IMG/VR virus record: IMGVR_UViG_3300045988_168552
Source of the DNA: a virus
Reading direction: 5' to 3' (one strand)
Length of the DNA: 64,000 bases
The first letter of the stretch is position 1. The number at the start of each line of letters is the position of its first letter. Below, one piece after another: positions 1-64,000 of the stretch. The translations under genes and the position numbers were made by a program. The notes beneath the pieces were generated by a model. It ran no database searches. It had not been told where the DNA came from and worked only from the letters and a program-made list of their open reading frames with translations.

Positions 1-1
1 T

Positions 2-232
2 CAAGTTCTGATTACGGCTGGTAAGGCGAAGGGAAATTTTCTCGGCCGTCTTGCTGGCTATGACAATGAAGGTTCTATTCTTTACATAGGTTTCACTCAA
101 TACTGCCTGGGTTCTTACTCCCTGGATGAAATAAACGCTATGCGTGATACAAATCCAGAGGTTAGCTATGTAGAACCAGGATATAAAGGTTACGATTGCT
201 ATATCCCTAGTCTCATCCGTATTCATAAGTAA
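2..232 (+). CDS. hypothetical protein, C-terminal fragment (start lies left of window)
   Basis: Frame 2 is open from the window edge to TAA at 230-232. The next gene starts 19 nt later. No motif recognised. Confidence 0.35.
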   Translation, partial: QVLITAGKAKGNFLGRLAGYDNEGSILYIGFTQYCLGSYSLDEINAMRDTNPEVSYVEPGYKGYDCYIPSLIRIHK

Positions 233-250
233 TGGTATAAAGCTTAGATT

Positions 251-514
251 ATGACAACAGCAGAAGAGGCAAGAAGAAAAACCCTTAACGCCATCAAGGA
301 GATATATGAAGACCAGCTCGAATTAGTAGATGCAATCATCCGTCGTGCTTGTGATGATTTAAAGTATGAAGATACTGTAACGTTCGATAGTGATGAAGAC
401 AGAAGTAACGTAAGGTTATATCTTGATGAACTCGGTTATGAAACCTGGTGTGGGGTAGATGGTGAGTGTAAGTTGACTATCTCATGGCGACATGAAAGAA
501 GTAATAAAAAATAG
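251..514 (+). CDS. hypothetical early protein
   Basis: ORF track. Tightly packed same-strand array; the stop lies 2 nt before the next ATG. No motif recognised. Confidence 0.6.
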   Translation: MTTAEEARRKTLNAIKEIYEDQLELVDAIIRRACDDLKYEDTVTFDSDEDRSNVRLYLDELGYETWCGVDGECKLTISWRHERSNKK

Positions 515-516
515 TT

Positions 517-1098
517 ATGAAGAAGAATTATTTGTTTGACGTTGATGGCTTGCTGCAGGTGCTGCAAGCCATCAAGGAGGGGAAGCCGGTGGAGTTTCGC
601 CTATTGGAGGAACCTGATTGGCGAGACTTCGACCCGGAGAATTGCGATATTGATACCGAGAACTGCAAGTACCGTATCAAGCCTCGTGAATATGGCAAGA
701 ATATCGGTACCACGCCTATCTCTCCCGAAGATTTACAGGAGGATAGAATCTATCTTTTGAGAAGCGATATTGATGCCGGTACGATTAAGGGCTTTATTTG
801 CGTAAAATATAATGAGTGGCGGGGAAGAAAGATTATCACGCTGCATTTCTCTTGGAATAGCGATGGCGTTTGCTCTACGCTTTATGTAGGCGATCCTGAT
901 GTGGATTTTTGTTGCAGCGAGCGGTCTTCTGGCTTCGCTAACAATATTTGTCCTAACCTCGTGACGAATAACTTTGATAGTGTTTCCATCTATCACCCTT
1001 CTCTGGCGCAAGTTCAGATGTTAGAATCTAAACTGCGGGAAATAGGCTATGAGTTTAGTAATGGCAAAATGCAAAAGCTCAATGGAACCAAAGCGTAA
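517..1098 (+). CDS. hypothetical early protein
   Basis: ORF track. Protein-like composition; antisense ORFs are shorter and of low complexity. Confidence 0.6.
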   Translation: MKKNYLFDVDGLLQVLQAIKEGKPVEFRLLEEPDWRDFDPENCDIDTENCKYRIKPREYGKNIGTTPISPEDLQEDRIYLLRSDIDAGTIKGFICVKYNEWRGRKIITLHFSWNSDGVCSTLYVGDPDVDFCCSERSSGFANNICPNLVTNNFDSVSIYHPSLAQVQMLESKLREIGYEFSNGKMQKLNGTKA

Positions 1099-1678
1099 AC
1101 AAACATCGCTCCTTACCAAGGAGCAGGTAACAGAGCAGCTTCTTCAGCAGCATTTGCGCGGCTGGAAATCGAACCCTAAGTTCATCGTAGAAAACTTTTA
1201 TGTGTTCGGCTGGGAGAGTGATATGCTCATCAAGACCCGAAGCGGATATTGGTATGAGGTGGAATGCAAAATATCCCTTGCTGATTTCAAGAACGATTTC
1301 ACCCATAAGCGGCAGAAGCATGAATTGCTGAAGAATGGAGATGAGAAACGTCGTCGCCCGAATTTCTTTTATTATTGCGTACCTTGGTACCTTAGTGCGA
1401 AAGTATATCCTCTCCTTCCTGATTATGCCGGGTTGATTGTACTTAAAGCGGATGGTAAACTGAATGAGATAAAACAGGCACACTGTCTGCATCTGCAAAA
1501 GTACACCGATGAGGAACTGAAGCTATGCGATAAGTTTTATTATGCCTACCGCAACTGGAAAAAGTGTGTAGAGCGTAATCAGCCTACCGCAGAAATCAAG
1601 CGCCTGAAGGATGAGATTGCTTTCCTCAAGGCAGAATACAAGGCAGTAGCCGGATGTGATATTAAAGACGCATTTTAA
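1049..1678 (+). CDS. PD-(D/E)xK nuclease-like protein (start uncertain; ATG at 1082 is an alternative)
   Basis: 'GWESDMLIKTRSGYWYEVECKIS' fits a D...ExK nuclease core. It overlaps the upstream gene by 50 nt if started at 1049. Confidence 0.45.
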   Translation: MSLVMAKCKSSMEPKRKQTSLLTKEQVTEQLLQQHLRGWKSNPKFIVENFYVFGWESDMLIKTRSGYWYEVECKISLADFKNDFTHKRQKHELLKNGDEKRRRPNFFYYCVPWYLSAKVYPLLPDYAGLIVLKADGKLNEIKQAHCLHLQKYTDEELKLCDKFYYAYRNWKKCVERNQPTAEIKRLKDEIAFLKAEYKAVAGCDIKDAF

Positions 1679-1699
1679 TGATTAAAAGATTTATAGATT

Positions 1700-2353
1700 A
1701 TGGAAAAGATTGAATTTACAAAGGAACAGATAGAAAAGATAGCTGAAGACATCAGTATTATCTGCTTTCGTTCTAACTCGGAGGCAAAGAAGTTTTTGCT
1801 TATGGAATATCCGAAGGTTAAGGATGTGCTCGGTAAATCCTGTATCTGGGATGAGCCTATCTATAATGAGGAACACCCCAAGGAAGTGAAAAGCGTGCTG
1901 CCTAGTTTTGAGGCAGTTCATACTTTCGGCTCATCGGCTTTATTCAAACCGACTCTCGCTGAGATTATCCAGGCTTGCCCTATCAACCTTCTTGGAAACT
2001 TTAACGCTGTCACCATTCATTACAATGGTTTTACAGAGGACGCTTCCAAGCATCAGAGTATCGTGACTCCTTACGTGATTTGTGAGAAGAAGAAGCCATT
2101 CGTTCCTTGTTTCAGCGACGAAGAGGGGAAGAAGCTACACCCTTCGCCATTGAAGATAGGCGACCTTGTTGGCACTATCATCGACGAGTTCTGCCAGGTA
2201 AGCATTGATGTTATCCAGCCCGATACCCGCAACCTTCAGACATTGTTTGATGGGCCGATGAATGAAGTTCCCGAGAAATACCTGGATAAGCATTTCCGCC
2301 CGATAGAGATTATCAAGGACAGCGAATATAAGATTCATTTAATCATTAACTAA
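1700..2353 (+). CDS. hypothetical early protein
   Basis: ORF track, same-strand array, no motif recognised. Confidence 0.6.
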   Translation: MEKIEFTKEQIEKIAEDISIICFRSNSEAKKFLLMEYPKVKDVLGKSCIWDEPIYNEEHPKEVKSVLPSFEAVHTFGSSALFKPTLAEIIQACPINLLGNFNAVTIHYNGFTEDASKHQSIVTPYVICEKKKPFVPCFSDEEGKKLHPSPLKIGDLVGTIIDEFCQVSIDVIQPDTRNLQTLFDGPMNEVPEKYLDKHFRPIEIIKDSEYKIHLIIN

Positions 2354-2373
2354 GCTTTCTAAAGCAATAGATT

Positions 2374-2970
2374 ATGTTTGAGATATACGTTAAAATGAAG
2401 AGAAAAAAGTGCTGGGAACTTGCTATAGAGGTTCCCAACGCTTGTGGTGGGATGCCTCATCTTTGGATGTATTTGGAAAAGAAATACCTTCCATCTTACG
2501 TACCGGTAGGAGCTGATGGAAAACCGCTGGAGCTGGACTGGGTGAAGGAAAAACAGACAAAAGGTGAATATGTAAGCCGCTGGATCTGTGCTTCATCCAA
2601 AAAGGAGATCGAGGATTTACAGAAAGATTTCCGCTTAACTTATGAGGAAATGATGGTATTCAGATCTACCTTTGATTTTGCAAAGGTTCTAGGCGAAGAT
2701 ATACCAGTTTATCTTGAATGCTTAAAGGTTGTCGCTGACGAGTGTGGAGGTATATATCCACAACAATACGAAAAGTTGAGTGCCTTTATTAAGGTTCACA
2801 GCATAAATGACATAGAGGCGATCGCTTTCAACCAGACAAGCGTAAACTGCGCCTGTGATTTCTTTGGCAACAGATACAATGAGCCAACAGATAACTTCTG
2901 GGACTGCATGTGTCCAAAGGATTTTTATGACAATCTTAGAAAAGATTGTGATACTAAAGACGCATTTTAA
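2374..2970 (+). CDS. hypothetical early protein
   Basis: ORF track. Its C-terminus 'DTKDAF' and 3' junction repeat those of the 1049..1678 gene. Confidence 0.6.
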   Translation: MFEIYVKMKRKKCWELAIEVPNACGGMPHLWMYLEKKYLPSYVPVGADGKPLELDWVKEKQTKGEYVSRWICASSKKEIEDLQKDFRLTYEEMMVFRSTFDFAKVLGEDIPVYLECLKVVADECGGIYPQQYEKLSAFIKVHSINDIEAIAFNQTSVNCACDFFGNRYNEPTDNFWDCMCPKDFYDNLRKDCDTKDAF

Positions 2971-2994
2971 TGATTTTAAATAGATATAAAATTT

Positions 2995-4212
2995 ATGAGT
3001 TTATACACAAAAGAAGAAAAGAAAAAATCCCTTTGGCATCCTATTACCGATGAGGATTTTGATATTGACTTCAGTAAGCCGTTTATCGTTTGCTGCGATG
3101 ATGCTTCTCTCTTCATCGTGAAAGATTTTGCAGATATGTTTAACTATCTGGATGAAGACCGATTCTACGATGTCAAGGCGCAAACCTTGTCTGAAGAAGG
3201 CAAGGAGGAATTTCGAGAAGACTATTATGGATATATGTATCTTGACGAGGATTTCTACCATGCGATAGATTGGGCGAAGGGCGAGTGTATCGAGGACGTG
3301 AAAGGCGATCGAGAGAGGCCTGAATTGTTCGTAATGTATGAATCGGGTCCAAAGGTGTTTGACCGTTTCGATTTCGGTCCGAGCGGTACTCCGGCATACG
3401 GTGGTGCGCCGTTACTGCGCAGAGATTTCGCTGCAAACTATCCCGAATTATATCACGTAGAATATATCGTTAACTTAGATCGGGTCTCAGAAACTCAACT
3501 CAGTGCTCTCTTTAGAGCGTCTCTTGATAAGCCTAAAACCGCTTATGTGGTAACATCGGGCGAGTATAGCGACTACCGCGTCGATGGAGTATTTTCTGAT
3601 AAAGAGAAGGCAGATTCGTTCGTTACTAAAGCCGAGGATAGAACTATTGAAACATATAATATTGATGACGAGGAGCAGCTTCGAGAGGAATGCTGGTATG
3701 AAATTAATATTAGTATATATAAATCTTCAAAAGTAATGGGAGTTTCCGTTCATGATCTGTGTCTGTCAGATAAGTATTTCGACGCAGTAAGGTTTACGCT
3801 TAGAGATGGCGTAAACGGTTATTTCTCCTTTTACCTGAAAGCTCTCAACCGTGATAAGGCAAAAGCAATAGCTTTGGAGCGTTTCCATGCTCTCTTGGCA
3901 GTAGAGTCCTCTCACTTTCCAATGCTAAGATGGACGCGTGTCAGAAAACCTTGTTATGGTTCTGAAGATTTCCAAGAAGGTCTCGTATTTGGGTATTTCG
4001 ATTATAAGGCTTATTTCTATCCAAGTAATAGAATGGAGCGAACACAAGACCTGTTTATGGAGATTAAGTTTTCCTTGCCTATTCCATTGACCGAAGAGGA
4101 GGAGAACAATATCGACTGGCAAAATCTCATAGAGTCCGTTTGTCTGCAGCTTATGAATAGTCATGGCTTGAAGATAGAATCAAGAAAAGATTTGCCTGCA
4201 GAATTTATTTGA
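2995..4212 (+). CDS. hypothetical protein (405 aa)
   Basis: ORF track; long ORF with normal composition; no motif recognised. Confidence 0.65.
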   Translation: MSLYTKEEKKKSLWHPITDEDFDIDFSKPFIVCCDDASLFIVKDFADMFNYLDEDRFYDVKAQTLSEEGKEEFREDYYGYMYLDEDFYHAIDWAKGECIEDVKGDRERPELFVMYESGPKVFDRFDFGPSGTPAYGGAPLLRRDFAANYPELYHVEYIVNLDRVSETQLSALFRASLDKPKTAYVVTSGEYSDYRVDGVFSDKEKADSFVTKAEDRTIETYNIDDEEQLREECWYEINISIYKSSKVMGVSVHDLCLSDKYFDAVRFTLRDGVNGYFSFYLKALNRDKAKAIALERFHALLAVESSHFPMLRWTRVRKPCYGSEDFQEGLVFGYFDYKAYFYPSNRMERTQDLFMEIKFSLPIPLTEEEENNIDWQNLIESVCLQLMNSHGLKIESRKDLPAEFI

Positions 4213-4250
4213 TTAGCAAGTAACTTTAAGAATTTATAGAAAAAGAAGAT

Positions 4251-4613
4251 ATGATGATACAGATTCAAGATTGGGAATCTTCCCAGAAAATCATTGTCGT
4301 AGATGAAATCAATCACGGCACCGTACAGGTGGAGGTACCGAAGCCTGGACCCTACAAGGACGAGTATTACCAGTATGCCGATTGCGCTATCTATAACCTA
4401 TGGGTAGATGAGAAGTACCGCAAACAGGGAACGGCTCGCCTCCTGATAGAGACCGCAGAGCGGGAAGCTAAGGAACTGGGCTGCAAATCGGTACAGCTGG
4501 AGTGGAACGATAAAGACACCGAGGTTTTCGTTCTCGCATGGTATAAACGTCTTGGCTATCATGTAAAGGGATTGAGTGAAAACGATCTGCTGTTGCTGGT
4601 AAAGAAACTCTAG
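4251..4613 (+). CDS. GNAT-family N-acetyltransferase
   Basis: Acetyl-CoA-binding motif A-like segment 'LWVDEKYRKQGTARLLIETAEREAKELG'. The 120-aa size is typical of a minimal GNAT. Confidence 0.75.
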   Translation: MMIQIQDWESSQKIIVVDEINHGTVQVEVPKPGPYKDEYYQYADCAIYNLWVDEKYRKQGTARLLIETAEREAKELGCKSVQLEWNDKDTEVFVLAWYKRLGYHVKGLSENDLLLLVKKL

Positions 4614-4810
4614 TTGCAATGTTGAATGTTGAACATTGAAAAGCATTCAGCACTACTTTGTCCAACCCATTACAAGGAAAAGTATTACCTTTGTAAATAG
4701 AAATGAATAAAGAAACTATTTCGTTCTAAATATTTAATGAGTTATTAGGTTATATGATTACTTAACTGCAAGGAGTTGCAGCGTTTTAGATTATTCATTA
4801 TGATTATAAG

Positions 4811-4845
4811 GGCTTCTTCGCTGCGAAGCAGGGGAGCCTTTTCCC
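4811..4845 (+). terminator. imperfect hairpin plus T-run; same family as 17681..17716
   Basis: 'GGCTTCTTCGCTGCGAAGCAGGGGAGCCTTTT' resembles 'GGCTGTTTCGCTGTGAAGCGAGGCAGCCTTTTTT' found after the tape measure gene. Confidence 0.4.
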
Positions 4846-4892
4846 ATTTACTTTTTAGATATTTCTTATATATATAGATAATGTATTAATTT

Positions 4893-4943
4893 CCAAAAAC
4901 GCAGAAGGGCGGGTGTCGTGATGACATCCGCCCTTTTATCTTT
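4893..4943. terminator. bidirectional rho-independent terminator between convergent GNAT and terminase genes
   Basis: An 11-bp stem GGGCGGGTGTC / GACATCCGCCC with one mismatch and a 5-nt loop. It is flanked by an A-run (4895-4899) and a T-run (4934-4937). Confidence 0.7.
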
Positions 4944-6942
4944 AAACGTTCCTTCCGTCCGGAAGCACGAACCAGCCGATATTTCCTCGCCAGAATTTGC
5001 ATCCCATATATAGCGAGTCGAAGGCATCGGTGAAGTCAGTACGCTGCTGCAACGGCAGGTTGTCTTCCGTTTCCGGTTTCTTCTCCTGACTCTTATCCTT
5101 TCTGAATCCCTGATAGCCGATGCTTACTTCACAGAGCTGCAAGGCTATAATCAGGTCGGGATTGTTAGGCTGATTGATACGAATAGCAGGATATTCTATG
5201 CCGGCAAGACCATTATTGATGATGCGATGCTTCACCTCATGCTTTTCCGGCACACCCATATCTATCGCCGTCACGTTCCAGCCATTGCGCTCCAACTCTT
5301 TTATGACTGCCTGGTAGAATTTCTCATCGGTCAAAGCATACGATGCACCCTGCTTTGCGGTGGCATCGTAGTAGTAAACCACATCACGGTTCACGGCCCT
5401 CTTCGGAGCATAATAATGTGAGAAATCATCTACCAACTCCCTCAGCTTGCGCTCGTTCTTTACATAGAAGCTCTTGATTACATTCACTGCCTCCACTCCG
5501 TCACGTTGATATACCTGACCTACCACCAACGTATTGATGTTGGCGTTATAGTCAAATGCGAGATAGAGAGGGAGGTCGTTCACGCAGTCGGCATCCATAC
5601 GGCAGTCGTTTCTCTCGGACAGTTCCTTAAAGTCCGGCTGATAGCTTTCTGATGTAATCTTCTTGCCACCGATGATGCCCGTAGTCTTCTGAGTGCTCCA
5701 GTTGGCTTGCGAAAGGGGGTCTATCTCATCGCAGGTGTAACCGTGAACATGATCTATATCCAGGTTAGAATAGAAACCATCATTAGATTTTTTGATTTTC
5801 ACGTTCAGGATGGAAACCATGAAGGTATAGTTAGGCAAATCTCGCTTCATCGTGCGGATATAGTCTTCCGTAAGCAAATCTACATTGTCGAGGGTAGAAG
5901 CACGCCTAACGAGGAATGCAGAACGGCGAAGCTCTCTCAGATAGTCGTCTCGAAACTTATCCGCCTTGTCAAACATCTGCATTTCCCACCATTCTTCTTC
6001 CGTAAACAGATATTCATAATCATAGATGAGTTCTGCATCCGCTGCATCCACCAGCTTATAGTTTACCGCCATATCCACCATGTTCTTGGTGAGCTGGTTG
6101 CCATGGTTAGGCAGAATCTTAAACTGCCCCTCGTGCTTAATCATCTTGAGGGCGATGGCACGTATCATCAATCTTAAATCAGGTGGCACGGCATGAGGGA
6201 TATGCCCGGTCTTTTTGGCATTATAGATAAGGTCGTTGTAACGGATAATCTTGTTTGCATAGTCTTCCAACTGCTCCTGCACCCATCTGTAAGTCTTGCC
6301 TTGAAATTTACCTGATTCTATCGTAAGGTCAAGTTTCTCCTCCTCACGCTCCAGCCAACTGCCCTTGGTAGTAAGCGAAGCATCAGATAGGAATCTTGTC
6401 GATTTATAGAGCGGGTTGTAATCAGTAAAGTTGAGGTTACCCAAAGGGTGAGTCTGGCCTGATAACGCCGGCATCAACTCATCGGTTACTTTCTTATAAG
6501 GGAAGAATCTTGCCTCGTCACCTACCATCGCTGAAAAAGTGTAGCTGTTGGCACTTGCGGTCTGCGAGAGGGAGATGAGCACCCACTGGGCACCATTGGC
6601 AAACCAAATGATATTGTCATAGCTTTTCGGCTTAAAGATAGCCTCACGAGCGTGCTTCGGTGGTCGTCCCCAACCGAAATGAATGCCCTGCGTAAAGCCG
6701 AACATTCGTTCCATGGCAGCCATGGTACCAGGAATAGTTTTGCCGAATCCCTGCTGTCGTGATACGGCTACCCAGGCTCCCAGCATACCGGGCATGGAGT
6801 TAGAAGCCATCCAGACGTAAGGAGCCACAAGACCATCGGTTTTACCCACACGTCTTGCGGCAATCACCCTTTCATCCTTCGCAGCCATATACAGAGATTG
6901 CTGCTGGAATTTGGTTAGGTATATCAAATGTGGTTGTTGCAT
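4942..6942 (-). CDS. terL: terminase large subunit
   Basis: 666 aa. Walker A-like 'RRVGKTDG' and Walker B-like 'MVGDEARF' in the N-terminal half. Acidic nuclease-like segments 'AFDYNANINT' and 'YYDATAKQG' in the C-terminal half. Confidence 0.8.
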   Translation of the reverse strand: MQQPHLIYLTKFQQQSLYMAAKDERVIAARRVGKTDGLVAPYVWMASNSMPGMLGAWVAVSRQQGFGKTIPGTMAAMERMFGFTQGIHFGWGRPPKHAREAIFKPKSYDNIIWFANGAQWVLISLSQTASANSYTFSAMVGDEARFFPYKKVTDELMPALSGQTHPLGNLNFTDYNPLYKSTRFLSDASLTTKGSWLEREEEKLDLTIESGKFQGKTYRWVQEQLEDYANKIIRYNDLIYNAKKTGHIPHAVPPDLRLMIRAIALKMIKHEGQFKILPNHGNQLTKNMVDMAVNYKLVDAADAELIYDYEYLFTEEEWWEMQMFDKADKFRDDYLRELRRSAFLVRRASTLDNVDLLTEDYIRTMKRDLPNYTFMVSILNVKIKKSNDGFYSNLDIDHVHGYTCDEIDPLSQANWSTQKTTGIIGGKKITSESYQPDFKELSERNDCRMDADCVNDLPLYLAFDYNANINTLVVGQVYQRDGVEAVNVIKSFYVKNERKLRELVDDFSHYYAPKRAVNRDVVYYYDATAKQGASYALTDEKFYQAVIKELERNGWNVTAIDMGVPEKHEVKHRIINNGLAGIEYPAIRINQPNNPDLIIALQLCEVSIGYQGFRKDKSQEKKPETEDNLPLQQRTDFTDAFDSLYMGCKFWRGNIGWFVLPDGRNV

Positions 6943-6993
6943 ATTTTAAAATTTTGTTATCCTGAATGTATGTTGATTTAGCCGCGTCCTTGC

Positions 6994-7016
6994 GTCCGTT
7001 AGGCGTTCCTGCGGAT
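6994..7016 (-). repeat. exact 23-mer ATCCGCAGGAACGCCTAACGGAC (read on the minus strand)
   Basis: Identical to 17731-17753 on the plus strand. It lies between the 7025..7363 gene and the terL start. Confidence 0.8.
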
Positions 7017-7024
7017 CATAGCAC

Positions 7025-7363
7025 CTATCCTTTGCAGTACTCCATCCTAAACTGTCTTGCAAGAAACTTATCGTTTTTGATAAGGTTTACGATTTCCTCC
7101 TCCGTATGACAGCCTTCCCAGAAGAGTTCGGTATGGTCTCCGTCCCTGTCTTCATCTACAGAGAAAGGCACACCGTAGTTGGTGTAGGTTTCTCCGTGAT
7201 GTTGAACCAGGTGGCGACCTGGGCTTTTTCGGATGTTTTCTATCCAGACTTTATTATCACACTCGCACCATTTATTGTATTCTTCTCCTGTCAGGGTCAT
7301 GTCAATACCGATAGGGTAGTGACCGGAACATCCATTGGTTCCGAAATAAATAATCTTTGCCAT
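7025..7363 (-). CDS. hypothetical protein
   Basis: ORF track; lies in the leftward operon between the methyltransferase and terL. Confidence 0.55.
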   Translation of the reverse strand: MAKIIYFGTNGCSGHYPIGIDMTLTGEEYNKWCECDNKVWIENIRKSPGRHLVQHHGETYTNYGVPFSVDEDRDGDHTELFWEGCHTEEEIVNLIKNDKFLARQFRMEYCKG

Positions 7364-7375
7364 AATTTCTCAGAT

Positions 7376-8317
7376 TTAAAATAGGCTCGGCTGCGCCAAC
7401 TCTAATTTGATACGCTTGCAAGCCTTGTCGTAATATTCTTTGTTCACCTCAAAGCCGATAAAATTCCTCTTTTCTCTGATGCAGGCGATGGCAGTAGTGC
7501 CGCTGCCCATGCAGTTATCGAGAACCAAATCACCTTCATTAGAATGCTTGGTTATGATTTTCCGAATCAAATCTACTGGCTTTTGGGTAGGGTGAAATCT
7601 ATCCTTTTCATGGCAGATAGGGTAAGAATATACGCCATTATCGTACTCGCTTTTGAATATAGGAGACGAACCTTTTACGGCACAAACGGCAAATTCCTTG
7701 GCGTTCGTGAGATAGTTAATCTTACTATTAATAGGAACGGGGTTTGTCTTCTGCCACTCTATCAATCGTAGCTGATTAAAGCCCGCTTCCTCCATCGCTT
7801 CTTTTACGATATTGATTTTCCACAAATCGTAAAAGCAGACGATATATCCGCCATCCTTTAGACATCGATATGATTCCTTAATCATCTTTTTTATATCAAA
7901 AGCGTCAGGTTGGTCCCATTCCCCAAAATCAATGGATATACGAAATCTGTCGGTGTCTTTTCCTGTTGGCTTAGACTTAGCATAGTTAGAATCCCGAGAA
8001 ATTGCGTATGGCGGGTCGGTTATTATCAGCGAGATTGAATCCTTGCCAATCTTCTTGATCCCCTTCAAGCAATCCTCATTGTATATCCTATTGCATTCCA
8101 GTAGGTCGTCACCATTTCCGTTCCAATAATCGGCATAATCGTTAAACTTATCTTCTTCGGTTGGTTCCAAGCTAGTGAATGTGGTACCGCATCGGTCACA
8201 GCGATATGTATTTTCTACTCGACCATCTGGTACGTCGTTCTCTCCGCACCAAACAATACCCCCACCACAAGTAGGGCATTGAAGTGAAACGATTTCAAGT
8301 ATTTTGTCTTTTGCCAT
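7376..8317 (-). CDS. DNA methyltransferase, beta-class (N6-adenine or N4-cytosine) with N-terminal zinc ribbon
   Basis: 'IITDPPYAI' (motif IV) precedes 'DNCMGSGTTAIAC' (motif I), which is the beta order. N-terminal CPTCGG...CDRCG. Confidence 0.85.
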   Translation of the reverse strand: MAKDKILEIVSLQCPTCGGGIVWCGENDVPDGRVENTYRCDRCGTTFTSLEPTEEDKFNDYADYWNGNGDDLLECNRIYNEDCLKGIKKIGKDSISLIITDPPYAISRDSNYAKSKPTGKDTDRFRISIDFGEWDQPDAFDIKKMIKESYRCLKDGGYIVCFYDLWKINIVKEAMEEAGFNQLRLIEWQKTNPVPINSKINYLTNAKEFAVCAVKGSSPIFKSEYDNGVYSYPICHEKDRFHPTQKPVDLIRKIITKHSNEGDLVLDNCMGSGTTAIACIREKRNFIGFEVNKEYYDKACKRIKLELAQPSLF

Positions 8318-8329
8318 AAAGCCTATTAA

Positions 8330-8569
8330 CTATAAATTATTAACTCTTAACTTTCCCACATGCCATTTCGAGCAAACCTTGCACTGATAAGCCGTATATC
8401 CGGCAGCCATGATTTTAGGGTGCAGCTTCAGAAACTCGCAGGCTTCATCCTCACTCTCGTAGGCAACCTTGGCTTTCCAGCCGTGGCTGCTTTTTCTCGT
8501 CCAGTGTTCCGGATCAGGACGGAAGGGAGGTATCTTGTTGGGATGATGATTTCCGTATCGCTTACTCAT
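8330..8569 (-). CDS. hypothetical small protein
   Basis: ORF track. Overlaps the upstream gene by 8 nt (coupled). Contains 'CKVCSKWH'. Confidence 0.5.
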   Translation of the reverse strand: MSKRYGNHHPNKIPPFRPDPEHWTRKSSHGWKAKVAYESEDEACEFLKLHPKIMAAGYTAYQCKVCSKWHVGKLRVNNL

Positions 8570-9347
8570 CGGCTGGTCCCTCCTTCATTTCTTTAGCTTG
8601 TTTGTCAGCCTCCTTCTCTTCCATCACCTCTTCCATGTAGTCGAAGTAATCAGGAGCTTTTTCCGGAGTAGCATTCAGACTCTCCTCATCGGCTATCTGC
8701 TGCATATCCTTCACCGTAAGACCGTACTTGCGAGCCATCTTGCGCTTATACTCATCGGTATAGTTGATGCGGTCGTGTTTCACGATGCTTACATCCTGGG
8801 TAATGGCAATGCGGCTCATATCCGGCATCTCATCCGTAGCATCTTTATCCTCCACGAAGTTACCATATACGTTAGCCAGGGCTTGCATACCCTTATCCAC
8901 CGCGCGGTCGTTGTTCTGCTGCTTACCCGTGCGGATGAGCCATTCAGCGCTGCTCAGATACATCGCTTTGTGTCGAGGACTTTCGTCGGTCTGAAAGAAG
9001 CGGATTATATGGTTGCATACCGCCACATCATTATTCAGTTCCGTAACCGTTCGAGGTTTGATATTTCCTTCATCGTCAATATCAATATGCAGCGCCATCA
9101 CCATTTCCTGCGCCTCTTTGTTGCCCTGTCCTGCCTGGTTCACGAAGAGCGTATAATCGCGTCGTGCGATATTGCGGCAGGTGGTACGCGGGTCTATGTC
9201 GTTGTTCTGAACCCATCGCTTGTAGAACTCAGCACAAATCTGCATGCGGTATCGCTGTTCCAGTTTGGGGAACATCGTCTCCATGCTGAGACCATTTGAT
9301 AGCCATTTGTCTATCCTCTGCAGGGTGTTCTGTGTTAATTGGCTCAT
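8562..9347 (-). CDS. hypothetical protein; candidate small terminase by position only
   Basis: First gene of the leftward operon that ends in terL. 261 aa with an acidic C-terminus. No motif recognised. Confidence 0.5.
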   Translation of the reverse strand: MSQLTQNTLQRIDKWLSNGLSMETMFPKLEQRYRMQICAEFYKRWVQNNDIDPRTTCRNIARRDYTLFVNQAGQGNKEAQEMVMALHIDIDDEGNIKPRTVTELNNDVAVCNHIIRFFQTDESPRHKAMYLSSAEWLIRTGKQQNNDRAVDKGMQALANVYGNFVEDKDATDEMPDMSRIAITQDVSIVKHDRINYTDEYKRKMARKYGLTVKDMQQIADEESLNATPEKAPDYFDYMEEVMEEKEADKQAKEMKEGPADE

Positions 9348-9406
9348 TCCTTATTAATGTTTAATGTATAAAATGTATAATTTGTGGAGCATCGAAAAAC
9401 GAAATC

Positions 9407-9433
9407 CGTGTCATTCGTGTCATTCGTGTTCAA
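9407..9433. repeat. 9-bp tandem repeat CGTGTCATT x2 plus CGTGTTCAA
   Basis: Read directly, in the leader between the minus-strand -7 box and the 9347 start. Confidence 0.6.
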
Positions 9434-9478
9434 AACCCCGAACCCCGGAAGGCTATATACCATCCGCACATCTGATTG

Positions 9479-9486
9479 CAAAATTA
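9479..9486 (-). promoter_or_regulatory. Bacteroides-type -7 box TAatTTTG for the packaging operon
   Basis: The reverse complement of CAAAATTA matches TAnnTTTG, about 130 nt upstream of the 9347 start. Confidence 0.4.
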
Positions 9487-9552
9487 CGAAATTGCCCCTA
9501 GATGGTTGGGACAAGAAAATCCTTTTGTCCCCATCTCTCAATTAAAAACCGA

Positions 9553-9560
9553 TACCTTTG
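9553..9560 (+). promoter_or_regulatory. -7 box TAccTTTG for the rightward 9607 operon
   Basis: Matches TAnnTTTG 47 nt upstream of the ATG; divergent from the 9479 box. Confidence 0.5.
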
Positions 9561-9606
9561 CAATAGTATTAAGACAACATAGGATAACAATAAAAAGAAA
9601 AAAGAA

Positions 9607-10227
9607 ATGCAAAGTTTAATTCCAACTCTTACAAGGTTTCTTGCAGCCATTATCGGCTTAGTGTGGTGCACACTGGAACCATCTCTTAACTACATTGCCG
9701 TATGCTTCTTCGCCCTTGTCTGCGACTGCTACACGGCGTGGCGCTGCAACTGCCGCATCTATTCCCGCTATCGTGAGGCTATCAAGAAAGACCCTCGATG
9801 CAGAATCGATGGGAAACTGAAATCTAAGAAAATGGCAAAGATGGTGAAAGATTTCTCCGTCCTCATCCTTGCGATATTCTTGGCCACGATGGTGGATACC
9901 GTCATACTCGATTTCCAAAACCCTCTCCATCTCGCCAACTATCTTGCCGCCATTTATTGTGGTGTGCAGCTCGTGAGCATCCTCGAAAACGAGAGCACCT
10001 GCAATGGGGCACCCTGGGCAAGAGTGATGCAGAAGATTGTGGCCGATAAAACCGAAAGGCACTTCAATGTGAAGCTGAAAGACTTGATGAAGGAAGAAGA
10101 GGAGGAAACTCCATCAGCTGAGAAGAAAGATGAAGTAGAGACTACTCTGAAAGAGGATAAGAAGAAAGAAGATGATAATGACGACTGGATTCCGCAGAAA
10201 CCTGCAGACCCGGTAATGGGCATGTAA
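9607..10227 (+). CDS. holin-like membrane protein (phage_holin_4-like)
   Basis: Four hydrophobic segments. 'QLVSILENESTCNGAPW' resembles the SIlEN..G.P motif of that holin family. Charged K/E/D-rich C-terminal tail. Confidence 0.5.
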   Translation: MQSLIPTLTRFLAAIIGLVWCTLEPSLNYIAVCFFALVCDCYTAWRCNCRIYSRYREAIKKDPRCRIDGKLKSKKMAKMVKDFSVLILAIFLATMVDTVILDFQNPLHLANYLAAIYCGVQLVSILENESTCNGAPWARVMQKIVADKTERHFNVKLKDLMKEEEEETPSAEKKDEVETTLKEDKKKEDDNDDWIPQKPADPVMGM

Positions 10228-10291
10228 TGTGCCAATATCTCTTAATTTCTGTACGTTATCAGTTAATAATGTGTTAAAATCTCTTTGAATT

Positions 10292-10894
10292 ATGACAATA
10301 TCAAATGTTTTGGAACACTGGGCTACGATATATAAGCCCTTGTCTCACGACCCGACAAGCAAGAAGCTGGAGGATCAGAGTTTCTTTCGTATTCGTGATA
10401 TTGATGAGGAAAATATCTTTTCCCGTAACGCCAATATCATCCACTCTCCCTGTATGCTCTATCGTGTAGTTAACTCCGGAGAGTTGAAATCGGATAAGCA
10501 AGCCCTGATTACTTATCAGGTTTGTTTCCTTACCAGACTGAAAGACTCCTCTGCTACGTTGGGCAGATATGATGGCGGCAAATTGCAGGCTGCATCGGAT
10601 GATCTGATGGAGTATTGCGAAGACCTTGCGTCTTATCTCACTCAGCTTCGCCGCACAGGTATCTGTCCTATCACGGGCAGAAACTTCAAGACGGAAGAGC
10701 CTAAGTTGGGCATAGAGTTATCATCCATTGATATAGAGAGTTTTGCCTATGGTGTAAATCCTCTTTTCCGTGGTCCGAGCTGGCTCCTTGCTGATTGTTA
10801 TTGGCAGACTATCCGTCCGCTCTATAATTTCCAATGTGAAAAGGAGCAGAAATATATCATTCCTGCATCGACAGAAGACGGAAAGGAGGGATAA
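10292..10894 (+). CDS. hypothetical protein
   Basis: ORF track; upstream of the tape measure gene. Confidence 0.6.
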   Translation: MTISNVLEHWATIYKPLSHDPTSKKLEDQSFFRIRDIDEENIFSRNANIIHSPCMLYRVVNSGELKSDKQALITYQVCFLTRLKDSSATLGRYDGGKLQAASDDLMEYCEDLASYLTQLRRTGICPITGRNFKTEEPKLGIELSSIDIESFAYGVNPLFRGPSWLLADCYWQTIRPLYNFQCEKEQKYIIPASTEDGKEG

Positions 10895-10897
10895 GTC

Positions 10898-11452
10898 ATG
10901 CCTATCAGAACCCAACCTATTAAGTCGCCTTTTGCACCCCTGAAAGAGGTGGCAGGTGTATATCTGAAACAAGCCCTTCTTGATATAGAAGTCAACTTCA
11001 ATACCCAGAAGATTTATCCGGTAGAAGTATATCGCGGCTATGAGAAGGTGAACAAATACCGCGAGGAACACGGCATGTGGTATTCTACGGGTGAAGGTAA
11101 GAAATCCTTTGAGGGTACGGTATATCAGGCTGATGAAAAGACGGGTAATCTGATGGTAGGAATCCGTTATAACGATTATCTCCGATATGTGGATATTGGT
11201 GTAGGTTTGACGGGTGATCCTCGTGACCCTGCAGCCCATATCACTGCCGATAAGGTGGACCGCTCAAAGAAAGCCAAGTTTAAAACCCGCTACATCGGCA
11301 AGTGGGATAGAAGGGCAGGTAAATCTCACCGCCCTGCCATCATGCGAACCGTCCGCAGACTGAAAACAAGATACGAAAATCATCTTGCCGATTACTATGG
11401 CTACCAAGGCTTGTTGCAGATAATGAACGCCCTGGAAGGCAAAGACGAGTAA
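10898..11452 (+). CDS. hypothetical protein
   Basis: ORF track; starts 3 nt after the previous stop. Confidence 0.6.
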   Translation: MPIRTQPIKSPFAPLKEVAGVYLKQALLDIEVNFNTQKIYPVEVYRGYEKVNKYREEHGMWYSTGEGKKSFEGTVYQADEKTGNLMVGIRYNDYLRYVDIGVGLTGDPRDPAAHITADKVDRSKKAKFKTRYIGKWDRRAGKSHRPAIMRTVRRLKTRYENHLADYYGYQGLLQIMNALEGKDE

Positions 11453-11461
11453 CCCATCTCG

Positions 11462-11489
11462 CCCCCGTTCCTGGCGATTCCATTCTCAT
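11462..11489 (+). repeat. degenerate copy (left half only) of the CCAGCGA hairpin element
   Basis: 'CCCCCGTTCCTGGCGATTCCATTCTCAT' shares the 5' flank and loop but has lost the right arm. Confidence 0.4.
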
Positions 11490-11524
11490 ATCCTCAAAAA
11501 ATAAACATTAAAAAATAAAAAGCA

Positions 11525-14500
11525 ATGGCAAAGAATAAAACAGAGGCTATCATCACGCTCAACGGTCAGCAGCCGCTCCAGGTACTGAAGCAGTTGCAGG
11601 AGGCAGCAGCGGGTATATCCGACCAGATAGATGTGGCTCAGGCGAAGCTGAAAAACCTGAAGCCAAATACCGACCCATATAAAGCCCTCGATGCCACCAT
11701 CAAGGATTTGAAGAAGCAGTATGATTTGCTGGCTTCTGCACAGATTAAAGATATAGCTGCCAATGAACGTTTGCAGAGTGTAGTGGACCAACTTAGTAAT
11801 ACTTCACTCCGCAATCTGCGCCGTGCATTGGGCGACGGCAAACGTCAGCTTGAAGGCTTGTCAGAGGCAGAACTGGAGCAGGCTAATTCCATCCGCGCTA
11901 TGATGAAGACAGTAGGCGACCAGATACGTCTGCTCGAAGGAAAGTATGTGAAGGTTAAGGAAAATTTAAAAAATGTTGGTGAGCAATCCGACCAATGGCT
12001 CAGTAAGGCTCTTACTCAGCAGAGAGAGCTTGTTTCTTCTTTAAAGAAAACATCCTCCGGCTATCAGTTTAACCTCGATATTTTAAAGCAACTGGAGGCT
12101 GAAGAGGATAGACGTAACGGCAAGATGAGTGCCAGTGAAGCTATGCTAGCCGTCGGTAATAAAAACGCTACCGCCTCCGAACTTCGCCGTGCTAGAACAT
12201 CACTTACTCAGGCGAGGGATAATGTAGATACATCTGATACCGCTCTGATTAAATCTTTTAACGATGCCCTTGCTCAGATTGAGGAACGCCTGGATGCCGT
12301 ATCGGGCAAGGCTCAGAAAGCAGCCATCAGTTGGCAGAAAATGCGTCAGGTATTATCTAACCCTGGTAAGGCTTCAGGCGAGGACATTAAGCGCACCATG
12401 GACGCTATTCAGCAGAAAATACAGCAACTCCCTGCTGGAAGTAAGGCTGTATCTGATTTGCGGAGACAATACGCCCAGTTGGAGCAGACTCTGAAAGGTA
12501 CCCGCCTCTCGCAAGCGCAGCTCAATGATATTGTTGCCCGCAGTAAGACTGGCAAGGCAAATATCAATGAGCTGAGACAGGCTTATAAGCAACTTGAGGA
12601 GGAACTGAACTTTGTCAACACCAAGAGCGAGACATTTGCAAACAGACAGAAGGAGCTGAAGAACCTCAAAAAGGTTATTGATGACGCAACGGGTGCAGCC
12701 AATAAGCAGAGTGGTGCGTGGAATACGGCGTTAAAGAACTTAACCGCATACGTAGGTCTGTTTGCGGTATTTAACCAGGCAAAGACTTACTTTGTTGATT
12801 TATTCCGTCTGAACATGAAGTTTATGGATCAGTTGACGGATATTCGTAAGGTTGCGCTTTCTACTACGGATGAAATAGCAAATCTTTCTCGTGAGTTGGC
12901 AAAAATTGATACCCGTACCAGTCTTGAAGAGTTAAACCGAATCGCTTATGCTGGTGCCAAGTTAGGTATTCAAACACAGGGTGGCACTATGGCACTCGCT
13001 GGCTTCGTCCGTGCCGCCGACCAGGTAAATGTGGCGCTTAAAGAAGATTTGGGCGAGGAAGCGCTCACGGCTTTGGCAAAGATTACTGAGGTAATGGGAT
13101 TGGTTGGCAAGTATGGTGTAGAAAAAGCCATGCTGAAGACCGGTTCTGCAATCTTCCGTCTGGCATCTACATCTACCGCTACTAGTGGCAAAATTGTTGA
13201 TTTCTCTAATCGTATGCTTGCCCTTGGCGAACAGGCTGCCCTTACCACGCCTGATATTCTCGCCCTTGGTTCTGCGGTAGATAGTATGGCATTGGAGCCA
13301 GAAGTTGCTGCTACTGCTTTCGGTAAACTGGTAACTGAGTTACGAAAAGGCACAAGCCCTATTGAAAAATCCCTGGGTATTGCTACTGGAAGTTTGAAGA
13401 AGATGATCGAGAGCGGAAGAGGTATGGACGCTATTCTTACTATCTTTAGAAGAATGGGCGAAACCAAAAACGTTTTTGCTCTTGATGGATTGTTTAAAGA
13501 CTTAGGCTCTGACGGTGCCCGACTCGTGAAGACGATGGTTACGATGGCTGCCAAGAATGGTATGCTTACAAAAGCTGTTGAGGAATCCAACAAAGCTTTT
13601 AATGACGGTACGGCTGTAACGGTAGAGTATAATATGCAGCAGGAAACCGCTATGGCTTATATGGAGCGTGCCAATAACCTTTGGGAGAAACAGTTTGTTT
13701 CGTCTAGCGCAGCGGCAGGTCCCGTTCACGATATAGCCAAGGCGTGGTTTGAGTTAACTAAGGAGTTGACTAGCAGCCTCGGTTTTATGACAGAGGTAAA
13801 ATTAGCCATCGGACTTATCTTTGCTTCTGTCAAAATGCTGCTGAATATCCTTCCTACGCTCATATCTATGCTCAGTATGGCAGGTTTGGCGGGTGCGTTT
13901 GCATACGTACTTGATTATGCTCAGAAGTTGAGTTCTGCTTCGGCCTCACTGAGCGTGGTTTGGGCTAAGATGGTTTCAACTTTCAATAAACTGTCATTAG
14001 TAAAACAGGCTGGTGTCTTCGGTGGCATAATCGGCTTGTTAGGTATTCTTGTCGTAAAGTTGGCTGAATATACGTCTTCTCTGAATCAGGCTTCAGCCGG
14101 TCAGCGTGTACTGAACGAAGTACAGGAGGAAGGTAAGCGTAGGGCAATGGAAGAGCAGGAGCAACTGAATCGTCTTCATAATGTAATGAAAGATACTTCT
14201 GCTTCTATGAAGTTGCGAATCGATGCGATGAATCAGTTGAATAGTGCTATTCCTGGACTCAATGCAAAGATTAATGCTGAAACCGGTGCTGTCAAGGAAA
14301 ATACTCAGGCATGGGATGCAAACTTTACCCGCTTGCAGAAGTATTACGAACTTGAAGGTGCCCGTTCTAAGCTGGCAGAGTTGGGTCGTCAGAAGGTGGA
14401 TGCAATTCTTGATTTGCAGAAAAAAGAAGATGCTTACGCTAACTCGAAGGTACAGACACCTAACGGCTCCTATATTCAGACTTCCGGCGGTGCCATGATG

Positions 14501-17500
14501 CCTTCTCAGGTTCAGGGCGCTATCGGCCAAGCAGGTCAGAGGGCTGCGGCAAAGAGTGCTCGTGATAAGGCTCAACGCCGATTGGACGATGTTATTGCGC
14601 AGGAAAACGCATTAAGAGATAGATTCGGCGCGGAATTGGATGTGGCAACTGGTAAAGAGACGGGAACCCCACAACATATTGATGAAACTGGGAAGGGCGG
14701 TAAAGGCTCTGCTACAACTCCTGAAGACGATGCCCGCAACAATATATCCGAGTTCATAACCAAAATCAAGAACTTCTACGAACGCCAGAAGACGGCAATG
14801 GTAGAGGAAATGACAAAGGATAATGTAGAAAAGGAGATACAGAAGCAGGTTGTTTATGACTTGGATATAAAGCTGAAATCGGCTCTCGCTGCGGCAAAGC
14901 AATCTATTGTTCTCGGTAAGAAAACCTGGGATGATTTCAAAAAGACAATGGATAAAGACCGCAAGGAGAAGGATGATGAGTTTGGCCAGTCTCAGTCTCG
15001 TACCTTGCTGGAACAGATTAATGCTTACGATGTGTCAAAACTCCGTGCTGACCTTTTAAAGCAACTGCCTAAAATCAAGAAGGGCAAGATCGTTGGCTAT
15101 AAATCCGATGAGCGGGATAGGGCATACCTCGACCGTCAATGGCTCGATGCGTCAAAGGGCGAAAACAGTAACGCCAATATCATACAGGAACGCATGGAGC
15201 AGCGCCGTAAAGAACTGCTGGAGCATGATTACACCAAAGTGGTGCAGGAAAATTCTTTCCTCGGTCTGATAAGCTCTCGCTTTGCAGATGTATCCCTCGA
15301 TTCTCTTCAGAAGGACAAAAATGATGTTATCAAGGTTCTTGAAAAGGCAAGAACGCAGATGGCTGATCTTTTTGCTACTGAAGGAAAGAAAGATAACTTA
15401 CTGAAATTCCTCTTTGGCGAGAATTACGAAAATACACCTTCCGTCTTTCTTGCGCTTTTGGATGATACGGAGGAGGACGTAAAGCTGTTCTATCAGAAAC
15501 TCATCCAGTATTCTGATGAATATACTGCTGCAGAAAAGAAACATTACGATGAAGCAAAGAAGATTACTGATTTCTTGTGGAAAACCAATCAGCGCAATCT
15601 TGCCAACCAGGAAGCCCTTCGCAAGATGCAGCAGGAAAGTGCGCTCTTCGGTAAGCGAACTAATATGTGGTCTAACCTCGGTCTCGGCGACCTCACCGCC
15701 GACCCAGAGGTGGAGCTGATGAAGATGAAGATGCAGATGGCAGAAGATTATTATGCTTTCGTTTTCAAAAACTCACGCAACAAGCAGCTCCTCGATGAAG
15801 CAGACAAGGCTCGTCAGGAGGCAGAACTTGCCTATGTCAACCAAATGGCAACGGCGATGAAGAACCGCCTCTCGCAGATGCAGCAGCTCGTGCAGCCTAT
15901 CGAAACCTTCGGTTCGGAAGTAGGCAAGGCATTTGCCGAAATGCGTAACGATGTAAGCAGCGCGCAGGAAGCCATTAAGAACGCCCTGAAGTCTATGCTT
16001 GAGTCATGGGCTAATATGGCACTCAACGACGTGAATACACAGATGTGGAAGGCTATCAACGATGCAGGAGCCAAGCGAGCTAAGAAAAGAGCGCAGCCTG
16101 ATATTGATAAAGCGAGAGCCAACGCTAATGCCAATGCCGTGAAGGAAGATTTCTCTCATCTCGGCACGAAGGCTAACCCGATGTATGTGCGACTGGTAGA
16201 TGAGGGTGCAGCTTACCTTACTCCGCAACCGCAGTCTAGTTTCGAGAATATGAGTTCACGGCAGCAGCCTATCGGTTGGAATCCTGATGGCTCGCCTATC
16301 ATGCCTGGCAAATCTCCTATTGCGCCTGATAACACTCCCGTCGTGCCTTATGCGCCTACCGATACCAAGCAGCAGGGTACACCAGAGCAGCAAAACGGTG
16401 CTCCTCATGCGTGGGCACATCGCAACCGAGACAACGCCAATGCGTTCTATCAGGATGCCGCAACGCAAACGGGTGCGGCAGCAGCCGATGCTATCGCAGG
16501 TGGCGGTTCCTGGTCCGATGTCGCAGCAGGTATCGGTGGTTCTTTCATCGGTGGTGTGATGAATACCGAGTTCAAGACTGGCGGCGGCAAATCTAAGGAA
16601 GACAAGGAGAAAGCCGAGCAACTGAAGAAGGAAAAGAAGCACCAGAAGGAACTGAGCAAAGAGGTAAAGAAGGGCAATAAGGATCGTGAGAAGGTAACTA
16701 CCCAGGGCGTGAAGAACATCACTAACGTAACTGATGCCGGAAACAAGGAGCAGACTGAGGGCACAAAGGTGGCTTTGAATGCGGGTATGGCTATGACCCA
16801 AACTGCGCTCACTGAGAACCTTAATAAAACGCAGGAAAATAACGAGGCCATCATTCAATCGGATGCGGACCGCATGCAAGCAGGAATGACCTTCTCTATC
16901 GCTGGTGCCATCGGTAAGTGTTTTGATTTCCTGGGTCCTATCGCGGGTCCTATTGCAGCCGCAGGTGTAATGGCTACCCTGATGGGCTTGCTCCAGTGGG
17001 CACTCAATTCTGCATTCAGCGGCGGCAAGAAGAAGAGTAATACCAATACCACCAACACCAAGCTTGTAACAGGCATGCTTACCTACGATAGCGGTAACGT
17101 GCAGGATTTGAAGCCATTTGTGGCTGATAATGGCGAAGTGTATTGGGCGAAGGAAGATGATGGCAAGCAGATGCAGGGTGTGAAGATGCTCACGTCTCCA
17201 ACCGCCACCACCGTGAACGGTCAGCCGTCTCTCGTAGCCGAGAGAGGACCAGAAATCGTGATTGGTAGGGAAACCACCCACGCCATGATGATGAATAACC
17301 CTGGCTTGCTGAAAGCGCTCGTGAACTACGACCGCAACTATTCAGGAAGAAACTCAGCAAGAAGGGCATTTGATAATGGCAATGTGGGTGATGTTCTTGC
17401 AGCAGGCACGAAAGCAGGCAATGGTAATCTTTCGTCTGGCGCGTCAGCGGCAGGCGACCTGGTTACCGCAGGCATTGCAAGCAATGCGGCGCTCCTGCAA

Positions 17501-17620
17501 GCCGTGAATGCGCTCATTCAGCGCCTGAATGAGCCTATCAACGCCAAGATTAATATGTTTGGTCGTGGCGAGCTGTATGATAGCCTGAATAAGGCTAATC
17601 AGTTTATGAAGAATAAATAG
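11525..17620 (+). CDS. tail tape measure protein
   Basis: 2031 aa with long coiled-coil stretches. TP901-type core-like region 'LGEEALTALAKITEVMGL...TPDILALGSAVDSMALEPEVAATAFGKLV'. Hydrophobic central segments and a Gly-rich region. Confidence 0.85.
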   Translation: MAKNKTEAIITLNGQQPLQVLKQLQEAAAGISDQIDVAQAKLKNLKPNTDPYKALDATIKDLKKQYDLLASAQIKDIAANERLQSVVDQLSNTSLRNLRRALGDGKRQLEGLSEAELEQANSIRAMMKTVGDQIRLLEGKYVKVKENLKNVGEQSDQWLSKALTQQRELVSSLKKTSSGYQFNLDILKQLEAEEDRRNGKMSASEAMLAVGNKNATASELRRARTSLTQARDNVDTSDTALIKSFNDALAQIEERLDAVSGKAQKAAISWQKMRQVLSNPGKASGEDIKRTMDAIQQKIQQLPAGSKAVSDLRRQYAQLEQTLKGTRLSQAQLNDIVARSKTGKANINELRQAYKQLEEELNFVNTKSETFANRQKELKNLKKVIDDATGAANKQSGAWNTALKNLTAYVGLFAVFNQAKTYFVDLFRLNMKFMDQLTDIRKVALSTTDEIANLSRELAKIDTRTSLEELNRIAYAGAKLGIQTQGGTMALAGFVRAADQVNVALKEDLGEEALTALAKITEVMGLVGKYGVEKAMLKTGSAIFRLASTSTATSGKIVDFSNRMLALGEQAALTTPDILALGSAVDSMALEPEVAATAFGKLVTELRKGTSPIEKSLGIATGSLKKMIESGRGMDAILTIFRRMGETKNVFALDGLFKDLGSDGARLVKTMVTMAAKNGMLTKAVEESNKAFNDGTAVTVEYNMQQETAMAYMERANNLWEKQFVSSSAAAGPVHDIAKAWFELTKELTSSLGFMTEVKLAIGLIFASVKMLLNILPTLISMLSMAGLAGAFAYVLDYAQKLSSASASLSVVWAKMVSTFNKLSLVKQAGVFGGIIGLLGILVVKLAEYTSSLNQASAGQRVLNEVQEEGKRRAMEEQEQLNRLHNVMKDTSASMKLRIDAMNQLNSAIPGLNAKINAETGAVKENTQAWDANFTRLQKYYELEGARSKLAELGRQKVDAILDLQKKEDAYANSKVQTPNGSYIQTSGGAMMPSQVQGAIGQAGQRAAAKSARDKAQRRLDDVIAQENALRDRFGAELDVATGKETGTPQHIDETGKGGKGSATTPEDDARNNISEFITKIKNFYERQKTAMVEEMTKDNVEKEIQKQVVYDLDIKLKSALAAAKQSIVLGKKTWDDFKKTMDKDRKEKDDEFGQSQSRTLLEQINAYDVSKLRADLLKQLPKIKKGKIVGYKSDERDRAYLDRQWLDASKGENSNANIIQERMEQRRKELLEHDYTKVVQENSFLGLISSRFADVSLDSLQKDKNDVIKVLEKARTQMADLFATEGKKDNLLKFLFGENYENTPSVFLALLDDTEEDVKLFYQKLIQYSDEYTAAEKKHYDEAKKITDFLWKTNQRNLANQEALRKMQQESALFGKRTNMWSNLGLGDLTADPEVELMKMKMQMAEDYYAFVFKNSRNKQLLDEADKARQEAELAYVNQMATAMKNRLSQMQQLVQPIETFGSEVGKAFAEMRNDVSSAQEAIKNALKSMLESWANMALNDVNTQMWKAINDAGAKRAKKRAQPDIDKARANANANAVKEDFSHLGTKANPMYVRLVDEGAAYLTPQPQSSFENMSSRQQPIGWNPDGSPIMPGKSPIAPDNTPVVPYAPTDTKQQGTPEQQNGAPHAWAHRNRDNANAFYQDAATQTGAAAADAIAGGGSWSDVAAGIGGSFIGGVMNTEFKTGGGKSKEDKEKAEQLKKEKKHQKELSKEVKKGNKDREKVTTQGVKNITNVTDAGNKEQTEGTKVALNAGMAMTQTALTENLNKTQENNEAIIQSDADRMQAGMTFSIAGAIGKCFDFLGPIAGPIAAAGVMATLMGLLQWALNSAFSGGKKKSNTNTTNTKLVTGMLTYDSGNVQDLKPFVADNGEVYWAKEDDGKQMQGVKMLTSPTATTVNGQPSLVAERGPEIVIGRETTHAMMMNNPGLLKALVNYDRNYSGRNSARRAFDNGNVGDVLAAGTKAGNGNLSSGASAAGDLVTAGIASNAALLQAVNALIQRLNEPINAKINMFGRGELYDSLNKANQFMKNK

Positions 17621-17680
17621 AAGAAGGTTTTGTTGATTATTAGTTGTTAGTTTTTAGGTTAATTAGTTATTTGTTTATTG

Positions 17681-17716
17681 AGGCTGTTTCGCTGTGAAGC
17701 GAGGCAGCCTTTTTTG
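17681..17716 (+). terminator. rho-independent terminator after the tape measure gene
   Basis: Hairpin AGGCTG..TTCGC/GCGA..CAGCCT followed by TTTTT. Confidence 0.65.
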
Positions 17717-17717
17717 T

Positions 17718-17738
17718 CTGCGGATTTCAAATCCGCAG
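17718..17738 (+). terminator. second hairpin CTGCGGAT/ATCCGCAG
   Basis: 8-bp stem. Its right arm begins the exact 23-mer that is also found at 6994-7016. Confidence 0.4.
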
Positions 17739-17753
17739 GAACGCCTAACGGAC
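17731..17753 (+). repeat. exact 23-mer ATCCGCAGGAACGCCTAACGGAC
   Basis: Identical to the reverse complement of 6994-7016. Confidence 0.8.
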
Positions 17754-17759
17754 ACAATT

Positions 17760-18330
17760 TCTTTTTGGTCCCATTTTGTGACCAAACCCATCATTTAGTG
17801 GGCTTTTGATAACTCGCTGATTTTGTGGGCTTTTTGGTCTCAAAAGCATATCTTGGTCTCATTTTTCGCCGAAATTCACTACTATATATAAAATTTTCCG
17901 TGTATTTTTTCTTTTCCCTAAAATCAAAATCCCCTAACCTCAAGCTAGAAGTTAGTAGCATTAACGGCTATGCTGTAAACATCAGACAATAAGGTAGTTA
18001 TGAGGATATGAAAGAGTGGCAGCTAGCGAGAGAAATGCAGGATTTTCTACATATTTTCTACATATTCCAAATATATTTTTGCATTCCTGCGTACATTAGT
18101 TTATAGAAATTAATTAAAAAATGAGACCAAAAATAAGAAAATCGCTGAAAAACAATCAGATAGCGAAAAATCGTAGTGGGCTAGCTGTGGGACAATGGTG
18201 GGTCAGCAGTGGGGCAAAATCCCCCATTTTCTTTATTAGGGGACTTTAACATTTCACCCTTCAAAAATAAAATGAGACCAAAATGAGACTTTTGAGACCA
18301 AAATCGGGAGTTTGGTCCCATTTTTGAAAA
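17760..18330. promoter_or_regulatory. candidate replication origin: inverted clusters of iterons around an AT-rich spacer
   Basis: The 13-mer AAAATG(A/G)GACCAA occurs at 18118-18130 (+), 18269-18281 (+), 17765-17777 (-), 17853-17865 (-) and 18312-18324 (-). Partial copies at 17834-17842 and 18293-18301. No credible ORF. A primase-like gene follows. Confidence 0.5.
18176..18213 (+). repeat. GTGGG x4 at exact 11-bp spacing
   Basis: GTGGG starts at 18176, 18187, 18198 and 18209. Confidence 0.8.
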
Positions 18331-18349
18331 AATGAAGTTTCGGGTGTGA

Positions 18350-18436
18350 AAGCTTTTGCCCTTACAGGGCGCATTGCTGATTGCCATTATACCCAGGGCG
18401 ATGCCCTGGGCTAGGAGCTTCTGCCCCTTCAGGGCG
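18350..18436 (-). repeat. 87-bp multi-hairpin MITE/REP-like element, copy A
   Basis: Its reverse complement aligns along its full length with 47381-47467 at about 85-90 percent identity by eye. Internal hairpin CCCAGGG-N5-CCCTGGG. Confidence 0.75.
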
Positions 18437-18540
18437 TGTGGGGATCACGAAAAATCCGTCTAAATATATAATATTTCTTAAAAATATAACTTATATTATA
18501 TATTATATAGCTTACCTATACTCTTTTCGATTTATTTTTG

Positions 18541-18548
18541 TATCTTTG
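18541..18548 (+). promoter_or_regulatory. -7 box TAtcTTTG
   Basis: 35 nt upstream of the 18583 ATG, in an AT-rich context. Confidence 0.5.
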
Positions 18549-18582
18549 CAGCAGATTTTATATAATATAATATATGTAAGGT

Positions 18583-19659
18583 ATGTTTGAGGAGATATGT
18601 TCCATCTATCGGGATGCGAAAGATGCACTCGGAAGATACGTCGATATGGAGACGGGCGAGTGCATCACGCAGATGTCTATCCGTGAGTTCTGTCTTACGG
18701 ATAGGTGGAAGCCGTATGTAGAGAAGCTGAGAGACATGCGGCAGGAATTTGGCAGCAAGGCGAAGAAGATGTCGGAGTACATCGAAACAAAAAAGATGCT
18801 TCCGGGAGCCACACTGAGCGGTCTCTTCCGTCTTTACGAAGACGAAAGCCTTACCCACCCCGGTCAGCGGGTGATGGTTTCCCGAAGAGAAACCCACCTT
18901 CAGCAGCATACTGGATGGCTCGCCATCGACATCGACCTTCAGGACAATCAGCAGCTTACCAATTTCGAGAATATCCGCATGGTGACTCGCTTCCGCCCGG
19001 AGATAGGCTTGCTGATGCGTTCCTGTTCGGGTACCGGATATTTCGGACTGGTTCGCCTGGCTTATCCCGATAGGCACAAGGAGCAGTTCAAGGCTATCCT
19101 CAAGGAATACGCAGCCCTGGGAATTGTGCTCGACAAGCAATGTGGCAATATCGGACGTGTGCGCTTCGCCTCATGGGATGATGCCGACCATATATATATT
19201 AATAATAATGTACAACCATACCTAGGCTTGGCGACAGATGAGCCGCAGGTGATACCACAGGCACGCCCGATGTATCGGCAGACGCAGAGTAACACCTCTG
19301 CTGTTTACGGCAATGGCTACGACAATAAAGCCTTCTGGAATGATCCTCGCACGCAAGACCGCATCATCGAACTCATCGTAAAAGCCTTGGTGAGCCGAAA
19401 CATCAACATCACGGAAAGCTACGATGAGTGGACCAAGGCAGGTTGGGCATTGAAGGCGCATCCCTATGGCGAACGTCTGTTTCACGAGCTTTCGGCATGT
19501 AGTCAGAAATACAATGCTGCTCAAGCATCGCAGAAGTGGCGACAGTTGGGCAGAAGCACCACCGTGAGTTACAATTACCTCATCCACGCCTGCAAGGAGA
19601 ATTTAGGCCAAGGAGAATATCACTCTATCCTGCAGCAGGTATGGAGGGAAAGAGGCTAA
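18583..19659 (+). CDS. primase/replication-initiation-like protein (AEP-like N-terminus, PriCT-2-like C-terminus)
   Basis: 'WLAIDIDL' acidic motif. 'ESYDEWTKAGWALKAHPYGERLFHELSACSQKYNAAQASQKW' resembles the primase C-terminal 2 domain. Adjacent to the iteron region. Confidence 0.5.
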   Translation: MFEEICSIYRDAKDALGRYVDMETGECITQMSIREFCLTDRWKPYVEKLRDMRQEFGSKAKKMSEYIETKKMLPGATLSGLFRLYEDESLTHPGQRVMVSRRETHLQQHTGWLAIDIDLQDNQQLTNFENIRMVTRFRPEIGLLMRSCSGTGYFGLVRLAYPDRHKEQFKAILKEYAALGIVLDKQCGNIGRVRFASWDDADHIYINNNVQPYLGLATDEPQVIPQARPMYRQTQSNTSAVYGNGYDNKAFWNDPRTQDRIIELIVKALVSRNINITESYDEWTKAGWALKAHPYGERLFHELSACSQKYNAAQASQKWRQLGRSTTVSYNYLIHACKENLGQGEYHSILQQVWRERG

Positions 19660-19690
19660 TAAGAAAAGTTTTTTAAATACGTATAAGATT

Positions 19691-19975
19691 ATGGCAAAGA
19701 GAAATGTAAAAATCCCGAAGGGGTCATGGCTCGACCAGAAAGGTCAGCGATGGATGAAAGTAATATTCGATGTAATGTCCGGTTTCGGGGGGTGTGAAAA
19801 GTTCATCCGTCAGATCAATTTGGACTTCACCTGCAACTTCGATTTCGGACTGAAAAGATATGTAGTTAATATGGATGATTATGGTAATCTGCGAAACGTT
19901 GTGTTGCAGAAATACCCATCGCTGGCGAGGTATGGAGCCTTCCGACTGGTGATGACAACTCATCAAGTAAAATGA
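19691..19975 (+). CDS. hypothetical protein
   Basis: ORF track; no motif recognised. Confidence 0.5.
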   Translation: MAKRNVKIPKGSWLDQKGQRWMKVIFDVMSGFGGCEKFIRQINLDFTCNFDFGLKRYVVNMDDYGNLRNVVLQKYPSLARYGAFRLVMTTHQVK

Positions 19976-19982
19976 TAAGATT

Positions 19983-20516
19983 ATGAAATTGATAACGATT
20001 ATTGGTCCCTCTGGGGCTGGCAAGGATACGGTAGCGCTCATGTTGTCTGCCATCCTGGGATATGAAGTGCTTTGTTCCTATACCACCAGACCTATGCGTG
20101 AAGGTGAAGTGGACGGCAAGGAGCATCATTTTGTCAAGGAATGCAACGTTCCCAAAAGCGAAATGCTTGCTTATACCCGATACGGCAACTATGAGTATTG
20201 GACGGAGAAGAAACAGATAAATGGTGCTGCCATTTATGTCATCGACGAGAAAGGACTGATGGAGCTGATGGAGCGCTGCCCGAAGGCTAAGATCATCACC
20301 GTCTATGTTTCGGCAAAGCCGGAAACTTTGAAGAAGCGCGGTATCTCTGAGGAACGTACCGACAGAGACCAGTATCGTGTTCAGATTGATTTCAACAGCT
20401 ATGACTATGTGATACCCAACAACCGCTCGATATTCCATCTTTGGGATTTCGTGGCGTTCGTAGCCAAGAAAATAAGAGAGCAGGAATTGGGCATTCCTAA
20501 CCATGCTGTAAAGTAA
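19983..20516 (+). CDS. guanylate-kinase-like nucleotide kinase
   Basis: P-loop 'GPSGAGKDT'. Guanylate kinase signature-like 'YTTRPMREGEVDGKEHHFV'. Confidence 0.8.
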   Translation: MKLITIIGPSGAGKDTVALMLSAILGYEVLCSYTTRPMREGEVDGKEHHFVKECNVPKSEMLAYTRYGNYEYWTEKKQINGAAIYVIDEKGLMELMERCPKAKIITVYVSAKPETLKKRGISEERTDRDQYRVQIDFNSYDYVIPNNRSIFHLWDFVAFVAKKIREQELGIPNHAVK

Positions 20517-20609
20517 GTTCAAAGTGAATATCCAGTACCGTTACAATACAGACTGAGTACAGACTGAGCATAGATAGAATAATATATAAACATCAAATAA
20601 AGAAACAAT

Positions 20610-21497
20610 ATGAAAATGATAATTCCTGGTGTTGAGTGGTGGCCTCAGAAGACCGCCGCTCAACAGATTGCTCGAGTAGGCAGAGTTTGCTACAAGAGCA
20701 AAGGTAAGCAGCCTGACGAGAATCTTCCTGAAGACAAGAAAGAAGATTTTCTGGAGAAACAGGCAGTGCAGTTGGCCAACCGATTCTGGGAGAGCGGCCA
20801 CCGCTCCATGTACCGACATGGTACCCTTTACTTCTTCGTGAAGAACGATAGTAGGCTGCCAAAACACCTCTGGTCTTTCCTCGTTGCATCACCTTACATC
20901 AATTATGCAGTGCAGGAAAAGAAGGTATGGATCAGCAGCAATATGCAGTTCCTTTGCGAGCACGGCAATATATTCGAAATGCTATCCCCATTCAATGTGA
21001 AGGAAGCCGAGTTTATCGAAAAGGCGCAGAAATATGATTGCAAGGAAGCACTCAATCTCCTCCGAATGACGCTGGTGGTGACTACGCAGATCAGCACCAG
21101 CCGTGAGTTGAACCGCACATCACCTAATAGCATCAGTGAGCAGAGTACACGCTATGTGAACCTTGAGAAGAAAGGTGGCGTGCAGATTGCCCGTCCCCAT
21201 TGGTTGCACGAGGGCACCCGCTGGCAGAAGTTCCTCTATCTCACCGGCTGCAAGATTGCCGACTGGCTCTATCGTCGATTGCTGAAATCGGGCATGAAGC
21301 CACAGGATGCAAGAGGCATTCTTCCTCTTGATACCTATACGGTAGTAGCTTACACCTACACCATCACCGAGTGGCAGCATATCCTCGACCTCCGCTTCAG
21401 AGAAACCACCGGCAAGGCGCATCCTAATGCCAAAGAGGTAGCCTTCGAGATCAACCGCATCATTGATGAAAGAATGGAGGCATTTAATAACAAATAA
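20610..21497 (+). CDS. thyX: ThyX-like (flavin-dependent thymidylate synthase family) protein
   Basis: 'ESGHRSMYRHG', 'SEQSTRYV' and 'QDARGILPLDT' resemble ThyX blocks. In my manual alignment the RHR signature reads R-T-S. Confidence 0.65.
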   Translation: MKMIIPGVEWWPQKTAAQQIARVGRVCYKSKGKQPDENLPEDKKEDFLEKQAVQLANRFWESGHRSMYRHGTLYFFVKNDSRLPKHLWSFLVASPYINYAVQEKKVWISSNMQFLCEHGNIFEMLSPFNVKEAEFIEKAQKYDCKEALNLLRMTLVVTTQISTSRELNRTSPNSISEQSTRYVNLEKKGGVQIARPHWLHEGTRWQKFLYLTGCKIADWLYRRLLKSGMKPQDARGILPLDTYTVVAYTYTITEWQHILDLRFRETTGKAHPNAKEVAFEINRIIDERMEAFNNK

Positions 21498-21516
21498 AAA
21501 AGTAAGCAATCAGTCT

Positions 21517-21669
21517 ATGCCACGTCGCATTCATAAAGATTGCCCTTTTACAGCCGAAGAGATAGACGAGTTTCACGCTATGCTCTATAACGTGAACACG
21601 TCTTTCCCGTGCATCAATCCCGCACCCGTATCATGGCTGAAAGGCTTTCAGAATTATAGCAGTAAATAA
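21517..21669 (+). CDS. possible small protein (50 aa)
   Basis: Internal ATG of track ORF 21463..21669, chosen to avoid overlap with the thyX-like gene. No motif recognised. Confidence 0.25.
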   Translation: MPRRIHKDCPFTAEEIDEFHAMLYNVNTSFPCINPAPVSWLKGFQNYSSK

Positions 21670-21759
21670 TCGCCGTTAAGGGAGATTATGATTAATAGAG
21701 CCTCTTATGCCTCTTTTTTATGACGGTTTCCAAAATTGCAACTGTCATAAATGGAGCCT

Positions 21760-21784
21760 CCGTTCCCAGCGATTCCGTCGCTGG
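21760..21784 (+). repeat. CCAGCGA hairpin element, copy
   Basis: 'CCGTTCCCAGCGATTCCGTCGCTGG': 7-bp stem CCAGCGA/TCGCTGG, loop TTCCG. 36 nt upstream of the 21821 start. Confidence 0.8.
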
Positions 21785-21820
21785 TTCGTACAGAAAAAAG
21801 TAAAAAAGCAATAAAAAGCA

Positions 21821-22795
21821 ATGGGAACAAAAAACAAAAAACAACAGCAGCAGGCATTGGCCAAGCGTGAGCAGCAGATCAGAAATCTGCCGACCATCTA
21901 TACTTTCAACTTCAAGGATGTGCCTGCAGAGCAATATATCAAACCATTGGAAACTCTCTTTTCCAATGCCGATTTCTATAATTTGATGGAGAATCGTAAC
22001 GAGATGGTACGTTCTGCTTGCCGCATTCCTCAGAACTCTCCTAAGATGCCCCTGCTTATCAAGGCTATCCAGGATAAGGATCTGAAACTTGCCAAGCAGG
22101 TATATGCCGCACTCGTACAGATAAACCTGCACAGCAAGGTAACTTTCGATTTCCTCAATTTCGGTCAGTTGCTCCGTTATTACGTAGATTATTCCAAGCC
22201 AGGCATCCGTGAGACGGTTTCCCGCCTTTCCATTAATCTCGACAAGATAACTTTCTATGCCGATAGTCTGGAAGACCTTCTTAACCAGGCAAGAGCGGAT
22301 ATGAGAGAAATTTTCAATGGCACTACCGAGTTCAAGCAGTTTGATGGTGTAGTGGAAAGCCTGAAGCAGTTGGAAGGTTTCTTCAATTATTCCCGCACCA
22401 AAGACATCAACAGCAAAGATAATGCCCTCTACTGCGAGTATGCCGACAGCATCAATGCCTATATGGAGAAGCGAATGCAGACCTATTCGGCAAAATACCG
22501 CAAGCTGCATCCCCAGCTCCCTGGCTTCACCCAGGATCAGATGATAGAAGCCCTCAACCTCTTCTTCGAGGAGAACGGTAAGTTCAATGAGAGCTTCATC
22601 AGTACTACCGAGAGTGGAGGCAAGTATATCGATGCCGTAAAGCTCTCCTTCAACATCGACGAAGAGCAGACCCAGAAGCTCGATAAGCTGGTACCCAAGC
22701 CGAAGGAAGGCAACTCCATCCAGAAGTATTGCCTGAACGTTACCGATGCAATCATGCTCTACTATGCCCAGCAGAAAGGCATCTCCTTCGCCTAA
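21821..22795 (+). CDS. hypothetical protein (324 aa)
   Basis: ORF track. Preferred over the antisense ORF 21692..22510, which is hydrophobic and of low complexity. Confidence 0.65.
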   Translation: MGTKNKKQQQQALAKREQQIRNLPTIYTFNFKDVPAEQYIKPLETLFSNADFYNLMENRNEMVRSACRIPQNSPKMPLLIKAIQDKDLKLAKQVYAALVQINLHSKVTFDFLNFGQLLRYYVDYSKPGIRETVSRLSINLDKITFYADSLEDLLNQARADMREIFNGTTEFKQFDGVVESLKQLEGFFNYSRTKDINSKDNALYCEYADSINAYMEKRMQTYSAKYRKLHPQLPGFTQDQMIEALNLFFEENGKFNESFISTTESGGKYIDAVKLSFNIDEEQTQKLDKLVPKPKEGNSIQKYCLNVTDAIMLYYAQQKGISFA

Positions 22796-22814
22796 TCAAT
22801 AAAGTAAAAAAACA

Positions 22815-23546
22815 ATGCCAAATATCTATCTCCGTCTCCCCACCTCCCGCTGCCAGTTTTTCCGGCACCGCGATCCCAAGCTCACCCTGGCAAAGGATGA
22901 GCCAGTGGTGTTCAGTAACTACTCGCACGAGCACTTCATCATGCGCAACTCCCTCATCAATGCTCCAGCCCGCAGCAGCCGCATCGACCTCGGCTGTTTC
23001 TCCCAGCAGCAATGGTGCAATATGCTCACGGGCAGGCACCCTGCCGGAGGCAAGGTAATGATGCGCCGTGATGCCGGAAACTGGCTCACCTTCCGAGAGG
23101 TTCAGCAGCTTAACGGTCGCCTGACCGACGGCAAGGGAGCCAATGATGATTACCTCTGCATCCGCTTACCCAGCGAAGTAGAGATTGTCGATACCGTTTA
23201 TTCCGTAAAGCCTACCTTTACCCTCGATACGAACGGCATGCGTGCGCTGGCGGTCTCACTCAACAACGATTTCAAGCGCAGCCTCGTAGAATGGTCGCTA
23301 TCCACCTTCGACTTTTGTACGTCCAAAGGCAGGGTTATCGCCCGCTCCCATAACGCTATGCTGGAGCGGTACTTAATGCGATATGGTATAGAAGCCAGTG
23401 AGGAAGAGAAAGACGTATTGCGCCGCATCATCGGCAGGTGGTTCCGCACGGAGCACTGCTTCTTCAAGTCCTATTCCTGCGTGGATATGCAGTATAAAGA
23501 TAGCCGTGATAAGCCCAATCGCATCGATGAAGTGCAGTGGCTATGA
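22815..23546 (+). CDS. hypothetical protein (243 aa)
   Basis: ORF track; A-rich leader; no motif recognised. Confidence 0.65.
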   Translation: MPNIYLRLPTSRCQFFRHRDPKLTLAKDEPVVFSNYSHEHFIMRNSLINAPARSSRIDLGCFSQQQWCNMLTGRHPAGGKVMMRRDAGNWLTFREVQQLNGRLTDGKGANDDYLCIRLPSEVEIVDTVYSVKPTFTLDTNGMRALAVSLNNDFKRSLVEWSLSTFDFCTSKGRVIARSHNAMLERYLMRYGIEASEEEKDVLRRIIGRWFRTEHCFFKSYSCVDMQYKDSRDKPNRIDEVQWL

Positions 23547-23620
23547 TTTTACACCTTATATAATAAGTGTTAATTCATAAGATAATAAACGTTAAATAAT
23601 AGATAAATCAAGGAAACGAT

Positions 23621-24109
23621 ATGAATTTACCCGATAGTTGCAGAGAGTTATTTCTTGAGGGAGTAACTGATGCTTATTTTTATGCCGTAAGGGACAGTTC
23701 CGTCCCTATTCCATTCAGCATACCGCTGATATTGCAGATAAACGGATGCAAGTTTGCCGGCGAAGCACTCCATGTTGCCACCAGTGAGGGCAATAATTAT
23801 GTAATATCTGATGGCATCACCGCTAAGCAGACTTCTTCAGAGGGTGGCAACGGTACCGTCTTCAAGTTCGAGATTACCGCCAATATCCGTGACGGAAAGG
23901 GAAATATACCCGAAATTATCAAGAATATGCACGGAAAGGACTATTATATAGTCTTGCGCAAGCAGGATGACTCGCTTTATCTGTGCCATACGCTGCCTGG
24001 CACCTTCGGTATCACCGATTCCGTAACCAGTCAGAACGATGCTGAGACCCGTAGTATTACGGCTATCTGTCAGGCGATGTCGGAGTTTATTCCGATAACG
24101 ATTTCTTAA
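23621..24109 (+). CDS. hypothetical protein (162 aa)
   Basis: ORF track; followed by a strong terminator. Confidence 0.6.
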   Translation: MNLPDSCRELFLEGVTDAYFYAVRDSSVPIPFSIPLILQINGCKFAGEALHVATSEGNNYVISDGITAKQTSSEGGNGTVFKFEITANIRDGKGNIPEIIKNMHGKDYYIVLRKQDDSLYLCHTLPGTFGITDSVTSQNDAETRSITAICQAMSEFIPITIS

Positions 24110-24198
24110 TTAGTTACCGAAAAATCAGTATCTAATTATCTTCTAGTTTTTTTTAAAAAGCTTATATTCATAATAATGTTAAATTAGATTTGAGTTTC

Positions 24199-24232
24199 AG
24201 CCCTGCCGTCCGTGAGGATCGCAGGGTTTTTT
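24199..24232 (+). terminator. rho-independent terminator
   Basis: AGCCCTGC...GCAGGG followed by TTTTTT. The same element occurs inverted at 59870-59905. Confidence 0.7.
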
Positions 24233-24302
24233 ATTTTCTCCTAAATCATAGCTATTTCGGCATATAGGCTTATTTTGTCCCTATACGCCCACGCATTTCC
24301 AT

Positions 24303-24310
24303 TACCTTTG
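24303..24310 (+). promoter_or_regulatory. -7 box TAccTTTG for the head module
   Basis: Matches TAnnTTTG about 105 nt upstream of 24415. Confidence 0.45.
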
Positions 24311-24414
24311 CCCTCAGAAAATATCAATAGTCTTCTAGCATAATAACAAGGTAAGGAGATTTGTTTTCAGGATAACGATAACATACATTAATTTTTAAAA
24401 TTCTATTACCCACA

Positions 24415-26046
24415 ATGAAAGGTCTTTATGAAATTCTGACCGAAAAGAAGTGGATGGTGAACCCCGATTTCGTGCATGGCATTCGCAAAACGATCGAGCA
24501 GAACTTAAATACTCATACAGCGTTTACCAAACCGGAAAAGACTTGTGGATTCGTCACTGCAAAGGATGATAAAGGAAACACCTACTATCCGGAGGAATAT
24601 CAGATTTCCGAGGATGGCAAGCAGGTGAGAGCTAACTATCAGCTCGACTATCCGGAAGATGATGAGCGGGCGCAGAACTTTCCGTTTGTTTCGGTTCTCA
24701 CCGTAGATGGTCCTATCACTCGAAATGGTGGATATTGCTCTTATGGTTCTATCGACCATCGCGATATGATGATGCGTGCGGCTGATCATCCGCTTTGCCG
24801 AGGTCATCTTTTTATCATCAATACTCCTGGCGGTTCGGCTTGGGCTAAGAACGATTACGCACTTGCCATCGACTATGCCCACTCCAAAGGTCAGAAGGTT
24901 ATTGCTCTGGTAGATGGTATGTGTGCCAGTGCAGGTATGTATCTCGCTTCTCTTTGCGATGAGCGATATTACCTGAATCCGAAAGACCAGGTTGGTTGCA
25001 TCGGCGTGATGGCTGCATTCTATACTTTGGCTAATGGCTCAAAGGATAAATACACGGATGAGACTTATCACGAGGAGTATGACCCAGAGTCATTCGACAA
25101 GAATAAGGCTTACCGCGACATCGCCAACAAGAACGACAACAAGGAACTCGTAAAAGAGCTTGCCGAGTTGGGTGTGGAGTTCAGAGCCGATGTAAAGAAA
25201 GCCTGTCCTAACGCTATTGAGGATGTTCACCTGAAAGGTAAGGTCTTCAATGCTGAAGACGTGAAGGGAATCCTTATGGATGACCAGAGTACCTTTATGG
25301 TTTGCGTTCAGCGTTGTTTCGCTCTCTACAACGGCACAGCCGAGCCTATCAAACGAGAGGCTTCTATCCAAAAGCCGGAACCGGAAGATAACGAGCCGGA
25401 GCAGGCATCAGCATCCACCGCACAAGAAAATCATCAACATACTATTCATCAAAAATCAATCAATATGGCAAATTATCCAAAGATCAACGCCGCTTGCGGT
25501 ATGCAGGATGGTCAGCAGATTGAGGTGAAGGAGGAAGGCGCATTCATGAATGCCCCATTGCTCGACACCCTCGAAGCTCATCTCGCATCACAGGAGCAGG
25601 CTGTGGCTGATGCAAAGCAGAAAGCCACTACAGCAGAGCAGAGTCTTGCTGACCTTCAGGCAAAGCACGACGCACTCGCTGAGACCATCGCCCAGAAGGA
25701 CGAGGAAATCAAGAATCTGAAAGAGGCAAAGGCTAAGGCCGATGAGGACATCAAAGCCCTCAATGACGCTAAGGCAAAGACTGATGAGGAGAAGGCAAAG
25801 GTAGATGAGGAGCTGAAGACTGCACAGGCTTCTCTTGCTACTGCCCAGCAGACCATCGCCGACAAGGACGCTCAGATTGCTGAGTTGAACGAGAATCCAG
25901 GCGAGGAGCCAGCACAGGGTGCAGCACCTCAGAACAACGGCGAAGGTGCAAAGGCTCAGAACCTCCGTGAGTTTGATCCATCGAAGTATAAGACCAATGC
26001 CGAGCGCAAGGCAGCTTTCGAGCGTTTCAAGCGAGGCGAGGAGTAA
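24415..26046 (+). CDS. S49 (SppA/ClpP-like) prohead protease fused to a coiled-coil scaffold domain
   Basis: 'FIINTPGGSAW' and 'MCASAGMYLAS' (Ser nucleophile context). The C-terminal 150 aa are a K/A/E/D coiled coil, e.g. 'KAKADEDIKALNDAKAKTDEEKAKVDEELK'. Immediately upstream of the capsid gene. Confidence 0.8.
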   Translation: MKGLYEILTEKKWMVNPDFVHGIRKTIEQNLNTHTAFTKPEKTCGFVTAKDDKGNTYYPEEYQISEDGKQVRANYQLDYPEDDERAQNFPFVSVLTVDGPITRNGGYCSYGSIDHRDMMMRAADHPLCRGHLFIINTPGGSAWAKNDYALAIDYAHSKGQKVIALVDGMCASAGMYLASLCDERYYLNPKDQVGCIGVMAAFYTLANGSKDKYTDETYHEEYDPESFDKNKAYRDIANKNDNKELVKELAELGVEFRADVKKACPNAIEDVHLKGKVFNAEDVKGILMDDQSTFMVCVQRCFALYNGTAEPIKREASIQKPEPEDNEPEQASASTAQENHQHTIHQKSINMANYPKINAACGMQDGQQIEVKEEGAFMNAPLLDTLEAHLASQEQAVADAKQKATTAEQSLADLQAKHDALAETIAQKDEEIKNLKEAKAKADEDIKALNDAKAKTDEEKAKVDEELKTAQASLATAQQTIADKDAQIAELNENPGEEPAQGAAPQNNGEGAKAQNLREFDPSKYKTNAERKAAFERFKRGEE

Positions 26047-26096
26047 TCTTCATTTTTCATTTAATTTCATTTCATCTTATTTAAATTTTAATTATT

Positions 26097-27401
26097 ATGG
26101 CAAATCTTCCTAAAGATTTTATCGGCACCACTGCCCTTGAGCACGTAGCCGAGCAGGTGAGCAAGGAAATCCTGATGGGTCCAGGCTACACCGATGCAGA
26201 GGAAATGGATCGCCTCGGCATTCAGGTTATCAGCGGTATGCAGTTTAAGCGTACCTTCAACATCTTCCTCCGTAAGGGTGGTACTACCCGCCGTAAGGAT
26301 GTTCACGCTAAAGTGAGCAGCCAGGCAGGATTCCTCAAGGAACGTACTTTGACAGTGAAGCTTACTTGGGACCACTTTGACGATAACATCGATAACTACT
26401 GCGAGACACCTTTCGGTACAGACGCACAAGGTCAGTACCCTCTCTCTACCCAGGCTACAGAGGCTATCCTGAAGGATTACGCCGACAACCTTACAGCTTG
26501 CTTGTGGTTCGGTGATATTGACCTCGATAACGGCGATGAGACCGTTCCTGCAAAGGATCAGGCTCTTGCATTGTATGATGGTTATCATACCTGCGTAAAG
26601 CACGACATCGAGGATGCCCTTATCTCTGAGGCTAACGGCAACCTTATCCAGTGTGATGCCATCGAGGAGCCTGCCGACAACAACGACTCTACTCCATTCG
26701 ATAACTTCGTCGACTGGTACTTCAAGTGGGATGCACGTCTGCGCAAGCAGAAGGTAATGGTCTATATGGACGAATCTACTGCCCGCAACATTGCAGCCGG
26801 TTACGCTAACAAGTATCACGGCAACTTCAAGGTAGAACCAGAGGCAGGTGACAACTTCAAGTTGCCAGGTTACTCTAAGGTAACCATCTGTCCTGTATCA
26901 GACTTCGGTACTGGCGGCCGTATGTATGCTACCGTAGAGGGTAACTTCGTTTACGGTGTTGATACAGAGAACAATAAGACTTTCGTCAGCGTTCGTGTAG
27001 GCTCTGACACCGATCACAGAACTATCTCTTTCCAGATTCAAAGTATTCAGGGTGCAGGTATCAAGGTGCCATTCTCTAGCAGCCTGTGCGTCAGCCCAGG
27101 TAAGCTTGAGAACCCAGGTTACAAGGCAGGTGATTACATCGACTCTAACCTCACCGTCACCCTCGCAAAGAACAGCACTGCTGATGCTGGTGAGATTGAT
27201 GGTAGCGTGAAGGTTAACGGTAAGCCTTACACCGACCCTGTTGACACCAACGCCAACGACGTGCTGACTCTTGAGGCAGTAGATGGCGAAACTAACTTCG
27301 CCTTCGATCACTGGAGCAACGACAGCAAGGAGAAGAAGATTCAGGTAATCGCCAGCGGCACAAGCATGGCTTACACCGCCTTTTTCAAGAAGAAGGGTTA
27401 A
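26097..27401 (+). CDS. major capsid protein with extra C-terminal Ig/B-repeat-like domain
   Basis: 434 aa, directly after the protease/scaffold. The antisense ORF was rejected. The C-terminal ~85 aa resemble a Listeria-Bacteroides repeat ('VLTLEAVDGETNFAFDHWS...MAYTAFF'). Confidence 0.7.
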   Translation: MANLPKDFIGTTALEHVAEQVSKEILMGPGYTDAEEMDRLGIQVISGMQFKRTFNIFLRKGGTTRRKDVHAKVSSQAGFLKERTLTVKLTWDHFDDNIDNYCETPFGTDAQGQYPLSTQATEAILKDYADNLTACLWFGDIDLDNGDETVPAKDQALALYDGYHTCVKHDIEDALISEANGNLIQCDAIEEPADNNDSTPFDNFVDWYFKWDARLRKQKVMVYMDESTARNIAAGYANKYHGNFKVEPEAGDNFKLPGYSKVTICPVSDFGTGGRMYATVEGNFVYGVDTENNKTFVSVRVGSDTDHRTISFQIQSIQGAGIKVPFSSSLCVSPGKLENPGYKAGDYIDSNLTVTLAKNSTADAGEIDGSVKVNGKPYTDPVDTNANDVLTLEAVDGETNFAFDHWSNDSKEKKIQVIASGTSMAYTAFFKKKG

Positions 27402-27413
27402 CCCCCTCTCCTG

Positions 27414-27441
27414 CCCCCGTTCCCAGCGATTCCATCGCTGG
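27414..27441 (+). repeat. CCAGCGA hairpin element, copy
   Basis: 'CCCCCGTTCCCAGCGATTCCATCGCTGG', 13 nt after the capsid stop. Confidence 0.85.
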
Positions 27442-27550
27442 TCCAACAGGCAAAAAGGCAGTCCTCTATAAATCCTCGGCGGCGGTCGCCTGACCTGGCG
27501 GAATATGGCTTCCGTCGCCATTTCGTTAAATCATCAAAAAAGATACAATT

Positions 27551-28129
27551 ATGGCAGAAACAGTAACATGCCCAGAGATCAAAGATTTGCTTTCCGAGAA
27601 CGATTGCTTGGAAAACTTCGGCGGTCTTGGCGTAAACGTATATGTCTTTATCAAGAGTGAGCTTGCTGCTCCTCTCTCACCAGAGAAAGGTAAGAACACC
27701 TATGCAGTGCTGACTGCTGCGTCCTTCAAGAAAGGTAAGGGCCTCTACAAGTTTGAGTGCCAGGATGGCGGTCAGGGTCACACCTGGGAGAACCTCGGTT
27801 ACCAGAAGGGTTTTAAGCAGACCTTGGACTACGTTCTTGAGAGCGTAAATGCCGATACTGCTTATGTGGCTCGTGGTCTCAATAATCTCAAGTGTGGTTA
27901 TATCATCGAGGACGGTGATAAATCAATCATCGTTTATGACAAGCAGCACGACTTCAAGTACGACTCCGGTAATATTAAAGGAGACACGGGCAAAAAACCA
28001 GAAGATGATCGTGTAGTCACACTGAGCGGTTCCCTCAGTCCGACAACGTTTGGCCGTTATGAGATTGCCACACCAGAAAGTGGCTGGGATTCTCTCTGTA
28101 ATGGCGCAGGCACAGCGGGGGAAGTGTAA
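27551..28129 (+). CDS. virion-module protein of unknown role (possible tail tube or head accessory)
   Basis: ORF track. Placed by position after the capsid gene; no motif recognised. Confidence 0.55.
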   Translation: MAETVTCPEIKDLLSENDCLENFGGLGVNVYVFIKSELAAPLSPEKGKNTYAVLTAASFKKGKGLYKFECQDGGQGHTWENLGYQKGFKQTLDYVLESVNADTAYVARGLNNLKCGYIIEDGDKSIIVYDKQHDFKYDSGNIKGDTGKKPEDDRVVTLSGSLSPTTFGRYEIATPESGWDSLCNGAGTAGEV

Positions 28130-28292
28130 GCGGAACTGACAAGAGCGATACCAATTCCGCTTCCCGGCAGTCATCTAAGCGGAGCAAGCAGGTAGCATCT
28201 ATCAATGATGAAACCTCTACGCCCGGCGAGAACGATGAATAATCGCTCCCATATCCAATGCGTTCCATTGGCAATTTACTCTATAAATCAAA

Positions 28293-28340
28293 GCCTCGGT
28301 ATTGATCCTTAATAAAATAAGGCAAGATACCGGGGCTTTT
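28293..28340 (+). terminator. long hairpin terminator
   Basis: GCCTCGGTAT ... ATACCGGGGC (one mismatch) followed by TTTT. Confidence 0.6.
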
Positions 28341-28436
28341 CGCATTTAAAACTGCACATATCTTTCATTTTTTTAAATCTTATCCCATAATTAGATTTTT
28401 TTATGCAAAATGCGTTTCCGCATAGAATATTTTTCT

Positions 28437-28444
28437 TATTTTTG
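28437..28444 (+). promoter_or_regulatory. -7 box TAttTTTG for the LysR gene
   Basis: 48 nt upstream of 28493. Confidence 0.5.
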
Positions 28445-28492
28445 CAGCATAAAATTTTAATTTATATAGTGTAACTAAAATAGTAAGAGATT

Positions 28493-29398
28493 ATGGAGCT
28501 AAGACATTTACGTTCGTTTGTGTATGTTGCAGAGACGCTTTCTTTCAGCATCGCCGCCTCCCGATGCTTTGTCACCCAATCCGCCATCAGTCAGCACATC
28601 AAGGCTCTGGAGGATGAACTGGGATGCAAGCTGCTGATACGCACATCGCACAGCATCATGCTCACCGAGAACGGGGAGGCACTTCTGCCACGTGCCAAGG
28701 AAATACTGAAGTTGGCGGAAGACTGCAAGGAGCATATCAATGCACTCAACAATTGCATGACCGGAGAACTGCGCATCGGTGTAGGTTCCTTTATCGCACC
28801 CTATATTCGTGTGGCTGCACTTATATTCATGGAGCGATACCCTAACGTAAGGGTGAATGCCGAATTTACCAAGGCAACGAGCCTGAACCGCCTGTTGCGA
28901 GACCACATGCTGGATCTCGCTTTTACGATGAACGAAGCCTATACCAACGAGGGCATCGAGAGCCATCCCTGCATCCCATTCAGTATTTGTGCCATCATGC
29001 GAAACACACACCCTCTTGCCAGGAAAGATAAGGTAACATACGATGACCTGCTGAAGCATGGCATCATCATGCCCGATGTAGGCGAACGTGTTTTCAACAC
29101 TTTTCAGCAATATTTGCAGAACGATCTCACCAAATTAAGCGTAAAGTGTATTCTCAGCGACCCCGACGAAGACCTTGCCATCATAGAAGATACTCACCTG
29201 GTTACTTTTATGCCGAAGCTGTATCTGAAGAACCACCCTACCCTTATAGCTCGCCCTATCCTGGGCATAGGAGAAGAACTGATGAGTAATGCCCACTGGA
29301 TGAAGGATGTACCTATGAAACGTTCGTCACAACTCTTCCTCGACATTATCAGGGACGAAGCCATCCCGTATATCAAGGCTTTGGAAGAAACCATGTAG
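28493..29398 (+). CDS. LysR-family transcriptional regulator
   Basis: N-terminal winged HTH 'LRHLRSFVYVAETLSFSIAASRCFVTQSAISQHIKALEDELGCKLLIRTSHSIMLTENGEALL'. The 301-aa length is typical of HTH plus substrate-binding domain. Confidence 0.9.
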   Translation: MELRHLRSFVYVAETLSFSIAASRCFVTQSAISQHIKALEDELGCKLLIRTSHSIMLTENGEALLPRAKEILKLAEDCKEHINALNNCMTGELRIGVGSFIAPYIRVAALIFMERYPNVRVNAEFTKATSLNRLLRDHMLDLAFTMNEAYTNEGIESHPCIPFSICAIMRNTHPLARKDKVTYDDLLKHGIIMPDVGERVFNTFQQYLQNDLTKLSVKCILSDPDEDLAIIEDTHLVTFMPKLYLKNHPTLIARPILGIGEELMSNAHWMKDVPMKRSSQLFLDIIRDEAIPYIKALEETM

Positions 29399-29401
29399 TT
29401 G

Positions 29402-29445
29402 GTACCAAAGTACATTTGTACTTATGTACTTCTGCACGTTTGTAC
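29402..29445. repeat. G(T/C)AC x6 at exact 8-bp period
   Basis: GTAC at 29402, 29410, 29418, 29426 and 29442; GCAC at 29434. Starts 4 nt after the LysR stop. Confidence 0.75.
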
Positions 29446-29536
29446 TTTTTCTTATCTGTCTATTAGTGTTCCTGCTTCATGATTTATCAGCAAGAACATC
29501 TAATGAAAATCACTTTTCAGTTTACTTCATTCATGT

Positions 29537-29544
29537 TACCTTTG
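29537..29544 (+). promoter_or_regulatory. -7 box TAccTTTG
   Basis: 41 nt upstream of 29586. Confidence 0.5.
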
Positions 29545-29585
29545 CATACGATTCCGATATTGGAAGAATTTAAACACAAAAAACT

Positions 29586-30098
29586 ATGCAGGTAAAAACG
29601 AATGATGGCAACTATGATGTTGCCAGCAAGGGATTGGGTAATACCGCCCTTGGACTTGGTATCGCAGGTTTGGCTACCAGTTTGCTGGGTGGCGGTGCAT
29701 CCTTGTTTAACCTCGGCAGAGGCAACAATGGCATGACTGCCAATCCGAGTGATCCGGATGCACGCTTCGTAACCAAGGGTGAGGCCAACCTTATGCAGGA
29801 GAACTCTACATTGAAGACTGAACTGGCTATCCAGAAGAGCGAGAACTATGCCGACAAGAAGATGGTAGAGATAACTCAGTATCTCGACGGTAAGGTTCGC
29901 CAGCTCGAAAACAAGGTGGATGCCAACAAGGATGCACAGCAGGCGGTCAACGCAGAGCAGATGGCATATAATGCCGCTGCCAACGCCAACATCGACGTGC
30001 TGAAATCGCAGGTGGCTTCACTCACGAGTGTTACCAAGCTGATGATTCCATCGGGCAATGTTTGTCAGATGGGATGCGGATGCGCTTGTAATCAGTAA
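29586..30098 (+). CDS. membrane-anchored coiled-coil protein with C-terminal Cys cluster
   Basis: Hydrophobic Gly-rich 'ALGLGIAGLATSLLGGG', a central coiled coil, and the terminal 'CQMGCGCACNQ'. Confidence 0.55.
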   Translation: MQVKTNDGNYDVASKGLGNTALGLGIAGLATSLLGGGASLFNLGRGNNGMTANPSDPDARFVTKGEANLMQENSTLKTELAIQKSENYADKKMVEITQYLDGKVRQLENKVDANKDAQQAVNAEQMAYNAAANANIDVLKSQVASLTSVTKLMIPSGNVCQMGCGCACNQ

Positions 30099-30128
30099 CC
30101 GTATTTTCGGATAAAAGGAAGAAACGAT

Positions 30129-30551
30129 ATGGATTACAAGAACTCGCAAATCCTGGCAGCGGTAGTGTCCGAATGGGCACGCCCTGCCATCTCTCAGATA
30201 GCGGCTGGCAATCTGATGCACTTGCCTATGCTACAGTCTCTCCAGGCTACCATCGGCAGCATGGGACTGGTGAGCGGCAACTATTCTCTGCAAGCCGATA
30301 TAGAACCGATGATTCAGCCTGTGGTCAATGCGCTTGTCACCCCGATGCTCGCCAAGTATTTCGGTAACATTCCCGAAGAGAGCATTCCGCAGATGGCGCA
30401 CGATGTGGTAGAGCAGCTTCGCTACAAAGGACCGCTCTCTATCCTGGAGGGTGTGATAACCTTTGACGAGGAGGATCTTGACGAACTCGCCGACCTTCTT
30501 CAGAAGAACCTTCCGGTAGAGAAGACCCAGGGCTATCAAGTGAAACATTAA
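30129..30551 (+). CDS. hypothetical protein
   Basis: ORF track; no motif recognised. Confidence 0.55.
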   Translation: MDYKNSQILAAVVSEWARPAISQIAAGNLMHLPMLQSLQATIGSMGLVSGNYSLQADIEPMIQPVVNALVTPMLAKYFGNIPEESIPQMAHDVVEQLRYKGPLSILEGVITFDEEDLDELADLLQKNLPVEKTQGYQVKH

Positions 30552-30592
30552 TGCGGCGGTGAAGTCGTCGCTCTATTAAAACAGAAAAGAGT

Positions 30593-31015
30593 ATGAACAA
30601 AAGAACAATTCCAGCCTGCATCATGGCTACGCTTGCAGTAGGTGCAACCGCCACTGCTCCCTATTATGATGTAAATATCACGCAGCAGCTCTGTGCTCCT
30701 TCATGCGTGGACGAGACTCCGGTTTTCAACCCTCAGTTCTCTGTAAAGAGTATTGACAACGTGGGTACTTCGCAATATCTCATAACCATTCACGTAGAGG
30801 GTGTTATCAGTTACGTGCCTTGCAACTGTGGCTCCTGCTGCACCCGCTCGCAGGTAGTAAGTCAGGATTTCACCATTCCTGTCTTCTCTGCTACGGCAAT
30901 CACGAACGTTACCACATCTCTTGGCAGCGTGAAAAACCGTCTTGTCAAGGTAGCCTGCTGCTCCTGCAGCAAGACTTTCGTGTGCGATGCTCCTTTAACG
31001 CTCACCATCGCATGA
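30593..31015 (+). CDS. secreted Cys-rich protein (11 Cys in 140 aa)
   Basis: Signal-peptide-like N-terminus 'MNKRTIPACIMATLAVGATATA'. Clusters CNCGSCC and CCSCS. Confidence 0.55.
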   Translation: MNKRTIPACIMATLAVGATATAPYYDVNITQQLCAPSCVDETPVFNPQFSVKSIDNVGTSQYLITIHVEGVISYVPCNCGSCCTRSQVVSQDFTIPVFSATAITNVTTSLGSVKNRLVKVACCSCSKTFVCDAPLTLTIA

Positions 31016-31047
31016 CTATCCACCAACAAAAGGAAAGGTAAGAAACG

Positions 31048-31179
31048 ATGAAGTATATTCAGTTGATAGATCAAGCCCGCGCTCACGGCGTGGCTACCGA
31101 GAAGAAGATGATGGAGGCGATGGAGCAGTTGAGCTGCGACCTCGCCTCCCTGGAGGAAACAAATCCGGAATTGTACTGA
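31048..31179 (+). CDS. short ORF (43 aa), in frame with 31204..31548 across a single TGA
   Basis: ATG 31048, TGA 31177-31179. No other stop lies between it and 31204 in the same frame. Confidence 0.35.
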   Translation: MKYIQLIDQARAHGVATEKKMMEAMEQLSCDLASLEETNPELY

Positions 31180-31203
31180 TGCATCCTCCGTCACCAGCAC
31201 GCA

Positions 31204-31548
31204 GTGTTCTATGATCGTCATTACAGTGAGAAAATGGCCAACCATGATGTCTGCCATCTTGTGTACAGCAAGAAAGGCGAGAATGGCGAATTGGTAGGAA
31301 CCGGGGCGCATTGGACCAAATCGCAGATAGCGAATGCCACCAAAGGCATGAAGTTCCGTGAAAAGGTGAACGATTGGGATAAGTATGTTGCCTTCAATGC
31401 CATGTATGCTGACCTGTGCAGCGATATGACAGAAGATGAAATCATCAGGGCAGCTTATCTCTTCTATTTCCAGGACGCTGACTGGCAACCCGAAGAAGAC
31501 GATTGTACTAAGATATGGGACTATATGTCCGCTCACGCTACGATGTAG
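31204..31548 (+). CDS. hypothetical protein (GTG start in track); possibly the 3' part of a 166-codon gene
   Basis: ORF track. Shares its frame with 31048..31179. Confidence 0.5.
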   Translation: MFYDRHYSEKMANHDVCHLVYSKKGENGELVGTGAHWTKSQIANATKGMKFREKVNDWDKYVAFNAMYADLCSDMTEDEIIRAAYLFYFQDADWQPEEDDCTKIWDYMSAHATM

Positions 31549-31697
31549 TTTGTTTTGAACTAGGTAATATAGATTTCGCACTAGCGAGTGCAAGTATTTA
31601 AAGTAAAAAGATTGGGATAACATTTTTTGAAGCCTCTTTGCGCCTGTAAAAGCCGCAGGGAGGCTTTCTTTGTCCCCATCATCTTTTTAGCATTTGC

Positions 31698-31705
31698 TAT
31701 CTTTG
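31698..31705 (+). promoter_or_regulatory. -7 box TAtcTTTG
   Basis: 33 nt upstream of the endolysin ATG. Confidence 0.5.
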
Positions 31706-31738
31706 CCATCAGAATAAAAACGATAAAACAGAAAAGAT

Positions 31739-32293
31739 ATGGCAAAGATTCAACCTCTTGCAGATTTCATCCTCTCCTTCGAGGGAGGTTACGTCAACCA
31801 CCCCAACGACAAGGGCGGTCCTACCAACATGGGTGTAACCCTCAAAACCTGGCAGACCCAAGGCTACGACAAGAACGGTGATGGTCGCATAGACGCAAAG
31901 GACGTGAAGCTCATTACAAAAGCCGATGCTATCTCCATCCTTCGCCGTTGCTACTGGAACCGATGGAAAGCCGATGCTATCAAAGACCAGAGCATCGCCA
32001 ACATCCTGGTAGATTGGGTATGGCTTAGTGGTACCCCAGGCATCACCCTCGTACAGGCAATGCTGGGAGTAACCGCCGATGGTATCGTAGGCAACAGAAC
32101 CCTCAAGGCGCTCAACGACCAGAACCCTAAGAAGTTTTTCGAGCGCATTAAGGCACGCCGCAAGCAGTATATCGCACGCGTCTTCGCCAAGCGTCCTAGC
32201 CAGAAAGAATTTGAGGCAGGCTGGCTCCGTCGCCTCAATGCCATCAGTTACGGCAGTCTCATCACCAATGGTGGAATGGAAATAAGTTTTTAA
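31739..32293 (+). CDS. endolysin, GH108 N-acetylmuramidase with PG_binding_3-like C-terminus
   Basis: 'SFEGGYVNHPNDKGGPTNMGVT' (EGGY..D.GG.T..G signature). 'ADGIVGNRTLKAL' peptidoglycan-binding-like segment. Confidence 0.85.
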   Translation: MAKIQPLADFILSFEGGYVNHPNDKGGPTNMGVTLKTWQTQGYDKNGDGRIDAKDVKLITKADAISILRRCYWNRWKADAIKDQSIANILVDWVWLSGTPGITLVQAMLGVTADGIVGNRTLKALNDQNPKKFFERIKARRKQYIARVFAKRPSQKEFEAGWLRRLNAISYGSLITNGGMEISF

Positions 32294-32314
32294 CAATAAA
32301 TAGATAAAAGATTT

Positions 32315-32926
32315 ATGGCAAGTTACAATGGAAACATCGACCTTTTGGCTCTGAATGGAGCCAAGGTCTTAGTAGGTATCGATGAGAAGAATGCGCAGCG
32401 TCCTTACGTCTGCATTCCTATCGATGTGAACGAAATTCGAGTAGATACATCAAAGAATGATGCAAGTAAAACTCAGGCAAAACTGAGAGTTAACATCTGG
32501 CCTTTCAATGAGGCGTACAAGAATAAGATTCGCCAGAGTGCAGCCGAGCGTGGCGATACCCAGGTGAGTGTACCAACCCACGAAATGCAGCTCTCGTTCT
32601 CCACCGAGTACGTCAAGGCAGTAGCCAAGGCATTCCCGAAACTCGTAGAGCAAGTAAAGGAAGCCAACAAGGATCGAGACCCCGACATCGTAAATCAGGA
32701 TTTCAACGATGAGAACTCTCACCTCTTCAAGGCAATCCGCACCCGCATGAATAAGCGCATCGCCAGTCTCTATCAGCCACAGCCTACCGCCCAGCAGCAG
32801 ACGTACCCACAGCAAGCCTACGGAGCCGCTGGCAACGCTACCGCCTATGTGCTGCCAGCAGATGGAGGCAATGATTACTCTTCAATGCCAGGTTACGATG
32901 ATCCTAACAGCGACCTGCCATTCTAG
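32315..32926 (+). CDS. single-stranded DNA-binding-like protein
   Basis: A Q/P/G/Y-rich disordered tail ends in the acidic tip 'DDPNSDLPF' (compare the E. coli SSB terminus DDDIPF). Confidence 0.5.
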   Translation: MASYNGNIDLLALNGAKVLVGIDEKNAQRPYVCIPIDVNEIRVDTSKNDASKTQAKLRVNIWPFNEAYKNKIRQSAAERGDTQVSVPTHEMQLSFSTEYVKAVAKAFPKLVEQVKEANKDRDPDIVNQDFNDENSHLFKAIRTRMNKRIASLYQPQPTAQQQTYPQQAYGAAGNATAYVLPADGGNDYSSMPGYDDPNSDLPF

Positions 32927-32930
32927 CCAC

Positions 32931-32954
32931 TGTTCCCAGTGATTCTATCGCTGG
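32931..32954 (+). repeat. CCAGCGA hairpin element, copy with U-G wobble
   Basis: 'TGTTCCCAGTGATTCTATCGCTGG'. The left arm CCAGTGA keeps pairing only as RNA of the plus strand. Confidence 0.8.
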
Positions 32955-32976
32955 TCTTCTCTTAATATATAAGAAT

Positions 32977-34083
32977 ATGCAAGAACAGATAAACCTTACC
33001 ATCCCCCGCGGCTGGAATCAATGCACCCCTTCCCAGCTAGAGCAGATTGCCCTCATCATGCTGGAGCAGATAGAGAAATCCAAGGCAGACCGCTATCACC
33101 CCTTCGATATGCAGAAGGTGAAGGTAGCCGTCTTCTTCCTCTTTGCCGGGATAAGCATCAATGCCTATCCCGACCCTCGTCTGCCTATCAATGAGCAGCA
33201 CTACCTGGTAAGCATAGAGCCGCAGAAGAAGAGCCTCCTGAAGAAGCTCCTCACCATCTGTACCCCCATTCCCAGCGATTCTATCGCTGGTACCCAATCG
33301 GCTATCCACTTCCCCCTCTATCTCTGGCAGCTCAACTATTGGCTCTCTCCGAAAGCCAAGACCGATGATAAGACCTCCCCTGAGTACATCGCTCAGGGCG
33401 CAGGTCTTCTCGATTGGCTGGATGCAGATAGTGGCAATTTCCTCACCCGCTTCCCCTATCCATCAATCCGTCAGAAATCCAAGTGGTATCGTCGTGCAAA
33501 AGCTTTCCGCGGTCCTAACATCGATCTCGATGGTTTCTCCTGGCAGCAGTACCGTTTTGCCAGCGACATGATGCAGACCTACACCAAGTTAAGCAATAAC
33601 CTGGTAAAGATGAAGAAGATGGATAAATTCACCGAGGAACAACTCCAGACGCAAGCCCAGAGTGTAGCCAGCGCCAGAAACATGTTCCTTGCCACCATCT
33701 TCAACACCACCACCCAATATATCGACCCGACAACAGGTATCACAAAATATGATTTTCACTACGAGTCGAAGCAGTTCACCGAGAACGCAGGTTATTTCGT
33801 CAATTATCCGGAAGCCAACTGGCAGGTCATCCTCTTCTGGTGGAGCGGCATCATGCACACCCTAGCCCGTCGCTACCCTCACGTATTCAAGGTGCAGAAG
33901 GTAAACAACAGCAAGCCGCAAACCCCGATGGAAATCTACACCGCCACCACCGCCACGATGCAGAAGTATGCCGGCTTAACGGAAGATCAGGTCAACACCC
34001 AATCCTACTCCCTCGTTCTTGAACATCTCGAAAGGTTGTCGAAAGAGAATGAGGAAGTGGAAAAAATGAGGAGAGGAAAATGA
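32977..34083 (+). CDS. hypothetical protein (368 aa) carrying an in-frame copy of the hairpin element
   Basis: ORF track. The element at 33263-33290 is translated as 'PIPSDSIAG'. Confidence 0.55.
   Translation: MQEQINLTIPRGWNQCTPSQLEQIALIMLEQIEKSKADRYHPFDMQKVKVAVFFLFAGISINAYPDPRLPINEQHYLVSIEPQKKSLLKKLLTICTPIPSDSIAGTQSAIHFPLYLWQLNYWLSPKAKTDDKTSPEYIAQGAGLLDWLDADSGNFLTRFPYPSIRQKSKWYRRAKAFRGPNIDLDGFSWQQYRFASDMMQTYTKLSNNLVKMKKMDKFTEEQLQTQAQSVASARNMFLATIFNTTTQYIDPTTGITKYDFHYESKQFTENAGYFVNYPEANWQVILFWWSGIMHTLARRYPHVFKVQKVNNSKPQTPMEIYTATTATMQKYAGLTEDQVNTQSYSLVLEHLERLSKENEEVEKMRRGK
33263..33290 (+). repeat. CCAGCGA hairpin element, intragenic copy
   Basis: 'CCCCCATTCCCAGCGATTCTATCGCTGG'. Confidence 0.8.
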
Positions 34084-34211
34084 TAGACGTAAAGGTATCT
34101 GTACATCCTTTGAGTCATAAACAGAAATGGAAGAAATGGGCGGGGCTTTCTCCTGCACTCAGAGCCACCGATTACAAATGCCCACACTGCATAAGGATAG
34201 AGTATGAATAA
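34080..34211 (+). CDS. C5-MTase target-recognition-domain (TRD)-like mini-ORF a (43 aa)
   Basis: MIDVKVSVHPLSHKQKWKKWAGLSPALRATDYKCPHCIRIEYE. ATGA overlap with the upstream stop. Ends in TATGAATAA, which contains the next ATG. Confidence 0.5.
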   Translation: MIDVKVSVHPLSHKQKWKKWAGLSPALRATDYKCPHCIRIEYE

Positions 34212-34335
34212 CCATCGTTTTTACCAATATCCACGAGGCGAGAATAAGGGCGGTATTCTAAATACGGATCTCTGCCCTACCATTACCATCAATGCGTGGG
34301 AGCAGAACGTTTTTCTGATAAAGAAATATGAGTAA
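34204..34335 (+). CDS. TRD-like mini-ORF b (43 aa)
   Basis: MNNHRFYQYPRGENKGGILNTDLCPTITINAWEQNVFLIKKYE. 8-nt overlaps on both sides. Confidence 0.5.
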   Translation: MNNHRFYQYPRGENKGGILNTDLCPTITINAWEQNVFLIKKYE

Positions 34336-34654
34336 TAACAACCAACCTCAATACAAGCGAGGAACGATTATCAAGAACGGAAAGAGATATGGCTTTTATC
34401 CCGATGGTTCTCTCTATCGGATATACTCCACCTCTGACCGTCCGTTTCTTGAAATCGTGGATATAGAAGGTAAAACCTTCCTGCGCATCCGTCAGGCGAC
34501 AGAGCAAGGCTATACCGATTGCCCTGCACCCGGTGCAGCCGATTTGAATTACCCTACCTCCGCATTAAGACGTAGCCGCACGGTAGGGGGTGGTAAATTA
34601 GTAAATGCACTCACGGCTGCCAGTAGCAATCCGTTTGTGTTTGTAGAATTATAA
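34328..34654 (+). CDS. TRD-like ORF c (108 aa)
   Basis: 'NYPTSALRRSRTVGGGKLVNALTAASSNPFVFVEL' resembles the segment that precedes motif IX in C5-MTases. Confidence 0.55.
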   Translation: MSNNNQPQYKRGTIIKNGKRYGFYPDGSLYRIYSTSDRPFLEIVDIEGKTFLRIRQATEQGYTDCPAPGAADLNYPTSALRRSRTVGGGKLVNALTAASSNPFVFVEL

Positions 34655-34683
34655 ACAAAAAAAGATTTATAGAGCAAAACAAA

Positions 34684-35985
34684 ATGATAACGAAATTCAA
34701 TTTCAAGGATAAGACCATTAAGTCTTATGCCATCCGAAAGCTGACACCCTTCGAGTGTTTCCGACTCATGGGTGTGCGAGATGATGTGATCCGCACGATG
34801 CAGAGTACCAATGCCGAGGCAGCCGAGCGAGTAGCTGGCTATAAGAGCAAGGGAAAGGCAGAAGATATGGCAGTATCAGCCAGCCAGCAATACAAGCAGG
34901 CAGGCAACTCCATCGTGGTAGATGTACTTGCAGCCATCTATCAGCAACTCTGGTACCCGAAAGAACCGAAGCGTGAGGCACAGACTTCTTTCTTTGCCGA
35001 TTTCTTCCCAGAAGACCAACTTCCACCCTATCCGGTAGATAAGAACCACGGTGAAAAACTTATTCTCACCACCTTCTCCGGTTATGACTCGCAGCTCATG
35101 GCAGCCGATGTCCTCGCCCAGCAGCATCCTGATTTCCGTTGGACATGTGTAGGCTGGAGCGATATAGACAAATACGCCTGTCAGATGCACGACCTTATCT
35201 TTCCGCAGTTTGCTGACAAAGCCTTGGGCGATATAACCAAAATCGACTGGCAGCAAGTAAAGAATAATGTGGGGGGCCAAGAAATCGACCTTTTCACCTA
35301 TTCCTCACCTTGCCAGGATATATCGCAAGCCGGCAAGCAGATGGGTTTGAAGGAAGGCTCCGATACCCGTTCGGCATTATTGTGGCGAGTAGCCGATGCC
35401 GTGGAGGTATTGCGTCCGAAGTATCTGCTTCAGGAGAATGTGGCAGCCCTGGTAAGCGAGAAGTTTATGCCCGATTTTCAGAAGTGGCGTGATAAGCTCT
35501 CGTCTCTCGGCTACGTAAGCCGATGGGCAAGGCTCAATGCCAAAGACTATGGTGTTCCGCAGAACCGTGACCGTGTTTTCTGCCTCTCAATGAGAAAAGA
35601 TGTAGCCTTCGATTACCAGTTTCCCGACCCTATTCCGCTGAAGAGAAAGTTGGAAGATGTGTTGCAGGAGGAAGTAGATACAAGGTTTTTCCTGAAAGAT
35701 GAAGTCGTCAGCAAGTTCCTTCAGGCAAACGATAAAGACACCTGCGTCTTCCATCAGTTCGAGATAGATCCGAGTCATGAGAATGCGATGGCATTAAAAG
35801 CCATCCTCACCCTTTATATAGAAGAGGCGCATCTTTGGTATTACACTCCAAAAGAACTGCAGGAGAAGATTTCTTCCGCTCACGAAGACATCATCATGCC
35901 GCTGTTCAATGACTGGAAAGAGAACGGCAAGTTCGCAAATCCTAAGTTGGAAAATATGTATCATCAGTTTTTGAAGAAGAAATGA
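34684..35985 (+). CDS. DNA (cytosine-5)-methyltransferase core, circularly permuted (motifs IX-X then I-VIII)
   Basis: N-terminal part: 'IRKLTPFECFRLMGV' (IX) and 'KQAGNSIVVDVL' (X). Then 'LTTFSGYDS' (I), 'YSSPCQDIS' (IV, catalytic Cys), 'LLQENV' (VI) and 'VPQNRDRVF' (VIII). Confidence 0.85.
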   Translation: MITKFNFKDKTIKSYAIRKLTPFECFRLMGVRDDVIRTMQSTNAEAAERVAGYKSKGKAEDMAVSASQQYKQAGNSIVVDVLAAIYQQLWYPKEPKREAQTSFFADFFPEDQLPPYPVDKNHGEKLILTTFSGYDSQLMAADVLAQQHPDFRWTCVGWSDIDKYACQMHDLIFPQFADKALGDITKIDWQQVKNNVGGQEIDLFTYSSPCQDISQAGKQMGLKEGSDTRSALLWRVADAVEVLRPKYLLQENVAALVSEKFMPDFQKWRDKLSSLGYVSRWARLNAKDYGVPQNRDRVFCLSMRKDVAFDYQFPDPIPLKRKLEDVLQEEVDTRFFLKDEVVSKFLQANDKDTCVFHQFEIDPSHENAMALKAILTLYIEEAHLWYYTPKELQEKISSAHEDIIMPLFNDWKENGKFANPKLENMYHQFLKKK

Positions 35986-36131
35986 TTTGTAATCGTTCTA
36001 TCATCCTTGGCTTGTATAGCCCTTCCCAAAACGGCATTGTCGTGCATCCGAAAGGCATTGCCATTTGCCTTACTGGTGGTGGCAAAGGGCACGATGTTGA
36101 TAAACCGAAAATATTATTAGAGTATGAATAA
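35982..36131 (+). CDS. TRD-like mini-ORF d (49 aa)
   Basis: MICNRSIILGLYSPSQNGIVVHPKGIAICLTGGGKGHDVDKPKILLEYE. It resembles the M.HhaI TRD segment QGERIYSTRGIAITLSAYGGG (recalled from memory). ATGA overlap with the MTase stop. Confidence 0.55.
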   Translation: MICNRSIILGLYSPSQNGIVVHPKGIAICLTGGGKGHDVDKPKILLEYE

Positions 36132-36276
36132 GGTTATTCCTTTCGTAAAACGATTTAAGGAGTTATGCCCACGATTAGAAGGCTACTCCACCGCTCTATC
36201 ATCGAGATATGATGGATGGGGTGGGCTGTACGACAACCACGGGCAACATACAATGTTATTATTAAGATATGACTGA
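36124..36276 (+). CDS. TRD-like mini-ORF e (50 aa)
   Basis: MNKVIPFVKRFKELCPRLEGYSTALSSRYDGWGGLYDNHGQHTMLLLRYD. 8-nt overlaps. Confidence 0.45.
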   Translation: MNKVIPFVKRFKELCPRLEGYSTALSSRYDGWGGLYDNHGQHTMLLLRYD

Positions 36277-36439
36277 AAAGCATTATATCGGATGGTCCCG
36301 AGACCATAAAGGCAAGGTTCGCAATCGTCCACGCAAGGATATAGCGAATGCAGTAACCCAATTCAATAGCGGCGATAGCTATACCAATCAAGACGTTTTG
36401 GGTGATACGTCGCCTTATGTAATATATGAATATGATTAA
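36269..36439 (+). CDS. TRD-like mini-ORF f (56 aa)
   Basis: MTEKHYIGWSRDHKGKVRNRPRKDIANAVTQFNSGDSYTNQDVLGDTSPYVIYEYD. Confidence 0.45.
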   Translation: MTEKHYIGWSRDHKGKVRNRPRKDIANAVTQFNSGDSYTNQDVLGDTSPYVIYEYD

Positions 36440-36608
36440 GATATTAGCCATTCACGAGGCGAGAACAGAGCACGCCAAGGAAGTACGCAAGCAGACCGGC
36501 ACCAATGATTATCGGGATAAAGCCATCTTCTTCCGCGATAATCATTTGATGCAGTGCATTGGCACCTTCCATACGAAAGATAATCTTCTTGCCTTTAGTT
36601 ATGAATAA
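36426..36608 (+). CDS. TRD-like mini-ORF g (60 aa)
   Basis: 'RTEHAKEVRKQTG...MQCIGTFHTKDNLLAFSYE'. Paralogous to ORF h. Confidence 0.5.
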   Translation: MNMIKILAIHEARTEHAKEVRKQTGTNDYRDKAIFFRDNHLMQCIGTFHTKDNLLAFSYE

Positions 36609-36611
36609 AAT

Positions 36612-36794
36612 ATGATTCAGCAAGCCATCATTACTCACTATCGAACTGAGGAAGCGAAGGCTTATCGCAAGATACACGGCGACAGAGGCGGTTGTCGTTA
36701 TCAGGATAAGTATCATCGCCCAAGCCCTTACCCCTGGAGTAACTGCATTTCCACCGTAACAAAAGATAATCTTTTATGGCAACAATACGAATAA
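36612..36794 (+). CDS. TRD-like mini-ORF h (60 aa)
   Basis: 'RTEEAKAYRKIHG...SNCISTVTKDNLLWQQYE'. Confidence 0.5.
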   Translation: MIQQAIITHYRTEEAKAYRKIHGDRGGCRYQDKYHRPSPYPWSNCISTVTKDNLLWQQYE

Positions 36795-36934
36795 GAACCT
36801 GCGCAAGCAGAGGCAGAGCCGATGGAGATTGGTATTCCAACCCTCACTCTGAAAGGCTCGAAATCGGAGACTGCATCAGTAACGCTATTTCCTCTATCGC
36901 CAAGGATTTTATGATCATTATCAATTATGAATAA
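36776..36934 (+). CDS. TRD-like mini-ORF i (52 aa)
   Basis: MATIRIRTCASRGRADGDWYSNPHSERLEIGDCISNAISSIAKDFMIIINYE. Found by hand; below the track's 60-aa cutoff. Confidence 0.45.
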   Translation: MATIRIRTCASRGRADGDWYSNPHSERLEIGDCISNAISSIAKDFMIIINYE

Positions 36935-36946
36935 GAAGAGGAGCAT

Positions 36947-36971
36947 CTGTTCCCAGCGATTCTATCGCTGG
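36947..36971 (+). repeat. CCAGCGA hairpin element, copy
   Basis: 'CTGTTCCCAGCGATTCTATCGCTGG'; lies between the TRD array and the 37111 gene. Confidence 0.85.
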
Positions 36972-37110
36972 TTCCCTCCCTTCTTTGTCCCCACCAAAGC
37001 CATAAAAATCCCTAACTTTACACTCAGAAACAAGAGAAATAGGCGCGCGTATATCGCCGCCCTTCTCTCTTCCATCACATTCAGGATAACATATAAAAAG
37101 AAACGCAAAA

Positions 37111-38928
37111 ATGGCAAGCAAAAACAAAAACAGAGTAACCAACCTGCAGCAGCTCCAAAATCGTAGTGAGGAACTGAAAGATGCAGGCTATGTAGCCGTT
37201 CGGCCAGATGCTTTTACGTCGCCTAAGAACGGCGGCAATAAGGTCTTTTCCTGGAACGACTACGTTCACGGCATGCTCCTAACCACAGCCGGTATGTCGG
37301 CAAGCGGTGGCGACGCAGGCGGTTCCGCAGCACGTCAGCAAGTCTCCACTATCTTTGCATCAAGCGGCGGCGAGAACCTGGGCAAACCGAAGGACGTAGG
37401 TACCGAAGGCTTAGGCTTTATGGAATGGGGTATGGCCAACCGACTGCCAAACCTTATCTGGATGCTCTCCCGTATGTCGCCTTTCACGGCAGCAGGAGTA
37501 GATTACATCAAGAAGATACTGGTAGGTCGTGGTCCCGCAGCCAAGTATCATTACACTCAGTACGTAGGCGGGAATATCACGGAGAAATATATCCCCTACG
37601 AGAGCGCAGGAGTCCTGCTCCGTGGTCAGATAGCTGACCTGAAAGCCAAGGAAGAGGCAGCCGCCGAAGCCAAGCGTCAGAACGAGCAGCAGAGCCAGAA
37701 CGGGCAGTCTCAGCAGTCAGAGTCTCCGTTCCCTGCGGTTCAATCGCAGGTCTTATCCTCCGATGAAGAGGAAAGCGAGGAGATGAAATCTCTGAAAGAA
37801 GCCCTCCACAAATGGGAAGAAACCAATGCGCAGCTTCGTGATTTCCTGGAAAACAATGACCTGATGCAGACCTTCCTCGATTTGGCAGGCGATATGGCTC
37901 TGATGTCTCAGTGCTTTGTAGAACTCCAGCTCAATCAGCGTTCCCTCGACGAGAACGGCAAAGCTGTTCCTACTGCCCAATGGACCCCGAAGGTAATCGG
38001 TCTGAAGCATCGCAGCATCTTCACCACCCGACTGGAGCGCATGGACGAGAACTACCGCATCAACTATGCCTACGTGAGCAATCAATGGCTCGACCCTACA
38101 CAATACGTCGGCGTGCAGAAAGAGGAAGACCGCAAGATAGCGGCTATCCCCTATCTCCCTACCACATCAGCCGTGAAGGATTTGCAGCGCAATATCCGTG
38201 AGGCACGTCAGAAGCAGGTAAGCCGCAAGAAACGCCCTACCCGCTTCATCATGTCGCCAAGAGATTTCGGTGGTCCGTACTATGCCGATGCCCTTTGGCA
38301 CTCCATCTTTGCCGGCAGCATCTTCGAGTATGCCTTCACCATCGTAGATGACCGCCTCACCCGAAAGCGCAACAGCAATATCATCGGTAGAGTTATCTAT
38401 ATCCATCAGGACTATATCAGCAGGCTCTATCAGCAACAGGGCGAGCAGAAAAAGAAGACCTACGGCGAGATTCAGAATGAAATCTTTACTTCTATCAATA
38501 CATGGCTCGCCAATCCCGATAATGCAGGTCAGGCGCTCATTTCCTCTGCCTTCACGGGCAGCGATGGAAACGAGCACAAGGCTTGGGAAATCGTGGAAAT
38601 CGAAACCAAGGCAAATGATCAGGCAAATGCCGATAAGACCGAGCTGCAGGAAATAAGTAGTATCATCTTCTTTGCCATGGGTCTTGATGCCAAGCTCATC
38701 GGTAATACTCCTGGCGATACGGCATCATCGGGCGGTACCGACCTGAGAGAACGTTTCCTGGTAAAGCAAATCCAGTTTGCCCCATTGCAGCAGTTGATGA
38801 TACGCCCACTGGAAGTTTTGAGCCGCTTCAACGATTGGGATGAGCATCTGGTATGGCAGATAGACAGAGAGGTATTGACTACCCTCGATAACTCGAAGAC
38901 CGGAGTGGCAAAACAAGAGACCTCTTAA
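37111..38928 (+). CDS. candidate portal protein (by size and position only)
   Basis: 605 aa; first gene of the long rightward virion operon. No motif recognised. Confidence 0.4.
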   Translation: MASKNKNRVTNLQQLQNRSEELKDAGYVAVRPDAFTSPKNGGNKVFSWNDYVHGMLLTTAGMSASGGDAGGSAARQQVSTIFASSGGENLGKPKDVGTEGLGFMEWGMANRLPNLIWMLSRMSPFTAAGVDYIKKILVGRGPAAKYHYTQYVGGNITEKYIPYESAGVLLRGQIADLKAKEEAAAEAKRQNEQQSQNGQSQQSESPFPAVQSQVLSSDEEESEEMKSLKEALHKWEETNAQLRDFLENNDLMQTFLDLAGDMALMSQCFVELQLNQRSLDENGKAVPTAQWTPKVIGLKHRSIFTTRLERMDENYRINYAYVSNQWLDPTQYVGVQKEEDRKIAAIPYLPTTSAVKDLQRNIREARQKQVSRKKRPTRFIMSPRDFGGPYYADALWHSIFAGSIFEYAFTIVDDRLTRKRNSNIIGRVIYIHQDYISRLYQQQGEQKKKTYGEIQNEIFTSINTWLANPDNAGQALISSAFTGSDGNEHKAWEIVEIETKANDQANADKTELQEISSIIFFAMGLDAKLIGNTPGDTASSGGTDLRERFLVKQIQFAPLQQLMIRPLEVLSRFNDWDEHLVWQIDREVLTTLDNSKTGVAKQETS

Positions 38929-38962
38929 AAGTAAAAAAGTAAAAAGGTAAAAAAATAAGGAT

Positions 38963-40078
38963 ATGATACTCTTTACGAATCAAGAACTTAGGCTTCACCT
39001 CCCCAGCAATGCCGTGGACGAGGTAGCCAATCTGCAGGGTATGCTCGACAATAGCGAAAAGGACTTCTTGAAGCCTCGCCTGGGAGCATCCCTATACGAC
39101 CGTCTCTGCAAGCAGTATGCAAGCATAGAACCCTTAATATTCTGCGATGCGGTTGCTGATGGTACCTACGTCAACGACCCATGGAATGAGCTTCTGCTTT
39201 ATGCGCAGCGCATGATTGTGAATGATGCGATGGCGCAAAACATCGAGAAGCAAGCACTTTCTGTGAATGGCTCCGGCATCAACGTAGCTTCCAGCAACGA
39301 CTATGCCGTAGCCACCGACAAGCAGATAGCGCAGGGCAAGGAAAGCTACCGCCAGTCGGCCATGACCTCGCTCAATAACCTGCTTTCCCTCTTGGAGGGA
39401 TGGGCAAAGGAAGTGAATACTCCTATGCCTATCGAGGCATCGGGCGATGGTACAGAAGGAACAGATGAAGGAACCGATAGCGGCAAAGATGATGCAGACG
39501 AAGCCGAGAAGAAACGGCATGAAGCGATAGAGGAAATCGTAACCCTTTGGCAGGAGAGTAAGTACTATTACTACCATCGAGATCTGCTTTTCCCTACCTG
39601 CGAGTCTTTGCAGCCGTATCTCGATATTTACGGCAACAGAGATAAGTTTGTGCGTCTCATCCCTGATATGCTTTTCATCCAGAGTGAGTATCTGGAAGAA
39701 GCATTTGGCGAAGATTTCATCCCTCGCCTCTTGCAGGCTGATGAGAACGACAAGATGCTGAAGAAGGCGCGTCAGCTTGTAGCCGCCTATCTCAAGGAAC
39801 GTACATCAGTTATCAGTTTCGATAAGCTTACCCGCTCCACAGCGCACAATGATGCCATTACCGTAAGGGAAAGCATTCATCGGTTGCTGAAGAAAGAGGA
39901 AGTCGAAGCGCAAGCGAAACTCGATGCAGCCAAAGCTGATAGCGCCACAGAAGGCGGCTCCTCCTCATCGACGAGTAACGCCTCCAGTGCTTCATCATCG
40001 AATGACAAGGATGGCAGCGAAGGCTACGACAACAACCAAAAAGGTTCTCGTATCTTCGTAACCCCTATTCTGTGCTAA
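38963..40078 (+). CDS. virion-operon protein, unknown (Ser-rich C-terminus)
   Basis: ORF track; 371 aa. Confidence 0.6.
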   Translation: MILFTNQELRLHLPSNAVDEVANLQGMLDNSEKDFLKPRLGASLYDRLCKQYASIEPLIFCDAVADGTYVNDPWNELLLYAQRMIVNDAMAQNIEKQALSVNGSGINVASSNDYAVATDKQIAQGKESYRQSAMTSLNNLLSLLEGWAKEVNTPMPIEASGDGTEGTDEGTDSGKDDADEAEKKRHEAIEEIVTLWQESKYYYYHRDLLFPTCESLQPYLDIYGNRDKFVRLIPDMLFIQSEYLEEAFGEDFIPRLLQADENDKMLKKARQLVAAYLKERTSVISFDKLTRSTAHNDAITVRESIHRLLKKEEVEAQAKLDAAKADSATEGGSSSSTSNASSASSSNDKDGSEGYDNNQKGSRIFVTPILC

Positions 40079-40120
40079 AAATATTCGTAATTTTCAAATA
40101 AACAACAAAAACAAGGATTT

Positions 40121-41236
40121 ATGGAAAATTTATCATTACAGGAAATCATCAACATTTTGAAACCTGCCATCGGTGCAAGAATGCTTACCCAGGAGCAGAA
40201 AGATGCCTATGAGCAGGGATTGTCTCTCCTGGAAGGTGCAAGTAATGCACGCTCGTTTATCGAGAACTCACGTAAGTTTAAAGACTATCATCGCCGTACC
40301 CGACAGATGATCGCCTATCTGAATAGCTACAGCAGCTCTCAAGCCAACGCTGCATCATCATCTGCTGCCGACAAGCGACGTGTAGGTCGCCCAACCAAAC
40401 AGGAACAGGAAGCCTATGCCGAACTTCAGAAAAAGAAAGCCATGGAAGAGGCGAAGCAGTCTCTCTTTCCTAATCTGAAGCCCGACACCACCGTGCAGCC
40501 GCTTACCTATAATGGTATCGTAGCCAACCCTAACGGCGAAAGTATCGCTGCTACCATGCCCAACCTGATGCAGTTGCGTCCGTTCCTCTCTACTGCCCTT
40601 CAGGAGCAGGTGAACACCGTGCGTGACCTTCGTAGCGAGATGGCAAGCAAGGCAGAGCAGGCGAAGACCATGGCAGAAGCCAACGAGAAAGCTATCTCGC
40701 AGGGTAAAAGCGCCATCTATACCGAGGATGAGATTGCCGAACTAGCCACAAGAGCCGTAGAAATCGAAAGCGATATTCTTCCGGAAATCTTTAAGGCTGT
40801 AGATAGAGAGATGGGCGAATGCTATCTGAGACTGAGCGAGAAGACTGGAGACCCTGAATACATCGCTTACGCAAAGAAGGCCTTCACCATCGACCCTCAG
40901 ACTCTCCGCACTCAGTTTAAGCCATTCTATGAAAAGGCATTAGCACGCGACCCTCTTTTTGCCGAGCAGGTAGCCGAGAAGATTGCCAATGACCGCCCAG
41001 AAGTAAAGGCAGCTCGTGATGCAGCCGCCAAGCACAAGGCTGAAGCCGATGCTCGGATCAAGTATATCCTTCGTAAGGATAAGCTATCTACTCAAACGAG
41101 AGTGAAAGGCATCAAGGAGCGCATAGACCAACTTCGCCAGGATTACTCTGACATCGTGACCGAAGAGGAGCTTTCCGGCTATGAAGCTATTCTCACAAAA
41201 ACTATAGAAGAAGCCAAAGAGGATTCCGAAGCATAA
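40121..41236 (+). CDS. virion-operon protein, unknown (coiled-coil rich)
   Basis: ORF track; 371 aa. Confidence 0.6.
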   Translation: MENLSLQEIINILKPAIGARMLTQEQKDAYEQGLSLLEGASNARSFIENSRKFKDYHRRTRQMIAYLNSYSSSQANAASSSAADKRRVGRPTKQEQEAYAELQKKKAMEEAKQSLFPNLKPDTTVQPLTYNGIVANPNGESIAATMPNLMQLRPFLSTALQEQVNTVRDLRSEMASKAEQAKTMAEANEKAISQGKSAIYTEDEIAELATRAVEIESDILPEIFKAVDREMGECYLRLSEKTGDPEYIAYAKKAFTIDPQTLRTQFKPFYEKALARDPLFAEQVAEKIANDRPEVKAARDAAAKHKAEADARIKYILRKDKLSTQTRVKGIKERIDQLRQDYSDIVTEEELSGYEAILTKTIEEAKEDSEA

Positions 41237-41242
41237 AAAAAA

Positions 41243-41896
41243 ATGACAAAGAATAAAGAAACCCCCGAACAGCGCACGCAGCGTTTCAAGACCCTTTGCG
41301 TTAATATCCTCGCCCAGAGCGGCAACTGCCAGGAATCCCAGCATACTTTCAAGAGCACGCAGAGCATTCCCGAAATGTGCGAGGCATGGCGCAAGTACTG
41401 GCACGGCTTAATCACCGAGGTACCGCAGCAGGTAATCGATGCTTTCAAAGCCGTATATCCGGAATTTAAGGCTGATATAAACCAGGGTGGTATCTTCTAT
41501 AACGAAGATTCGCCTACCGGTACCGTCCTTGTGGGTGATACAGACGAGGAAATCCACCTCTACTCTTCCCGAAAGATATACGTCCTCGGCAAGGCGCACG
41601 TCATTCTCCATAATGCGGCTACCGCCCTCGTGATGAATGAAGGCTGTAAGATAGAGTTATTGGATGGCAGCAAGGCAACCATCAAGGCAGGTTACGGAAT
41701 CGCCCGGAATTATGCCCATCTGGTAACTTGCCAGGAAGCGGAATGCTACGACCAGAGTGTAGCCTTCATTACCGATGGCACCCTTCACGACCATGGGCAT
41801 CAGAAGATCAATGCCTTTGGTACGGCAATGATCGACACCTTTACCCATCGACTCATAGACCTCTATGATAGCGCCAGGATAGAAATCAGAAAGTAA
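41243..41896 (+). CDS. virion-operon protein, unknown
   Basis: ORF track; 217 aa. Confidence 0.6.
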   Translation: MTKNKETPEQRTQRFKTLCVNILAQSGNCQESQHTFKSTQSIPEMCEAWRKYWHGLITEVPQQVIDAFKAVYPEFKADINQGGIFYNEDSPTGTVLVGDTDEEIHLYSSRKIYVLGKAHVILHNAATALVMNEGCKIELLDGSKATIKAGYGIARNYAHLVTCQEAECYDQSVAFITDGTLHDHGHQKINAFGTAMIDTFTHRLIDLYDSARIEIRK

Positions 41897-41920
41897 ATAT
41901 CAGAAAATAGAAATCAGAAA

Positions 41921-44827
41921 ATGAACTCACATCTCTCTATATTAATCAATGATAAGCCTGTGGCGCTCCCCGATGATTTCTCTATAGATATAGAGGATCA
42001 GAACCCGGTATTTAACGATACGGAAATGTTCTCCTATCCCTTCTCTATCCCGCTAGACGGCAACCGCTGGCTGGTAAAGAACATCGAAGATATTCATGCT
42101 GCTATGAAAGCCGTGAATATGGAGCACCTGCCTGTCAGAATCAATGCCGACGGATTGCCATTCCGCAGCGGTACCCTGGTTATGCAGGATGGTGAGGAGA
42201 TAACCAATTCTCTCTCTATGAGCATCGATGCCAGCACGCAGAGTTTCAGCGAACTTATCAGCGACCTGCAATGTCGTGATATTCCGGTCAAAGACCAGAT
42301 TATCATCGGCGAGAAAATTGGCAATGTGAGGGTGGATATTTGGAGTAACCCGGTAGTAAAAGTCAACCTGCATTCCGATGGCAAGAAAGGTGGAAAGAAT
42401 ACCACCGCCACCGTTACGACCGACCCCTTGAGAGCTAGTAAGGTACTGGAACCCCAGGCACTCGGTTTCTCCTATCCCGCAAGCTGCAAGGAATATACCT
42501 CTACTGATACGGCACACTATATCGGCGATGCCTACAACAAGAGTAAGAAATCTTATTCTTCTGGTGCGATAACGATCAATGTACCGCAAGAGACTGCCAA
42601 CGGCAACTATATTAATACCTCGGCAGCCTATGACGAGACGGATGGCGCTGGCAGACCTGCTACCTACTGCAATGCCCGAATCTGTTACAAGCATCATGCC
42701 CTTGATGATGAAGGGAATACATCGAGTGACCTCATCAAAATGGATAAGTGCTCATGGACGAATGAAGACCTCTATCCTTACTGGGTGTTGGATGCCAAAC
42801 GTCCGCAATCGGGCATCTGCTTCTATGTACTCTATTTCCTCGACTGCCTCTTTGCCCATTTGGGTGTAACCTTTGACAAACGCGCATTAATGGAGATAGA
42901 GGACCTGAAGCATCTCTGCTTCTTCACCACCGTCTGCGGTTATGATACTCTCGAACACCCCCATCACGGCGATTATTACGAAGCAAAGGAAATTCAGGAT
43001 GCCAAGGACATCATCAACAAGGATGGCTATGTAAAAGGCAGCAATCCCGAAATGGAGATCGTGGCTGCTAAATCCGTAGGCGAAATCAAGACGGGCTTCT
43101 TTAAGGATCAGAAGCATATCAATTCCTGGTTGGAGAGCCGTGGCTGCGGCGGTCAGATTGAAATCACCAAGGCAGAAGATAAGGACGTGCAGGAACTCGA
43201 GCTTACGCTGACTGAAAACGGTGTGGCTACCACCCGCCATATCCAGGTGGGCGAGGTAGTTGCTTTTCCTCCTGGCAAGGGAATGAAAGTAACGGGTATC
43301 ACCATCGAATCGAATATCAAGAAGTTTGAGGTGCAGGCAAACGTGCTCTATATGGTTGCCAACAGCGAGAATTTCCCTGACGAGAGCGTGAGCACTGTCA
43401 TCTCTTCTCTAGAAAACGCATTCGGTATCAAGTTCTCCTACGATTACGAGCAGAAGAAGGTCACGGCTTATCTCACCCGCGACGTGATGCGAAAGAGCGG
43501 CAGAAAGACTAGGGATTTCCACTGCGAAATCCATTCGATGATTCCGGTGACCGAGAAGATTACCGGTGTGCGTATGCGCTATTCAGCCGAGGAGGATGCT
43601 AAGGAACAGAAGAGTTATGTGCGCAACGCCAAGGGCGAATTGAAGGATTCCAGCTACGATACCGACTATAATTACATTGACTATCCGTTGCCCGATGGTA
43701 ACTCTAGCAAGATGGGTAGAACCGTTACGGATATGAAATATATAGAGTTTTTCCATAACATCAACAATCCAGGCGATAATAACTGCTACATCGACCGCAA
43801 CACCGGCAATGCCTATCGTGTAAAGGTCAATAAGGAAGCTAAGACTTCCAACGAGCTGAAGCCTGTACTCTTCGAGGTAGGCCAGTTCAAGGGTGTAGAA
43901 TATGGCGATTGCAGTGATGAGAATGAAGATTTCATCCACGATATTTCCATCGACTTCACCCCTGTACCTTTCAACGATGTAAACTATTTCAAGGAGGTAA
44001 AGGCAGCCTATGGTTCGCATACCGCTGATGTGACTGACTTTGAAGGCAAGCCTTTGCTAAAAAGTGTAGTGCAGATTACAGAGGCTCAACAACCTATCCT
44101 CTGCGCTTATGTAGATGAGGATATGGAGCATGAGTTTGTACTGCAGGAGATTAACCAGGTTATCTCTTCTTCTTTCTGTGATTTCTACATGAAACAGAAA
44201 TTAAAGCTCGTGGAAAGCTACGACCCTTCGGGCACGGATGATGGCAACTCACCCTTGCAGGATAAGTCACGATGGGGCTTTGCCATGGCATTAATGCGTG
44301 GTGGCGGTAGTGATGCCACCCTGCAACCATACGATTATAACTACGACCATTTCGGCACATCCAAATGGCGAACCAATGCAGGACAGTATGCCCTGGCTTG
44401 CGATTCGCTGGATATGATGGGCAATGTGTTTGATTATAATGGTGTGCAGGAAGGTGTAGGCACCGGCGAACGTTTCTCGCTGAAGATACGAGCCTTCAAG
44501 GAACCATCGTGGCTAAAAGATCCGAAGTATAAGGATTTGGTGCTCTGCAATGCCGATGAAGTAGATAAAAACGGTAAGGTAGTTAAGAAGGTCCGCTCCC
44601 GTGGTCTCTTCGATACCTTCATTCTCCCCTACGCCTATTTCCTTCTGAACAGAAAGAAGTTTATGATAAGATGCACCACCACCGTAGCGCAAGTGGCTGA
44701 TATACCGAACCACTGGCAGGATTGGTGGAATATAGGCGGCATGAAATGTCTCATTGACAAGGTGAATACCACCATTGATGCCAAGACGGGTATGGGCGAA
44801 GTAGAGTTAACGGTATATGCTTTATAA
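41921..44827 (+). CDS. large virion protein (968 aa), possible distal tail/baseplate component
   Basis: Placed by size and position upstream of the fibre genes. No motif recognised. Confidence 0.55.
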   Translation: MNSHLSILINDKPVALPDDFSIDIEDQNPVFNDTEMFSYPFSIPLDGNRWLVKNIEDIHAAMKAVNMEHLPVRINADGLPFRSGTLVMQDGEEITNSLSMSIDASTQSFSELISDLQCRDIPVKDQIIIGEKIGNVRVDIWSNPVVKVNLHSDGKKGGKNTTATVTTDPLRASKVLEPQALGFSYPASCKEYTSTDTAHYIGDAYNKSKKSYSSGAITINVPQETANGNYINTSAAYDETDGAGRPATYCNARICYKHHALDDEGNTSSDLIKMDKCSWTNEDLYPYWVLDAKRPQSGICFYVLYFLDCLFAHLGVTFDKRALMEIEDLKHLCFFTTVCGYDTLEHPHHGDYYEAKEIQDAKDIINKDGYVKGSNPEMEIVAAKSVGEIKTGFFKDQKHINSWLESRGCGGQIEITKAEDKDVQELELTLTENGVATTRHIQVGEVVAFPPGKGMKVTGITIESNIKKFEVQANVLYMVANSENFPDESVSTVISSLENAFGIKFSYDYEQKKVTAYLTRDVMRKSGRKTRDFHCEIHSMIPVTEKITGVRMRYSAEEDAKEQKSYVRNAKGELKDSSYDTDYNYIDYPLPDGNSSKMGRTVTDMKYIEFFHNINNPGDNNCYIDRNTGNAYRVKVNKEAKTSNELKPVLFEVGQFKGVEYGDCSDENEDFIHDISIDFTPVPFNDVNYFKEVKAAYGSHTADVTDFEGKPLLKSVVQITEAQQPILCAYVDEDMEHEFVLQEINQVISSSFCDFYMKQKLKLVESYDPSGTDDGNSPLQDKSRWGFAMALMRGGGSDATLQPYDYNYDHFGTSKWRTNAGQYALACDSLDMMGNVFDYNGVQEGVGTGERFSLKIRAFKEPSWLKDPKYKDLVLCNADEVDKNGKVVKKVRSRGLFDTFILPYAYFLLNRKKFMIRCTTTVAQVADIPNHWQDWWNIGGMKCLIDKVNTTIDAKTGMGEVELTVYAL

Positions 44828-44844
44828 CATAAAAAACGAAAAAA

Positions 44845-46053
44845 ATGGATAGAAAAATTTTAGTCACTGGAACGGGTATTCATTCTGCCCTAGGCAGAAA
44901 TACAAAAGAAGTAGCCCTCAATCTTTCCCAGGGCAAATGCGGTTTGGTTCATGATATGTGCCGCAACTACTATAACTCCGATCTGTGCGGAGACGTACCT
45001 AGTTGGGCAGAAGATTATGAGAAAATCCTTACCCATGCGCAGAATGCCTGCCTGCCTCTGCATGGTTTCACCGTCCTCAATGCCGTATTTGAAGCGCTGA
45101 AGAACGCAAAGGTCAGCAAGGATTTCTTGGAAAATCATAACGTTTCCATCATCGTAAGCAATGACTCTGAATGTTATGAGAGCCAAACCGTGGTGGACCA
45201 TGTGAATAAAAATCGTCACAACCGCTCTTTGCCGGTAAATACCCTGTTCCGTTCGCTCAACTCCACTATCAGTATGAACCTGGCATCCATCCTCCATATC
45301 CACGGCTTATCGCTTACCGTAAGCGCAGCCTGTGCCGGAGGAGGTCACGCCATCGGTCTTGCCAAGATGCTTCTCGATAGCAAGCAGACGGAAATGGTAA
45401 TCGTGATTGGCGCGCAGGAATGCGAATCTAATTACTGCATGGAAGCTTTCGATGCTCTCGGTGTTTTCTCACCCGATAATGTGCAGCCGTTTGGTAAAGG
45501 CAGAAATGGATTGGCACCATCAGGTGGTGCAGCCTGCATCATCCTTGAACCATCGGATAGTTTTCGTCTGAAAGAAGAGAAGGTGTATTCCTTCGCTTCT
45601 CTTTCCGGCTATGGCTTCTCTACCAATGGAAAAGCCATCACTACTCCTGATACCTATCAGGAAGAAGTATCTATGCTGAATGCTATCGAGAACGCAGGTC
45701 TGGACGAAGGTATGATAGACGTAGTACTTGCTCATGCTACCGGTACCCCGATGGGCGATGAAGCCGAGGCAAAGGCAATAGAGAAGGTCTTTCCTATCTG
45801 TCCGAACGTAGTAGCCACAAAAGGCTTAACGGGTCACGAGTGCTGGATGGCAGGCGTATCGCAAGCCGTGCAAGCCGTGATGATGCTCACCTACGGCCGT
45901 CTTTTTGGCGCTGTAACCACCGAGGAGAATGCCTTCCCATCCCTCAATCTTGTGATGCGCCCGAAGTCCTATGCTCCTCACCATATTCTCTGTAACGCCT
46001 TCGGTTTTGGCGGTACCAATTCATCCTTTATCATCTCAAAAGCATTGTTATGA
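44845..46053 (+). CDS. beta-ketoacyl-ACP synthase (KAS I/II, FabF/FabB-like)
   Basis: The Cys-His-His triad contexts look intact: 'VSAACAGGGHAIG', 'AHATGTPMGDEAE' and 'TKGLTGHECWMAG'. C-terminal 'NAFGFGGTNSSFII'. Confidence 0.85.
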   Translation: MDRKILVTGTGIHSALGRNTKEVALNLSQGKCGLVHDMCRNYYNSDLCGDVPSWAEDYEKILTHAQNACLPLHGFTVLNAVFEALKNAKVSKDFLENHNVSIIVSNDSECYESQTVVDHVNKNRHNRSLPVNTLFRSLNSTISMNLASILHIHGLSLTVSAACAGGGHAIGLAKMLLDSKQTEMVIVIGAQECESNYCMEAFDALGVFSPDNVQPFGKGRNGLAPSGGAACIILEPSDSFRLKEEKVYSFASLSGYGFSTNGKAITTPDTYQEEVSMLNAIENAGLDEGMIDVVLAHATGTPMGDEAEAKAIEKVFPICPNVVATKGLTGHECWMAGVSQAVQAVMMLTYGRLFGAVTTEENAFPSLNLVMRPKSYAPHHILCNAFGFGGTNSSFIISKALL

Positions 46054-46295
46054 AAAAAGAAGAAATAACTCCTCGCATTATCGCCATCGTAAACAGCCTG
46101 AAAACCTCGTGGGTCGGTTGCGAGGTAACAGAACACTCCAATCTCCGTGATGAGGTCCAGCTGGAATCCATCGATTTCCTCGATCTCATTCAACAGGTAG
46201 AAATGATGTTTCACATCAAGATCACCCCTGAAGAGGCAAAAGACTGCAAGCTCGTTTCCGATGTAGTCAATCTCGTAATTAAAAAGAAAGAATAA
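46050..46295 (+). CDS. acyl carrier protein-like
   Basis: 81 aa. 'LESIDFLDLIQQVEMMFHIKITPEEA' parallels the ACP DSLD..ELV...E..F helix II region. ATGA overlap with the KS stop. Confidence 0.7.
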   Translation: MKKEEITPRIIAIVNSLKTSWVGCEVTEHSNLRDEVQLESIDFLDLIQQVEMMFHIKITPEEAKDCKLVSDVVNLVIKKKE

Positions 46296-46296
46296 T

Positions 46297-47346
46297 ATGG
46301 CAAAGAAAATTAATCTCACGTCGGGTTCCATTTTTGCCGGAAACCCCATCACCTTCACCATCCAGCCCGAAACGCTGGATAGCCCCTCCTTCCACCGTGT
46401 CATCATAGAAGTAAACTTTGATAACGGAGGAAGCTACGAAACCGTGAAGCTCACGGTACCCGTCACCACCGAAGGCAATAACGTAGCCCTGGATGTCTCC
46501 TCTGCACTCCGCATCCCCCTCGACAATTTCCCGTACACCGCCACCACAAAAACCTTCCCGCTCGTAAGATGGTACATAAAAGCCTACGATGAGTATATGA
46601 ACAAAAACGGCGAAGTGCATACCAGTGTAGGCGAGGTCTATTATCCACAGAAGCCTGTCGCAGGTACCGATACTGACCTTCGCTGCATAGCAGGAGCCAT
46701 GTCGGATATGGAGCGCATTCTATCCAATCCATCCCCAGCAGTAAAAGACTTTTCCCGAAAGCCAACCTCTATCCCCGAAGTCACCGTTGTAGGCGAATCC
46801 TTCTCCTACCCAGTCTCCTATGCCTCTTCACAGATATTGGCATCCAGCACTGCACTCACCGCTCCTACCTCTTCCGAACAGAAAATCACAAAGGAAGGTT
46901 CGCAGACTATTGGCGGTCACGCCCTCTATGCTCTGCCATCCTCGGAAGCTGAAAACCGCAGTACCTTCCGCTTCATCAATGCCCGTGGCTGCCTGGAGAG
47001 CATCAATATCCCGAAAGCCTACAGCAAGAAGCTTTCGGTAGAAACCACTCCTTATACGATAGCCGTGCAGGAAACCTTCAATACCTTCTCCCGGTCCGCT
47101 ATCAAGAAGCAGAATAACCGTGAGTCGTGGCTTTATCAGAGCGACCCCCTCGATACCGCCTGGCTCTACTGGTACCTTCACGAGTTTCTGATGAGTGAGC
47201 ACGTATGGCTGAAGGTAAAAGATACCTGGCTCTCCTGCACAATCACCCAGGAAGACGAGATAATGATCAGCGATTCCACCACGCAGAATATGTACTCCGT
47301 TTCCTTCACAGTCAAGCTCGACATCAACGGAAGTCCCTACCTCTAG
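46297..47346 (+). CDS. virion-operon protein, unknown (349 aa)
   Basis: Starts 1 nt after the ACP stop. Confidence 0.6.
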   Translation: MAKKINLTSGSIFAGNPITFTIQPETLDSPSFHRVIIEVNFDNGGSYETVKLTVPVTTEGNNVALDVSSALRIPLDNFPYTATTKTFPLVRWYIKAYDEYMNKNGEVHTSVGEVYYPQKPVAGTDTDLRCIAGAMSDMERILSNPSPAVKDFSRKPTSIPEVTVVGESFSYPVSYASSQILASSTALTAPTSSEQKITKEGSQTIGGHALYALPSSEAENRSTFRFINARGCLESINIPKAYSKKLSVETTPYTIAVQETFNTFSRSAIKKQNNRESWLYQSDPLDTAWLYWYLHEFLMSEHVWLKVKDTWLSCTITQEDEIMISDSTTQNMYSVSFTVKLDINGSPYL

Positions 47347-47380
47347 CCAGTACTCCCTGCAGTCCTTATCATCGCCTATA

Positions 47381-47467
47381 CGCCCTGAAGGGGCAGCAGC
47401 TCCTAGCCCAGGGTAACACCCTGGGTAATGGCAGCATCATCAATGCGCCCTGAAAGGGCAAAAGCTT
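47381..47467 (+). repeat. 87-bp multi-hairpin MITE/REP-like element, copy B
   Basis: Full-length match to the reverse complement of 18350-18436. Hairpin CCCAGGG-TAACA-CCCTGGG. Confidence 0.75.
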
Positions 47468-47496
47468 TTTGTCCCACCTAAAACTGCAAAAACCTT

Positions 47497-47504
47497 TATC
47501 TTTG
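47497..47504 (+). promoter_or_regulatory. -7 box TAtcTTTG for the fibre gene
   Basis: 33 nt upstream of 47538. Confidence 0.5.
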
Positions 47505-47537
47505 CCCTATAAATGAATAAAAATCCAAACAAAAAAA

Positions 47538-50500
47538 ATGGCAACAGAAGCAAAGAATACAAACTATTGGATTTCGAGCAGTGCGCTCTACATCCAGCTT
47601 AATGCGATGGGTGAGCCAGACTACATCCAGTGTAGCGTAGTCTCCGGCGCATCCATCCTCTGCTATATGCAGGGCATTCCGGGTCTGGAGTATGATGCCG
47701 GTCACAACTACCAGCGCTGGCCTCTTGCTGCCTACCCTTCCGTCTTCCCTGATTCCGAGCGGAAGTACATCTATGCAGCCATCCCCCGCACGAGCACCGC
47801 CGACAACAATACCGCCGTGGTGGTATATCCGAGCGAGCGCATCGACCTGTACGGCTACTCTATCGCCAATCCCGACAAGCTGGTAGGCGACGAGAGATTC
47901 TACTACATCTATCTGCAGGGCATCATCTCTGAAGTGAAGACGGATGCTGATGGCAAGACCCGCAAGCGTAATTGGCTCCAGCACGTGGATTGTGGAAAAC
48001 TGAATACCGACGAATCCCTTTCGAGCGGTATCGATGGCTCCTGGTGGAAGTATAATTCCGTCACCGATTCCATCTCCTTCCTCAAAACCATCCTCTCTGC
48101 CACCTTTGATACGCAGACTGCCAAGGTTGCGAAAATCACGAAGCTGTTCCTGGGGGGTAGCGAGTTGAACGGCGTAGCCGATGATCTCAGCCTGGAAACG
48201 GATAACACGAAGGTGGTTACTCCTCTATATCTGGGTCAGTTTGGCGTGAAGCATTTCCTGGCGAAAGACAAGGATGATGTAGCCCATGGCACGATTACCT
48301 TCGAGAAGGTGCAGAAGTTCCTGGCAGGTCTGAATGTGGGTGATTTCAACTCAGAGAACGGCGGTTCGTGGACTCCCGATATAGAAGGTCGCTCGCATCT
48401 CATCACCGACTACCTGGAGGTGAGGATGAAGGCTATATTCGAGGAGCTTGTAATCAAGAAAACCTCCACCATCGGTGGTAAGGAGATTCTGTCTCCTGCT
48501 GGAGGCGTGGTGGCTCATAAGGTAGAAGAGGTTACTGTGACATATAATAATTTGTCACAGAAGGCTTATCGCTGCTATTTCTTAGCAGAACAGGAAGACG
48601 ATGCCGTGGATAATGATTTCGCTATTGGCGACCAAGTGCGTTCTGAGTCATTCAACGTTCGCAAGGGCACTTACCACAAAGTTGGCAATCACTTTTACTG
48701 GCGATTGGTAATCGGTCGTGATGAGGAACCTGTGGAGTTGGAAGGAAAGAAGTATCACTACATCGACCTCTCCGATACCGATTGCGCTACGGCAAGCGAT
48801 GTTCCTGCTAAAGGTGATGTGTTGTCGCAGTGCGGTAACAGAACCGATGTAGAGCGTCAGAACTGCCTTATCTTCTCGGCGGTAGATACCTATTCGCCAT
48901 CCGTCAGCCTCTATCACGGCATAAATAGCTATTCCTTTGCAAATAAAGAGTACGTGGAGTATGGCGTAAACAAGCAGACCAACAAGGCTTTCTTTAACGT
49001 CTATGGCGATATGTATGTAGGCGACCGACCTACAAAGGAGAATGGCTATGAGGGTAGTAGCTACATCAAGTATGACAGCGCAGCCAAGCAGGTATCTGTT
49101 AAAGGCAAAATCTCAGCCAAATCAACCGTGGATGGCAAGGAATTGTCTCAGTATATCAAGGAGAACTCAGCAGGAGGCTTAACCGAGGAGCAGGTGAACA
49201 ATCTCATCAAGAACTCGCAGGTGATAGCCGACCTTCAGAATCAGGTTGACGGAGCTATCGAGACGTGGTTTTACGATGGTGTGCCTACTTTGAAGAATGC
49301 GCCAGCAAGCAGTTGGACGACCGATAAGGATAAAGATACCCATCTCGGCGACCTTTACTACGACAACAAGACGGGCAAGGCATACCGCTTTGCCAAGGAT
49401 GGAAACACCTATAAGTGGACAATCATCACGGATACTGATATTGCCAAAGCTCTTTCTGATGCCAGCAAGGCACAGGAGACCGCAGATGGCAAGATGAAGG
49501 TATTTAGTGCTCAGCCTATTCCGCCTTATCAGTTGGGCGACATTTGGGTAAACGCTACCTATCCTACAGATGGCAGCATCTACAAGAATGAAATCCTGCG
49601 CTGCCAGACTGCCAAGGCAAAAGGTTCGTCATTTGCCATCGCTGACTGGACTAAGGCTTCCAAGTACACCGATGATTCTGCCCTCAATACCTTCAAGGAA
49701 GAGTACAAGAACGATATGGCTAGCTACAAGGAGCAGCTTGATGAGAAAGTGGAGACCTGGTTCTACAACTATGCTCCTACTACTCAGAATAAGCCTGCTT
49801 CCGACTGGACTACCGATACGTTGAAGTCGCAGCACGCTGGCGACCTGTTCTACAATACGTCAAATGGTTACACATACCGATGGACGGGTACGGCATGGGC
49901 GAGAATCAAGGATAACGACATCAACACTGCTATGACCGCAGCAAGCAAGGCGCAGGACACGGCAGATGGAAAGCGTACCGTTTTCACCTCTCAGCCTACT
50001 GTTCCTTATGACGAGGGCGATTTGTGGGCTAGCGGCGGAGATGATGGCAAGACTTTGATGGTGTGCGTTAAGAGTAGAGTCACTGGCAGTTTCACCTCAT
50101 CAGAATGGGTAAAGGCTAATGATTCCGACCTCAACGCATTCGCCAAGACCATAGAGGAAAGCTTGAATGGAATACGAGACCAGCTCGACAAGAAGGCTGA
50201 GACTTGGTATCAGGCAACCGACCCGAGTACATCCTGGACTACCGATGATGCGAAGAAGGAGCATAAGGGCGACCTGTGGTATAACACAAGCAACAACCAG
50301 ACTTTCTTTTGGAATGGTACGAAATGGGATAAGCAGGACGTGCCTACCGAGGTCTTCGACAAGATAGATGGCAAATCCAGCATCTATGTAAGCAAGCCTG
50401 CATCCTATGAGGAACGTGACCTCTGGATTTTGGAAGCAGCATATACCCTCGGTGGTGTTGCATATTCCAAGGGCGAGCTTGTCGTGGCAACCAAGACCAA

Positions 50501-53500
50501 TGCTTCATTCAGCGCAGCCGATTGGACAAAGAAGGTTAAGTACACAGATGATACTGTAGCGAACGCCGCCAAAAAGGCAGCAGAGAAGGCTCAGAAGGCG
50601 GCAGAAAAGGCGCAGGGTGACATCAGCAAATTAGGAACTACCGTAACTGACAACAAAAAGGCATTCGATAACTACGTAACAGATGGCTATCTAGAGCCTT
50701 CCGAGATTGCGGCTATGGCGCAGGATTCCAAGCGACTTGAAGATGCTTTTGCAGCCGCCGAGAAGTCTTACACTGAGGTAAAGGGAGCAGAGGTACTGGC
50801 GAACACCAAGGAACTCACTGACCTCAAAACTGCTTTTGCAACACTCACTACTGCCAAGACGGAACTCGTCACGTATCTCTCCGATATTTCGGCAAGATAT
50901 AATAAGGCTGATACTAACGGCAAGGCAACCATCGTCTCAGCAGTGGGAACGAAATTTACCAACTTCCAGGGTGCGTATTCGGCTTTCTACGACAAACTGG
51001 GTCTGGCGAACGCATATATCACTCGCAAGATATATGGCGACCTCGGTGTAGTTATAGGTGACGTAACCAGCCTTGCTTATTTAAAGAAGGCTCTGATGGA
51101 TACTCCCGATACTGAGATTAACGGAGGTCTGATTCTTACATCACTCATCGGTTTGCGAGACACGGGCGGAAACACTACGGCAGGTATCAATGGTATAACG
51201 GAGAAGTCTGCAAAGGGAGGCGGCATCGCTGCTTGGTTCGGTGGCGAAATGGTTGATAAGGACTACAACGATGGCTCGAAAACTCCTGCTAACACCATCT
51301 TCCGCTTCGATGGCTCGGGCTATGTGGCAGGCGGCGCAATCTGGTGGGGAACAGATGGTAGGGTTCATGCAGACCCGACATCGTTTATCATCAGCGAGAA
51401 GAACTTGGGTGCATACCTCACCTTCTTTGAACCAACATGGAAGTCAGGAAGTGCAGGAACGAGCGTTGCCGACCTTGTGTCGCTGAAGCCAAACGCACCA
51501 TTTTCCAAACTTGGTGTATCGGGCGATGCTACATTCGAGGGTGCAATCACCTTTCACGGAATCAGCATCACGTATGATGCGACCAACAAGGCTATCAAGA
51601 TAGATGGTAATCTCTATGCCACAGGCGGTATCACAGCATACGGAGCAGGAACGTCAACATCAGGTGGCGGCGGATTGAATGGTAGTGTAAAGAGCTATGC
51701 AGATGCCTTGAAGCTCACATCAGAATCGCTGTCTGAGGTTGCTTCTGCCTACTCCATCAAGGCTCTCAGCAGACGAATTGATAACATTGCTACAGAGCTT
51801 GGTGGTCTTAGCCTCTCTTGGGATAACATCACTGGCAAACCATCTACGTTTGCACCTAGTGCGCACACTCATAAGTGGGCTGAAATCACCGACCGCATCA
51901 CGAAGGTAAGCCAACTTACTAATGATAGCGGTTATACAAAGAATACTGGTACTGTTACATCTGTTAGTCTTACTCTTCCTGCTGGTTTGACTTGTGCAAC
52001 AAAGACCATCACAACAAGTGGTACGTTTGCCATCAGTCTTGCTTCTGGTTACTCTATTCCAACAACAACTAAACAAAGTTCTTGGGATAGTGCTGTATCA
52101 GTAAAACATAGTCATAGTAATAAATCTGTATTAGACGGTATTTCGTCCGCAAAGGTAACTCATTGGGATAGTGCCTACGACTGGTATGCTCTTATGACTA
52201 CTGACGAGGAGACTGCGGACGGCATTATCAATAAGTGGAACGAGGTAGTGAGCTTCCTCGCAAATATTGCACAGACTGACACTTTGAGCGGTATTGTTGA
52301 CGGAATCAATAAGTCTATATCTGACGAGGTAACAAGAGCGAAAAAGGCAGAAGGGGTAAATGCTTCGGGCATATCAGCCAATAAGACGAGTATCACCACC
52401 TTGCAGGGCTACTTCACCAACGGCTCAGCGAAGAAGGCTCTCCAGCTCACGAATGCTCGCAAGCTTTGGGGTAACTCGTTTAACGGTACTGCCGATATTA
52501 ACGGAAGCATCATCTTGCCTAGTGGAAAGTATATCTCCATCGGTAACATCAAGTTGGAGTATGATGCAGCTAATAAGGCGCTGAAGATTACGAATACTAC
52601 GACCGAAGAGGTGGCTAACCTCTACACAAGTGGTGGTGTTTCTGCCTATGGTGTGGGAACATCATCATCAAGTGGCGGTGGTCTCAACGGCTCTGTAAAG
52701 GCTTATGCTGATGCTATCAGGCTTACTACTGAAAACCTTTCAGAGATTGCTTCTGCATACTCAGTAGCAAAGCTCTATTCGGAGATTCAGAATGTGGCAA
52801 GTGCTGTTCCTAGTATCAGCGTGTTTGTGCCAACTGGCGGAAATGCCCTCACTGGTGCAACCTATGATGCAAGTACTGGTGTAATTACTTTCGCGAAGGG
52901 TACGTTCCTCACGGCTCATCAGTCTCTCGATGGTTACGTTAATGCGATAGCAGTTAGCGGAAGTGGAAATGCCGTTACTGCCGTTACAAAGAGCGGCAAG
53001 ACCATCACCTTCACGAAGGGTGCTACATATCTCACCTCGCATCAGAGTTTAAGTAATTATTACACCAAGAGTAGTGTAGATTCTCTTCTTAATGGTAAGT
53101 CTGCTACTACTCATACACATAGTGTAAAGATTAACGGTATCACTAAAACCATTGCGGCTAGTGGTGGAGATGCTGTAGATTTGGGAACTTATCTCACAAC
53201 ACATCAAAGTCTCGCAGCTTATGCAACTCAGAATTGGGTTAAAAATGAAGCTACTGCTCATAACGCAGATATGGTAGATAATTATCACGCTAGTGGTTTG
53301 TTTACTGGTTTCAGTATTTCTGATGTTGCAAACAAGGTTACTATTAGTATTGGTGGAACTTCTAAAGCACTGAATTTAGTAAGAGCTTTTCCTAGTGGTG
53401 TTGGACACAATTTTAACGATATTGCAACACACGGGAATAGTATGGGTATGTCTAATATTGCAGCACCTTATGCTAGTTCTACAGATAACTATCAAACGTT

Positions 53501-56429
53501 GAATGGTTATGTTAATCCTAATGGACAAACTGGTTGGCATCATTATATTAATCTGTCTTATACTGACAGTAATAATACGGCAACTTCTCCTAATATGTGG
53601 CAAACTCAGTTTGCTATAAAAGCTGGCTCTACTGAAGTTTATGTCCGTTCTAGAGCTGGAGGCAAGATAAGTAATGATGCAGCTTGGGCTGCTCCTTGGG
53701 TAAGACTTGCTAGAGTTACTGACAATGTAGCATCTGCATCAAAAGTTGCTAATGCTCTTTCTTGGAGCGGTTACAGTAGTGGTTCTTATAATGGTTCTGC
53801 TGCAAAGTCTATTAGTATTCCAAACAATACTAATCAGCTTACTAATGGAGCAGGGTTCATTACAGCTTCTGCTTCAATTACTGGTAATGCTGGAAGTGCT
53901 ACTAAATTACAGAATGCTAGAACTATAAACGGAACATCGTTTAATGGTACTGCCAACATAGTAACTTCTTATTGGGGAACAACAAGAAAGCTTTGGGGCA
54001 ATAGCGTGAATGGTAATGCTGATGTAAATGGCAGTATAACTATTGCTAATACTGATGGTGTTTATGTGCAAATTGGTGATGTCAGATTAGTTTATGATAA
54101 AGCTAATACTGCCATTAAAGTAGTTAAGTCTGATGGTACAACCGCAGCTAACTTCTATGCTACTGGTGGCATTACCGCCTATGGTGAAGGTAGTGGTTCG
54201 TCAGGTGGTGGTGGGTTGAATGGTAGTGTGAAGAGCTATGCAGATGCCTTGAAACTTACTAGCGAATCCCTGTCTGAGATAGCTTCTGCCTACTCTATCA
54301 AGGCTCTTGATAGTCGTATCTCCAGCTTGGAAGGTGGTAGTGCTACTACCATCTCTGTCAGTGGCAGCGGTAATGCGGTTACGTCTATCACCAAGAATGG
54401 TACTACTATCAGTGTTGTCAAAGGCAGCACGTTCCTCACCAGCCACCAAAGTCTTGATGGTTATGTAAATAATATTACCACAAGTGGCACTGGTAATGCT
54501 ATTACAAGTGTTACAAAGAGCGGTAAAACTGTTACATTTACTAAAGGTGCAACGTTCCTGACTAGTCATCAAAGTCTTAGTGCTTATTTGAAGTCTGCGG
54601 ATGCAGCTAATACTTACCTTAAACTTAGCGGTGGTGCTATGACTGGTAATATTAGCTATAAAGGGTCTAAGAATACCTATGACATGATAAGGTTTGTGGA
54701 CAACAATGTCGATATTTATGGCAATGGTATATGTATCGGTGGTGGCGGACTTACTATTATTGGTGGAGGAGAATCAGCAAGTGAGGTGCTAAAACAACAC
54801 ACAAATGGTGGAGATGAAAATATGATTGTAGCTAATGATGCTGCAATAGACTTCTTCTCTAATATGAATAGTGGATGGGATTCACGCAAAGCTGGTTCTT
54901 TTGATACATCTGGATATTGGAACGGAGTTGGATTTAAGAAGAATAATTCTAATGATAATTATGTTCTTACTGGAGGTGGTGGTCATAAAGCAATATCTAC
55001 TCTATCTGTTAGTTATGCAAGTAGTGCTGGAAGTGCTAATTCTGTTGCTTGGAGCAATGTGAGCGGAAGACCTACGAAAGTAAGTCAGTTTACAAATGAT
55101 AGTAATTATGCTACTCAATCTTGGGTTACTGGAAAAGGATATTTAACTTCTCATCAAGATATTAGTGGAAAAGTAAATAGAACTGGTGATTATCTAGATA
55201 CTGATAGTGATAGATGGTGGATTTCAAACTCTGAGTTTGGCATAAATTTACATAATTCTGATATTGTTGGTGTAAATAGTATATATACTTCTGATGTTTC
55301 AAATGGACCAGAAGAAAGTATATCCTTTAAGAGAAGTAATGGTAATTATGATACTCTAAGAATGGCTGATGGAGTAATATGGTTTGGTACTGATTATGCA
55401 CTCAATAAGACAATTAATGAATATCAAATATTACATACTAATAATATAAGGATAACTGGAAAGAGTAACGGTTTTATTGATATGTCAGCAGGTGGTGTTA
55501 TAAAACAAGCATATATTTATGCTATAGGTAGCATAGATGGATATGAGAGTTATCCTGATGGTAGAACTACATCTATTAATGATTATGATAAAGGTTTAAA
55601 TAGATTATTCTTAACTCATTCTACAAGCTCTCTTCCTGCGTCACAACGTCCATTAGGAAAAGATGGTCACATTTTACACTTTGGCTGGGATAATTCTTCT
55701 GGTTGGGATGCTCAATTAGCCATATCAGCTAATGGTGATAACCCTTATATCGCAATTCGAGCACAATATAGTGGAACTTGGAGAAATTGGTATGGTGCTG
55801 CGTTACTTAAATGTACTAATTATATTAGTGGTAATGGTGGATTAATTGTAGAACGAACTGATAAAAATTTAGATACTTATATAGGAGTTAGTAATGGAAC
55901 TTATGATATAAGATTAATGATTGGTTCTGGAAATGTAAATAGAGGTATTTATGATGTTGTACGTGATAATTGGATGCTATATCGTGATAGCTCTACGAAC
56001 ATATATATGAATGGAAGCGTTCTAGCTACTGGCGGCATTACTGCCTACTCATCCTCAGACATCCGCTTGAAGCAGGATTTGCGCAAGCTGGACTACTTCG
56101 GTATCATCAAGGCAATGGGTGGCACGTTCGGCTTTGCTTGGAAGAAGGACAATACAAGGTCTATCGGCTGGATTGCCCAGCACGTCTTGTGCAACCCTCA
56201 CTTAAAGGACATCGTGGAGACGGACGAGAAGGGCTACTACAAGATTAACTACTGGTCTCCGAAACTGATTGCAACGGCATTCGGTGCTATCGAGCAGGTG
56301 GGCGATGAGGTCGGCAGGTTGAAGGATCGGGTGGTCTTCCTCGAATCCGAGGTTCAGCGATTGAGCGGAAAGCAGGACGGCAATAACAAGAAGAGATTAG
56401 ATAACAAGAATATTAATTTATTAAATTAG
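47538..56429 (+). CDS. giant modular tail fibre with C-terminal S74-type intramolecular chaperone domain
   Basis: 2963 aa with several internal repeat families. The C-terminal 'TGGITAYSSSDIRLKQDL' matches the S-D-x-R-x-K autoproteolysis motif and is followed by a ~120-aa domain ending in a coiled coil. Confidence 0.85.
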   Translation: MATEAKNTNYWISSSALYIQLNAMGEPDYIQCSVVSGASILCYMQGIPGLEYDAGHNYQRWPLAAYPSVFPDSERKYIYAAIPRTSTADNNTAVVVYPSERIDLYGYSIANPDKLVGDERFYYIYLQGIISEVKTDADGKTRKRNWLQHVDCGKLNTDESLSSGIDGSWWKYNSVTDSISFLKTILSATFDTQTAKVAKITKLFLGGSELNGVADDLSLETDNTKVVTPLYLGQFGVKHFLAKDKDDVAHGTITFEKVQKFLAGLNVGDFNSENGGSWTPDIEGRSHLITDYLEVRMKAIFEELVIKKTSTIGGKEILSPAGGVVAHKVEEVTVTYNNLSQKAYRCYFLAEQEDDAVDNDFAIGDQVRSESFNVRKGTYHKVGNHFYWRLVIGRDEEPVELEGKKYHYIDLSDTDCATASDVPAKGDVLSQCGNRTDVERQNCLIFSAVDTYSPSVSLYHGINSYSFANKEYVEYGVNKQTNKAFFNVYGDMYVGDRPTKENGYEGSSYIKYDSAAKQVSVKGKISAKSTVDGKELSQYIKENSAGGLTEEQVNNLIKNSQVIADLQNQVDGAIETWFYDGVPTLKNAPASSWTTDKDKDTHLGDLYYDNKTGKAYRFAKDGNTYKWTIITDTDIAKALSDASKAQETADGKMKVFSAQPIPPYQLGDIWVNATYPTDGSIYKNEILRCQTAKAKGSSFAIADWTKASKYTDDSALNTFKEEYKNDMASYKEQLDEKVETWFYNYAPTTQNKPASDWTTDTLKSQHAGDLFYNTSNGYTYRWTGTAWARIKDNDINTAMTAASKAQDTADGKRTVFTSQPTVPYDEGDLWASGGDDGKTLMVCVKSRVTGSFTSSEWVKANDSDLNAFAKTIEESLNGIRDQLDKKAETWYQATDPSTSWTTDDAKKEHKGDLWYNTSNNQTFFWNGTKWDKQDVPTEVFDKIDGKSSIYVSKPASYEERDLWILEAAYTLGGVAYSKGELVVATKTNASFSAADWTKKVKYTDDTVANAAKKAAEKAQKAAEKAQGDISKLGTTVTDNKKAFDNYVTDGYLEPSEIAAMAQDSKRLEDAFAAAEKSYTEVKGAEVLANTKELTDLKTAFATLTTAKTELVTYLSDISARYNKADTNGKATIVSAVGTKFTNFQGAYSAFYDKLGLANAYITRKIYGDLGVVIGDVTSLAYLKKALMDTPDTEINGGLILTSLIGLRDTGGNTTAGINGITEKSAKGGGIAAWFGGEMVDKDYNDGSKTPANTIFRFDGSGYVAGGAIWWGTDGRVHADPTSFIISEKNLGAYLTFFEPTWKSGSAGTSVADLVSLKPNAPFSKLGVSGDATFEGAITFHGISITYDATNKAIKIDGNLYATGGITAYGAGTSTSGGGGLNGSVKSYADALKLTSESLSEVASAYSIKALSRRIDNIATELGGLSLSWDNITGKPSTFAPSAHTHKWAEITDRITKVSQLTNDSGYTKNTGTVTSVSLTLPAGLTCATKTITTSGTFAISLASGYSIPTTTKQSSWDSAVSVKHSHSNKSVLDGISSAKVTHWDSAYDWYALMTTDEETADGIINKWNEVVSFLANIAQTDTLSGIVDGINKSISDEVTRAKKAEGVNASGISANKTSITTLQGYFTNGSAKKALQLTNARKLWGNSFNGTADINGSIILPSGKYISIGNIKLEYDAANKALKITNTTTEEVANLYTSGGVSAYGVGTSSSSGGGLNGSVKAYADAIRLTTENLSEIASAYSVAKLYSEIQNVASAVPSISVFVPTGGNALTGATYDASTGVITFAKGTFLTAHQSLDGYVNAIAVSGSGNAVTAVTKSGKTITFTKGATYLTSHQSLSNYYTKSSVDSLLNGKSATTHTHSVKINGITKTIAASGGDAVDLGTYLTTHQSLAAYATQNWVKNEATAHNADMVDNYHASGLFTGFSISDVANKVTISIGGTSKALNLVRAFPSGVGHNFNDIATHGNSMGMSNIAAPYASSTDNYQTLNGYVNPNGQTGWHHYINLSYTDSNNTATSPNMWQTQFAIKAGSTEVYVRSRAGGKISNDAAWAAPWVRLARVTDNVASASKVANALSWSGYSSGSYNGSAAKSISIPNNTNQLTNGAGFITASASITGNAGSATKLQNARTINGTSFNGTANIVTSYWGTTRKLWGNSVNGNADVNGSITIANTDGVYVQIGDVRLVYDKANTAIKVVKSDGTTAANFYATGGITAYGEGSGSSGGGGLNGSVKSYADALKLTSESLSEIASAYSIKALDSRISSLEGGSATTISVSGSGNAVTSITKNGTTISVVKGSTFLTSHQSLDGYVNNITTSGTGNAITSVTKSGKTVTFTKGATFLTSHQSLSAYLKSADAANTYLKLSGGAMTGNISYKGSKNTYDMIRFVDNNVDIYGNGICIGGGGLTIIGGGESASEVLKQHTNGGDENMIVANDAAIDFFSNMNSGWDSRKAGSFDTSGYWNGVGFKKNNSNDNYVLTGGGGHKAISTLSVSYASSAGSANSVAWSNVSGRPTKVSQFTNDSNYATQSWVTGKGYLTSHQDISGKVNRTGDYLDTDSDRWWISNSEFGINLHNSDIVGVNSIYTSDVSNGPEESISFKRSNGNYDTLRMADGVIWFGTDYALNKTINEYQILHTNNIRITGKSNGFIDMSAGGVIKQAYIYAIGSIDGYESYPDGRTTSINDYDKGLNRLFLTHSTSSLPASQRPLGKDGHILHFGWDNSSGWDAQLAISANGDNPYIAIRAQYSGTWRNWYGAALLKCTNYISGNGGLIVERTDKNLDTYIGVSNGTYDIRLMIGSGNVNRGIYDVVRDNWMLYRDSSTNIYMNGSVLATGGITAYSSSDIRLKQDLRKLDYFGIIKAMGGTFGFAWKKDNTRSIGWIAQHVLCNPHLKDIVETDEKGYYKINYWSPKLIATAFGAIEQVGDEVGRLKDRVVFLESEVQRLSGKQDGNNKKRLDNKNINLLN
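49258..50400 (+). repeat. three ~150-165-aa tandem protein repeats in the fibre
   Basis: Units begin 'ETWFYDGVP..WTTD..HLGDLYYD', 'ETWFYNYAP..WTTD..HAGDLFYN' and 'ETWYQATDP..WTTD..HKGDLWYN'. Each contains 'KAQ(E/D)TADGK'. Confidence 0.75.
51612..51766 (+). repeat. fibre junction repeat, copy 1 (GGITAYGAG..GGGLNGSVKSYADALKLTSESLSEVASAYSIKAL)
   Basis: A near-identical protein segment with a DNA match to 54152-54308. A more divergent copy lies at 52619-52775. Confidence 0.8.
54152..54308 (+). repeat. fibre junction repeat, copy 3
   Basis: See 51612..51766. Differences are mostly synonymous and of all base types. Confidence 0.8.
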
Positions 56430-56437
56430 TTAAGAAA

Positions 56438-56743
56438 ATGGAGAATTTAAAGATTAACAAGAAGAGTGAACAGACAACCGCCACTTATACCAAGGGCGGC
56501 TATCGAGTAGAAATTACCTACAATGTTGACAAGACTGGCGGCAACATCGACAGCATCAATATGAGTATCTACACAGATACCAATGGTAACTATCTCGGCA
56601 ACGCGAACGCAAGCTCCAACGGCAGCGAGCTGACCTACAACATCAGCGGCATCCCTCAGAGCAAGCTCAGTGAGGTGTCAGCATTGATAAGTGAGGTTGA
56701 TACCGCTATCGCTGCCAACATGGCTAGCGAGACAGCAGAGTAA
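56438..56743 (+). CDS. hypothetical protein (101 aa)
   Basis: Starts 8 nt after the fibre stop. Confidence 0.55.
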   Translation: MENLKINKKSEQTTATYTKGGYRVEITYNVDKTGGNIDSINMSIYTDTNGNYLGNANASSNGSELTYNISGIPQSKLSEVSALISEVDTAIAANMASETAE

Positions 56744-56819
56744 GTATCGTGAGTATTAACGCAGGGTGGCTCTTATAGAGCTGCCTTGCCTAGTGTTTTA
56801 AGTTTTAAAGATTAAGCGT

Positions 56820-57881
56820 ATGGCATTAGCAAACGGAAAAATAACAGCTCCAGTCAGCGTTGATGACGTGAAATCTGTACTCGGAGAGTCCAGTAACGAC
56901 CTTGCTGCGCTCTGCAAGTCATCGAAGATAAATGTCTGGGCGAAGTACAAGCCTACCGTATTTCCATCACCCTTTCCTGCCGATTGGTACAAGGCGAAGG
57001 ATGGCAACTACGGCATCAATATCACGATAGAAAACGGCAAGAGCAACTGGAAAGACCTTGTAGCGGAATATTCAAAGGCTAATAATGGATATACCACCTT
57101 ATATAACAAGCCGACTGGCGGTGCGTCTGCGCCATTCCGCTTGGGTGATTTCAGAGGCTACTTTCATAATGCCAATCCCGAGGTGAAGGACTATCTATCC
57201 GCCAACGTGTTCATCCGTGAGAGTGATACCAATCAGATACTCACTCTGTTCAATCCCGTATCAGCAGATGGCTTACAGATAAGCTATTTCGATTTCGCCG
57301 CATTCAAGGATAAGTACTTCGGCTACATCATCACCGACAAGAGCAAGTCCACCCTCATGTTCATCACCACCGCATCCAGTGTGGGAACATTCACAGTGCC
57401 GCTGCCCAAGAATGCCCTTCAGGTAGGCGATTACCTTGCCTTCCCGATGTTCTGCTCATTCAACTATTCCAGCGTCCACACCCTTCACCAGATGACTTGC
57501 TACGCCATCCCAAATCTGGCAGGAGGCAAGCAGCTCTCCATCATCAGCCAGTCACAAGCTGTTGCAAGCAACTTCGCACAGATTACGGCAAGAGAGCAGC
57601 TTGGCAGAATTATCGTGACGCTGAAGTTGAAGGACAATGCCAGTCAGGTAAACAACGTAACCGTATATTGCGTATATCAGACCGACCCGTCAGCTGGTCA
57701 ATCTATGGTGACAGGAGAATACTACAATACCATAGGAACGATGAAGGCAGGCGAAACGAAAACGGCAACATTCAGAAATCTTACCAGCGGCAAGTCATAT
57801 AAGATATACGTGATAGCCAACGGTGTATGGGTTACAAAGGGTCTTATCCCATTTAGTAGTGGTATTATGCCTGATATGTAG
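56820..57881 (+). CDS. receptor-binding/tail-accessory-like protein, paralog 1
   Basis: Its N-terminal 45 aa, 'MALANGKITAPVSVDDVKSVLGESSNDLAALCKSSKINVWAKYKP', are shared with the next gene. The C-termini are divergent. Confidence 0.6.
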   Translation: MALANGKITAPVSVDDVKSVLGESSNDLAALCKSSKINVWAKYKPTVFPSPFPADWYKAKDGNYGINITIENGKSNWKDLVAEYSKANNGYTTLYNKPTGGASAPFRLGDFRGYFHNANPEVKDYLSANVFIRESDTNQILTLFNPVSADGLQISYFDFAAFKDKYFGYIITDKSKSTLMFITTASSVGTFTVPLPKNALQVGDYLAFPMFCSFNYSSVHTLHQMTCYAIPNLAGGKQLSIISQSQAVASNFAQITAREQLGRIIVTLKLKDNASQVNNVTVYCVYQTDPSAGQSMVTGEYYNTIGTMKAGETKTATFRNLTSGKSYKIYVIANGVWVTKGLIPFSSGIMPDM

Positions 57882-57921
57882 TAGATATAAAAAAAAGTAT
57901 AACGATAAAAAAAAAAGAAAT

Positions 57922-59237
57922 ATGAGTGTAAATAACGGAAAAATCACCCCCCCATATCCATCGATGATGTTAAGTCGGTGCTGGGAGAACCGAGTAATGA
58001 TATTGCCACATTGTGCAAGTCCGCCAATATCAATAAATGGGCAAAATACAAGCCAATGAGCATAGCCAAGCCGTTTAATATTACAGAACGAGACAGAGCC
58101 AACTGCCGTTATGGTCTGGATTTCACCACCAATTCATTACTTACCAATGAGTTTCGGAGAGGTTCATCTTTTAGCCTGAGTACATATTCCTTGACAAATG
58201 TACTGGATGCTGCCAGTGAATGGACATATTCCAGACCTAGAGGAGGTAGCAGTTCGCCCTATCGTTTAGGCGATTTCGTTAACAATGAAACATTAACAGA
58301 TGGGTATAGTGCAAAGACCTCTGCCCCTTTAGGAGGATTCTACAATGGTGTAATCGGATTGGATAGCTACAAGACTAGAACCATCAGCACGTCACCAGGT
58401 AAGACAGATTCCTCTGCCCTCAATGTAAGCCTTGAAGGTACAAGTCTCTTATATACCAGCTTCAAGTGTAGATGGGCTGGCTCAGATTTATATAGCCAGT
58501 CGTGGCAAGCACTCGGAATGGTAGGTTCAGATGTAATACCTATTAATAATATCCTCGATATTAATAATGGATATTATCGTTTTGGACTTGTTGTAAGGGG
58601 AGTAAGTAATTGGTATCTCTGTGTATCCAGTTCCACATTCAAAGAGGTAAATGCCAATACAGAAAGGCAGACTTCAGCACCGAGATGGATATGCCCGAAT
58701 CTGATGAGCAATACAAGACTTATTGATGAAGTTTTAGAGCACATGAATAGCCACGAAGAGTATTATGCTACAGCAGTACCTTGTATAGTCAAGAATGCTA
58801 TTATATCTGTAAGTGGCTTGATTTGTACCACTAAGCTTCAGAGTGATGGAGAGATATATTGCGTGCCGGAGGGTAAGGTGTTTTTTGCGTTGCAAATCAA
58901 GAAGACGGCAGCTTACACCGTTCACTTCACTGTAGCAGTCTATGTAACCAAACAAATGATAAACGTGGGAAATGGAGAAAGCTGGAACAATTATCCTGTA
59001 GAGGGATTTGATATTGTTTTTGATGGAAATGGAGTTCTTACTCAAGATTATACCATAGAAGCTTTCATCTCCTTTACATATCAGTCGGGCGTGAAGGAAA
59101 GAAAACAGGTAAGTAATTATAAAGTTACTGGTTCTATGAAGAAAGGTAGTGCCGCAGGAACGAGAGTACATTCAGACAATCCACCTAGCTACCCAGCAGT
59201 AGGTAGTATTGTTGTTCAAAGAATAACATGGAAATAA
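57922..59237 (+). CDS. receptor-binding/tail-accessory-like protein, paralog 2, interrupted by a frameshift at a C7 tract
   Basis: ATG 57922 gives 'MSVNNGKITPP'. The -1 frame continues 'ISIDDVKSVLGEPSNDIATLCKSANINKWAKYKP', matching paralog 1. C7 lies at 57947-57953. Confidence 0.6.
57947..57953 (+). repeat. homopolymeric C7 tract at the frame junction
   Basis: Counted directly. Eight C's, or a -1 ribosomal slip, would restore the frame. Confidence 0.9.
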
Positions 59238-59302
59238 AATATAAGTAATTTAAGTATTATAATAATTCCTCTTATATCCTTGCATATACAGAATATTTTT
59301 CG

Positions 59303-59310
59303 TATCTTTG
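59303..59310 (+). promoter_or_regulatory. -7 box TAtcTTTG (16-mer TTTTTCGTATCTTTGC shared with 60165-60180)
   Basis: 49 nt upstream of 59360. Confidence 0.5.
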
Positions 59311-59359
59311 CGGAGTATTAAGAATTTTATTTTAAGTTTAACATAAAGAGCAGAACAAA

Positions 59360-59830
59360 ATGAAGAAGATTAAGACAATCGAGGCTGTTGCAGCCTACAA
59401 GACATTGAAGGCATTGAAGACATCATCAATGAGCGATGATGCATCCTTGCGAGTTTGGAAGAATATGAAGGCGCTTCGCCACGTAGCCGATACCTACGAC
59501 AAGGATGTGGAGGAAGCGCAGGAGAGCTTGAAGGACGATAAGTTCGAGGAGATGCAGCGCAAGCTCCAGGAGTGCCAGCAGCTTGAACAGAAGCACGCCG
59601 ATGAGGGCTACGAATACACCAAGGACGATTCCGCCAAGTTTGCGGAGGTTAATGAGTACTTCTTCAATCAGAAGCAGAAGACAGAGAAGTATTTCTCAGA
59701 CCTTGCCAATGCCGAGGTAGAGGTGTCCATCGAGGAGGTTGACGAGAAGGAATTGTTCAAGGCAGCTAAGGATTGCGGCTTGAAGTTCGCCGATATGGAG
59801 ACCCTGGAAGCCGTAATGGCAGAAGCCTAG
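59360..59830 (+). CDS. acidic hypothetical protein (156 aa), stand-alone transcription unit
   Basis: ORF track. It has its own -7 box and terminator and is D/E-rich. Confidence 0.6.
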   Translation: MKKIKTIEAVAAYKTLKALKTSSMSDDASLRVWKNMKALRHVADTYDKDVEEAQESLKDDKFEEMQRKLQECQQLEQKHADEGYEYTKDDSAKFAEVNEYFFNQKQKTEKYFSDLANAEVEVSIEEVDEKELFKAAKDCGLKFADMETLEAVMAEA

Positions 59831-59858
59831 CCCCCGTCCCCAGCGATTCCATCGCTGG
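59831..59858 (+). repeat. CCAGCGA hairpin element, copy
   Basis: 'CCCCCGTCCCCAGCGATTCCATCGCTGG', immediately after the stop codon. Confidence 0.85.
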
Positions 59859-59869
59859 TCCCCTATCAC

Positions 59870-59917
59870 AAAAAAAGCCCTGCTATCCTCTCGGACGGCA
59901 GGGCTTCGCTGTTTTTT
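59870..59917. terminator. bidirectional terminator; inverted copy of the 24199 element
   Basis: AAAAAAA-GCCCTGC...GCAGGGC-TTCGCTGTTTTTT. Its reverse complement matches 24199-24232 at about 33 of 36 positions. Confidence 0.65.
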
Positions 59918-60068
59918 AACACACTTTAAGATTATAGCCCATCGGAGGGCTATGGCGCTGCAAAGGTACGAAGAAAATCCGAATAACTATGAAAATTTCC
60001 GAGAAAAACAAGAAATTATCTGTAAATTTTCGGCTCATCTCGAAGAATGATCTGTATTTTTCCGGTGG

Positions 60069-60143
60069 AAATCATACAGATAATAGCATTATTTGATAAA
60101 AATCATACAGATAATGGAAGTATACCTTAGAAATCATACAGAT
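60069..60143 (+). repeat. three direct repeats AAATCATACAGAT(AAT) at exact 31-bp spacing
   Basis: Repeat starts at 60069, 60100 and 60131. Confidence 0.85.
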
Positions 60144-60172
60144 GTTGTCCGATGTTTCACGCAGCTTTTTCG

Positions 60173-60180
60173 TATCTTTG
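60173..60180 (+). promoter_or_regulatory. orphan -7 box TAtcTTTG downstream of the 31-bp-spaced repeats
   Basis: Matches TAnnTTTG, but no convincing ORF follows. Confidence 0.3.
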
Positions 60181-60372
60181 CTTTTGGAAAATTAGATGTG
60201 ATATTACAGGTATCTTATACGATGTATCTAAAATAAGAAAAAAGGCAGAATGCTGTTTTTTCATTTTTTTCATTCGATCTGAATTAAAAAGGGCTAGGGC
60301 ACTAGTGATAGTCCCCTCGCCCGCTCAATTTTCGGCCTTGCTGATATATCTCCTACTTATTCTTCCGCCTTA

Positions 60373-61227
60373 TTAATATCGCTTTGCGTCTTCCCTATTC
60401 TTAAACCATATAGACGAGAGATAGCCGTTCTCGCAGCTATACAGCTTAATCTCTATACCGTTAAGGTTCTTATAATAGAAGGTAACCACATCGCTCTTGC
60501 TCAGGAAACCATTGATAGTAACCTTGCCGTTCTTCGTGGTGTAGGTAGTAGTATGATCGCTGACACTCTCTATCACCATGTGCATGGTGCCATCCTCGTT
60601 AAACGTCATGGAAGCCATGCAGTTCCTCTTCTTTCCATCCTCGGCATTGGTATAGGTAACGACGCAATACCAGGTGCCGCGCAGCGCCACATCGTGGTCC
60701 GTCTCGTCCGAAATATCATCCAGCGAACTGCCGCATCTCATCTGGCATTCATTGCCGTTGGCGAAGGTACCTACAATCAGCGGGCGCATATCGATGCTTA
60801 TAGATACCCTGCTGCCCGTAATCTTGTTGCTCTCCTGCAGATGCACGCCCGAGATAGTCTCATTCAGCAGATTGCCGATATTGAAGCTTTCCGGTGTGCC
60901 CACCTCGAAGCGGGTAGTAAGCTTGTCGCCATCCATCTGCCAGTAGCCGAAGGCGGTGTTAGGCTCTCCGAAGAGACCGCCCGGAGTCCATTGCCCGCTG
61001 CCCTCATAGTAAACCATGTGGTTCTTGTAGTAAGAATAAGTGCCGCTGGTACTGTTTATGGTCCACTCGTTGCCGGCAAGATATTCCTTCACCTTTGCCG
61101 CATTCTTCTCACTCTCGTCCTCGCTGCTGCTGCAAGCTGCCAGCGAGGACGTAATCATTCCCGCAGCCACCACTGTGCAGATGGCCACCATGGAACGTTT
61201 CATCATAGACAAAAAGTTCTTTTTCAT
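60373..61227 (-). CDS. lipoprotein (284 aa)
   Basis: The signal peptide ends in the lipobox 'LAAC', followed by a Ser/Asp/Glu-rich linker. Confidence 0.8.
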   Translation of the reverse strand: MKKNFLSMMKRSMVAICTVVAAGMITSSLAACSSSEDESEKNAAKVKEYLAGNEWTINSTSGTYSYYKNHMVYYEGSGQWTPGGLFGEPNTAFGYWQMDGDKLTTRFEVGTPESFNIGNLLNETISGVHLQESNKITGSRVSISIDMRPLIVGTFANGNECQMRCGSSLDDISDETDHDVALRGTWYCVVTYTNAEDGKKRNCMASMTFNEDGTMHMVIESVSDHTTTYTTKNGKVTINGFLSKSDVVTFYYKNLNGIEIKLYSCENGYLSSIWFKNREDAKRY

Positions 61228-61295
61228 TTCTTCATTCTTGTTTTAAGAGTTATACATTATTAATCATTCGATATTCATCCTTCATCCTTCTTCAT

Positions 61296-61757
61296 TCATC
61301 CTTCTTCGGGCAGCAGCACCACTCCCACCCTTACTTTCTTTCCGCAGTGGGGGCAGAAAGTGGAAGTCTGAATCATTTGCTGCTGGTTTTCTGATACCAA
61401 TCCGTTTTCGTGAACCGGATAGGCTGGCTCGCTCCCTGCTAGCTGCTGCACGAAATTCACGTCTCTTTCGATGAAACCTTCCGGCAAATCGCCACGAAGC
61501 GTTGCGCTCAGAGTTTGGCTCTCGCTTTCCGTTTCAGCAGGAATCTCTTTCGCCTCTGCCTCTTCCGCAGGGTCGGGATAGAAGAGGTCGGTGATGTCGC
61601 AGCCGATGGCGGTAGCAATATCCTCCAGCTTCTTCACAGTAGGATTGCCTTTTATAACTGATGTTAAGCTTTGAGGAGAGAGACCTAATTTCTCGCCAAG
61701 TTGAACTTGGGTTATATTATGATCAGCCAAAGCTCTTTTTATATCCAAGTGTTTCAT
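61296..61757 (-). CDS. XRE-family HTH regulator with C-terminal CPHCG tail (repressor candidate)
   Basis: 'ITQVQLGEKLGLSPQSLTSVIKGNPTVKKLEDIATAIGCDITDLF' HTH. C-terminal 'NGLVSENQQ...FCPHCGKKVRVGVVLL' is shared with the 63097 gene. Confidence 0.8.
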   Translation of the reverse strand: MKHLDIKRALADHNITQVQLGEKLGLSPQSLTSVIKGNPTVKKLEDIATAIGCDITDLFYPDPAEEAEAKEIPAETESESQTLSATLRGDLPEGFIERDVNFVQQLAGSEPAYPVHENGLVSENQQQMIQTSTFCPHCGKKVRVGVVLLPEEG

Positions 61758-61794
61758 ATTGCTTTATTTTTATTATATTGTTGCTTATGTGGTG

Positions 61795-61802
61795 CAAAAG
61801 TA
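61795..61802 (-). promoter_or_regulatory. -7 box TActTTTG for the XRE/lipoprotein operon
   Basis: Reverse complement of CAAAAGTA, 38 nt upstream of the 61757 start. Confidence 0.5.
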
Positions 61803-61873
61803 TAATATATTTTTATAATATACAAGTTTTTAGCCTAAAAAATGGTTAAAATAAAGATTTTTATTTAAGAACG

Positions 61874-61905
61874 TTTGGCAGTTTCGAGAAATCTCCGTAT
61901 CTTTG
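61874..61905 (+). promoter_or_regulatory. full Bacteroides-type promoter TTTG-N20-TAtcTTTG, divergent from the XRE gene
   Basis: TTTG at 61874-61877 and TATCTTTG at 61898-61905. Confidence 0.55.
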
Positions 61906-61911
61906 CACCGT

Positions 61912-62101
61912 TTAAAAAATAAAAAAACGGAAATAGAGTGTATAGTATCGAAGCACATGACGTGTCTCTGATACAGAGACTGCGTATAGATATATGGCAG
62001 TACGAACTCCCCTGCTTGCGATGTAATGTCGCTGGCGTGGTAAGCTCTTATACACTCGAGCGTTTTTTTACCATTAGACAAGGGGTTAAGGACGTACTGC
62101 C
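61912..62101 (+). ncRNA. candidate structured leader/ncRNA
   Basis: Long-range helix 61936-61944 / 62049-62057 followed by a T7 run (62063-62069). Internal 7-bp hairpin at 61964-61980. Competing 9-bp helix 61996-62004 / 62093-62101. Confidence 0.3.
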
Positions 62102-62155
62102 TCTTTATATATAAATATGTGCGTCAATGTCTAACAAAAAATTAGTAGTGTAAAT

Positions 62156-62344
62156 ATGACAGAAACAACCATTACCCTACCAATGGGTAAAGCTGACCTC
62201 CAGGAGGCAGCCACGGCAGTAATCGAGCAGCTTGCCACTGCACCACCCGACACTGGGAGTATGAGTCAAGAACAGTCCATATCCTATAATATGGGCTTGA
62301 GTATCCTTTTTACGTGTTTGCGCTCCACTTTTGTGCAAGCATGA
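62156..62344 (+). CDS. possible small protein (62 aa)
   Basis: ORF track only. Confidence 0.3.
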   Translation: MTETTITLPMGKADLQEAATAVIEQLATAPPDTGSMSQEQSISYNMGLSILFTCLRSTFVQA

Positions 62345-62372
62345 AGTTTCACCTTTTAAAGAGATTTAGATT

Positions 62373-63020
62373 ATGAATCAGTTAACTAAGAAAAGTAGTG
62401 AGAGTGAGATTAAGGCATACTTCGAGGGTATTGCTAAGTTGATGCAGAGTAATGAGCAGTTTCCAGTTAACCTGGAAGACGTTTGGCAATTGGTATATTC
62501 TACCAAGGGAAAGGCTGTGCAGACCCTAAAAAGAAGCGAATTGTTCATTGAAGATCTTGATTACCAATCATTTAACCAAAAGGTAAAGCGAGGAATTGGC
62601 GGTACAACGAGAGCTGAGTATATGCTTTCCGTCCCTTGTCTAGAGTTCTTCATCGCCCGCAAGGTTCGCCCGGTGTTCGAGGTTTACCGCAAGGTATTCC
62701 ATAAGGTAGTGGATACGGTACAATCAGCTACCATTTCTACTTTCCAGCCTGTCAGTTTTACCGATACCCTGGAACCGTTGGCAGAACTCAACCGCAGCAT
62801 CATGGATCGTTTCAAACGATTGAATGAAATGACTGGCGGTTGCCCGAGTGTAACCCAGGCATGGAATGCTTATTATAAAGAATATGATATGTACCGTTGC
62901 AATATTTGCGACCTCATCTTCCTGGAAGGTGTTGCCAAATGCGACGGAATAGAGTATCTGAAGGCTGTAAGATACACCAATGGAGATGATTCCATTCCGA
63001 TACCTATGCCTAAGATATAG
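62373..63020 (+). CDS. antirepressor-like / phage regulatory protein
   Basis: 'FPVNLEDVWQLVYSTKGKAVQTLK...AEYMLSVPCLEFFIARKVRPVF' resembles Bro/KilA-type antirepressor N-domains (from memory). It lies between two XRE genes. Confidence 0.4.
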   Translation: MNQLTKKSSESEIKAYFEGIAKLMQSNEQFPVNLEDVWQLVYSTKGKAVQTLKRSELFIEDLDYQSFNQKVKRGIGGTTRAEYMLSVPCLEFFIARKVRPVFEVYRKVFHKVVDTVQSATISTFQPVSFTDTLEPLAELNRSIMDRFKRLNEMTGGCPSVTQAWNAYYKEYDMYRCNICDLIFLEGVAKCDGIEYLKAVRYTNGDDSIPIPMPKI

Positions 63021-63045
63021 GCAACAAAAAGCCCCGCACGACATG

Positions 63046-63088
63046 CAAGGGCAGAAGCTCCTAGCCCAGGGCAGCGCCCTGGGCTATA
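63046..63088 (+). repeat. MITE/REP-like element, truncated copy C
   Basis: 'CAAGGGCAGAAGCTCCTAGCCCAGGGCAGCGCCCTGGGCTATA' matches the central part of copy B. Confidence 0.65.
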
Positions 63089-63096
63089 TTGCCTGT

Positions 63097-63525
63097 TTAT
63101 TTTGCCTCTTGAATCATTACCACACCCAGTTTTACTCTTGTGCCACAATGCGGACAGAAAGTTTCAGCCTGCATCATGCAGTTTGCCGGAATCATCGTTA
63201 CTCCCTGCTGGTTTTCTGTAACCAATCCGTTTTGTGGAATCTGATGGGCAGGCTTATCGGCTGCAGGTTCTTTGTTCTGCTTATTTTCGGCATTTGAGAA
63301 TAGATCATCCTCGTCTGTAGGAAAGAACATTTCACGTGGGTCTATATCCAAAGCTGTAGCTATGCGATAGATGGTGTTTGTTGTCAGCGACTTGTTGCGA
63401 AGAAACTGCGACATTGATTGTGAAGACATACCGCATTTTTCGGCAAAAGCATTTGTGCCCAAGCCTAATTTCTGCATCAGCTTGCGGAGATTGATTTCTG
63501 ATTTTGGCTTAATATTTTCTTCCAT
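63097..63525 (-). CDS. XRE-family HTH regulator paralog with CPHCG tail
   Basis: HTH 'LRKLMQKLGLGTNAFAEKCGMSSQSMSQFLRNKSLTTNTIYRIATALDIDPREMF'. Start moved to Met15 (63525) because the track start lies inside the -7 box. Confidence 0.75.
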   Translation of the reverse strand: MEENIKPKSEINLRKLMQKLGLGTNAFAEKCGMSSQSMSQFLRNKSLTTNTIYRIATALDIDPREMFFPTDEDDLFSNAENKQNKEPAADKPAHQIPQNGLVTENQQGVTMIPANCMMQAETFCPHCGTRVKLGVVMIQEAK

Positions 63526-63564
63526 AATTTCTTTATTTATATATATAATCTTTAATTGTCGGTG

Positions 63565-63572
63565 CAAAGGTA
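63565..63572 (-). promoter_or_regulatory. -7 box TAccTTTG
   Basis: Reverse complement of CAAAGGTA, 40 nt upstream of 63525. Confidence 0.5.
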
Positions 63573-63909
63573 ATATATTTATTTGATTTTTGCAAATATT
63601 TCTAGTTAAAAGTTATATATTTATTTGTTTTTCTATATATTTTTTGATTAAACAGTTTATATTTTAGGTATTTTTTTATTTAAGATTTCAGATAGCACGA
63701 ATTATTTCTGAATAATTTTAAATCCCCTTTAAACTATTGGTATTTAAGGTTTTACGAGAGATAGCCTTTTGTTTTTACCGCCCGATAGGAGAAGATAAAT
63801 AATTGATAATTAGAGAAATCCCAACCTCAGAGAAAACCCGAGAACCTTCATTCAGCCGCGAGACCCCCCGCCGCCCTGAGATGGCTGCTCCCTGCCCGCC
63901 TGTCTGGCT

Positions 63910-64000
63910 GGTGGCTGGAATATGCCCCCACACGTTTGGAGGGTGCGAGGCGGTGCGGCGGTGGCTGGATGATGTCTCCCAGGGGTGCGAGGCGGTGCGG
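63910..64000 (+). repeat. GC-rich tandem repeat running off the window
   Basis: The unit GGTGGCTGGA(A/T)(T/G)ATG..GGGTGCGAGGCGGTGCGG occurs twice (63910-63959 and 63960-64000). Confidence 0.6.

Follow-up and report, generated by a model that had tools for sequence, protein, structure and literature searches.

Organization of the locus

The window analyzed here (the whole stretch of DNA, 64 kb) comes from a ~100-kb phage genome of human-gut source. It contains a core C5-cytosine methyltransferase (MTase) gene and nine mini-ORFs in one operon. Three mini-ORFs (u1 to u3) lie 5' and six (d1 to d6) lie 3' of the core. All ten same-strand ORFs described in an earlier, sequence-only reading were located on the + strand at the positions given there:

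34080-34211, + strand: u1, 43 aa, family I target-recognition domain (TRD) mini-ORF, end ..IRIEYE-TAA
34204-34335, + strand: u2, 43 aa, family F TRD mini-ORF, end ..LIKKYE-TAA
34328-34654, + strand: u3, 108 aa, family E mini-ORF, end ..FVFVEL-TAA
34684-35985, + strand: core, 433-aa circularly permuted, TRD-less C5-cytosine MTase
35982-36131, + strand: d1, 49 aa, family C TRD mini-ORF, end ..KILLEYE-TAA
36124-36276, + strand: d2, 50 aa, family H mini-ORF, end ..LLLRYD-TGA, TRD-like by motif only (YSTALSSRYDGWGG..)
36269-36439, + strand: d3, 56 aa, family G mini-ORF, end ..VIYEYD-TAA, TRD-like by motif only (IANAVTQ..)
36426-36608, + strand: d4, 60 aa, family B TRD mini-ORF, end ..LLAFSYE-TAA
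36612-36794, + strand: d5, 60 aa, second, divergent family B TRD mini-ORF (clustering), end ..LLWQQYE-TAA
36776-36934, + strand: d6, 52 aa, family D TRD mini-ORF, end ..MIIINYE-TAA

A permuted core without a TRD

The core matches Pfam PF00145 (6e-50), with the match split into two stretches, and phmmer against the PDB returns M.MpeI (6e-27) and M.HhaI (7e-22). In a Foldseek search with the AlphaFold2 (AF2) model of the core, M.MpeI ranks first (3.9e-12), followed by M.HhaI and M.HaeIII. According to the phmmer alignments to M.MpeI and M.HhaI, motifs IX-X (residues 13-92) precede motifs I-VIII (residues 155-357). The PF00145 match, the PDB alignments and Foldseek thus bear out the earlier description of the core as a circularly permuted C5-MTase without a TRD. 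Three regions can be distinguished:

34720..34959, + strand, core residues 13-92: motif IX (AIRKLTPFECFRLMG) and motif X (QAGNSIVVDVL), from phmmer alignments
35056..35754, + strand, core residues 125-357: motifs I-VIII (FSGYDS, PCQ, ENV, QNRDR), including the conserved start of the variable region (LEDVLQEEVDTRFFLKDE), from PDB alignments and invariant columns
35755..35982, + strand, core residues 358-433: extra C-terminal helical region, from AF2 helices

Motifs IX-X align with residues 331-391 of M.MpeI and residues 279-314 of M.HhaI, and a beta-hairpin is predicted ahead of motif IX (core residues 2-15; AF2 strands 2-6 and 11-15). The core lacks an equivalent of M.MpeI residues 286-330 and of M.HhaI residues about 206-269. 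The missing TRD stretch of ~45-64 residues agrees with the sizes of the mini-ORFs, and among the best 120 core homologues only one exceeds about 445 aa. At the other end, the PDB alignments stop at residue 357 and residues 358-433 have no PDB sequence match. AF2 places two helices in this region (365-381 and 389-414; pLDDT 86-89). These extra 76 aa are a candidate docking platform and might themselves contact DNA.

Most mini-ORFs correspond to single TRD modules

All nine mini-ORFs had been proposed to be single TRDs. Profile searches support this for seven, which match individual TRD modules, either of ordinary MTases or of fused multi-TRD ones. The C-terminal half of u3 (about residues 45-105) is of a common TRD type, IRQATxxGY...P(T/S)SxxRR(G/S)R..TLT, and its N-terminal half is an additional beta-rich extension. 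A phmmer search with u3 against 1.84e9 proteins gave 180 hits, and the match corresponds to the TRD position in complete or partial PF00145 MTases (e.g., P0236 residues 210-269). The family E profile scores 40-49 bits, and a u3+core-N chimera reaches PHROG scores 9-13 bits above those of core-N alone.

For d6, matches of the family D profile at 36-48 bits lie in residues 93-136 of the Dulem virus 40 beta subunit, residues 191-237 of P0270 and residues 128-177 of P0273. The family B profile reaches 24-28 bits with P0226 (residues 109-182), P0202 and P0273, and these matches cover both d4 and d5. The family F profile (u2) scores 27-29 bits on Dulem beta residues 163-196, a level reached by 0 of 2000 decoys. 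Scores are 14.4 bits for the family I profile (u1) against GICPALRATDYKDP of the multi-TRD protein P0273 (decoy maximum 5.7) and 11.7 bits for the family C profile (d1) on QRGRVYHPDGISPCLNGLDSGNNMPKIKV of P0226 (decoy maximum 5.0). A likeness of d1 to the M.HhaI TRD was unsupported in the profile search. The family H profile search gave no significant match of d2 to fused TRDs, hhalign finding only the tail in common, and the family G profile search gave no significant TRD match for d3.

The Dulem virus 40 beta subunit carries 6-7 tandem TRDs followed by motifs IX-X, fused in one protein. The family profiles match successive, non-overlapping modules of this protein (D 37.5, F 29.4, J 22.6, B 16.5, K 15.7, E 14.7 and L 13.1 bits), and none of 2000 decoys reaches the score of any family. 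Its module order E-F-J is also the order in many phage arrays. Further family profile matches are found in P0226, P0270, P0202 and P0273. The module limits in the fused proteins, between ..hydrophobic strand-E and P.., fall exactly where the mini-ORFs have their stop/start junctions.

Conservation in related phages

The locus was compared with 80 related viral contigs (core identity 66-99%). A TRD-less core flanked by mini-ORF arrays is present in 80/80 loci; the core measures 432-442 aa in most of them and carries a TRD in none. Between them the related phages carry ~20 mini-ORF families, with 5-16 family members per phage. Array order is partly conserved and cassettes are gained and lost, without pseudogene-like drift. 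The mini-ORFs are under purifying selection, with dN/dS of 0.07-0.26 across 15 families: 0.12 for u1 (family I), 0.20 for u2 (F), 0.11 for u3 (E), 0.13 for d1 (C), 0.18 for d2 (H), 0.19 for d3 (G), 0.19 for d4 (B) and 0.26 for d6 (D). Families C, H and E-like occur in databases as hundreds of stand-alone proteins of 47-130 aa. All database homologues of d1 (32/32) are stand-alone (48-80 aa), as are the best 120 of 149 d2 profile hits at E<=10 (47-78 aa). The mini-ORFs are real, conserved and selected genes.

Mini-ORF ends and junctions

Every mini-ORF had been said to end in Y-E/D; this holds for eight of nine, whereas u3 ends in VEL. A junction motif shared by five junctions had also been reported. 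The motif itself was confirmed but the count was too low, as it occurs at seven ORF ends:

34203-34211, 34327-34335, 36123-36131, 36268-36276, 36431-36439, 36600-36608 and 36926-36934, + strand: TATGAnTRA (Tyr-Glu/Asp-stop enclosing the next ATG)

Seven of the eight + strand copies of TATGAnTRA in the whole 64-kb window are these ORF ends, and the - strand has none. The upstream 368-aa ORF and u1 share an ATGA overlap, u1 and u2 overlap by 8 nt, u3 and the core are separated by a 29-nt gap, and the d1 ATG lies across the core stop in a second ATGA overlap. A 3-nt gap separates d4 from d5, and d5 and d6 overlap by 19 nt. A start of d4 at another ATG, at 36432, would restore the usual 8-nt overlap.

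Across 81 arrays, junctions are mainly overlaps of 8, 4, 14 and 19 nt, the 8-nt overlap being most frequent (330 cases), and gaps of 1-74 nt also occur. TAA (542), TGA (223) and TAG (132) all serve as stop codons, and each ORF starts with its own ATG. At position -2, TAT encodes the Tyr in 473/542 (87%) vs 54-65% elsewhere, a codon-level selection for the overlapping ATG that supports independent initiation. In the window and the 80 related loci together, a [YF][ED] ending is seen in 518 of 2901 short ORFs on the + strand vs 6 of 2875 on the - strand, and such ORFs are concentrated up to about 2 kb before the core start and about 1-3 kb after it. The array is far beyond chance. The overlapping ATG (xAT Gxx) itself accounts for part of the Y-E/D tail, which hence may not be a docking signal.

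A putative multi-subunit MTase

TRDs of multispecific phage C5-MTases are independently acting modules, and M.AquI is functional as two polypeptides split within the variable region. Judged from sequence, the locus probably encodes a multi-subunit, multispecific C5-MTase in which a TRD-less core and free-standing TRD subunits provide multispecific 5mC protection. One polypeptide would contribute all ten catalytic motifs in the permuted order IX-X-I-VIII, and nine small genes would supply TRD modules of 43-108 aa, translated from one packed operon mostly by termination-reinitiation at the overlapping TATGAnTRA. A free TRD would plug in between the core C-terminus (after motif VIII) and N-terminus (before motif IX), with the conserved C-terminal hydrophobic strand and acidic tail (phi-phi-phi-E-Y-E/D) as the putative docking element. 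With each TRD the shared core may recognize a different sequence, and several 5mC patterns on the phage DNA could allow escape from several host restriction systems. Here we infer that the mini-ORFs are translated separately, that their products assemble physically with the core, that each TRD has one specificity and that the role is anti-restriction. If true, one enzyme core with exchangeable specificity subunits would guard phage DNA from many restriction systems. We found no published description of this arrangement in the literature.

P0096, a single database protein that arose by an indel, is a natural frameshift fusion of a core and a d1-like TRD. Two AF2 runs on P0096 with shallow alignments, of little informative value, gave a TRD pLDDT of about 28-30 and no confident docking. 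In natural permuted C5-MTases the permutation always lies in the variable region, and engineered fragments of exactly the topology seen here, a core (IX-X-I-VIII) combined with the free TRD of M.MpeI or of M.SssI, were inactive (PMC5944983). Assembly in trans would thus need evolved docking features.

Alternative interpretations

The engineered free TRDs that failed to complement a permuted core (PMC5944983), the undocked TRD in the AF2 runs and the unexplained 76-aa helical region of the core would also fit mini-proteins expressed without completing an enzyme. These might be small sequence-specific DNA binders or decoys masking restriction sites, or regulators or inhibitors of a core that works alone, with relaxed specificity or via its extra C-terminal region. 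We regard this as unlikely: the arrays are linked to and co-oriented with a TRD-less core in 80/80 loci, their breakpoints are the exact module boundaries of fused enzymes, and the gap in the core has the size of one module. Moreover, no C5-MTase TRD is known to fold, or to bind DNA, when detached from the remainder of the small domain.

The earlier reading also considered fusion by recoding, in which ribosomes would shift +1 or hop at the Y-E/D-stop junctions and produce a multi-TRD polypeptide, possibly joined to the core. Such a product would recreate the fused architecture of Dulem virus 40 or SPR-type enzymes, the same modules are known fused, the next ORF lies in the +1 frame at the stop codon for most junctions, and P0096, although of indel origin, joins a core to a TRD. 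However, heterogeneous junctions, the use of all three stops, an ATG of its own in every ORF and the codon-level selection for an overlapping ATG, which is needless for a frameshift site, render recoding improbable. By codon-anticodon rules, P-site GAA, GAU and GAC should be unable to re-pair in the +1 frame. In addition, the 29-nt gap between u3 and the core contains in-frame stops that a single shift cannot bridge, and just one of the best 120 core homologues is long enough to exceed about 445 aa.

Very improbable is a switch at the DNA level, likened to a shufflon or hsdS switching, in which recombination at repeated junctions or inverted repeats would fuse now one TRD, now another to the core: a short junction motif is repeated (e.g., TAGAGTATGAATAA at 34198 and 36118) and cassette content varies between phages, but one strand holds all cassettes, no significant inverted repeats were found, TRD-fused cores are essentially absent among homologues, and direct-repeat recombination would lose cassettes irreversibly.

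Poly-G tracts in relatives

Homologous TRD modules are fused elsewhere and truncated TRD ORFs are frequent in relatives, as might be expected of a degenerating multi-TRD gene or of stops that are assembly or sequencing errors in one multispecific gene; yet there is hardly any probability in this, given the agreement in stops and starts among 80+ independent assemblies of different samples, the low dN/dS, the strand bias of [YF][ED] ends and the codon bias generating the overlapping ATG. Together, recurrence in 80 contigs, purifying selection and TRD-module matches with coinciding ends render decay, assembly error and recoding excluded or unlikely.

The truncations in relatives map to hypermutable poly-G tracts, which lie inside TRD genes of many relatives and are absent from the present window. 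Where contigs share an identical core protein and have 0-1 substitutions over 2.5-5 kb, these tracts are the only places of difference; an E-family ORF, for example, is 108 aa long with G8 but 89 aa with G9. As poly-G length is the sole difference between otherwise identical genomes, this is switching rather than decay, and the tracts turn individual TRD genes ON or OFF in relatives. Such switching is understandable only with TRDs that are encoded as separate genes.

Anatomy of the Locus and the Methyltransferase Core

The locus consists of ten ORFs on the same strand, with the coordinates given in the sequence-only reading. Nine mini-ORFs flank a C5-cytosine DNA methyltransferase, the core. 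Three of them lie upstream (u1 and u2, 43 aa each; u3, 108 aa) and six downstream (d1-d6, 49-60 aa). The features of the region are as follows.

32977-34083, 368-aa ORF directly upstream of the array; its stop overlaps the u1 start (ATGA)
34080-36934, + strand, array of nine mini-ORFs and the core
34328-34480, + strand, residues 1-50 of u3
34684-35985, + strand, core methyltransferase, 433 aa
35755-35982, + strand, core residues 358-433
36927-37166, highly basic 79-aa ORF starting within the last TATGAATAA junction
37111-38928, 605-aa portal-like gene, whose start is overlapped by the 79-aa ORF

The core matches PF00145 (6e-50) in two stretches. A phmmer search of the PDB aligns it with M.MpeI and M.HhaI over FSGYDS, SSPCQ, QENV, QNRDR, RKLTPFECFRLMG and QAGNSIVV, and motifs I, IV (PCQ with the catalytic cysteine), VI (ENV), VIII (QxRxR), IX and X of C5-methyltransferases are all present. 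An AlphaFold model of a close core homologue is matched by Foldseek to M.MpeI, M.HhaI and M.HaeIII (E about 1e-11). The circular permutation proposed from the sequence is borne out: residues 13-92 hold motifs IX-X and are followed by motifs I-VIII in residues 125-357 (phmmer-aligned 155-357). All ten motifs are located on the single 433-aa ORF, with IX-X N-terminal of I-VIII, and the chain is permuted within the variable region, as in M.BssHII. The alignment of M.MpeI to the core stops at residue 285 and restarts at 331. Hence, about 45 residues of M.MpeI (286-330), the heart of the target-recognition domain (TRD), have no counterpart in the core, and the edges of this gap are the two core termini. 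The core contains no in-chain TRD between motifs VIII and IX and matches none of the mini-ORF family profiles above shuffled sequences.

Scanning viral contigs with the core yielded 80 related loci with 66-99% core identity; the contigs that carry them reach about 110 kb, and many measure 90-110 kb. The core is almost always 432-442 aa long in these loci, and in none of them does it contain a TRD of its own. Core residues 358-433 form a helical C-terminal extension that is predicted with confidence (pLDDT 86-89) and finds no sequence match in the PDB. Its start is conserved (PxHExAMxLK), while the later part varies among clades.

Seven of the Nine Mini-ORFs Are Homologous to TRD Modules

None of the nine mini-ORFs matched Pfam at E<=10, and PDB searches with a chimera of d1 and the core N-terminus (phmmer) and with the profile of family C, the cluster to which d1 belongs, did not extend into the TRD. 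These searches thus do not support a resemblance between d1 and the TRD of M.HhaI. Chimeras of mini-ORFs with the core N-terminus searched against PHROG were informative for u3 alone, the short mini-ORFs adding only 2-4 bits. MAFFT placed d1 on core motifs IV-VI (IILGSYSPSQ.. on IDLFTYSSPCQ.., KPKILLEYE on RPKYLLQENV); this alignment is due to chance, as none of the family profiles scores on the core above the level of shuffled sequences.

Family profiles reveal the relationship. Dulem virus 40 encodes a split methyltransferase of normal motif order, whose 373-aa beta subunit comprises six or seven tandem TRDs followed by motifs IX-X. The profiles match successive, non-overlapping modules of this subunit with 37.5 (family D), 29.4 (F), 22.6 (J), 16.5 (B), 15.7 (K), 14.7 (E) and 13.1 bits (L), scores that were reached by 0 of 2000 shuffled decoys. 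The order of modules E-F-J in the beta subunit is also the order found in many arrays. When u3 was compared with 1.84 billion proteins by a full HMMER search, 180 matches were obtained, which in longer proteins fall at the TRD position of PF00145 enzymes (e.g., residues 210-269 of the complete 333-aa protein P0236) and within further multi-TRD beta-like proteins. Against these enzymes and beta-like proteins, the profiles score 40-49 (E), 36-48 (D), 35 (T), 27 (F), 24-28 (B), 21-24 (J), 14 (I) and 12 bits (C); together with S and O, all of these families lie above all or nearly all decoys. Families B, C, D, E, F, I, J, K, L and T are homologous to modules of Dulem virus 40 or of the metagenomic proteins P0226, P0270, P0202 and P0273.

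By these matches, seven of the nine mini-ORFs (u1, u2, u3, d1, d4, d5 and d6) are tied to TRD modules of fused or ordinary methyltransferases, as had been proposed. For d2 and d3, the proposal is left with a motif-level resemblance and the common tail. The boundaries agree as well. In the fused proteins, a module ends with a hydrophobic strand and Glu, followed by Pro or Lys. The mini-ORF stops coincide with this boundary, plus two residues (Tyr-Glu/Asp) that create the overlapping ATG. In databases, family C, family H and many E-like sequences are represented only by stand-alone proteins labelled 'hypothetical' (for H, among the best 120 of 149 matches).

The mini-proteins might alternatively act on their own, as site-masking binders or regulators. 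This is disfavored because they are strictly linked to a core without a TRD and because the gap in that core fits one module.

Residues 1-50 of u3 (KRGTIIKNGKRYGFYPDGSLYRIYS..) lie outside the TRD match. This N-terminal half matches repeated segments of beta-propeller/WD40-like proteins, e.g., six stretches in the database protein P0186.

Junctions Between Successive ORFs

Each TRD ORF has its own ATG and its own stop, in alternating frames, in the window and likewise in the 80 loci. The Tyr-Glu/Asp-stop ending that had been ascribed to all mini-ORFs is present in eight of nine; u3 ends in Val-Glu-Leu. The junction motif TATGAnTRA had been noticed at five junctions but is present at seven ORF ends. 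These account for seven of its eight + strand occurrences in the 64-kb window, and the - strand has none. From the 368-aa ORF to d6, the largest intergenic gap is 29 nt. Among the related arrays, successive ORFs are most commonly joined by an 8-nt overlap (330 cases), followed by 19, 4 and 14 nt, and all three stop codons are in use at the ORF ends. The penultimate Tyr is encoded by TAT in 473 of 542 cases, compared with 54-65% TAT elsewhere; the sequence is thus selected to hold the ATG of the next ORF.

These observations bear on whether the TRDs are made as separate proteins or are fused into a polyprotein by recoding, the latter having been offered as an option in the sequence-only reading. 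Recoding is unlikely given that the junctions are heterogeneous, three stop codon types are used, the ATGs are conserved and a 29-nt gap precedes the core. Moreover, the TAT bias and the embedded ATG favor termination-reinitiation of separate products over frameshifting. Switching of cassettes at the DNA level finds neither supporting repeats nor fused products; a search for inverted or direct repeats capable of driving cassette inversion turned up the junction motif and otherwise just short repeats at chance level.

The 368-aa ORF upstream of the array has no match in Pfam or PHROG and is conserved at this position in the closest clade only. The 79-aa basic ORF is putatively coding and not TRD-like; ORFs similar to it occur in 19 related loci.

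Poly-G Tracts in Related Phages

In the related phages, the 5 kb surrounding the core contain 171 runs of at least 7 G on the coding strand and the flanks 6, an enrichment of about 70-fold. The tracts (7-12 G) occupy homologous positions inside TRD genes, and their length sets the ORF to ON or OFF. Examples are found at positions 2807, 3300 and 5338 of locus L098 and in the arrays of loci L003-L016 (locus coordinates about 4400-7700). In family E, G8 gives a 105-108-aa product ending in ..FVEL, while G6, G7 and G9 give truncated products.

The 25 closest loci share at most 98.8% pairwise identity and are too divergent to assess hypermutability, so contigs with identical cores were compared instead. 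Such contigs from different samples carry 0-1 substitutions over 2.5-5 kb and differ only at G tracts, one site having 12, 8 or 7 G and another having 8 or 9; every indel between them falls within a G tract. Some homopolymer lengths in metagenome assemblies may be in error, yet 5-nt differences and the enrichment go beyond error, and the pattern in the relatives is the signature of slipped-strand phase variation. It also gives separate TRD genes a rationale because each specificity can switch without destroying the rest.

The array in the window contains no G run of 7 or more. The sites homologous to the tracts of the relatives are the following.

34142-34149, + strand, site homologous to a G tract
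34586-34594, + strand, site homologous to a G tract
35271-35276, + strand, site homologous to a G tract
36218-36226, + strand, site homologous to a G tract

They are interrupted by substitutions (GGGGGTGGT, TGGGGTGGG, GGGCGGGG, GGGGTGGG), and the site in the core reads G6 followed by C. All nine mini-ORFs are intact. With these sites interrupted, the nine TRD genes and the core are 'locked ON' in the window.

The core gene of the relatives has a G7 tract of its own (ATAATGT-G7-CAAGA, locus coordinate about 5588). Truncated core products of 172-220 aa (P0306, P0307 and P0314) are encoded on contigs of about 100 kb, and one truncated product begins with MWGGQEIDL exactly at the G7 tract. Thus, the core itself may be switched off in some genomes.

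Conservation and Selection

Cores of the 80 loci are flanked by arrays of 30-110-aa ORFs with similar endings. Across all loci, 518 of 2901 short ORFs on the + strand end in [YF][ED], compared with 6 of 2875 on the - strand, and those with this ending lie no more than about 2 kb upstream of the start of the core or about 1-3 kb downstream of that start. Clustering resolves about 20 mini-ORF families, with 5-16 members per phage. Their order is partly conserved across phages, with gains and losses, and reads I-F-E-[core]-C-H-G-B-B-D in the window. Values of dN/dS are 0.07-0.26 in 15 families (Nei-Gojobori), which excludes assembly error and pseudogene decay. Decay or artefact, which the sequence-only reading had named as grounds for rejecting its proposal, is contradicted by the recurrence in 80 loci, the strand-biased [YF][ED] ends, the dN/dS values and the differences confined to tracts.

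Family M (downstream arrays, e.g., loci L003-L011) includes a 33-aa member, MNKVIIDKGSIPPSEEKEDDPNDMPPFVLIEYD. It retains the C-terminal strand and tail shared by the arrays but lacks a recognition segment resembling that of a TRD, and may be an 'empty plug' or a regulator.

Comparison With Known C5-Methyltransferases

The multispecific enzymes M.SPRI, M.phi3TI, M.rho11sI and M.H2I of Bacillus phages combine one catalytic framework with several independent TRDs; these modules measure about 40-60 aa, and each recognizes a target of its own. They are presumed to counteract restriction. Their TRDs are contiguous between motifs VIII and IX of a single chain of normal motif order. The system in the window is likewise phage-borne and combines several TRD-homologous modules with one catalytic framework. 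However, its TRDs are encoded by separate genes instead of lying in the catalytic chain, its core is permuted, and it has more modules, with 9 in the window and as many as about 16 in relatives.

Gut-phage enzymes with four to seven fused tandem TRDs exceed the classical SPR or phi3T enzymes in module number. In Dulem virus 40 (PP511379.1; L082:3019-4959), the enzyme consists of an alpha subunit of 258 aa and the 373-aa beta subunit. Motifs IX-X of the core are very similar to those of Dulem-type beta subunits (..RIRKLTPxECFRLMG, AGNSIVVDVL). In the Dulem type, 3-7 TRDs in one chain run into IX-X while I-VIII reside on a second protein, whereas the window has all catalytic motifs on one protein and every TRD free-standing. 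Fused tandem TRDs (Dulem virus 40, P0226, P0270, P0273 and L090:3980-5617) belong to a split-enzyme beta subunit or to a 545-aa enzyme of ordinary motif order adjoining the terminase. The database protein P0291 appears to be a permuted enzyme that has TRDs fused to it. A 'single-piece' match in Bacillus phage Deep Blue was rejected as a permuted enzyme, as it consists of three ordinary methyltransferase genes in tandem.

M.AquI is described in PMC5944983, with reference to Karreman & de Waard (1990), as a natural, active two-subunit C5-methyltransferase with its break in the variable region. M.AquI distributes I-VIII and IX-X over two chains, each subunit being unique. In the window, by contrast, a single chain keeps the catalytic motifs; what is detached is the recognition part alone, which exists as many alternative copies. 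Natural permuted C5-methyltransferases comprise M.BssHII, M.Alw26I, M2.Eco31I, M.Esp3I, M2.BsaI and 22 others (PMC5944983). Like the core, they have IX-X ahead of I-VIII and are permuted within the variable region. Unlike the core, they keep the TRD in the same chain and are mostly of type H (TRD-IX-X-I-VIII) (PMC5944983). Engineered cpM.MpeI and cpM.SssI pairs of [IX-X-I-VIII] and a free TRD, exactly the topology proposed for the window, were inactive in vivo, while other splits were active (PMC5944983). Hence, a natural system of this kind, if it works, must have evolved docking features.

There is a purely functional analogy to Type I HsdS and to phase-variable Type I/III systems, in which a common methylase is combined with exchangeable specificity and, as in the relatives, repeats mediate switching. 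These are unrelated proteins with N6-adenine methyltransferases of the gamma/beta class and no homology. No account of free-standing genes for C5 TRDs emerged from full-text searches of the literature.

A Proposed Model of Exchangeable Specificity Subunits

The arrangement noticed in the sequence is confirmed, and its interpretation is partly supported, namely in the TRD identity and the genuineness of the mini-ORFs; assembly in trans and multispecific methylation are inferred. What the sequences show is the anatomy of the system, its homology, the selection on it and its conservation. The best reading is that a TRD-less permuted core would become complete in trans when one or another of several free TRD subunits joins it. 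Separate products would be translated by termination-reinitiation at the overlapping stop/start sites, and each free TRD would bind the core and provide one specificity per module. The outcome would be a multispecific 5mC methyltransferase that protects phage DNA from restriction. Docking may involve, on the TRD side, the invariant strand and tail at the C-terminus and, on the core side, a predicted N-terminal beta-hairpin (residues 2-15) and the helical C-terminal region, which may serve as a docking platform. Multispecific enzymes, in which tethered TRDs alternate on one scaffold, may have been pre-adapted to such plug-in behavior.

Among the 120 best homologues, just one core is long, the database protein P0096 (482 aa; 4 contigs; corresponding to window 35900-36131). 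In P0096, a frameshift near the core C-terminus, natural or erroneous, joins the core in frame to a d1-like TRD. Two AlphaFold2 predictions of this fusion gave a mean pLDDT of 63-66 for the core and about 28-30 for the TRD part.

We consider the chances about even that this is the first natural C5-methyltransferase with exchangeable free-standing specificity subunits, in which a TRD-less permuted core is served by 5-16 plug-in TRDs, individually switched ON or OFF by poly-G tracts in many phages of the clade, giving population-wide, combinatorial, bet-hedging 5mC methylomes against both restriction and methyl-dependent restriction. If the mini-proteins complete the core, nature would have arrived at the C5-methyltransferase with detachable recognition that engineers failed to build, and about 20 small swappable DNA-recognition modules would be at hand for programmable 5mC writing. 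The system would also show how many TRDs are used with one active site in multispecific methyltransferases; we know of no structure of multispecific TRD use since the work on SPR and phi3T.

Searches of the region by DNA and protein, and with a concatenate of the nine mini-ORFs, found no match among INPHARED phages. The host is tentatively Prevotella, judged from MAG-bin and NCBI record names only: two bins are Prevotella and NCBI records are named 'Prevotella sp.', but the remaining MAG bins disagree. If the model is true, it would add a new layer to the arms race between human-gut phages and their hosts, probably Prevotella, in the form of a combinatorial and, in relatives, phase-variable epigenetic camouflage. 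Public records annotate the core as 'cytosine specific methyltransferase' and the mini-ORFs as 'hypothetical protein'; hundreds of 'hypothetical' phage proteins of 45-60 aa could be annotated as TRD subunits.

Follow-up and report, generated by a model that had tools for sequence, protein, structure and literature searches.

A FlxC-type ketoacyl synthase and a private acyl carrier protein as a candidate accessory lipid-chemistry module in a family of uncultured tailed phages

The NodE and NodF proteins of rhizobia form a two-gene module, a ketoacyl synthase (KS) with a dedicated acyl carrier protein (ACP), that builds a specialised acyl chain through housekeeping FAS-II enzymes and delivers its products to the acyltransferase NodA. 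The housekeeping counterpart of such a pair is FabB (KAS I) of E. coli and Vibrio with AcpP. ApeR, which belongs with ApeE/ApeF, is a stand-alone FabB-like KS whose cellular gene lies next to a KR; its partners are dedicated ACPs, and the product of this type II PKS is delivered to the outer membrane (PMC8358021, PMC8253772). In Bacteroidota, a cluster coding for the ammonia-lyase (TAL) FlxA, the KR FlxB and the KS FlxC has been described, in which the function of FlxC and of its ACP is predicted (PMC3992019). Finally, IacP, on which acylation of the T3SS translocon protein SipB depends, is an ACP encoded among the genes of a membrane-penetrating nanomachine (PMC5279801). Here we compare with these systems a KS-ACP pair found in a 64,000-nt stretch of phage DNA (IMG/VR record IMGVR_UViG_3300045988_168552, hereafter the window).

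The pair consists of a 402-aa KS (44845..46053, + strand) and an 81-aa ACP (46050..46295, + strand). The KS stop and the ACP start overlap as ATGA, the KS begins 17 nt after the end of a 968-aa ORF at 44827, and a 349-aa ORF starts at 46297, 1 nt after the ACP stop. ORF calls reproduced all the ORF sizes, the overlap and both gaps given in the original prediction, together with the 2963-aa ORF further downstream. The order KS then ACP, the overlapping or abutting genes and the GHECWM motif of the KS are the same as in the FlxC-type pairs of Bacteroidota (PMC3992019), and, like its cellular counterparts, the pair has been preserved as one translationally coupled unit. It runs in the same direction as the neighbouring virion-type genes and is packed closely against them, and its composition is like that of the remainder of the phage. 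A sigma-70 and terminator scan around the cassette gave no enrichment over shuffles, with a model that does not cover Bacteroidota promoters. No second KS or ACP copy was found in the window by tblastn.

The surroundings had been called a tail morphogenesis operon of virion proteins, a description that is borne out unevenly. The 2963-aa ORF (47538..56429, + strand) has the hallmarks of a fibre: residues 2840-2883 weakly match Peptidase_S74, SDIRLK stands at residue 2840, the internal repeats are long and, among relatives, a conserved N-terminus is followed by a variable remainder. The 349-aa ORF (46297..47346, + strand) is beta-rich and probably a tail component, judging from an AF2 model of moderate confidence (pLDDT 66.7) whose weak Foldseek PDB matches are mostly tail-tube-fold proteins; its BFVD matches are phage proteins only (best E = 2e-33). 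For the 968-aa ORF (41921..44827, + strand), presumed to be a virion or baseplate protein, there is no assignment: Pfam, PHROG and PDB gave no match, tblastn against deposited phages was empty, and the AF2 model, built on a shallow alignment of 13 sequences, has a pLDDT of 27.7. This ORF is syntenic in all loci of the window's subfamily, where its alleles are mosaic (97% or 75% identity). The 217-aa ORF upstream (41243..41896, + strand) is the most widely conserved neighbour and was used to follow the structural module across clades, whether or not they carry the cassette. Searching the PDB by profile and by sequence with the 968-, 349- and 605-aa ORFs and the fibre C-terminus returned nothing usable, and a 434-aa capsid candidate had no tblastn match in deposited phages. 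A 2031-aa tape-measure-like ORF (11525..17620, + strand; PhageMin_Tail 1e-10, phrog_25337 2e-24), a LysR regulator (28493-29398) and a lipocalin-like ORF (60373-61227, − strand) lie elsewhere in the window.

Both ketoacyl-synt domains of the KS score above their Pfam gathering scores (N-terminal PF00109, 1.1e-24; C-terminal PF02801, 3.3e-19) and together span its full length, and the protein aligns full-length to FabB structures, the best solved one being 4xox (E = 3.5e-39), with the Cys, the His, the Lys-His pair and FGFGGTN all aligned. All on the + strand, Cys163 (codon TGT, 45331..45333) in SAACAGGGHA aligns with FabB Cys163, His297 (codon CAT, 45733..45735) in HATGT with FabB His298, the Lys326-His331 segment (K-G-L-T-G-H, 45820..45837), followed by ECWM, with FabB Lys328/His333, and the FGFGGTN gate loop (Phe386/Phe388, 46000..46020) with the F390/F392 loop of FabB. 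None of these residues, nor ECWM, varies among phage homologs at identities down to 34%, and dN/dS ratios of 0.09-0.16 indicate purifying selection on the gene. The Cys-His-His contexts that had been read as intact by eye hold on this alignment to FabB; the KS is thus predicted to be a catalytically competent, elongating enzyme of the KAS I/II type with an intact-looking active site.

Its earlier description as FabF/FabB-like is right for the superfamily but too broad for the family. The KS is about 27% identical to E. coli and Vibrio FabB and falls far below the cut-offs of the FabB (NF005935, 166.5 bits versus 630) and FabF (TIGR03150, 162.6 bits versus 493.75) equivalogs. Where FabB has GHALGAAG the phage KS has GHECWM, a motif present in all phage KSs and cellular FlxC-like KSs examined, which neither FabB nor the paralogous KSs of the clusters have; moreover, the phage KS comes with its own ACP and no housekeeping fab operon. 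By sequence, the KS is of the FlxC type and not a housekeeping FabB or FabF. The ApeR homolog 4EWG matches it at 81 bits, compared to 138 bits for FabB. At the pocket position of FabB Met138, phage KSs have an invariant Leu138 whereas cellular FlxC-like KSs have Met and ApeR has the aryl-stacking Tyr135 of its cavity entrance (PMC8358021). The NCBI annotation of the KS is 'hypothetical protein'.

The ACP-like ORF with a DSL-type 'ESID' serine also proved to be what it was proposed to be. Its PP-binding domain (PF00550) scores 2e-5 and 25.1 bits, above the gathering score of 20.8; NCBIfam ACP models reach 1.6e-11, all of them under cut-off, and 28 solved ACPs match at E ≤ 0.01 (best E = 4e-6). 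Ser40 of LESID (codon TCC, 46167..46169, + strand), predicted to receive the phosphopantetheine, falls in alignments on the DSL serine that solved ACPs have and on Ser36 of E. coli AcpP, and is invariant in phage ACPs. The acidic helix-II residues E39, D42, D45 and E51, read against AcpS-recognition residues (bioRxiv 10.1101/2025.01.28.635281), are kept, and dN/dS ratios of 0.06-0.16 again indicate purifying selection. The ACP also matches phrog_5934 (E = 1.3e-6), a PHROG of phage ACPs in the moron/AMG category, whereas the KS has no PHROG counterpart at E ≤ 0.001. KS and ACP genes inside a structural operon had been considered no standard feature of phages, a view that is supported: no description of a KS-ACP pair was found in the phage literature searched, and Benler et al. 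2021, covering Flandersviridae and related families, makes no mention of ketoacyl synthase or ACP genes.

Cellular KSs with GHECWM occur in more than 550 Bacteroidota genomes. Nearly all examined loci (79 of 80) have the arrangement ammonia-lyase (TAL)-KR-KS-ACP-LpxL-type acyltransferase, of the flexirubin/dialkylresorcinol type, and the ACP directly follows the KS in the same proportion (79/80). Phage and cellular FlxC-type KSs are about 38-47% identical. They differ by derived motifs, CAGGGHA in place of CASGSH and VSNDS in place of GNDS, besides Leu138; all phage KSs carry CAGG[GA]HA and VS[NCS]DS, neither of which is present in the cellular genes. The phage KS clades are long-branched, and a neighbour-joining tree of phage and cellular KSs, in which paralogs fall among phage sequences, could not prove a single acquisition. 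Because long branches distort this tree, relationships were read from identity matrices and shared derived motifs, and by the two phage motifs the phage KSs appear to form a single clade. An ancestor of the phage family most likely captured KS and ACP en bloc from the KR-KS-ACP-acyltransferase core of a Bacteroidota flexirubin/dialkylresorcinol cluster, and we infer that the transfer ran from cell to phage.

The phage family is one of uncultured, tailed phages of about 80-110 kb. The exact KS protein occurs on 37 contigs, clustering at 90% identity gives hundreds of groups, and the family is present on about 70 IMG/VR contigs. No host emerged from NCBI-sourced contigs or from cluster members, whose records read 'Bacteriophage sp.' or metagenome only; the sole cultured relatives of the terminase are distant ones, at about 31%, in phages of Microcystis and Polaribacter. 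ParA-like and weak Rep-like genes were also seen. In the window's subfamily the cassette has the order KS-ACP and sits at the 968/349 junction beside the fibre gene. In other clades the order is reversed to ACP-KS and the cassette lies between tape-measure-like and primase-like genes, homologs of the 2031-aa ORF adjoining it in loci L009-L017 (E = 1e-198 to 1e-239). NodF and NodE share this ACP-KS order. The corresponding interval of the window (17621..18582, no strand) is empty, with flanks homologous to those that bracket ACP-KS in the other clade, and tblastn of positions 17400-18800 detected no KS or ACP remnants. In a sister clade that retains the 217/968/349/fibre module, only some 250 nt separate the 968 homolog from the 349 homolog, and no KS could be detected at any site.

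The tail-operon position of the cassette is therefore clade-specific, and the synteny examined in related phages speaks against a constant link to the tail module: there are two junctions and one clade from which the pair is absent. Because some relatives have the cassette elsewhere and others lack it, it resembles an accessory module for lipid chemistry and not a part of the tail. It also displays what characterises morons and AMGs, namely a probable origin in cellular metabolism, a varying position and a patchy presence within the phage lineage.

In contrast to the FlxC clusters, the phage copy stands alone. Neither TAL, KR, an LpxL-type acyltransferase nor DarAB was found in the window or in a same-clade reference genome of about 106 kb, and the window likewise has no PPTase, FabD/G/Z/I, PlsC/LpxL-type acyltransferase or acyl-AMP ligase. 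The lack of an acyltransferase, reductase, dehydratase or PPTase in the window, already pointed out in the original prediction, is thus borne out, the sole gene of an acyltransferase superfamily being a 120-aa GNAT (4251-4613) some 40 kb away. A Pfam search of the reference genome (ORFs of at least 60-70 aa, E ≤ 0.01) turned up no further gene for a FAS/PKS enzyme or a PPTase, so the remaining steps must fall to enzymes of the host. An ORF of about 128 aa in the KS/primase interval of the ACP-KS clade, conserved there and without a homolog in the window, was suspected to be an AcpS-type PPTase; it codes for a membrane protein with 3-4 TM segments and has no Pfam ACPS match.

Altogether, we consider it somewhat more probable than otherwise that the pair is a catalytically competent elongation module made of a KS and its private carrier, an accessory, moron-like metabolic cassette and not a part of tail assembly. 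The best reading would be that of a long-resident accessory module that uses the host fatty-acid machinery, for which NodE/NodF, drawing on housekeeping FAS enzymes, offer a precedent. A host AcpS-type PPTase would convert the phage ACP, whose acidic helix II is kept, to its holo form, and host FabD would load it with malonate. An acyl-ACP or acyl-CoA of the host would prime the phage KS by acylating its Cys163; with Leu138 in the pocket, where FabB has Met138 and ApeR its aryl-stacking Tyr, this primer is probably aliphatic. The KS would then condense the primer with malonyl-ACP into a beta-ketoacyl thioester on the phage carrier, which host FabG/FabZ/FabI may process further. Acyl-chain synthesis would thereby be diverted or boosted onto the private carrier, with the timing of the co-oriented, tightly packed virion genes, and would probably end in an envelope lipid or a lipid-derived molecule. 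Among the three alternatives of the original prediction (chemistry co-expressed with the tail, a host-metabolism moron, a structural exaptation), the second, joined with the part of the first that concerns a lipid or polyketide-type product for the envelope, appears to fit best, as a moron-like module: the closest cellular kin is a flexirubin-type KS-ACP pair and the phage supplies no other pathway enzyme. Some observations count against this explanation. The cassette always lies 3′ of a co-oriented large virion-type gene, the KS alleles are mosaic like their host-range neighbours, which would be unusual for a plain metabolic helper, and the function of the cellular FlxC and ACP is itself a prediction (PMC3992019).

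The first two of these observations would fit a role in the virion. In every arrangement the cassette is directly downstream of a co-oriented large virion-type gene, with gaps of 17-170 nt, be it at the 968/349/fibre genes or at the tape-measure-like gene of the other clade, and a virion-linked role is therefore possible. The KS might build or extend an acyl chain that the ACP carries to a tail, tape-measure or fibre protein, where it would aid membrane insertion during infection, much as SipB is acylated with the help of IacP, a reading we consider unlikely. A fuller version, in which late in infection a phage-made acyl chain on the private carrier is attached to a tape measure, baseplate or fibre protein and the lipidated protein lets the tail lodge in, or pass through, the outer membrane of Bacteroidota, seems slightly less likely still. 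Tight co-directional packing with virion-type genes and the mosaicism that the KS shares with the adjoining host-interaction genes speak for such lipidation, and a dedicated ACP that lipidates a membrane-perforating machine provides a precedent (PMC5279801). However, IacP has no cognate KS and systems of its type do not need one, and the phage cassette is not constantly tied to one structural gene. The acylation of a tail or fibre component proposed earlier is weakened: adjacency to 968/349/fibre is confined to the window's subfamily, the sister clade has homologs of 217, 968, 349 and the fibre without the cassette, and the adjoining virion gene differs between clades, so that no constant target of lipidation is evident. 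Nor is there a transferase beside the pair, the GNAT being its only and distant candidate, or any known partner such as NodA. We know of no acylated phage protein.

The pair could instead join an aryl-polyene or flexirubin/dialkylresorcinol pathway of the host and boost its throughput in the manner of ApeR or FlxC, a possibility to which we give a low probability, comparable to that of the fuller lipidation version. An outer-membrane pigment or antioxidant, or a resorcinol signal, would then be raised during infection or carriage. It is in just such clusters that the nearest relatives of the phage genes, a KS and an ACP, are found. KSs of the ApeR type raise the throughput of APEs (PMC8358021), which are located in the outer membrane and give protection from oxidative stress (PMC8253772). 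A carrier state is hinted at by the ParA-like and the weak Rep-like genes. On the other hand, the phage KS lacks the aryl-stacking Tyr of ApeR, its identity with cellular FlxC is only about 40%, and the best 80 cellular matches all come from non-gut Flavobacteriia, Sphingobacteriia or Cytophagia, none of them an identified Bacteroidales host.

Less plausible again, at a probability we regard as small, is host takeover or counter-defence, in which the private KS and ACP would sustain fatty-acid synthesis, or titrate FAS partners, when, during infection, the host switches off or poisons its own ACP or FAS. That the module covers only the two most central FAS-II players, is prevalent and conserved, and has kept the partner-recognition helix of its ACP would be in keeping with such a role, but no known ACP- or KS-targeting defence system is linked to the cassette here, and its source in a secondary-metabolite cluster, not in housekeeping FabF/AcpP, argues against a simple replacement. 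Exaptation of the thiolase-fold dimer and the small helical protein as non-catalytic tail structural or assembly proteins, suggested by the position inside the structural gene array of the window's clade, is very improbable given that strict conservation extends to Cys/His/His/Lys, to the gate loop and to the phosphopantetheine serine while overall identity is 34-45%, that both genes are under purifying selection, and that relatives with the same tail genes have the cassette elsewhere or not at all.

Lipid-chemistry auxiliary genes are rare in phages, and C-C bond-forming FAS/PKS enzymes are essentially unreported there. Here, a KS and its private ACP are fixed in a prevalent phage lineage and trace to a Bacteroidota pathway for outer-membrane pigments and resorcinols. 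Lipidation of a tail protein, if true, would bring a new principle to phage entry, with the first phage tail lipidated by phage-encoded fatty-acid or polyketide machinery. If the module is active, it would constitute a compact natural KS/ACP pair that is obliged to cross-talk with heterologous FAS-II enzymes, and these phages would re-route the acyl-chain synthesis of their hosts with two genes only, with consequences in Bacteroidota communities for the make-up of the envelope, for susceptibility to phages and possibly for signalling.

The 402-aa KS gene (44845-46053, + strand) ends in a TGA that overlaps the ATG of the 81-aa ACP gene (46050-46295, +) as ATGA. The pair is preceded by a 968-aa ORF (41921-44827, +), which ends 17 nt before KS, and followed by a 349-aa ORF (46297-47346, +), which starts 1 nt past the end of ACP, and then by a 2963-aa ORF (47538-56429, +). 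All five are contained in a co-directional array (37111-59830) with intergenic gaps of 34, 42, 6, 24, 17, -4, 1, 191, 8, 76, 96 and 122 nt, and in the window clade the cassette is by position part of the tail operon. The ORF sizes, overlap, 17-nt and 1-nt gaps and giant downstream ORF of the original prediction were all reproduced. Its virion labels were borne out in part. Features typical of a fibre are seen in the 2963-aa ORF: a weak match to Peptidase_S74, with SDIRLK at residue 2840, two long internal repeats and, among relatives, a conserved N-terminus followed by a hypervariable remainder. The AF2 model of the 349-aa ORF, of moderate quality (pLDDT 66.7), gave weak PDB matches (E 2e-3 to 5e-2, low TM-scores), mostly to tail-tube folds (monocin, lambda gpV and T5 tubes, PVC/AFP baseplates), and its BFVD matches were exclusively phage proteins; the 968-aa ORF received no assignment. 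Past the giant fibre, two ORFs (56820-57881 and 57978-59237, both +) have a ~45-aa N-terminal module in common (…SNDLAALCKSSKINVWAKYKP and …SNDIATLCKSANINKWAKYKP) and diverge completely after it. This pattern suggests alternative receptor-binding proteins built on one adaptor, and the 419-aa member of the pair has a low GC3 (0.36).

Pfam recognised the N- and C-terminal domains of KS (1e-24 and 3e-19), while ACP scored above the gathering threshold for PP-binding (2e-5), matched 28 solved ACPs and fell into phrog_5934; on these scores both family assignments are far beyond chance. The top solved-structure match of KS was Vibrio FabB (4xox, E 3.5e-39), with Cys163 (SAACAGG), His297 (HATGT), Lys326/His331 (TKGLTGHE) and the FGFGGTN gate loop aligning with FabB C163, H298, K328/H333 and F390-392. 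When KS was aligned with phage homologs from IMG/VR, the catalytic positions were invariant at 34-45% identity, and no catalytic motif was disrupted in any of the family members examined, clades at 58-64% identity included; the intact Cys-His-His contexts and C-terminal gate loop originally predicted thus stand without any active-site substitution. The phage family has its own signatures, IVSNDS, SAACAGGGHA and TGHECWM, the last replacing GHALGAAG of FabB. KS missed every NCBIfam equivalog by a wide margin (166 bits for FabB against a cut-off of 630, 163 bits for FabF against 494) and by this measure is not a housekeeping FabB or FabF, so that its earlier description as FabF/FabB-like holds for the best structural match but not for the housekeeping equivalogs. 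KS is also less like proteobacterial ApeR, whose homolog 4EWG scored 81 bits compared to 138 bits for FabB. The aryl-stacking Tyr135 of ApeR occupies the position of EcFabB Met138 (PMC8358021), which is Met in cellular FlxC-like KSs and an invariant Leu in phage KSs; this replacement hints that the phage KS primer is aliphatic.

The ESID serine of ACP, predicted as DSL-type, was confirmed: Ser40 (L-E-S-I-D) aligns with the DSL serine of solved ACPs and with Ser36 of E. coli AcpP. ACP also keeps acidic residues E39, D42, D45 and E51, equivalent to EcACP D35, D38, E41 and E47. Since AcpS is blocked when EcACP D35, E41 or E47/E48 is neutralised (bioRxiv 10.1101/2025.01.28.635281), a host AcpS-type PPTase is a plausible activator of the phage ACP.

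Scanning GTDB genomes with the patterns TGHECWM and [VL]SAACAGGG yielded >550 confirmed cellular relatives. The best 80, which share 37-41% identity with the window KS, are all from Bacteroidota (Flavobacterium, Chryseobacterium, Sphingobacterium, Tenacibaculum, Cytophagales and others). In these genomes ACP lies directly 3' of KS, frequently overlapping it, as in the window. At one such locus (L036), KS and ACP are preceded by aromatic ammonia-lyase and SDR/KR genes and followed by a lipid-A-type acyltransferase, a 301-aa ORF whose sole match, a weak one, is flavodoxin-like, and then DarB-like KSIII, BtrH_N/DUF4872 and ABC ATPase. The KR-KS-ACP-acyltransferase order with an upstream ammonia-lyase recurs in 79/80 loci, and DarB-like genes lie ≤6 kb away in 46/80. 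This gene order is that of the flexirubin cluster FlxA (TAL)-FlxB (KR)-FlxC (KS) known from Chitinophaga and Flavobacterium, in which KS functions are predicted only (PMC3992019). Because neither FabB nor the paralogous KSs of these clusters have GHECWM, we classify the phage enzyme as an FlxC-type, FabB-like KS; the KS-then-ACP order is common to the window and the cellular clusters. All phage KSs share the derived motifs CAGG[GA]HA (cellular: CASGSH) and VS[NCS]DS (cellular: [YF]GNDS), which favours one acquisition followed by relocation, a scenario that the neighbor-joining tree, distorted by long branches, does not prove.

Pfam (E ≤ 0.01) was applied to all plausible window ORFs (at least 60-70 aa) and to a same-clade reference genome (IMGVR_UViG_3300030040_000151; 106.5 kb, circularly permuted, KS 87% identical), which was covered through loci L005, L100, L125, L153, L182 and L342. 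No PPTase, FabD/G/Z/I, thioesterase, PlsC/LpxL-type acyltransferase or acyl-AMP ligase was detected in either, among ORFs many of which match no Pfam family, so that a divergent partner enzyme could escape. The predicted lack of acyltransferase, reductase, dehydratase and PPTase was upheld save for a 120-aa GNAT acetyltransferase (4251-4613, +, Pfam 4e-10), the sole acyltransferase-superfamily gene detected in the phage. Host enzymes would therefore have to complete the chemistry. The phage does encode TerL, a protease/scaffold protein, a tape-measure-like giant protein, a primase-like protein, ThyX and guanylate kinase (from ORFs probably near the window start, between 517 and 2970), DNA methylases, a holin, a GH108 endolysin, a LysR-type regulator, a ParA-like ATPase, a beta clamp and radical-SAM proteins. 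The full-length LysR-type regulator (28493-29398, +; HTH_1 1.8e-21, LysR_substrate 8.7e-25; phrog_3736) lies just past the head genes, an unusual place for a small-molecule-responsive regulator. Replication (primase-like) and head genes separate the 2031-aa tape-measure-like gene (11525-17620, +) from the fibre/baseplate module, also an unusual order for a tailed phage. In the reference genome, a ParA/AAA_31 ATPase (2.8e-37), a weak Rep3_C match and a DnaJ-domain match (L153), with a DNA polymerase III beta clamp (L182), suggest plasmid-like maintenance, as a phage-plasmid or carrier state. Two weak radical-SAM matches upstream in L182 (best E 5.6e-4) were attributed to ORFs 13800-14417 and 16309-17310 by N-terminal Cys-rich motifs only. 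A lipocalin-like protein is encoded past the fibre module on the opposite strand (60373-61227, -). Its reference homolog (L100 3864-4724, -) begins with a signal of the lipoprotein type (…GCGVMTGCSS), and the protein may be a moron-like lipoprotein acting at the surface or in exclusion.

Within the window clade, dN/dS (NG86) was 0.09-0.16 for KS and 0.06-0.16 for ACP, similar to flanking genes (0.04-0.19). The cassette matches the remaining phage genes in GC content and codon usage, which fits long residence. The exact KS protein is present in 37 contigs (≤107.5 kb), the 90% cluster that contains it numbers 443 members, and >120 further clusters are 86-94% identical; NCBI nr carries it solely as 'MAG TPA: hypothetical protein [Bacteriophage sp.]'. 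KS diversity is mosaic, like that of the neighbouring 968-aa and 349-aa genes: in L006 and L007, KS is 83-86% identical with flanks at 96-99%. Compared with L001-L007 and L199-L242, window 41921-47346 falls into discrete allele classes (968-aa 97% or 75%, KS 99% or 83-88%, 349-aa 98% or 67-72%) reassorted among otherwise near-identical genomes, and this segment is, by these comparisons, a recombination hot spot.

The order 217-968-KS-ACP-349-fibre (ORFs named by length) is shared by all 45 loci of the window clade, by L243 (KS 54% identical) and by all nine mapped loci of the 58-64% clades. A second clade (KS 37-45% identical) has the inverted order ACP-KS, 28-102 nt downstream of a homolog of the 2031-aa tape-measure-like gene or of a 368-aa gene and upstream of homologs of the window primase-like gene (18583-19659) and the 20610-21497 gene; the corresponding window site (17621-18582) is empty, with no cassette remnants. 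Between ACP-KS and the primase-like gene, this clade encodes a conserved protein of 127-136 aa, with 3-4 transmembrane helices predicted (L009 12306-12698, L010 12456-12842, L012 12284-12694, L013 12407-12793, L015 12374-12763, L017 12254-12637) and no homolog in the window. L015 and L017 come from genomes that carry the 217-968 module without adjacent KS (L244, L259), and on a 160-kb contig (L016) KS-ACP lies upstream of a 217-like gene. Homologs of 217, 968, 349 and fibre occur in a sister clade (L245-L257, contigs of 78-86 kb), where only ~250 nt lie between 968 and 349 and no KS is present ≤10 kb from these genes; an IMG/VR census of the KS family, reaching generic KSs at 26% identity, included no sister-clade contig. 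The cassette is thus, on this comparison, positionally mobile and dispensable for the conserved tail module, and its linkage to tail genes is not general.

We consider it somewhat better than an even chance that the cassette is an accessory elongation module, made up of a catalytically competent KS and a private ACP, that is of flexirubin/dialkylresorcinol-type origin and parasitises host FAS-II. This reading is based on the intactness and invariance of the active-site residues and PPant serine, purifying selection, the cellular-like two-gene unit, the lack of detected partner enzymes, the variable position and the patchy presence. Host PPTase and FabD would load the phage ACP, and KS, expressed together with virion genes, would condense a probably aliphatic primer with malonyl-ACP, leaving a beta-ketoacyl thioester attached to the phage carrier. 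This thioester may be processed by host FabG/Z/I, and the product would go to envelope lipids or a lipid-derived molecule. NodE/NodF, a KS+ACP pair dependent on housekeeping FAS, would be the nearest functional analogy.

The tail or fibre acylation originally proposed, here lipidation of tail, TMP or fibre in the manner of IacP-SipB (PMC5279801), is unlikely: it suits the tail-gene neighbourhood of the window clade but is weakened by the cassette's mobility and its absence from the sister clade. The mosaic KS alleles keep a virion link alive, as does the position of the pair, which in every arrangement immediately follows a large virion-type gene in the same orientation. A boost of a host flexirubin/APE/DAR pathway, akin to the rise in APE throughput brought about by ApeR (PMC8358021), APEs being outer-membrane antioxidants (PMC8253772), appears quite unlikely. 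FAS takeover or counter-defence is very unlikely, and exaptation as a structural protein is barely credible.

The accessory-module reading retains the earlier proposal of a host-metabolism moron as a patchy, mobile, auxiliary cassette, the best-supported reading, limited to KS+ACP. The cassette was originally called no standard phage feature, and we agree: KS matched no PHROG family at E ≤ 0.001, full-text literature searches gave no description of a phage KS/ACP pair, and none is mentioned by Benler et al. 2021. The KS matches among deposited 'phage' records are mostly FabB/FabF genes of ~25% identity from prophages or draft records, plus one unannotated faecal contig at 36% identity. The phage cassette would be of the auxiliary or moron kind, here a polyketide-type KS+ACP that is conserved, prevalent and unexpected.

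Follow-up and report, generated by a model that had tools for sequence, protein, structure and literature searches.

In the tail module of a gut phage, a poly-C tract located near the 5' end of a gene is probably a simple-sequence contingency locus, working as a slippage-driven ON/OFF switch of that gene. The DNA analysed, hereafter the window, is a stretch of 64 kb; the gene, referred to as slot 2, lies in tandem after a paralog, slot 1. Judging from the sequences compared, the tract would be a locus of the kind known from Campylobacter and T-even phages, here residing in a phage of the gut. Contingency loci in general have been shown only recently for T-even phages and, to our knowledge, homopolymer phase variation of phage genes involved in host recognition has been experimentally shown only for Campylobacter phages. 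If the interpretation is true, the principle extends to uncultured phages which abound in the human gut. A broader view may be advanced tentatively, its chances being in our opinion slightly short of even. A widespread clade of uncultured gut phages (70-97 kb), probably infecting Bacteroidaceae, would maintain by selection one hypermutable poly-C tract in the adapter module shared by the variants of a second tail-tip protein, whose cassettes can be exchanged. Any cassette entering slot 2 by recombination would automatically be phase-variable, slot 1 would be constitutive, and the ensemble would represent a "switchable slot", modular in build and serving as bet-hedging on host range. The design principle would be the use of one adapter module, common to a constitutive and a switchable slot.

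The tract, its reading frames and the paralog pair

All the features described lie on the plus strand of the window. The C run spans exactly positions 57947-57953, is seven residues long (C7), and covers codons 9-11 of the open reading frame in which it resides. The region 5' of the tract (57922-57946) includes the start codon (ATG 57922-57924, conserved in all related loci), the rest of codons 1-8, encoding MSVNNGKI, and the first base of codon 9. From this ATG the zero frame reads MSVNNGKITPPYPSMM..., and is closed after 45 codons by the TGA at 58057-58059. The other frame, open from 57936, following the TAA at 57933-57935, reads ISIDDVKSVLGEPSNDIATLCKSANINKWAKYKP... until the stop at 59235-59237. 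The gene body, made of residues 12-438 and the stop codon (57954-59237), is reached in the window only via C8 or a -1 slip. Addition of one C to C7 gives a protein of 438 aa, in which the peptide spanning the junction is KITPPISIDDVK, and contains the stretch KITPPISIDD. The frame arithmetic agrees with the earlier note on this DNA, which had placed at the same coordinates the loss of frame, the stop, the opening of the -1 frame and the switch point, and had reckoned that eight C's lead to a 438-aa protein. The number of repeats decides whether the product is intact or truncated, since C8 is in frame (ON) and encodes 438 aa, and the frame is broken (OFF) both in C7, which encodes 45 aa in the window or 36 aa in other cassettes, and in C6, which encodes 14 aa. 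The TGA closing the 45-codon product overlaps a main-frame ATG (M46, 58056-58058) as ATGA. Termination-reinitiation via this site (58056-58059), leading to an anchor-less product of 393 aa, was considered and rejected as a designed feature; the overlap is found in 7 of the 30 OFF contigs examined.

Slot 2 resides in the tail module, beside its paralog and a gene (47538-56429) encoding a giant tail protein of 2963 aa, which matches PHROG tail-protein families with E values from 7e-85 to 1.5e-107. An ORF of 101 aa without a family match (56438-56743) is located between the latter and the paralog pair. Slot 1 (56820-57881, 353 aa) starts with the same N-terminal module, and features ACA GCT CCA in place of the C run; the tract is absent from slot 1 in every related contig, and the gene is constitutively in frame. 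The N-termini of the two paralogs align without gaps, with identity at 33 of 45 residue positions and at 61% of the nucleotides. C8 restores exactly the register of slot 1 (M-x-x-x-N-G-K-I-T-x-P-x-S-x-D-D). The match to the paralog, described earlier as residue for residue, holds for the register, but does not extend to full identity. The intergenic leader is A-rich, 40 nt long (57882-57921) and conserved in all related loci, and includes in the window an A8 (57889-57896) and an A10 (57907-57916) run. No terminator-like site was found between the two paralogs.

Residues 1-45 of slot 2 (57922-58055), ending with INKWAKYKP, form the conserved N-terminal module, which carries the tract and serves as 5' homology arm when cassettes are exchanged. 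The exchangeable C-terminal cassette which follows (58056-59257) belongs in the window to the "438-aa type"; in AF2 models a helical segment precedes a part which is all-beta and lies at the C-terminus. The 3' homology arm flanking the variable cassette is a conserved downstream gene of 156 aa (59360-59830). DNA homology to most related contigs ends at 58040-58056, and resumes from 59258-59332 onward. At least six cassette types have been identified behind the same N-module. At the protein level the motif W..Y.RP.GG..SPYRLGDF, at approximately 58221-58277, is conserved within the C-terminal cassette, ahead of the helical segment, and conservation across the family concerns the N-terminus and the SPYRLGDF motif.

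Tract length in related contigs

Pattern scans, in which flanks were fixed and any 3-16 bases were permitted in between, retrieved pure C runs of 6-8 residues in 48 of 48 contigs. Loci found by protein comparison were added to those found by pattern scans, and the set analysed includes, upon de-duplication, 46 related contigs, the window among them. In the assembly consensus C7 is found in 27 contigs, C8, which is in frame, in 16, and C6 in three; OFF is the majority state. As the N-modules of the contigs descend from a common ancestor, conservation of the tract does not correspond to 46 independent observations. At the level of assembly consensus, the number of repeats is recurrently polymorphic among near-identical genomes, and in contigs 99.8-100% identical over 3-8 kb the tract is the sole indel. 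Contigs L007 (C8) and L017 (C7) align over 8138 bp with 17 mismatches and one gap, corresponding to the tract; L017 and L034 differ over 6485 bp by one mismatch and one gap, L016 (C7) and L007 by one gap and no mismatches over 3303 bp. According to Fitch parsimony (36 sequences), length changes on the cassette trees are at least 5 + 6 + 2 = 13. C7 and C8 are both present in each of the three common cassette types, and five of the eight N-module haplotypes which recur more than once exhibit more than one tract state. The earlier note had suggested that tract length be compared across metagenomes; C6, C7 and C8 were all found in assembled contigs, and this favours phase variation.

Variation in length could in principle reflect errors of assembly, sequencing or polishing, C8 being the true length everywhere and C7 an artefact. 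Some platforms are indeed error-prone at homopolymers. Yet, the 27 de-duplicated contigs with a C7 consensus come from different projects and assemblers, and SPAdes contigs hosting C7 (L031, L041, L045 and L047) have a coverage of 82-323x. Moreover, an independent Logan contig (SRR5032348) is equal to the window over 7040 bp, C7 included, and other homopolymers, as the T8 in L007, have the same length in near-identical contigs. An artefact is, in the light of these data, extremely improbable.

Alternatively, the normal route to the full-length protein in a C7 genome could be a slip on C_CCC_CCA, either during translation, as programmed -1 ribosomal frameshifting, or during transcription, a little of the 438-aa product being made beside the short peptide. 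In the zero frame C CCC CCA complies with the X XXY YYZ rule for slippery heptamers, though only formally, a -1 slip restores the frame, and C7 is the commonest state (27 of 46 contigs). In contrast, the RNA 3' of the tract (57954-58060, 107 nt) has a folding energy of -20.1 kcal/mol against a shuffle mean of -21.1 (z = 0.30), folds across the tract are no better than those of shuffled sequences, and no match was found in Rfam. The shift configuration is not conserved either, because the 16 C8 contigs of the 46 need no shift, and the three C6 contigs would need a +1 or a -2 shift. The peptides read in the zero frame, with lengths of 14, 36 or 45 aa, have no conserved ends, and a frameshift at codon 10 leaves no useful upstream product. 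The -1 ribosomal slip, which the earlier note had left as an alternative, is thus unsupported, and we deem programmed recoding very unlikely. Low-level slippage may nonetheless take place.

Selection on slot 2 and upkeep of the tract

A different objection is that the tract may be a mutational hotspot of neutral effect, hosted in an accessory gene which the phage can do without, and devoid of any adaptive role, and that the copy found in the window may be a recently inactivated gene. The prevalence of OFF states is in line with this hypothesis, as are the C6 lineage formed by L018 and L028, which carries an in-frame internal deletion of 720 nt, and the contigs L057 and L063, which are single-slot recombinants. 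The gene is dispensable, since in these lineages either the gene body or the tract has been lost. Yet, the downstream frame of 1281 nt is kept in all the 438-type alleles, and neither stops nor second frameshifts were found in any allele of the full-length related contigs. OFF-OFF pairs, at dS values of 0.56-0.73, have a median dN/dS of 0.10, as do ON-ON pairs. OFF alleles, with the exception of L018/L028, keep the downstream ORF under purifying selection, and by this measure they are not decaying.

In 27 N-module haplotypes the tract has moreover persisted without interruption, whereas elsewhere G/C runs are purged. Within the 64 kb of the window the C7 tract is the sole G/C run of at least seven residues. 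In 466,714 nt of related loci 46 such runs were counted, 45 of which correspond to the poly-C tract; the one found elsewhere has to be compared with the ~12.8 expected on the basis of base composition. The T-P-P residues at the tract are encoded by ACC-CCC-CCC; among proline codons CCC is the least used in the long ORFs of the window (13.8%). A stable synonymous alternative (CCT, CCA) is one mutation away, and has been encountered once, in protein P0037 (KITTPISIDD). As far as can be judged from these comparisons, the tract looks maintained, and we consider the neutral hotspot unlikely. Both the wider family and slot 1 feature APVS without a run, and the tract is therefore a derived feature of slot 2 alone.

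If the tract is a contingency locus, slippage is plausibly the mutational mechanism. During phage DNA replication the polymerase would slip on the C run, gaining or losing one base. In C8 genomes the start codon would be in frame with the 438-aa protein; in C7, as in the window, or C6 genomes translation would end after 45/36 or 14 codons, respectively. Slot 1 would always be produced, slot 2 only in the C8 subpopulation, and the phage burst would consist of mixed virions, carrying one or two distal tail proteins. The adaptive value of the switch may reside in the mixture itself, which could serve as bet-hedging against hosts, probably Bacteroidaceae, endowed with variable surface structures. 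Phase variation of capsules and surface proteins is a known means by which Bacteroidaceae evade phages. The ON/OFF status can be read from a 40-nt motif, and the locus can be tracked in metagenomic time series. Should the hypothesis be true, public metagenomes could directly reveal the proportion of ON to OFF phages, which might follow phase variation of the host capsule.

Putative role of the slot-2 protein and comparison with known systems

Position and architecture point to slot 2 encoding a putative receptor-binding protein, and suggest that the product is located in the virion. In slot 2 a conserved N-terminal portion precedes a C-terminal one which varies and can be exchanged, the cassettes being swapped horizontally and differing among phages; a conserved anchor and a variable binding end would conform to the usual build of tail-attached receptor-binding or adhesin proteins. 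The fused 438-aa protein has no match in Pfam or PHROG, or in the PDB by profile search. The slot-1 paralog gave a FimA-like match which is below the cut-off (E 1.5e-3). AF2 models have a pLDDT of 73.7 for the whole protein and of 78.2 for the C-terminal 177 aa. With either model no Foldseek match in the PDB was found at E 1e-3 or better, the best one having an E value of 1.3e-2 and TM <=0.14 for the whole model, and of 6e-2 for the C-terminal part. Matches in BFVD are all uncharacterised proteins of gut phages, and no relatives of any other kind were encountered. These searches revealed no sequence or fold homology to characterised receptor-binding proteins, tail fibres or tailspikes. Of the "receptor-binding-like" gene of the earlier note, position and modular build find support, while a family or fold match does not.

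Megablast searches of the 56400-59400 and 20000-44000 regions against GenBank phages yielded a trivial match of 64 nt or nothing, and the tract pattern was not found in 185,579 representative genomes of bacteria and archaea. The host of the phage is probably a Bacteroides or another member of the Bacteroidaceae. In the literature searched no homopolymer switch is described for gut phages of Bacteroides or of the crAss-like type. C3_41T2LP, a cultured phage of Bacteroides on which no paper was found, carries an orphan N-module ORF labelled by the depositors "structural (coat) protein", a label which hints at presence in the virion. The idea that this phage hosts a split homolog with a second frameshift was rejected, as the orphan N-module ORF is followed by a complete gene, and a homopolymer is missing.

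Hypermutable poly-G tracts have been described in genes of Campylobacter jejuni phages of the Fletchervirus/Firehammervirus groups (Sorensen et al. 2021, Cell Rep 35:109214, cited in PMC12823448 and PMC10877375). As far as these systems are portrayed in the citing articles, the analogies are several. In either case a G/C homopolymer within a phage gene leads, here by prediction, to subpopulations which differ in the expression of a host-recognition protein; several receptor-binding proteins, here putative, are present, and a subset is switchable; and the host surface itself undergoes phase variation. According to the same accounts, differences are evident as well. The phage described here is an uncultured, siphovirus-like phage of the human gut, probably infecting Bacteroidaceae, known from sequence alone. 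Campylobacter phages carry several tracts, whereas here one tract per genome region is found, and the run is shorter (6-8 bases). Unlike its counterparts, the tract resides at codons 9-11 of an N-terminal module common to many exchangeable cassettes.

In T2 and T4 contingency loci have been reported in agt and rIIA (Gomez, Barrick & Waters, bioRxiv 10.1101/2025.10.21.683753). Reversible +/-1 frameshifts arise there by polymerase slippage at mononucleotide repeats of at least six residues, and a bet-hedging role has been proposed, much as for the tract described here; in the same study repeats are under-represented in tail-fibre genes (0.77x). T2/T4 tracts are poly-A, and reside in genes involved in anti-defence or lysis timing, unlike the poly-C in a tail gene reported here. 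The T2/T4 mutants account for 1e-4 to 1e-3 of reads, whereas here alternative lengths are the consensus in different samples.

Simple-sequence contingency loci are typical of surface genes of bacteria such as Neisseria, Haemophilus and Campylobacter. The poly-C tract resembles them in being close to the 5' end of the ORF, in setting the ON/OFF state by length modulo 3, in the preservation of the ORF in OFF alleles, and in a length which is homoplasic across strains. Differently from bacterial loci, it resides in a viral genome, which the phage or host replisome copies during lytic growth, and the switch would act on virion composition rather than on the cell surface.

Inversion of the G-segment of Mu, or Cin-type inversion, and the diversity-generating retroelements of Bacteroides and Bordetella phages lead to the same outcome, a phage stock with mixed tail-tip proteins. 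In contrast to such systems, neither an invertase and inverted repeats, nor a reverse transcriptase and a template repeat, are involved here. Cultured relatives, namely the C3 phages infecting B. uniformis, feature instead an inversion of 2 kb within a tail-fibre gene (PMC9727126). The -1 frameshift of the lambda G/GT tail assembly chaperones also entails a frame change at a slippery run in a gene of the tail module. The lambda site is however fixed, kept in all relatives, and gives two functional proteins at a set ratio, whereas here tract length varies, and the short product, of 14-45 aa, is not conserved.

Gene callers split or truncate the slot-2 gene in OFF genomes. "Proteins" of 419 aa and 393 aa found in databases, as UniProt A0A8S5QCR8, are OFF-state artefacts of one and the same 438-aa protein.

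Length variation of the C tract

The gene starting at ATG 57922 (MSVNNGKITPP) and ending at 59237, here slot 2, carries the run of seven C residues at 57947-57953 that the earlier note described. The ATG frame falls out of register after the tract and ends at a TGA (58057-58059) after 45 codons, an alternative frame is open from 57936 to a stop at 59235-59237, and insertion of one C into the run gives a 438-aa protein, which confirms the earlier observation. C8 is hereafter the ON state, and C7 or C6, in which the 438-aa frame is broken, the OFF state. The tract reads ACC-CCC-CCC, CCC being the rarest proline codon (13.8%), and is the only G/C run of at least 7 in the window.

Independent assemblies were scanned for the conserved flanks, any 3-16 bases being allowed between them. 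The scan yielded 27 viral and 20 metagenome contigs, and an exact-protein look-up one more Logan contig. The run was pure C in 48/48 contigs (C7 in 27, C8 in 18, C6 in 3). Four contigs with slightly different flanks were added by a protein-based search. Once contigs that duplicate a record across two collections are dropped, 46 contigs, including the window, are distributed as 27 C7, 16 C8 and 3 C6. Both C7 and C8 turn up in each data source, and SPAdes contigs with 82-323x coverage include both; the length differences are thus very unlikely to be an artefact at the consensus level.

Tract length has been altered many times independently, as denoted by near-identical pairs, tree counts and mixed haplotypes. 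The related contigs L007 (C8) and L017 (C7) align over 8138 bp with 17 mismatches and one gap, which is the tract, and a T8 run inside the same alignment shows no length difference. The tract is also the only gap between L017 and L034 (C8; 6485 bp, 1 mismatch), and between L016 (C7) and L007 (3303 bp, no mismatches). For the three common types of cassette, i.e. of the exchangeable C-terminal part of the gene, neighbour-joining trees require at least 5, at least 6 and at least 2 changes of tract state, for a summed minimum of 13 in 36 sequences, and more than one tract length is found in 5 of the 8 N-terminal haplotypes seen more than once. Homopolymer phase variation, one of two mechanisms put forward in the earlier note, is thus supported at the assembly level, C6, C7 and C8 varying between near-identical contigs. 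The mechanism matches that of bacterial contingency loci, of the poly-G tracts in phages of Campylobacter (Sorensen et al. 2021, as cited in PMC12823448 and PMC10877375), and of the poly-A contingency loci reported in T2/T4, where repeats are under-represented in tail-fibre genes (bioRxiv 10.1101/2025.10.21.683753). In our literature search no such switch was reported for gut Bacteroides or crAss-like phages.

The other mechanism, programmed -1 ribosomal frameshifting, would restore the frame at translation, and C CCC CCA is in form a slippery heptamer. It is not supported, however, by the RNA 3' of the tract, whose predicted fold is no more stable than those of shuffled sequences (z = 0.30), and which has no Rfam match. 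Moreover, one third of the genomes are already in frame, some are C6, and the zero-frame peptides vary in length (14, 36 or 45 aa) and have non-conserved ends. Low-level slippage on C7 is conceivable, but is not the organising principle of the locus.

In the C7 state the short-ORF TGA overlaps the in-frame Met46 ATG as ATGA (58056-58059). Termination-reinitiation at this site could give a 393-aa protein devoid of the N-terminal module, but of 30 OFF contigs examined just 7 have the overlap, which is therefore probably incidental. The 40-nt A-rich spacer which separates slot 2 from the upstream paralog contains no terminator, and features A8 (57889-57896) and A10 (57907-57916) runs. The latter is peculiar to the window, relatives carrying A6-G-A3, the runs having been merged by a G-to-A change. 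Both runs could themselves be prone to slippage, and affect initiation. In contig L058 (about 150-240) a C5 run is preceded by unrelated sequence lacking a start codon; the breakpoint, exactly at the tract and close to a contig end, reflects either a rearrangement or a join made during assembly.

Selection on the gene, and possible maintenance of the tract

The frame 3' of the tract is intact in all contigs holding the whole gene. Alleles of the 438 type have a dN/dS of about 0.10 (dS 0.56-0.73), and OFF-OFF, ON-OFF and ON-ON pairs do not differ in this respect. This is the pattern expected of a reversible OFF state, not of a dead gene. The exception is a C6 lineage (L018/L028), in which an in-frame cassette deletion of ~720 nt leaves a 104-aa remnant, denoting that the gene can be lost. 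The slot-2 gene is thus generally under purifying selection, and dispensable in some lineages.

In 466,714 nt of related loci 46 G/C runs of at least 7 were found; 45 are the tract, its conservation among contigs of shared ancestry representing non-independent observations, and one lies elsewhere, against ~12.8 expected from composition. Outside the tract such runs are avoided. Residues equivalent to the tract read APVS, with no run, in the upstream paralog of every related contig, as they do across the wider protein family, and the tract is accordingly a derived feature, confined to slot 2 of this phage clade. In the database protein P0037 (KITTPISIDD) the tract is apparently interrupted.

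Cassette exchange between the two slots

Downstream of the gene for a 2963-aa tail protein (47538-56429) lie a 101-aa ORF, a strong hairpin (56761-56789), the paralog called slot 1 (56820-57881, 353 aa) and slot 2. The N-module (residues 1-45, 57922-58055) was said to match slot 1 residue for residue; the alignment is indeed gapless, but only 33/45 residues are identical, and nucleotide identity over these codons is 61%. DNA homology among related phages spans the N-module, ends at 58040-58056, and is back at about 59258-59332. At least six unrelated cassettes are found behind the same N-module and tract. In turn, the 438-type cassette also follows a slot-1-type N-terminus lacking the tract, for example in P0001, whose cluster has 464 members, and in L057. 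The two N-modules thus act as recombination sites, through which cassettes shuttle between a slot that is constitutive and one that is switchable. Having the tract in a shared adapter module, any cassette entering slot 2 becomes switchable, and this is the standout feature of the locus.

Some related contigs, L057 and L063 among them, host a single slot. In L057 (2501-3814) a slot-1-type N-terminus is joined to the 438-type cassette without the tract; L063 (about 2500-2830) is a recombinant, chimeric within the N-module, which lost it. As the tract is absent, both are "locked-ON" recombinants. In Bacteroides phage C3_41T2LP (OR296439.1) an orphan 62-aa ORF (35-223 of locus L049), annotated as "structural (coat) protein", corresponds to the family N-terminal module alone, and is directly followed by a full-length family member (213-1580 of the same locus); the arrangement resembles a scar left by recombination at the N-module. 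The hairpin upstream of slot 1 (plus strand, 13-bp stem followed by a T-run) is kept in L057 and L063, and may be a terminator or a processing site separating the paralog pair from the giant tail gene.

The slot-2 protein, the phage and its host

The slot-2 protein has no family match in Pfam and PHROG, and no match in a PDB sequence search. In AF2 models of the whole protein (pLDDT 73.7) and of its C-terminal 177 residues (pLDDT 78.2), short helices at the N-terminus give way to a C-terminal part that is mostly beta, and neither model has a significant structural neighbour in PDB. BFVD matches are only uncharacterised gut-phage proteins, one of them from a crAss-like phage; a 393-aa entry, 97% identical, is the gene call of an OFF state. 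The first 120-140 residues, within which lies the motif W..Y.RP.GG..SPYRLGDF, are common to about 400 database proteins. We infer a tail or receptor-binding-like role, plausible but unproven, from position, the layout of anchor and variable end, and cassette exchange. Versions of 419 aa (GTG start) and 391-393 aa (Met46 start) in public protein sets (P0005, P0006, P0007, P0009, P0012; UniProt A0A8S5QCR8) are gene-caller products of OFF genomes, not real isoforms.

The window is phage DNA, encoding a tape-measure-like 2031-aa protein, a head protease, two DNA methyltransferases (7376-8317, minus strand; 34684-35985, plus strand), a ThyX thymidylate synthase (20610-21497, plus strand) and a BT4734-like/PriCT_2 primase (18583-19659, plus strand), the name of whose family suggests a host of the Bacteroides type. 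Contigs related to the window, 70-97 kb in length, come from human gut samples. The host likely belongs to Bacteroidaceae, because the sole cultured relative of the slot-2 protein (29% identity) resides in C3_41T2LP, a B. uniformis phage. The tail module also hosts a complete beta-ketoacyl synthase gene (44845-46053, plus strand; PF00109, E 1.1e-24; PF02801, E 3.3e-19), flanked by the gene for a 968-aa protein and by genes preceding the giant tail protein, an unusual cargo in a phage structural region. A full-length LysR-type transcriptional regulator (HTH_1 and LysR_substrate) is encoded at 28493-29398 (plus strand).
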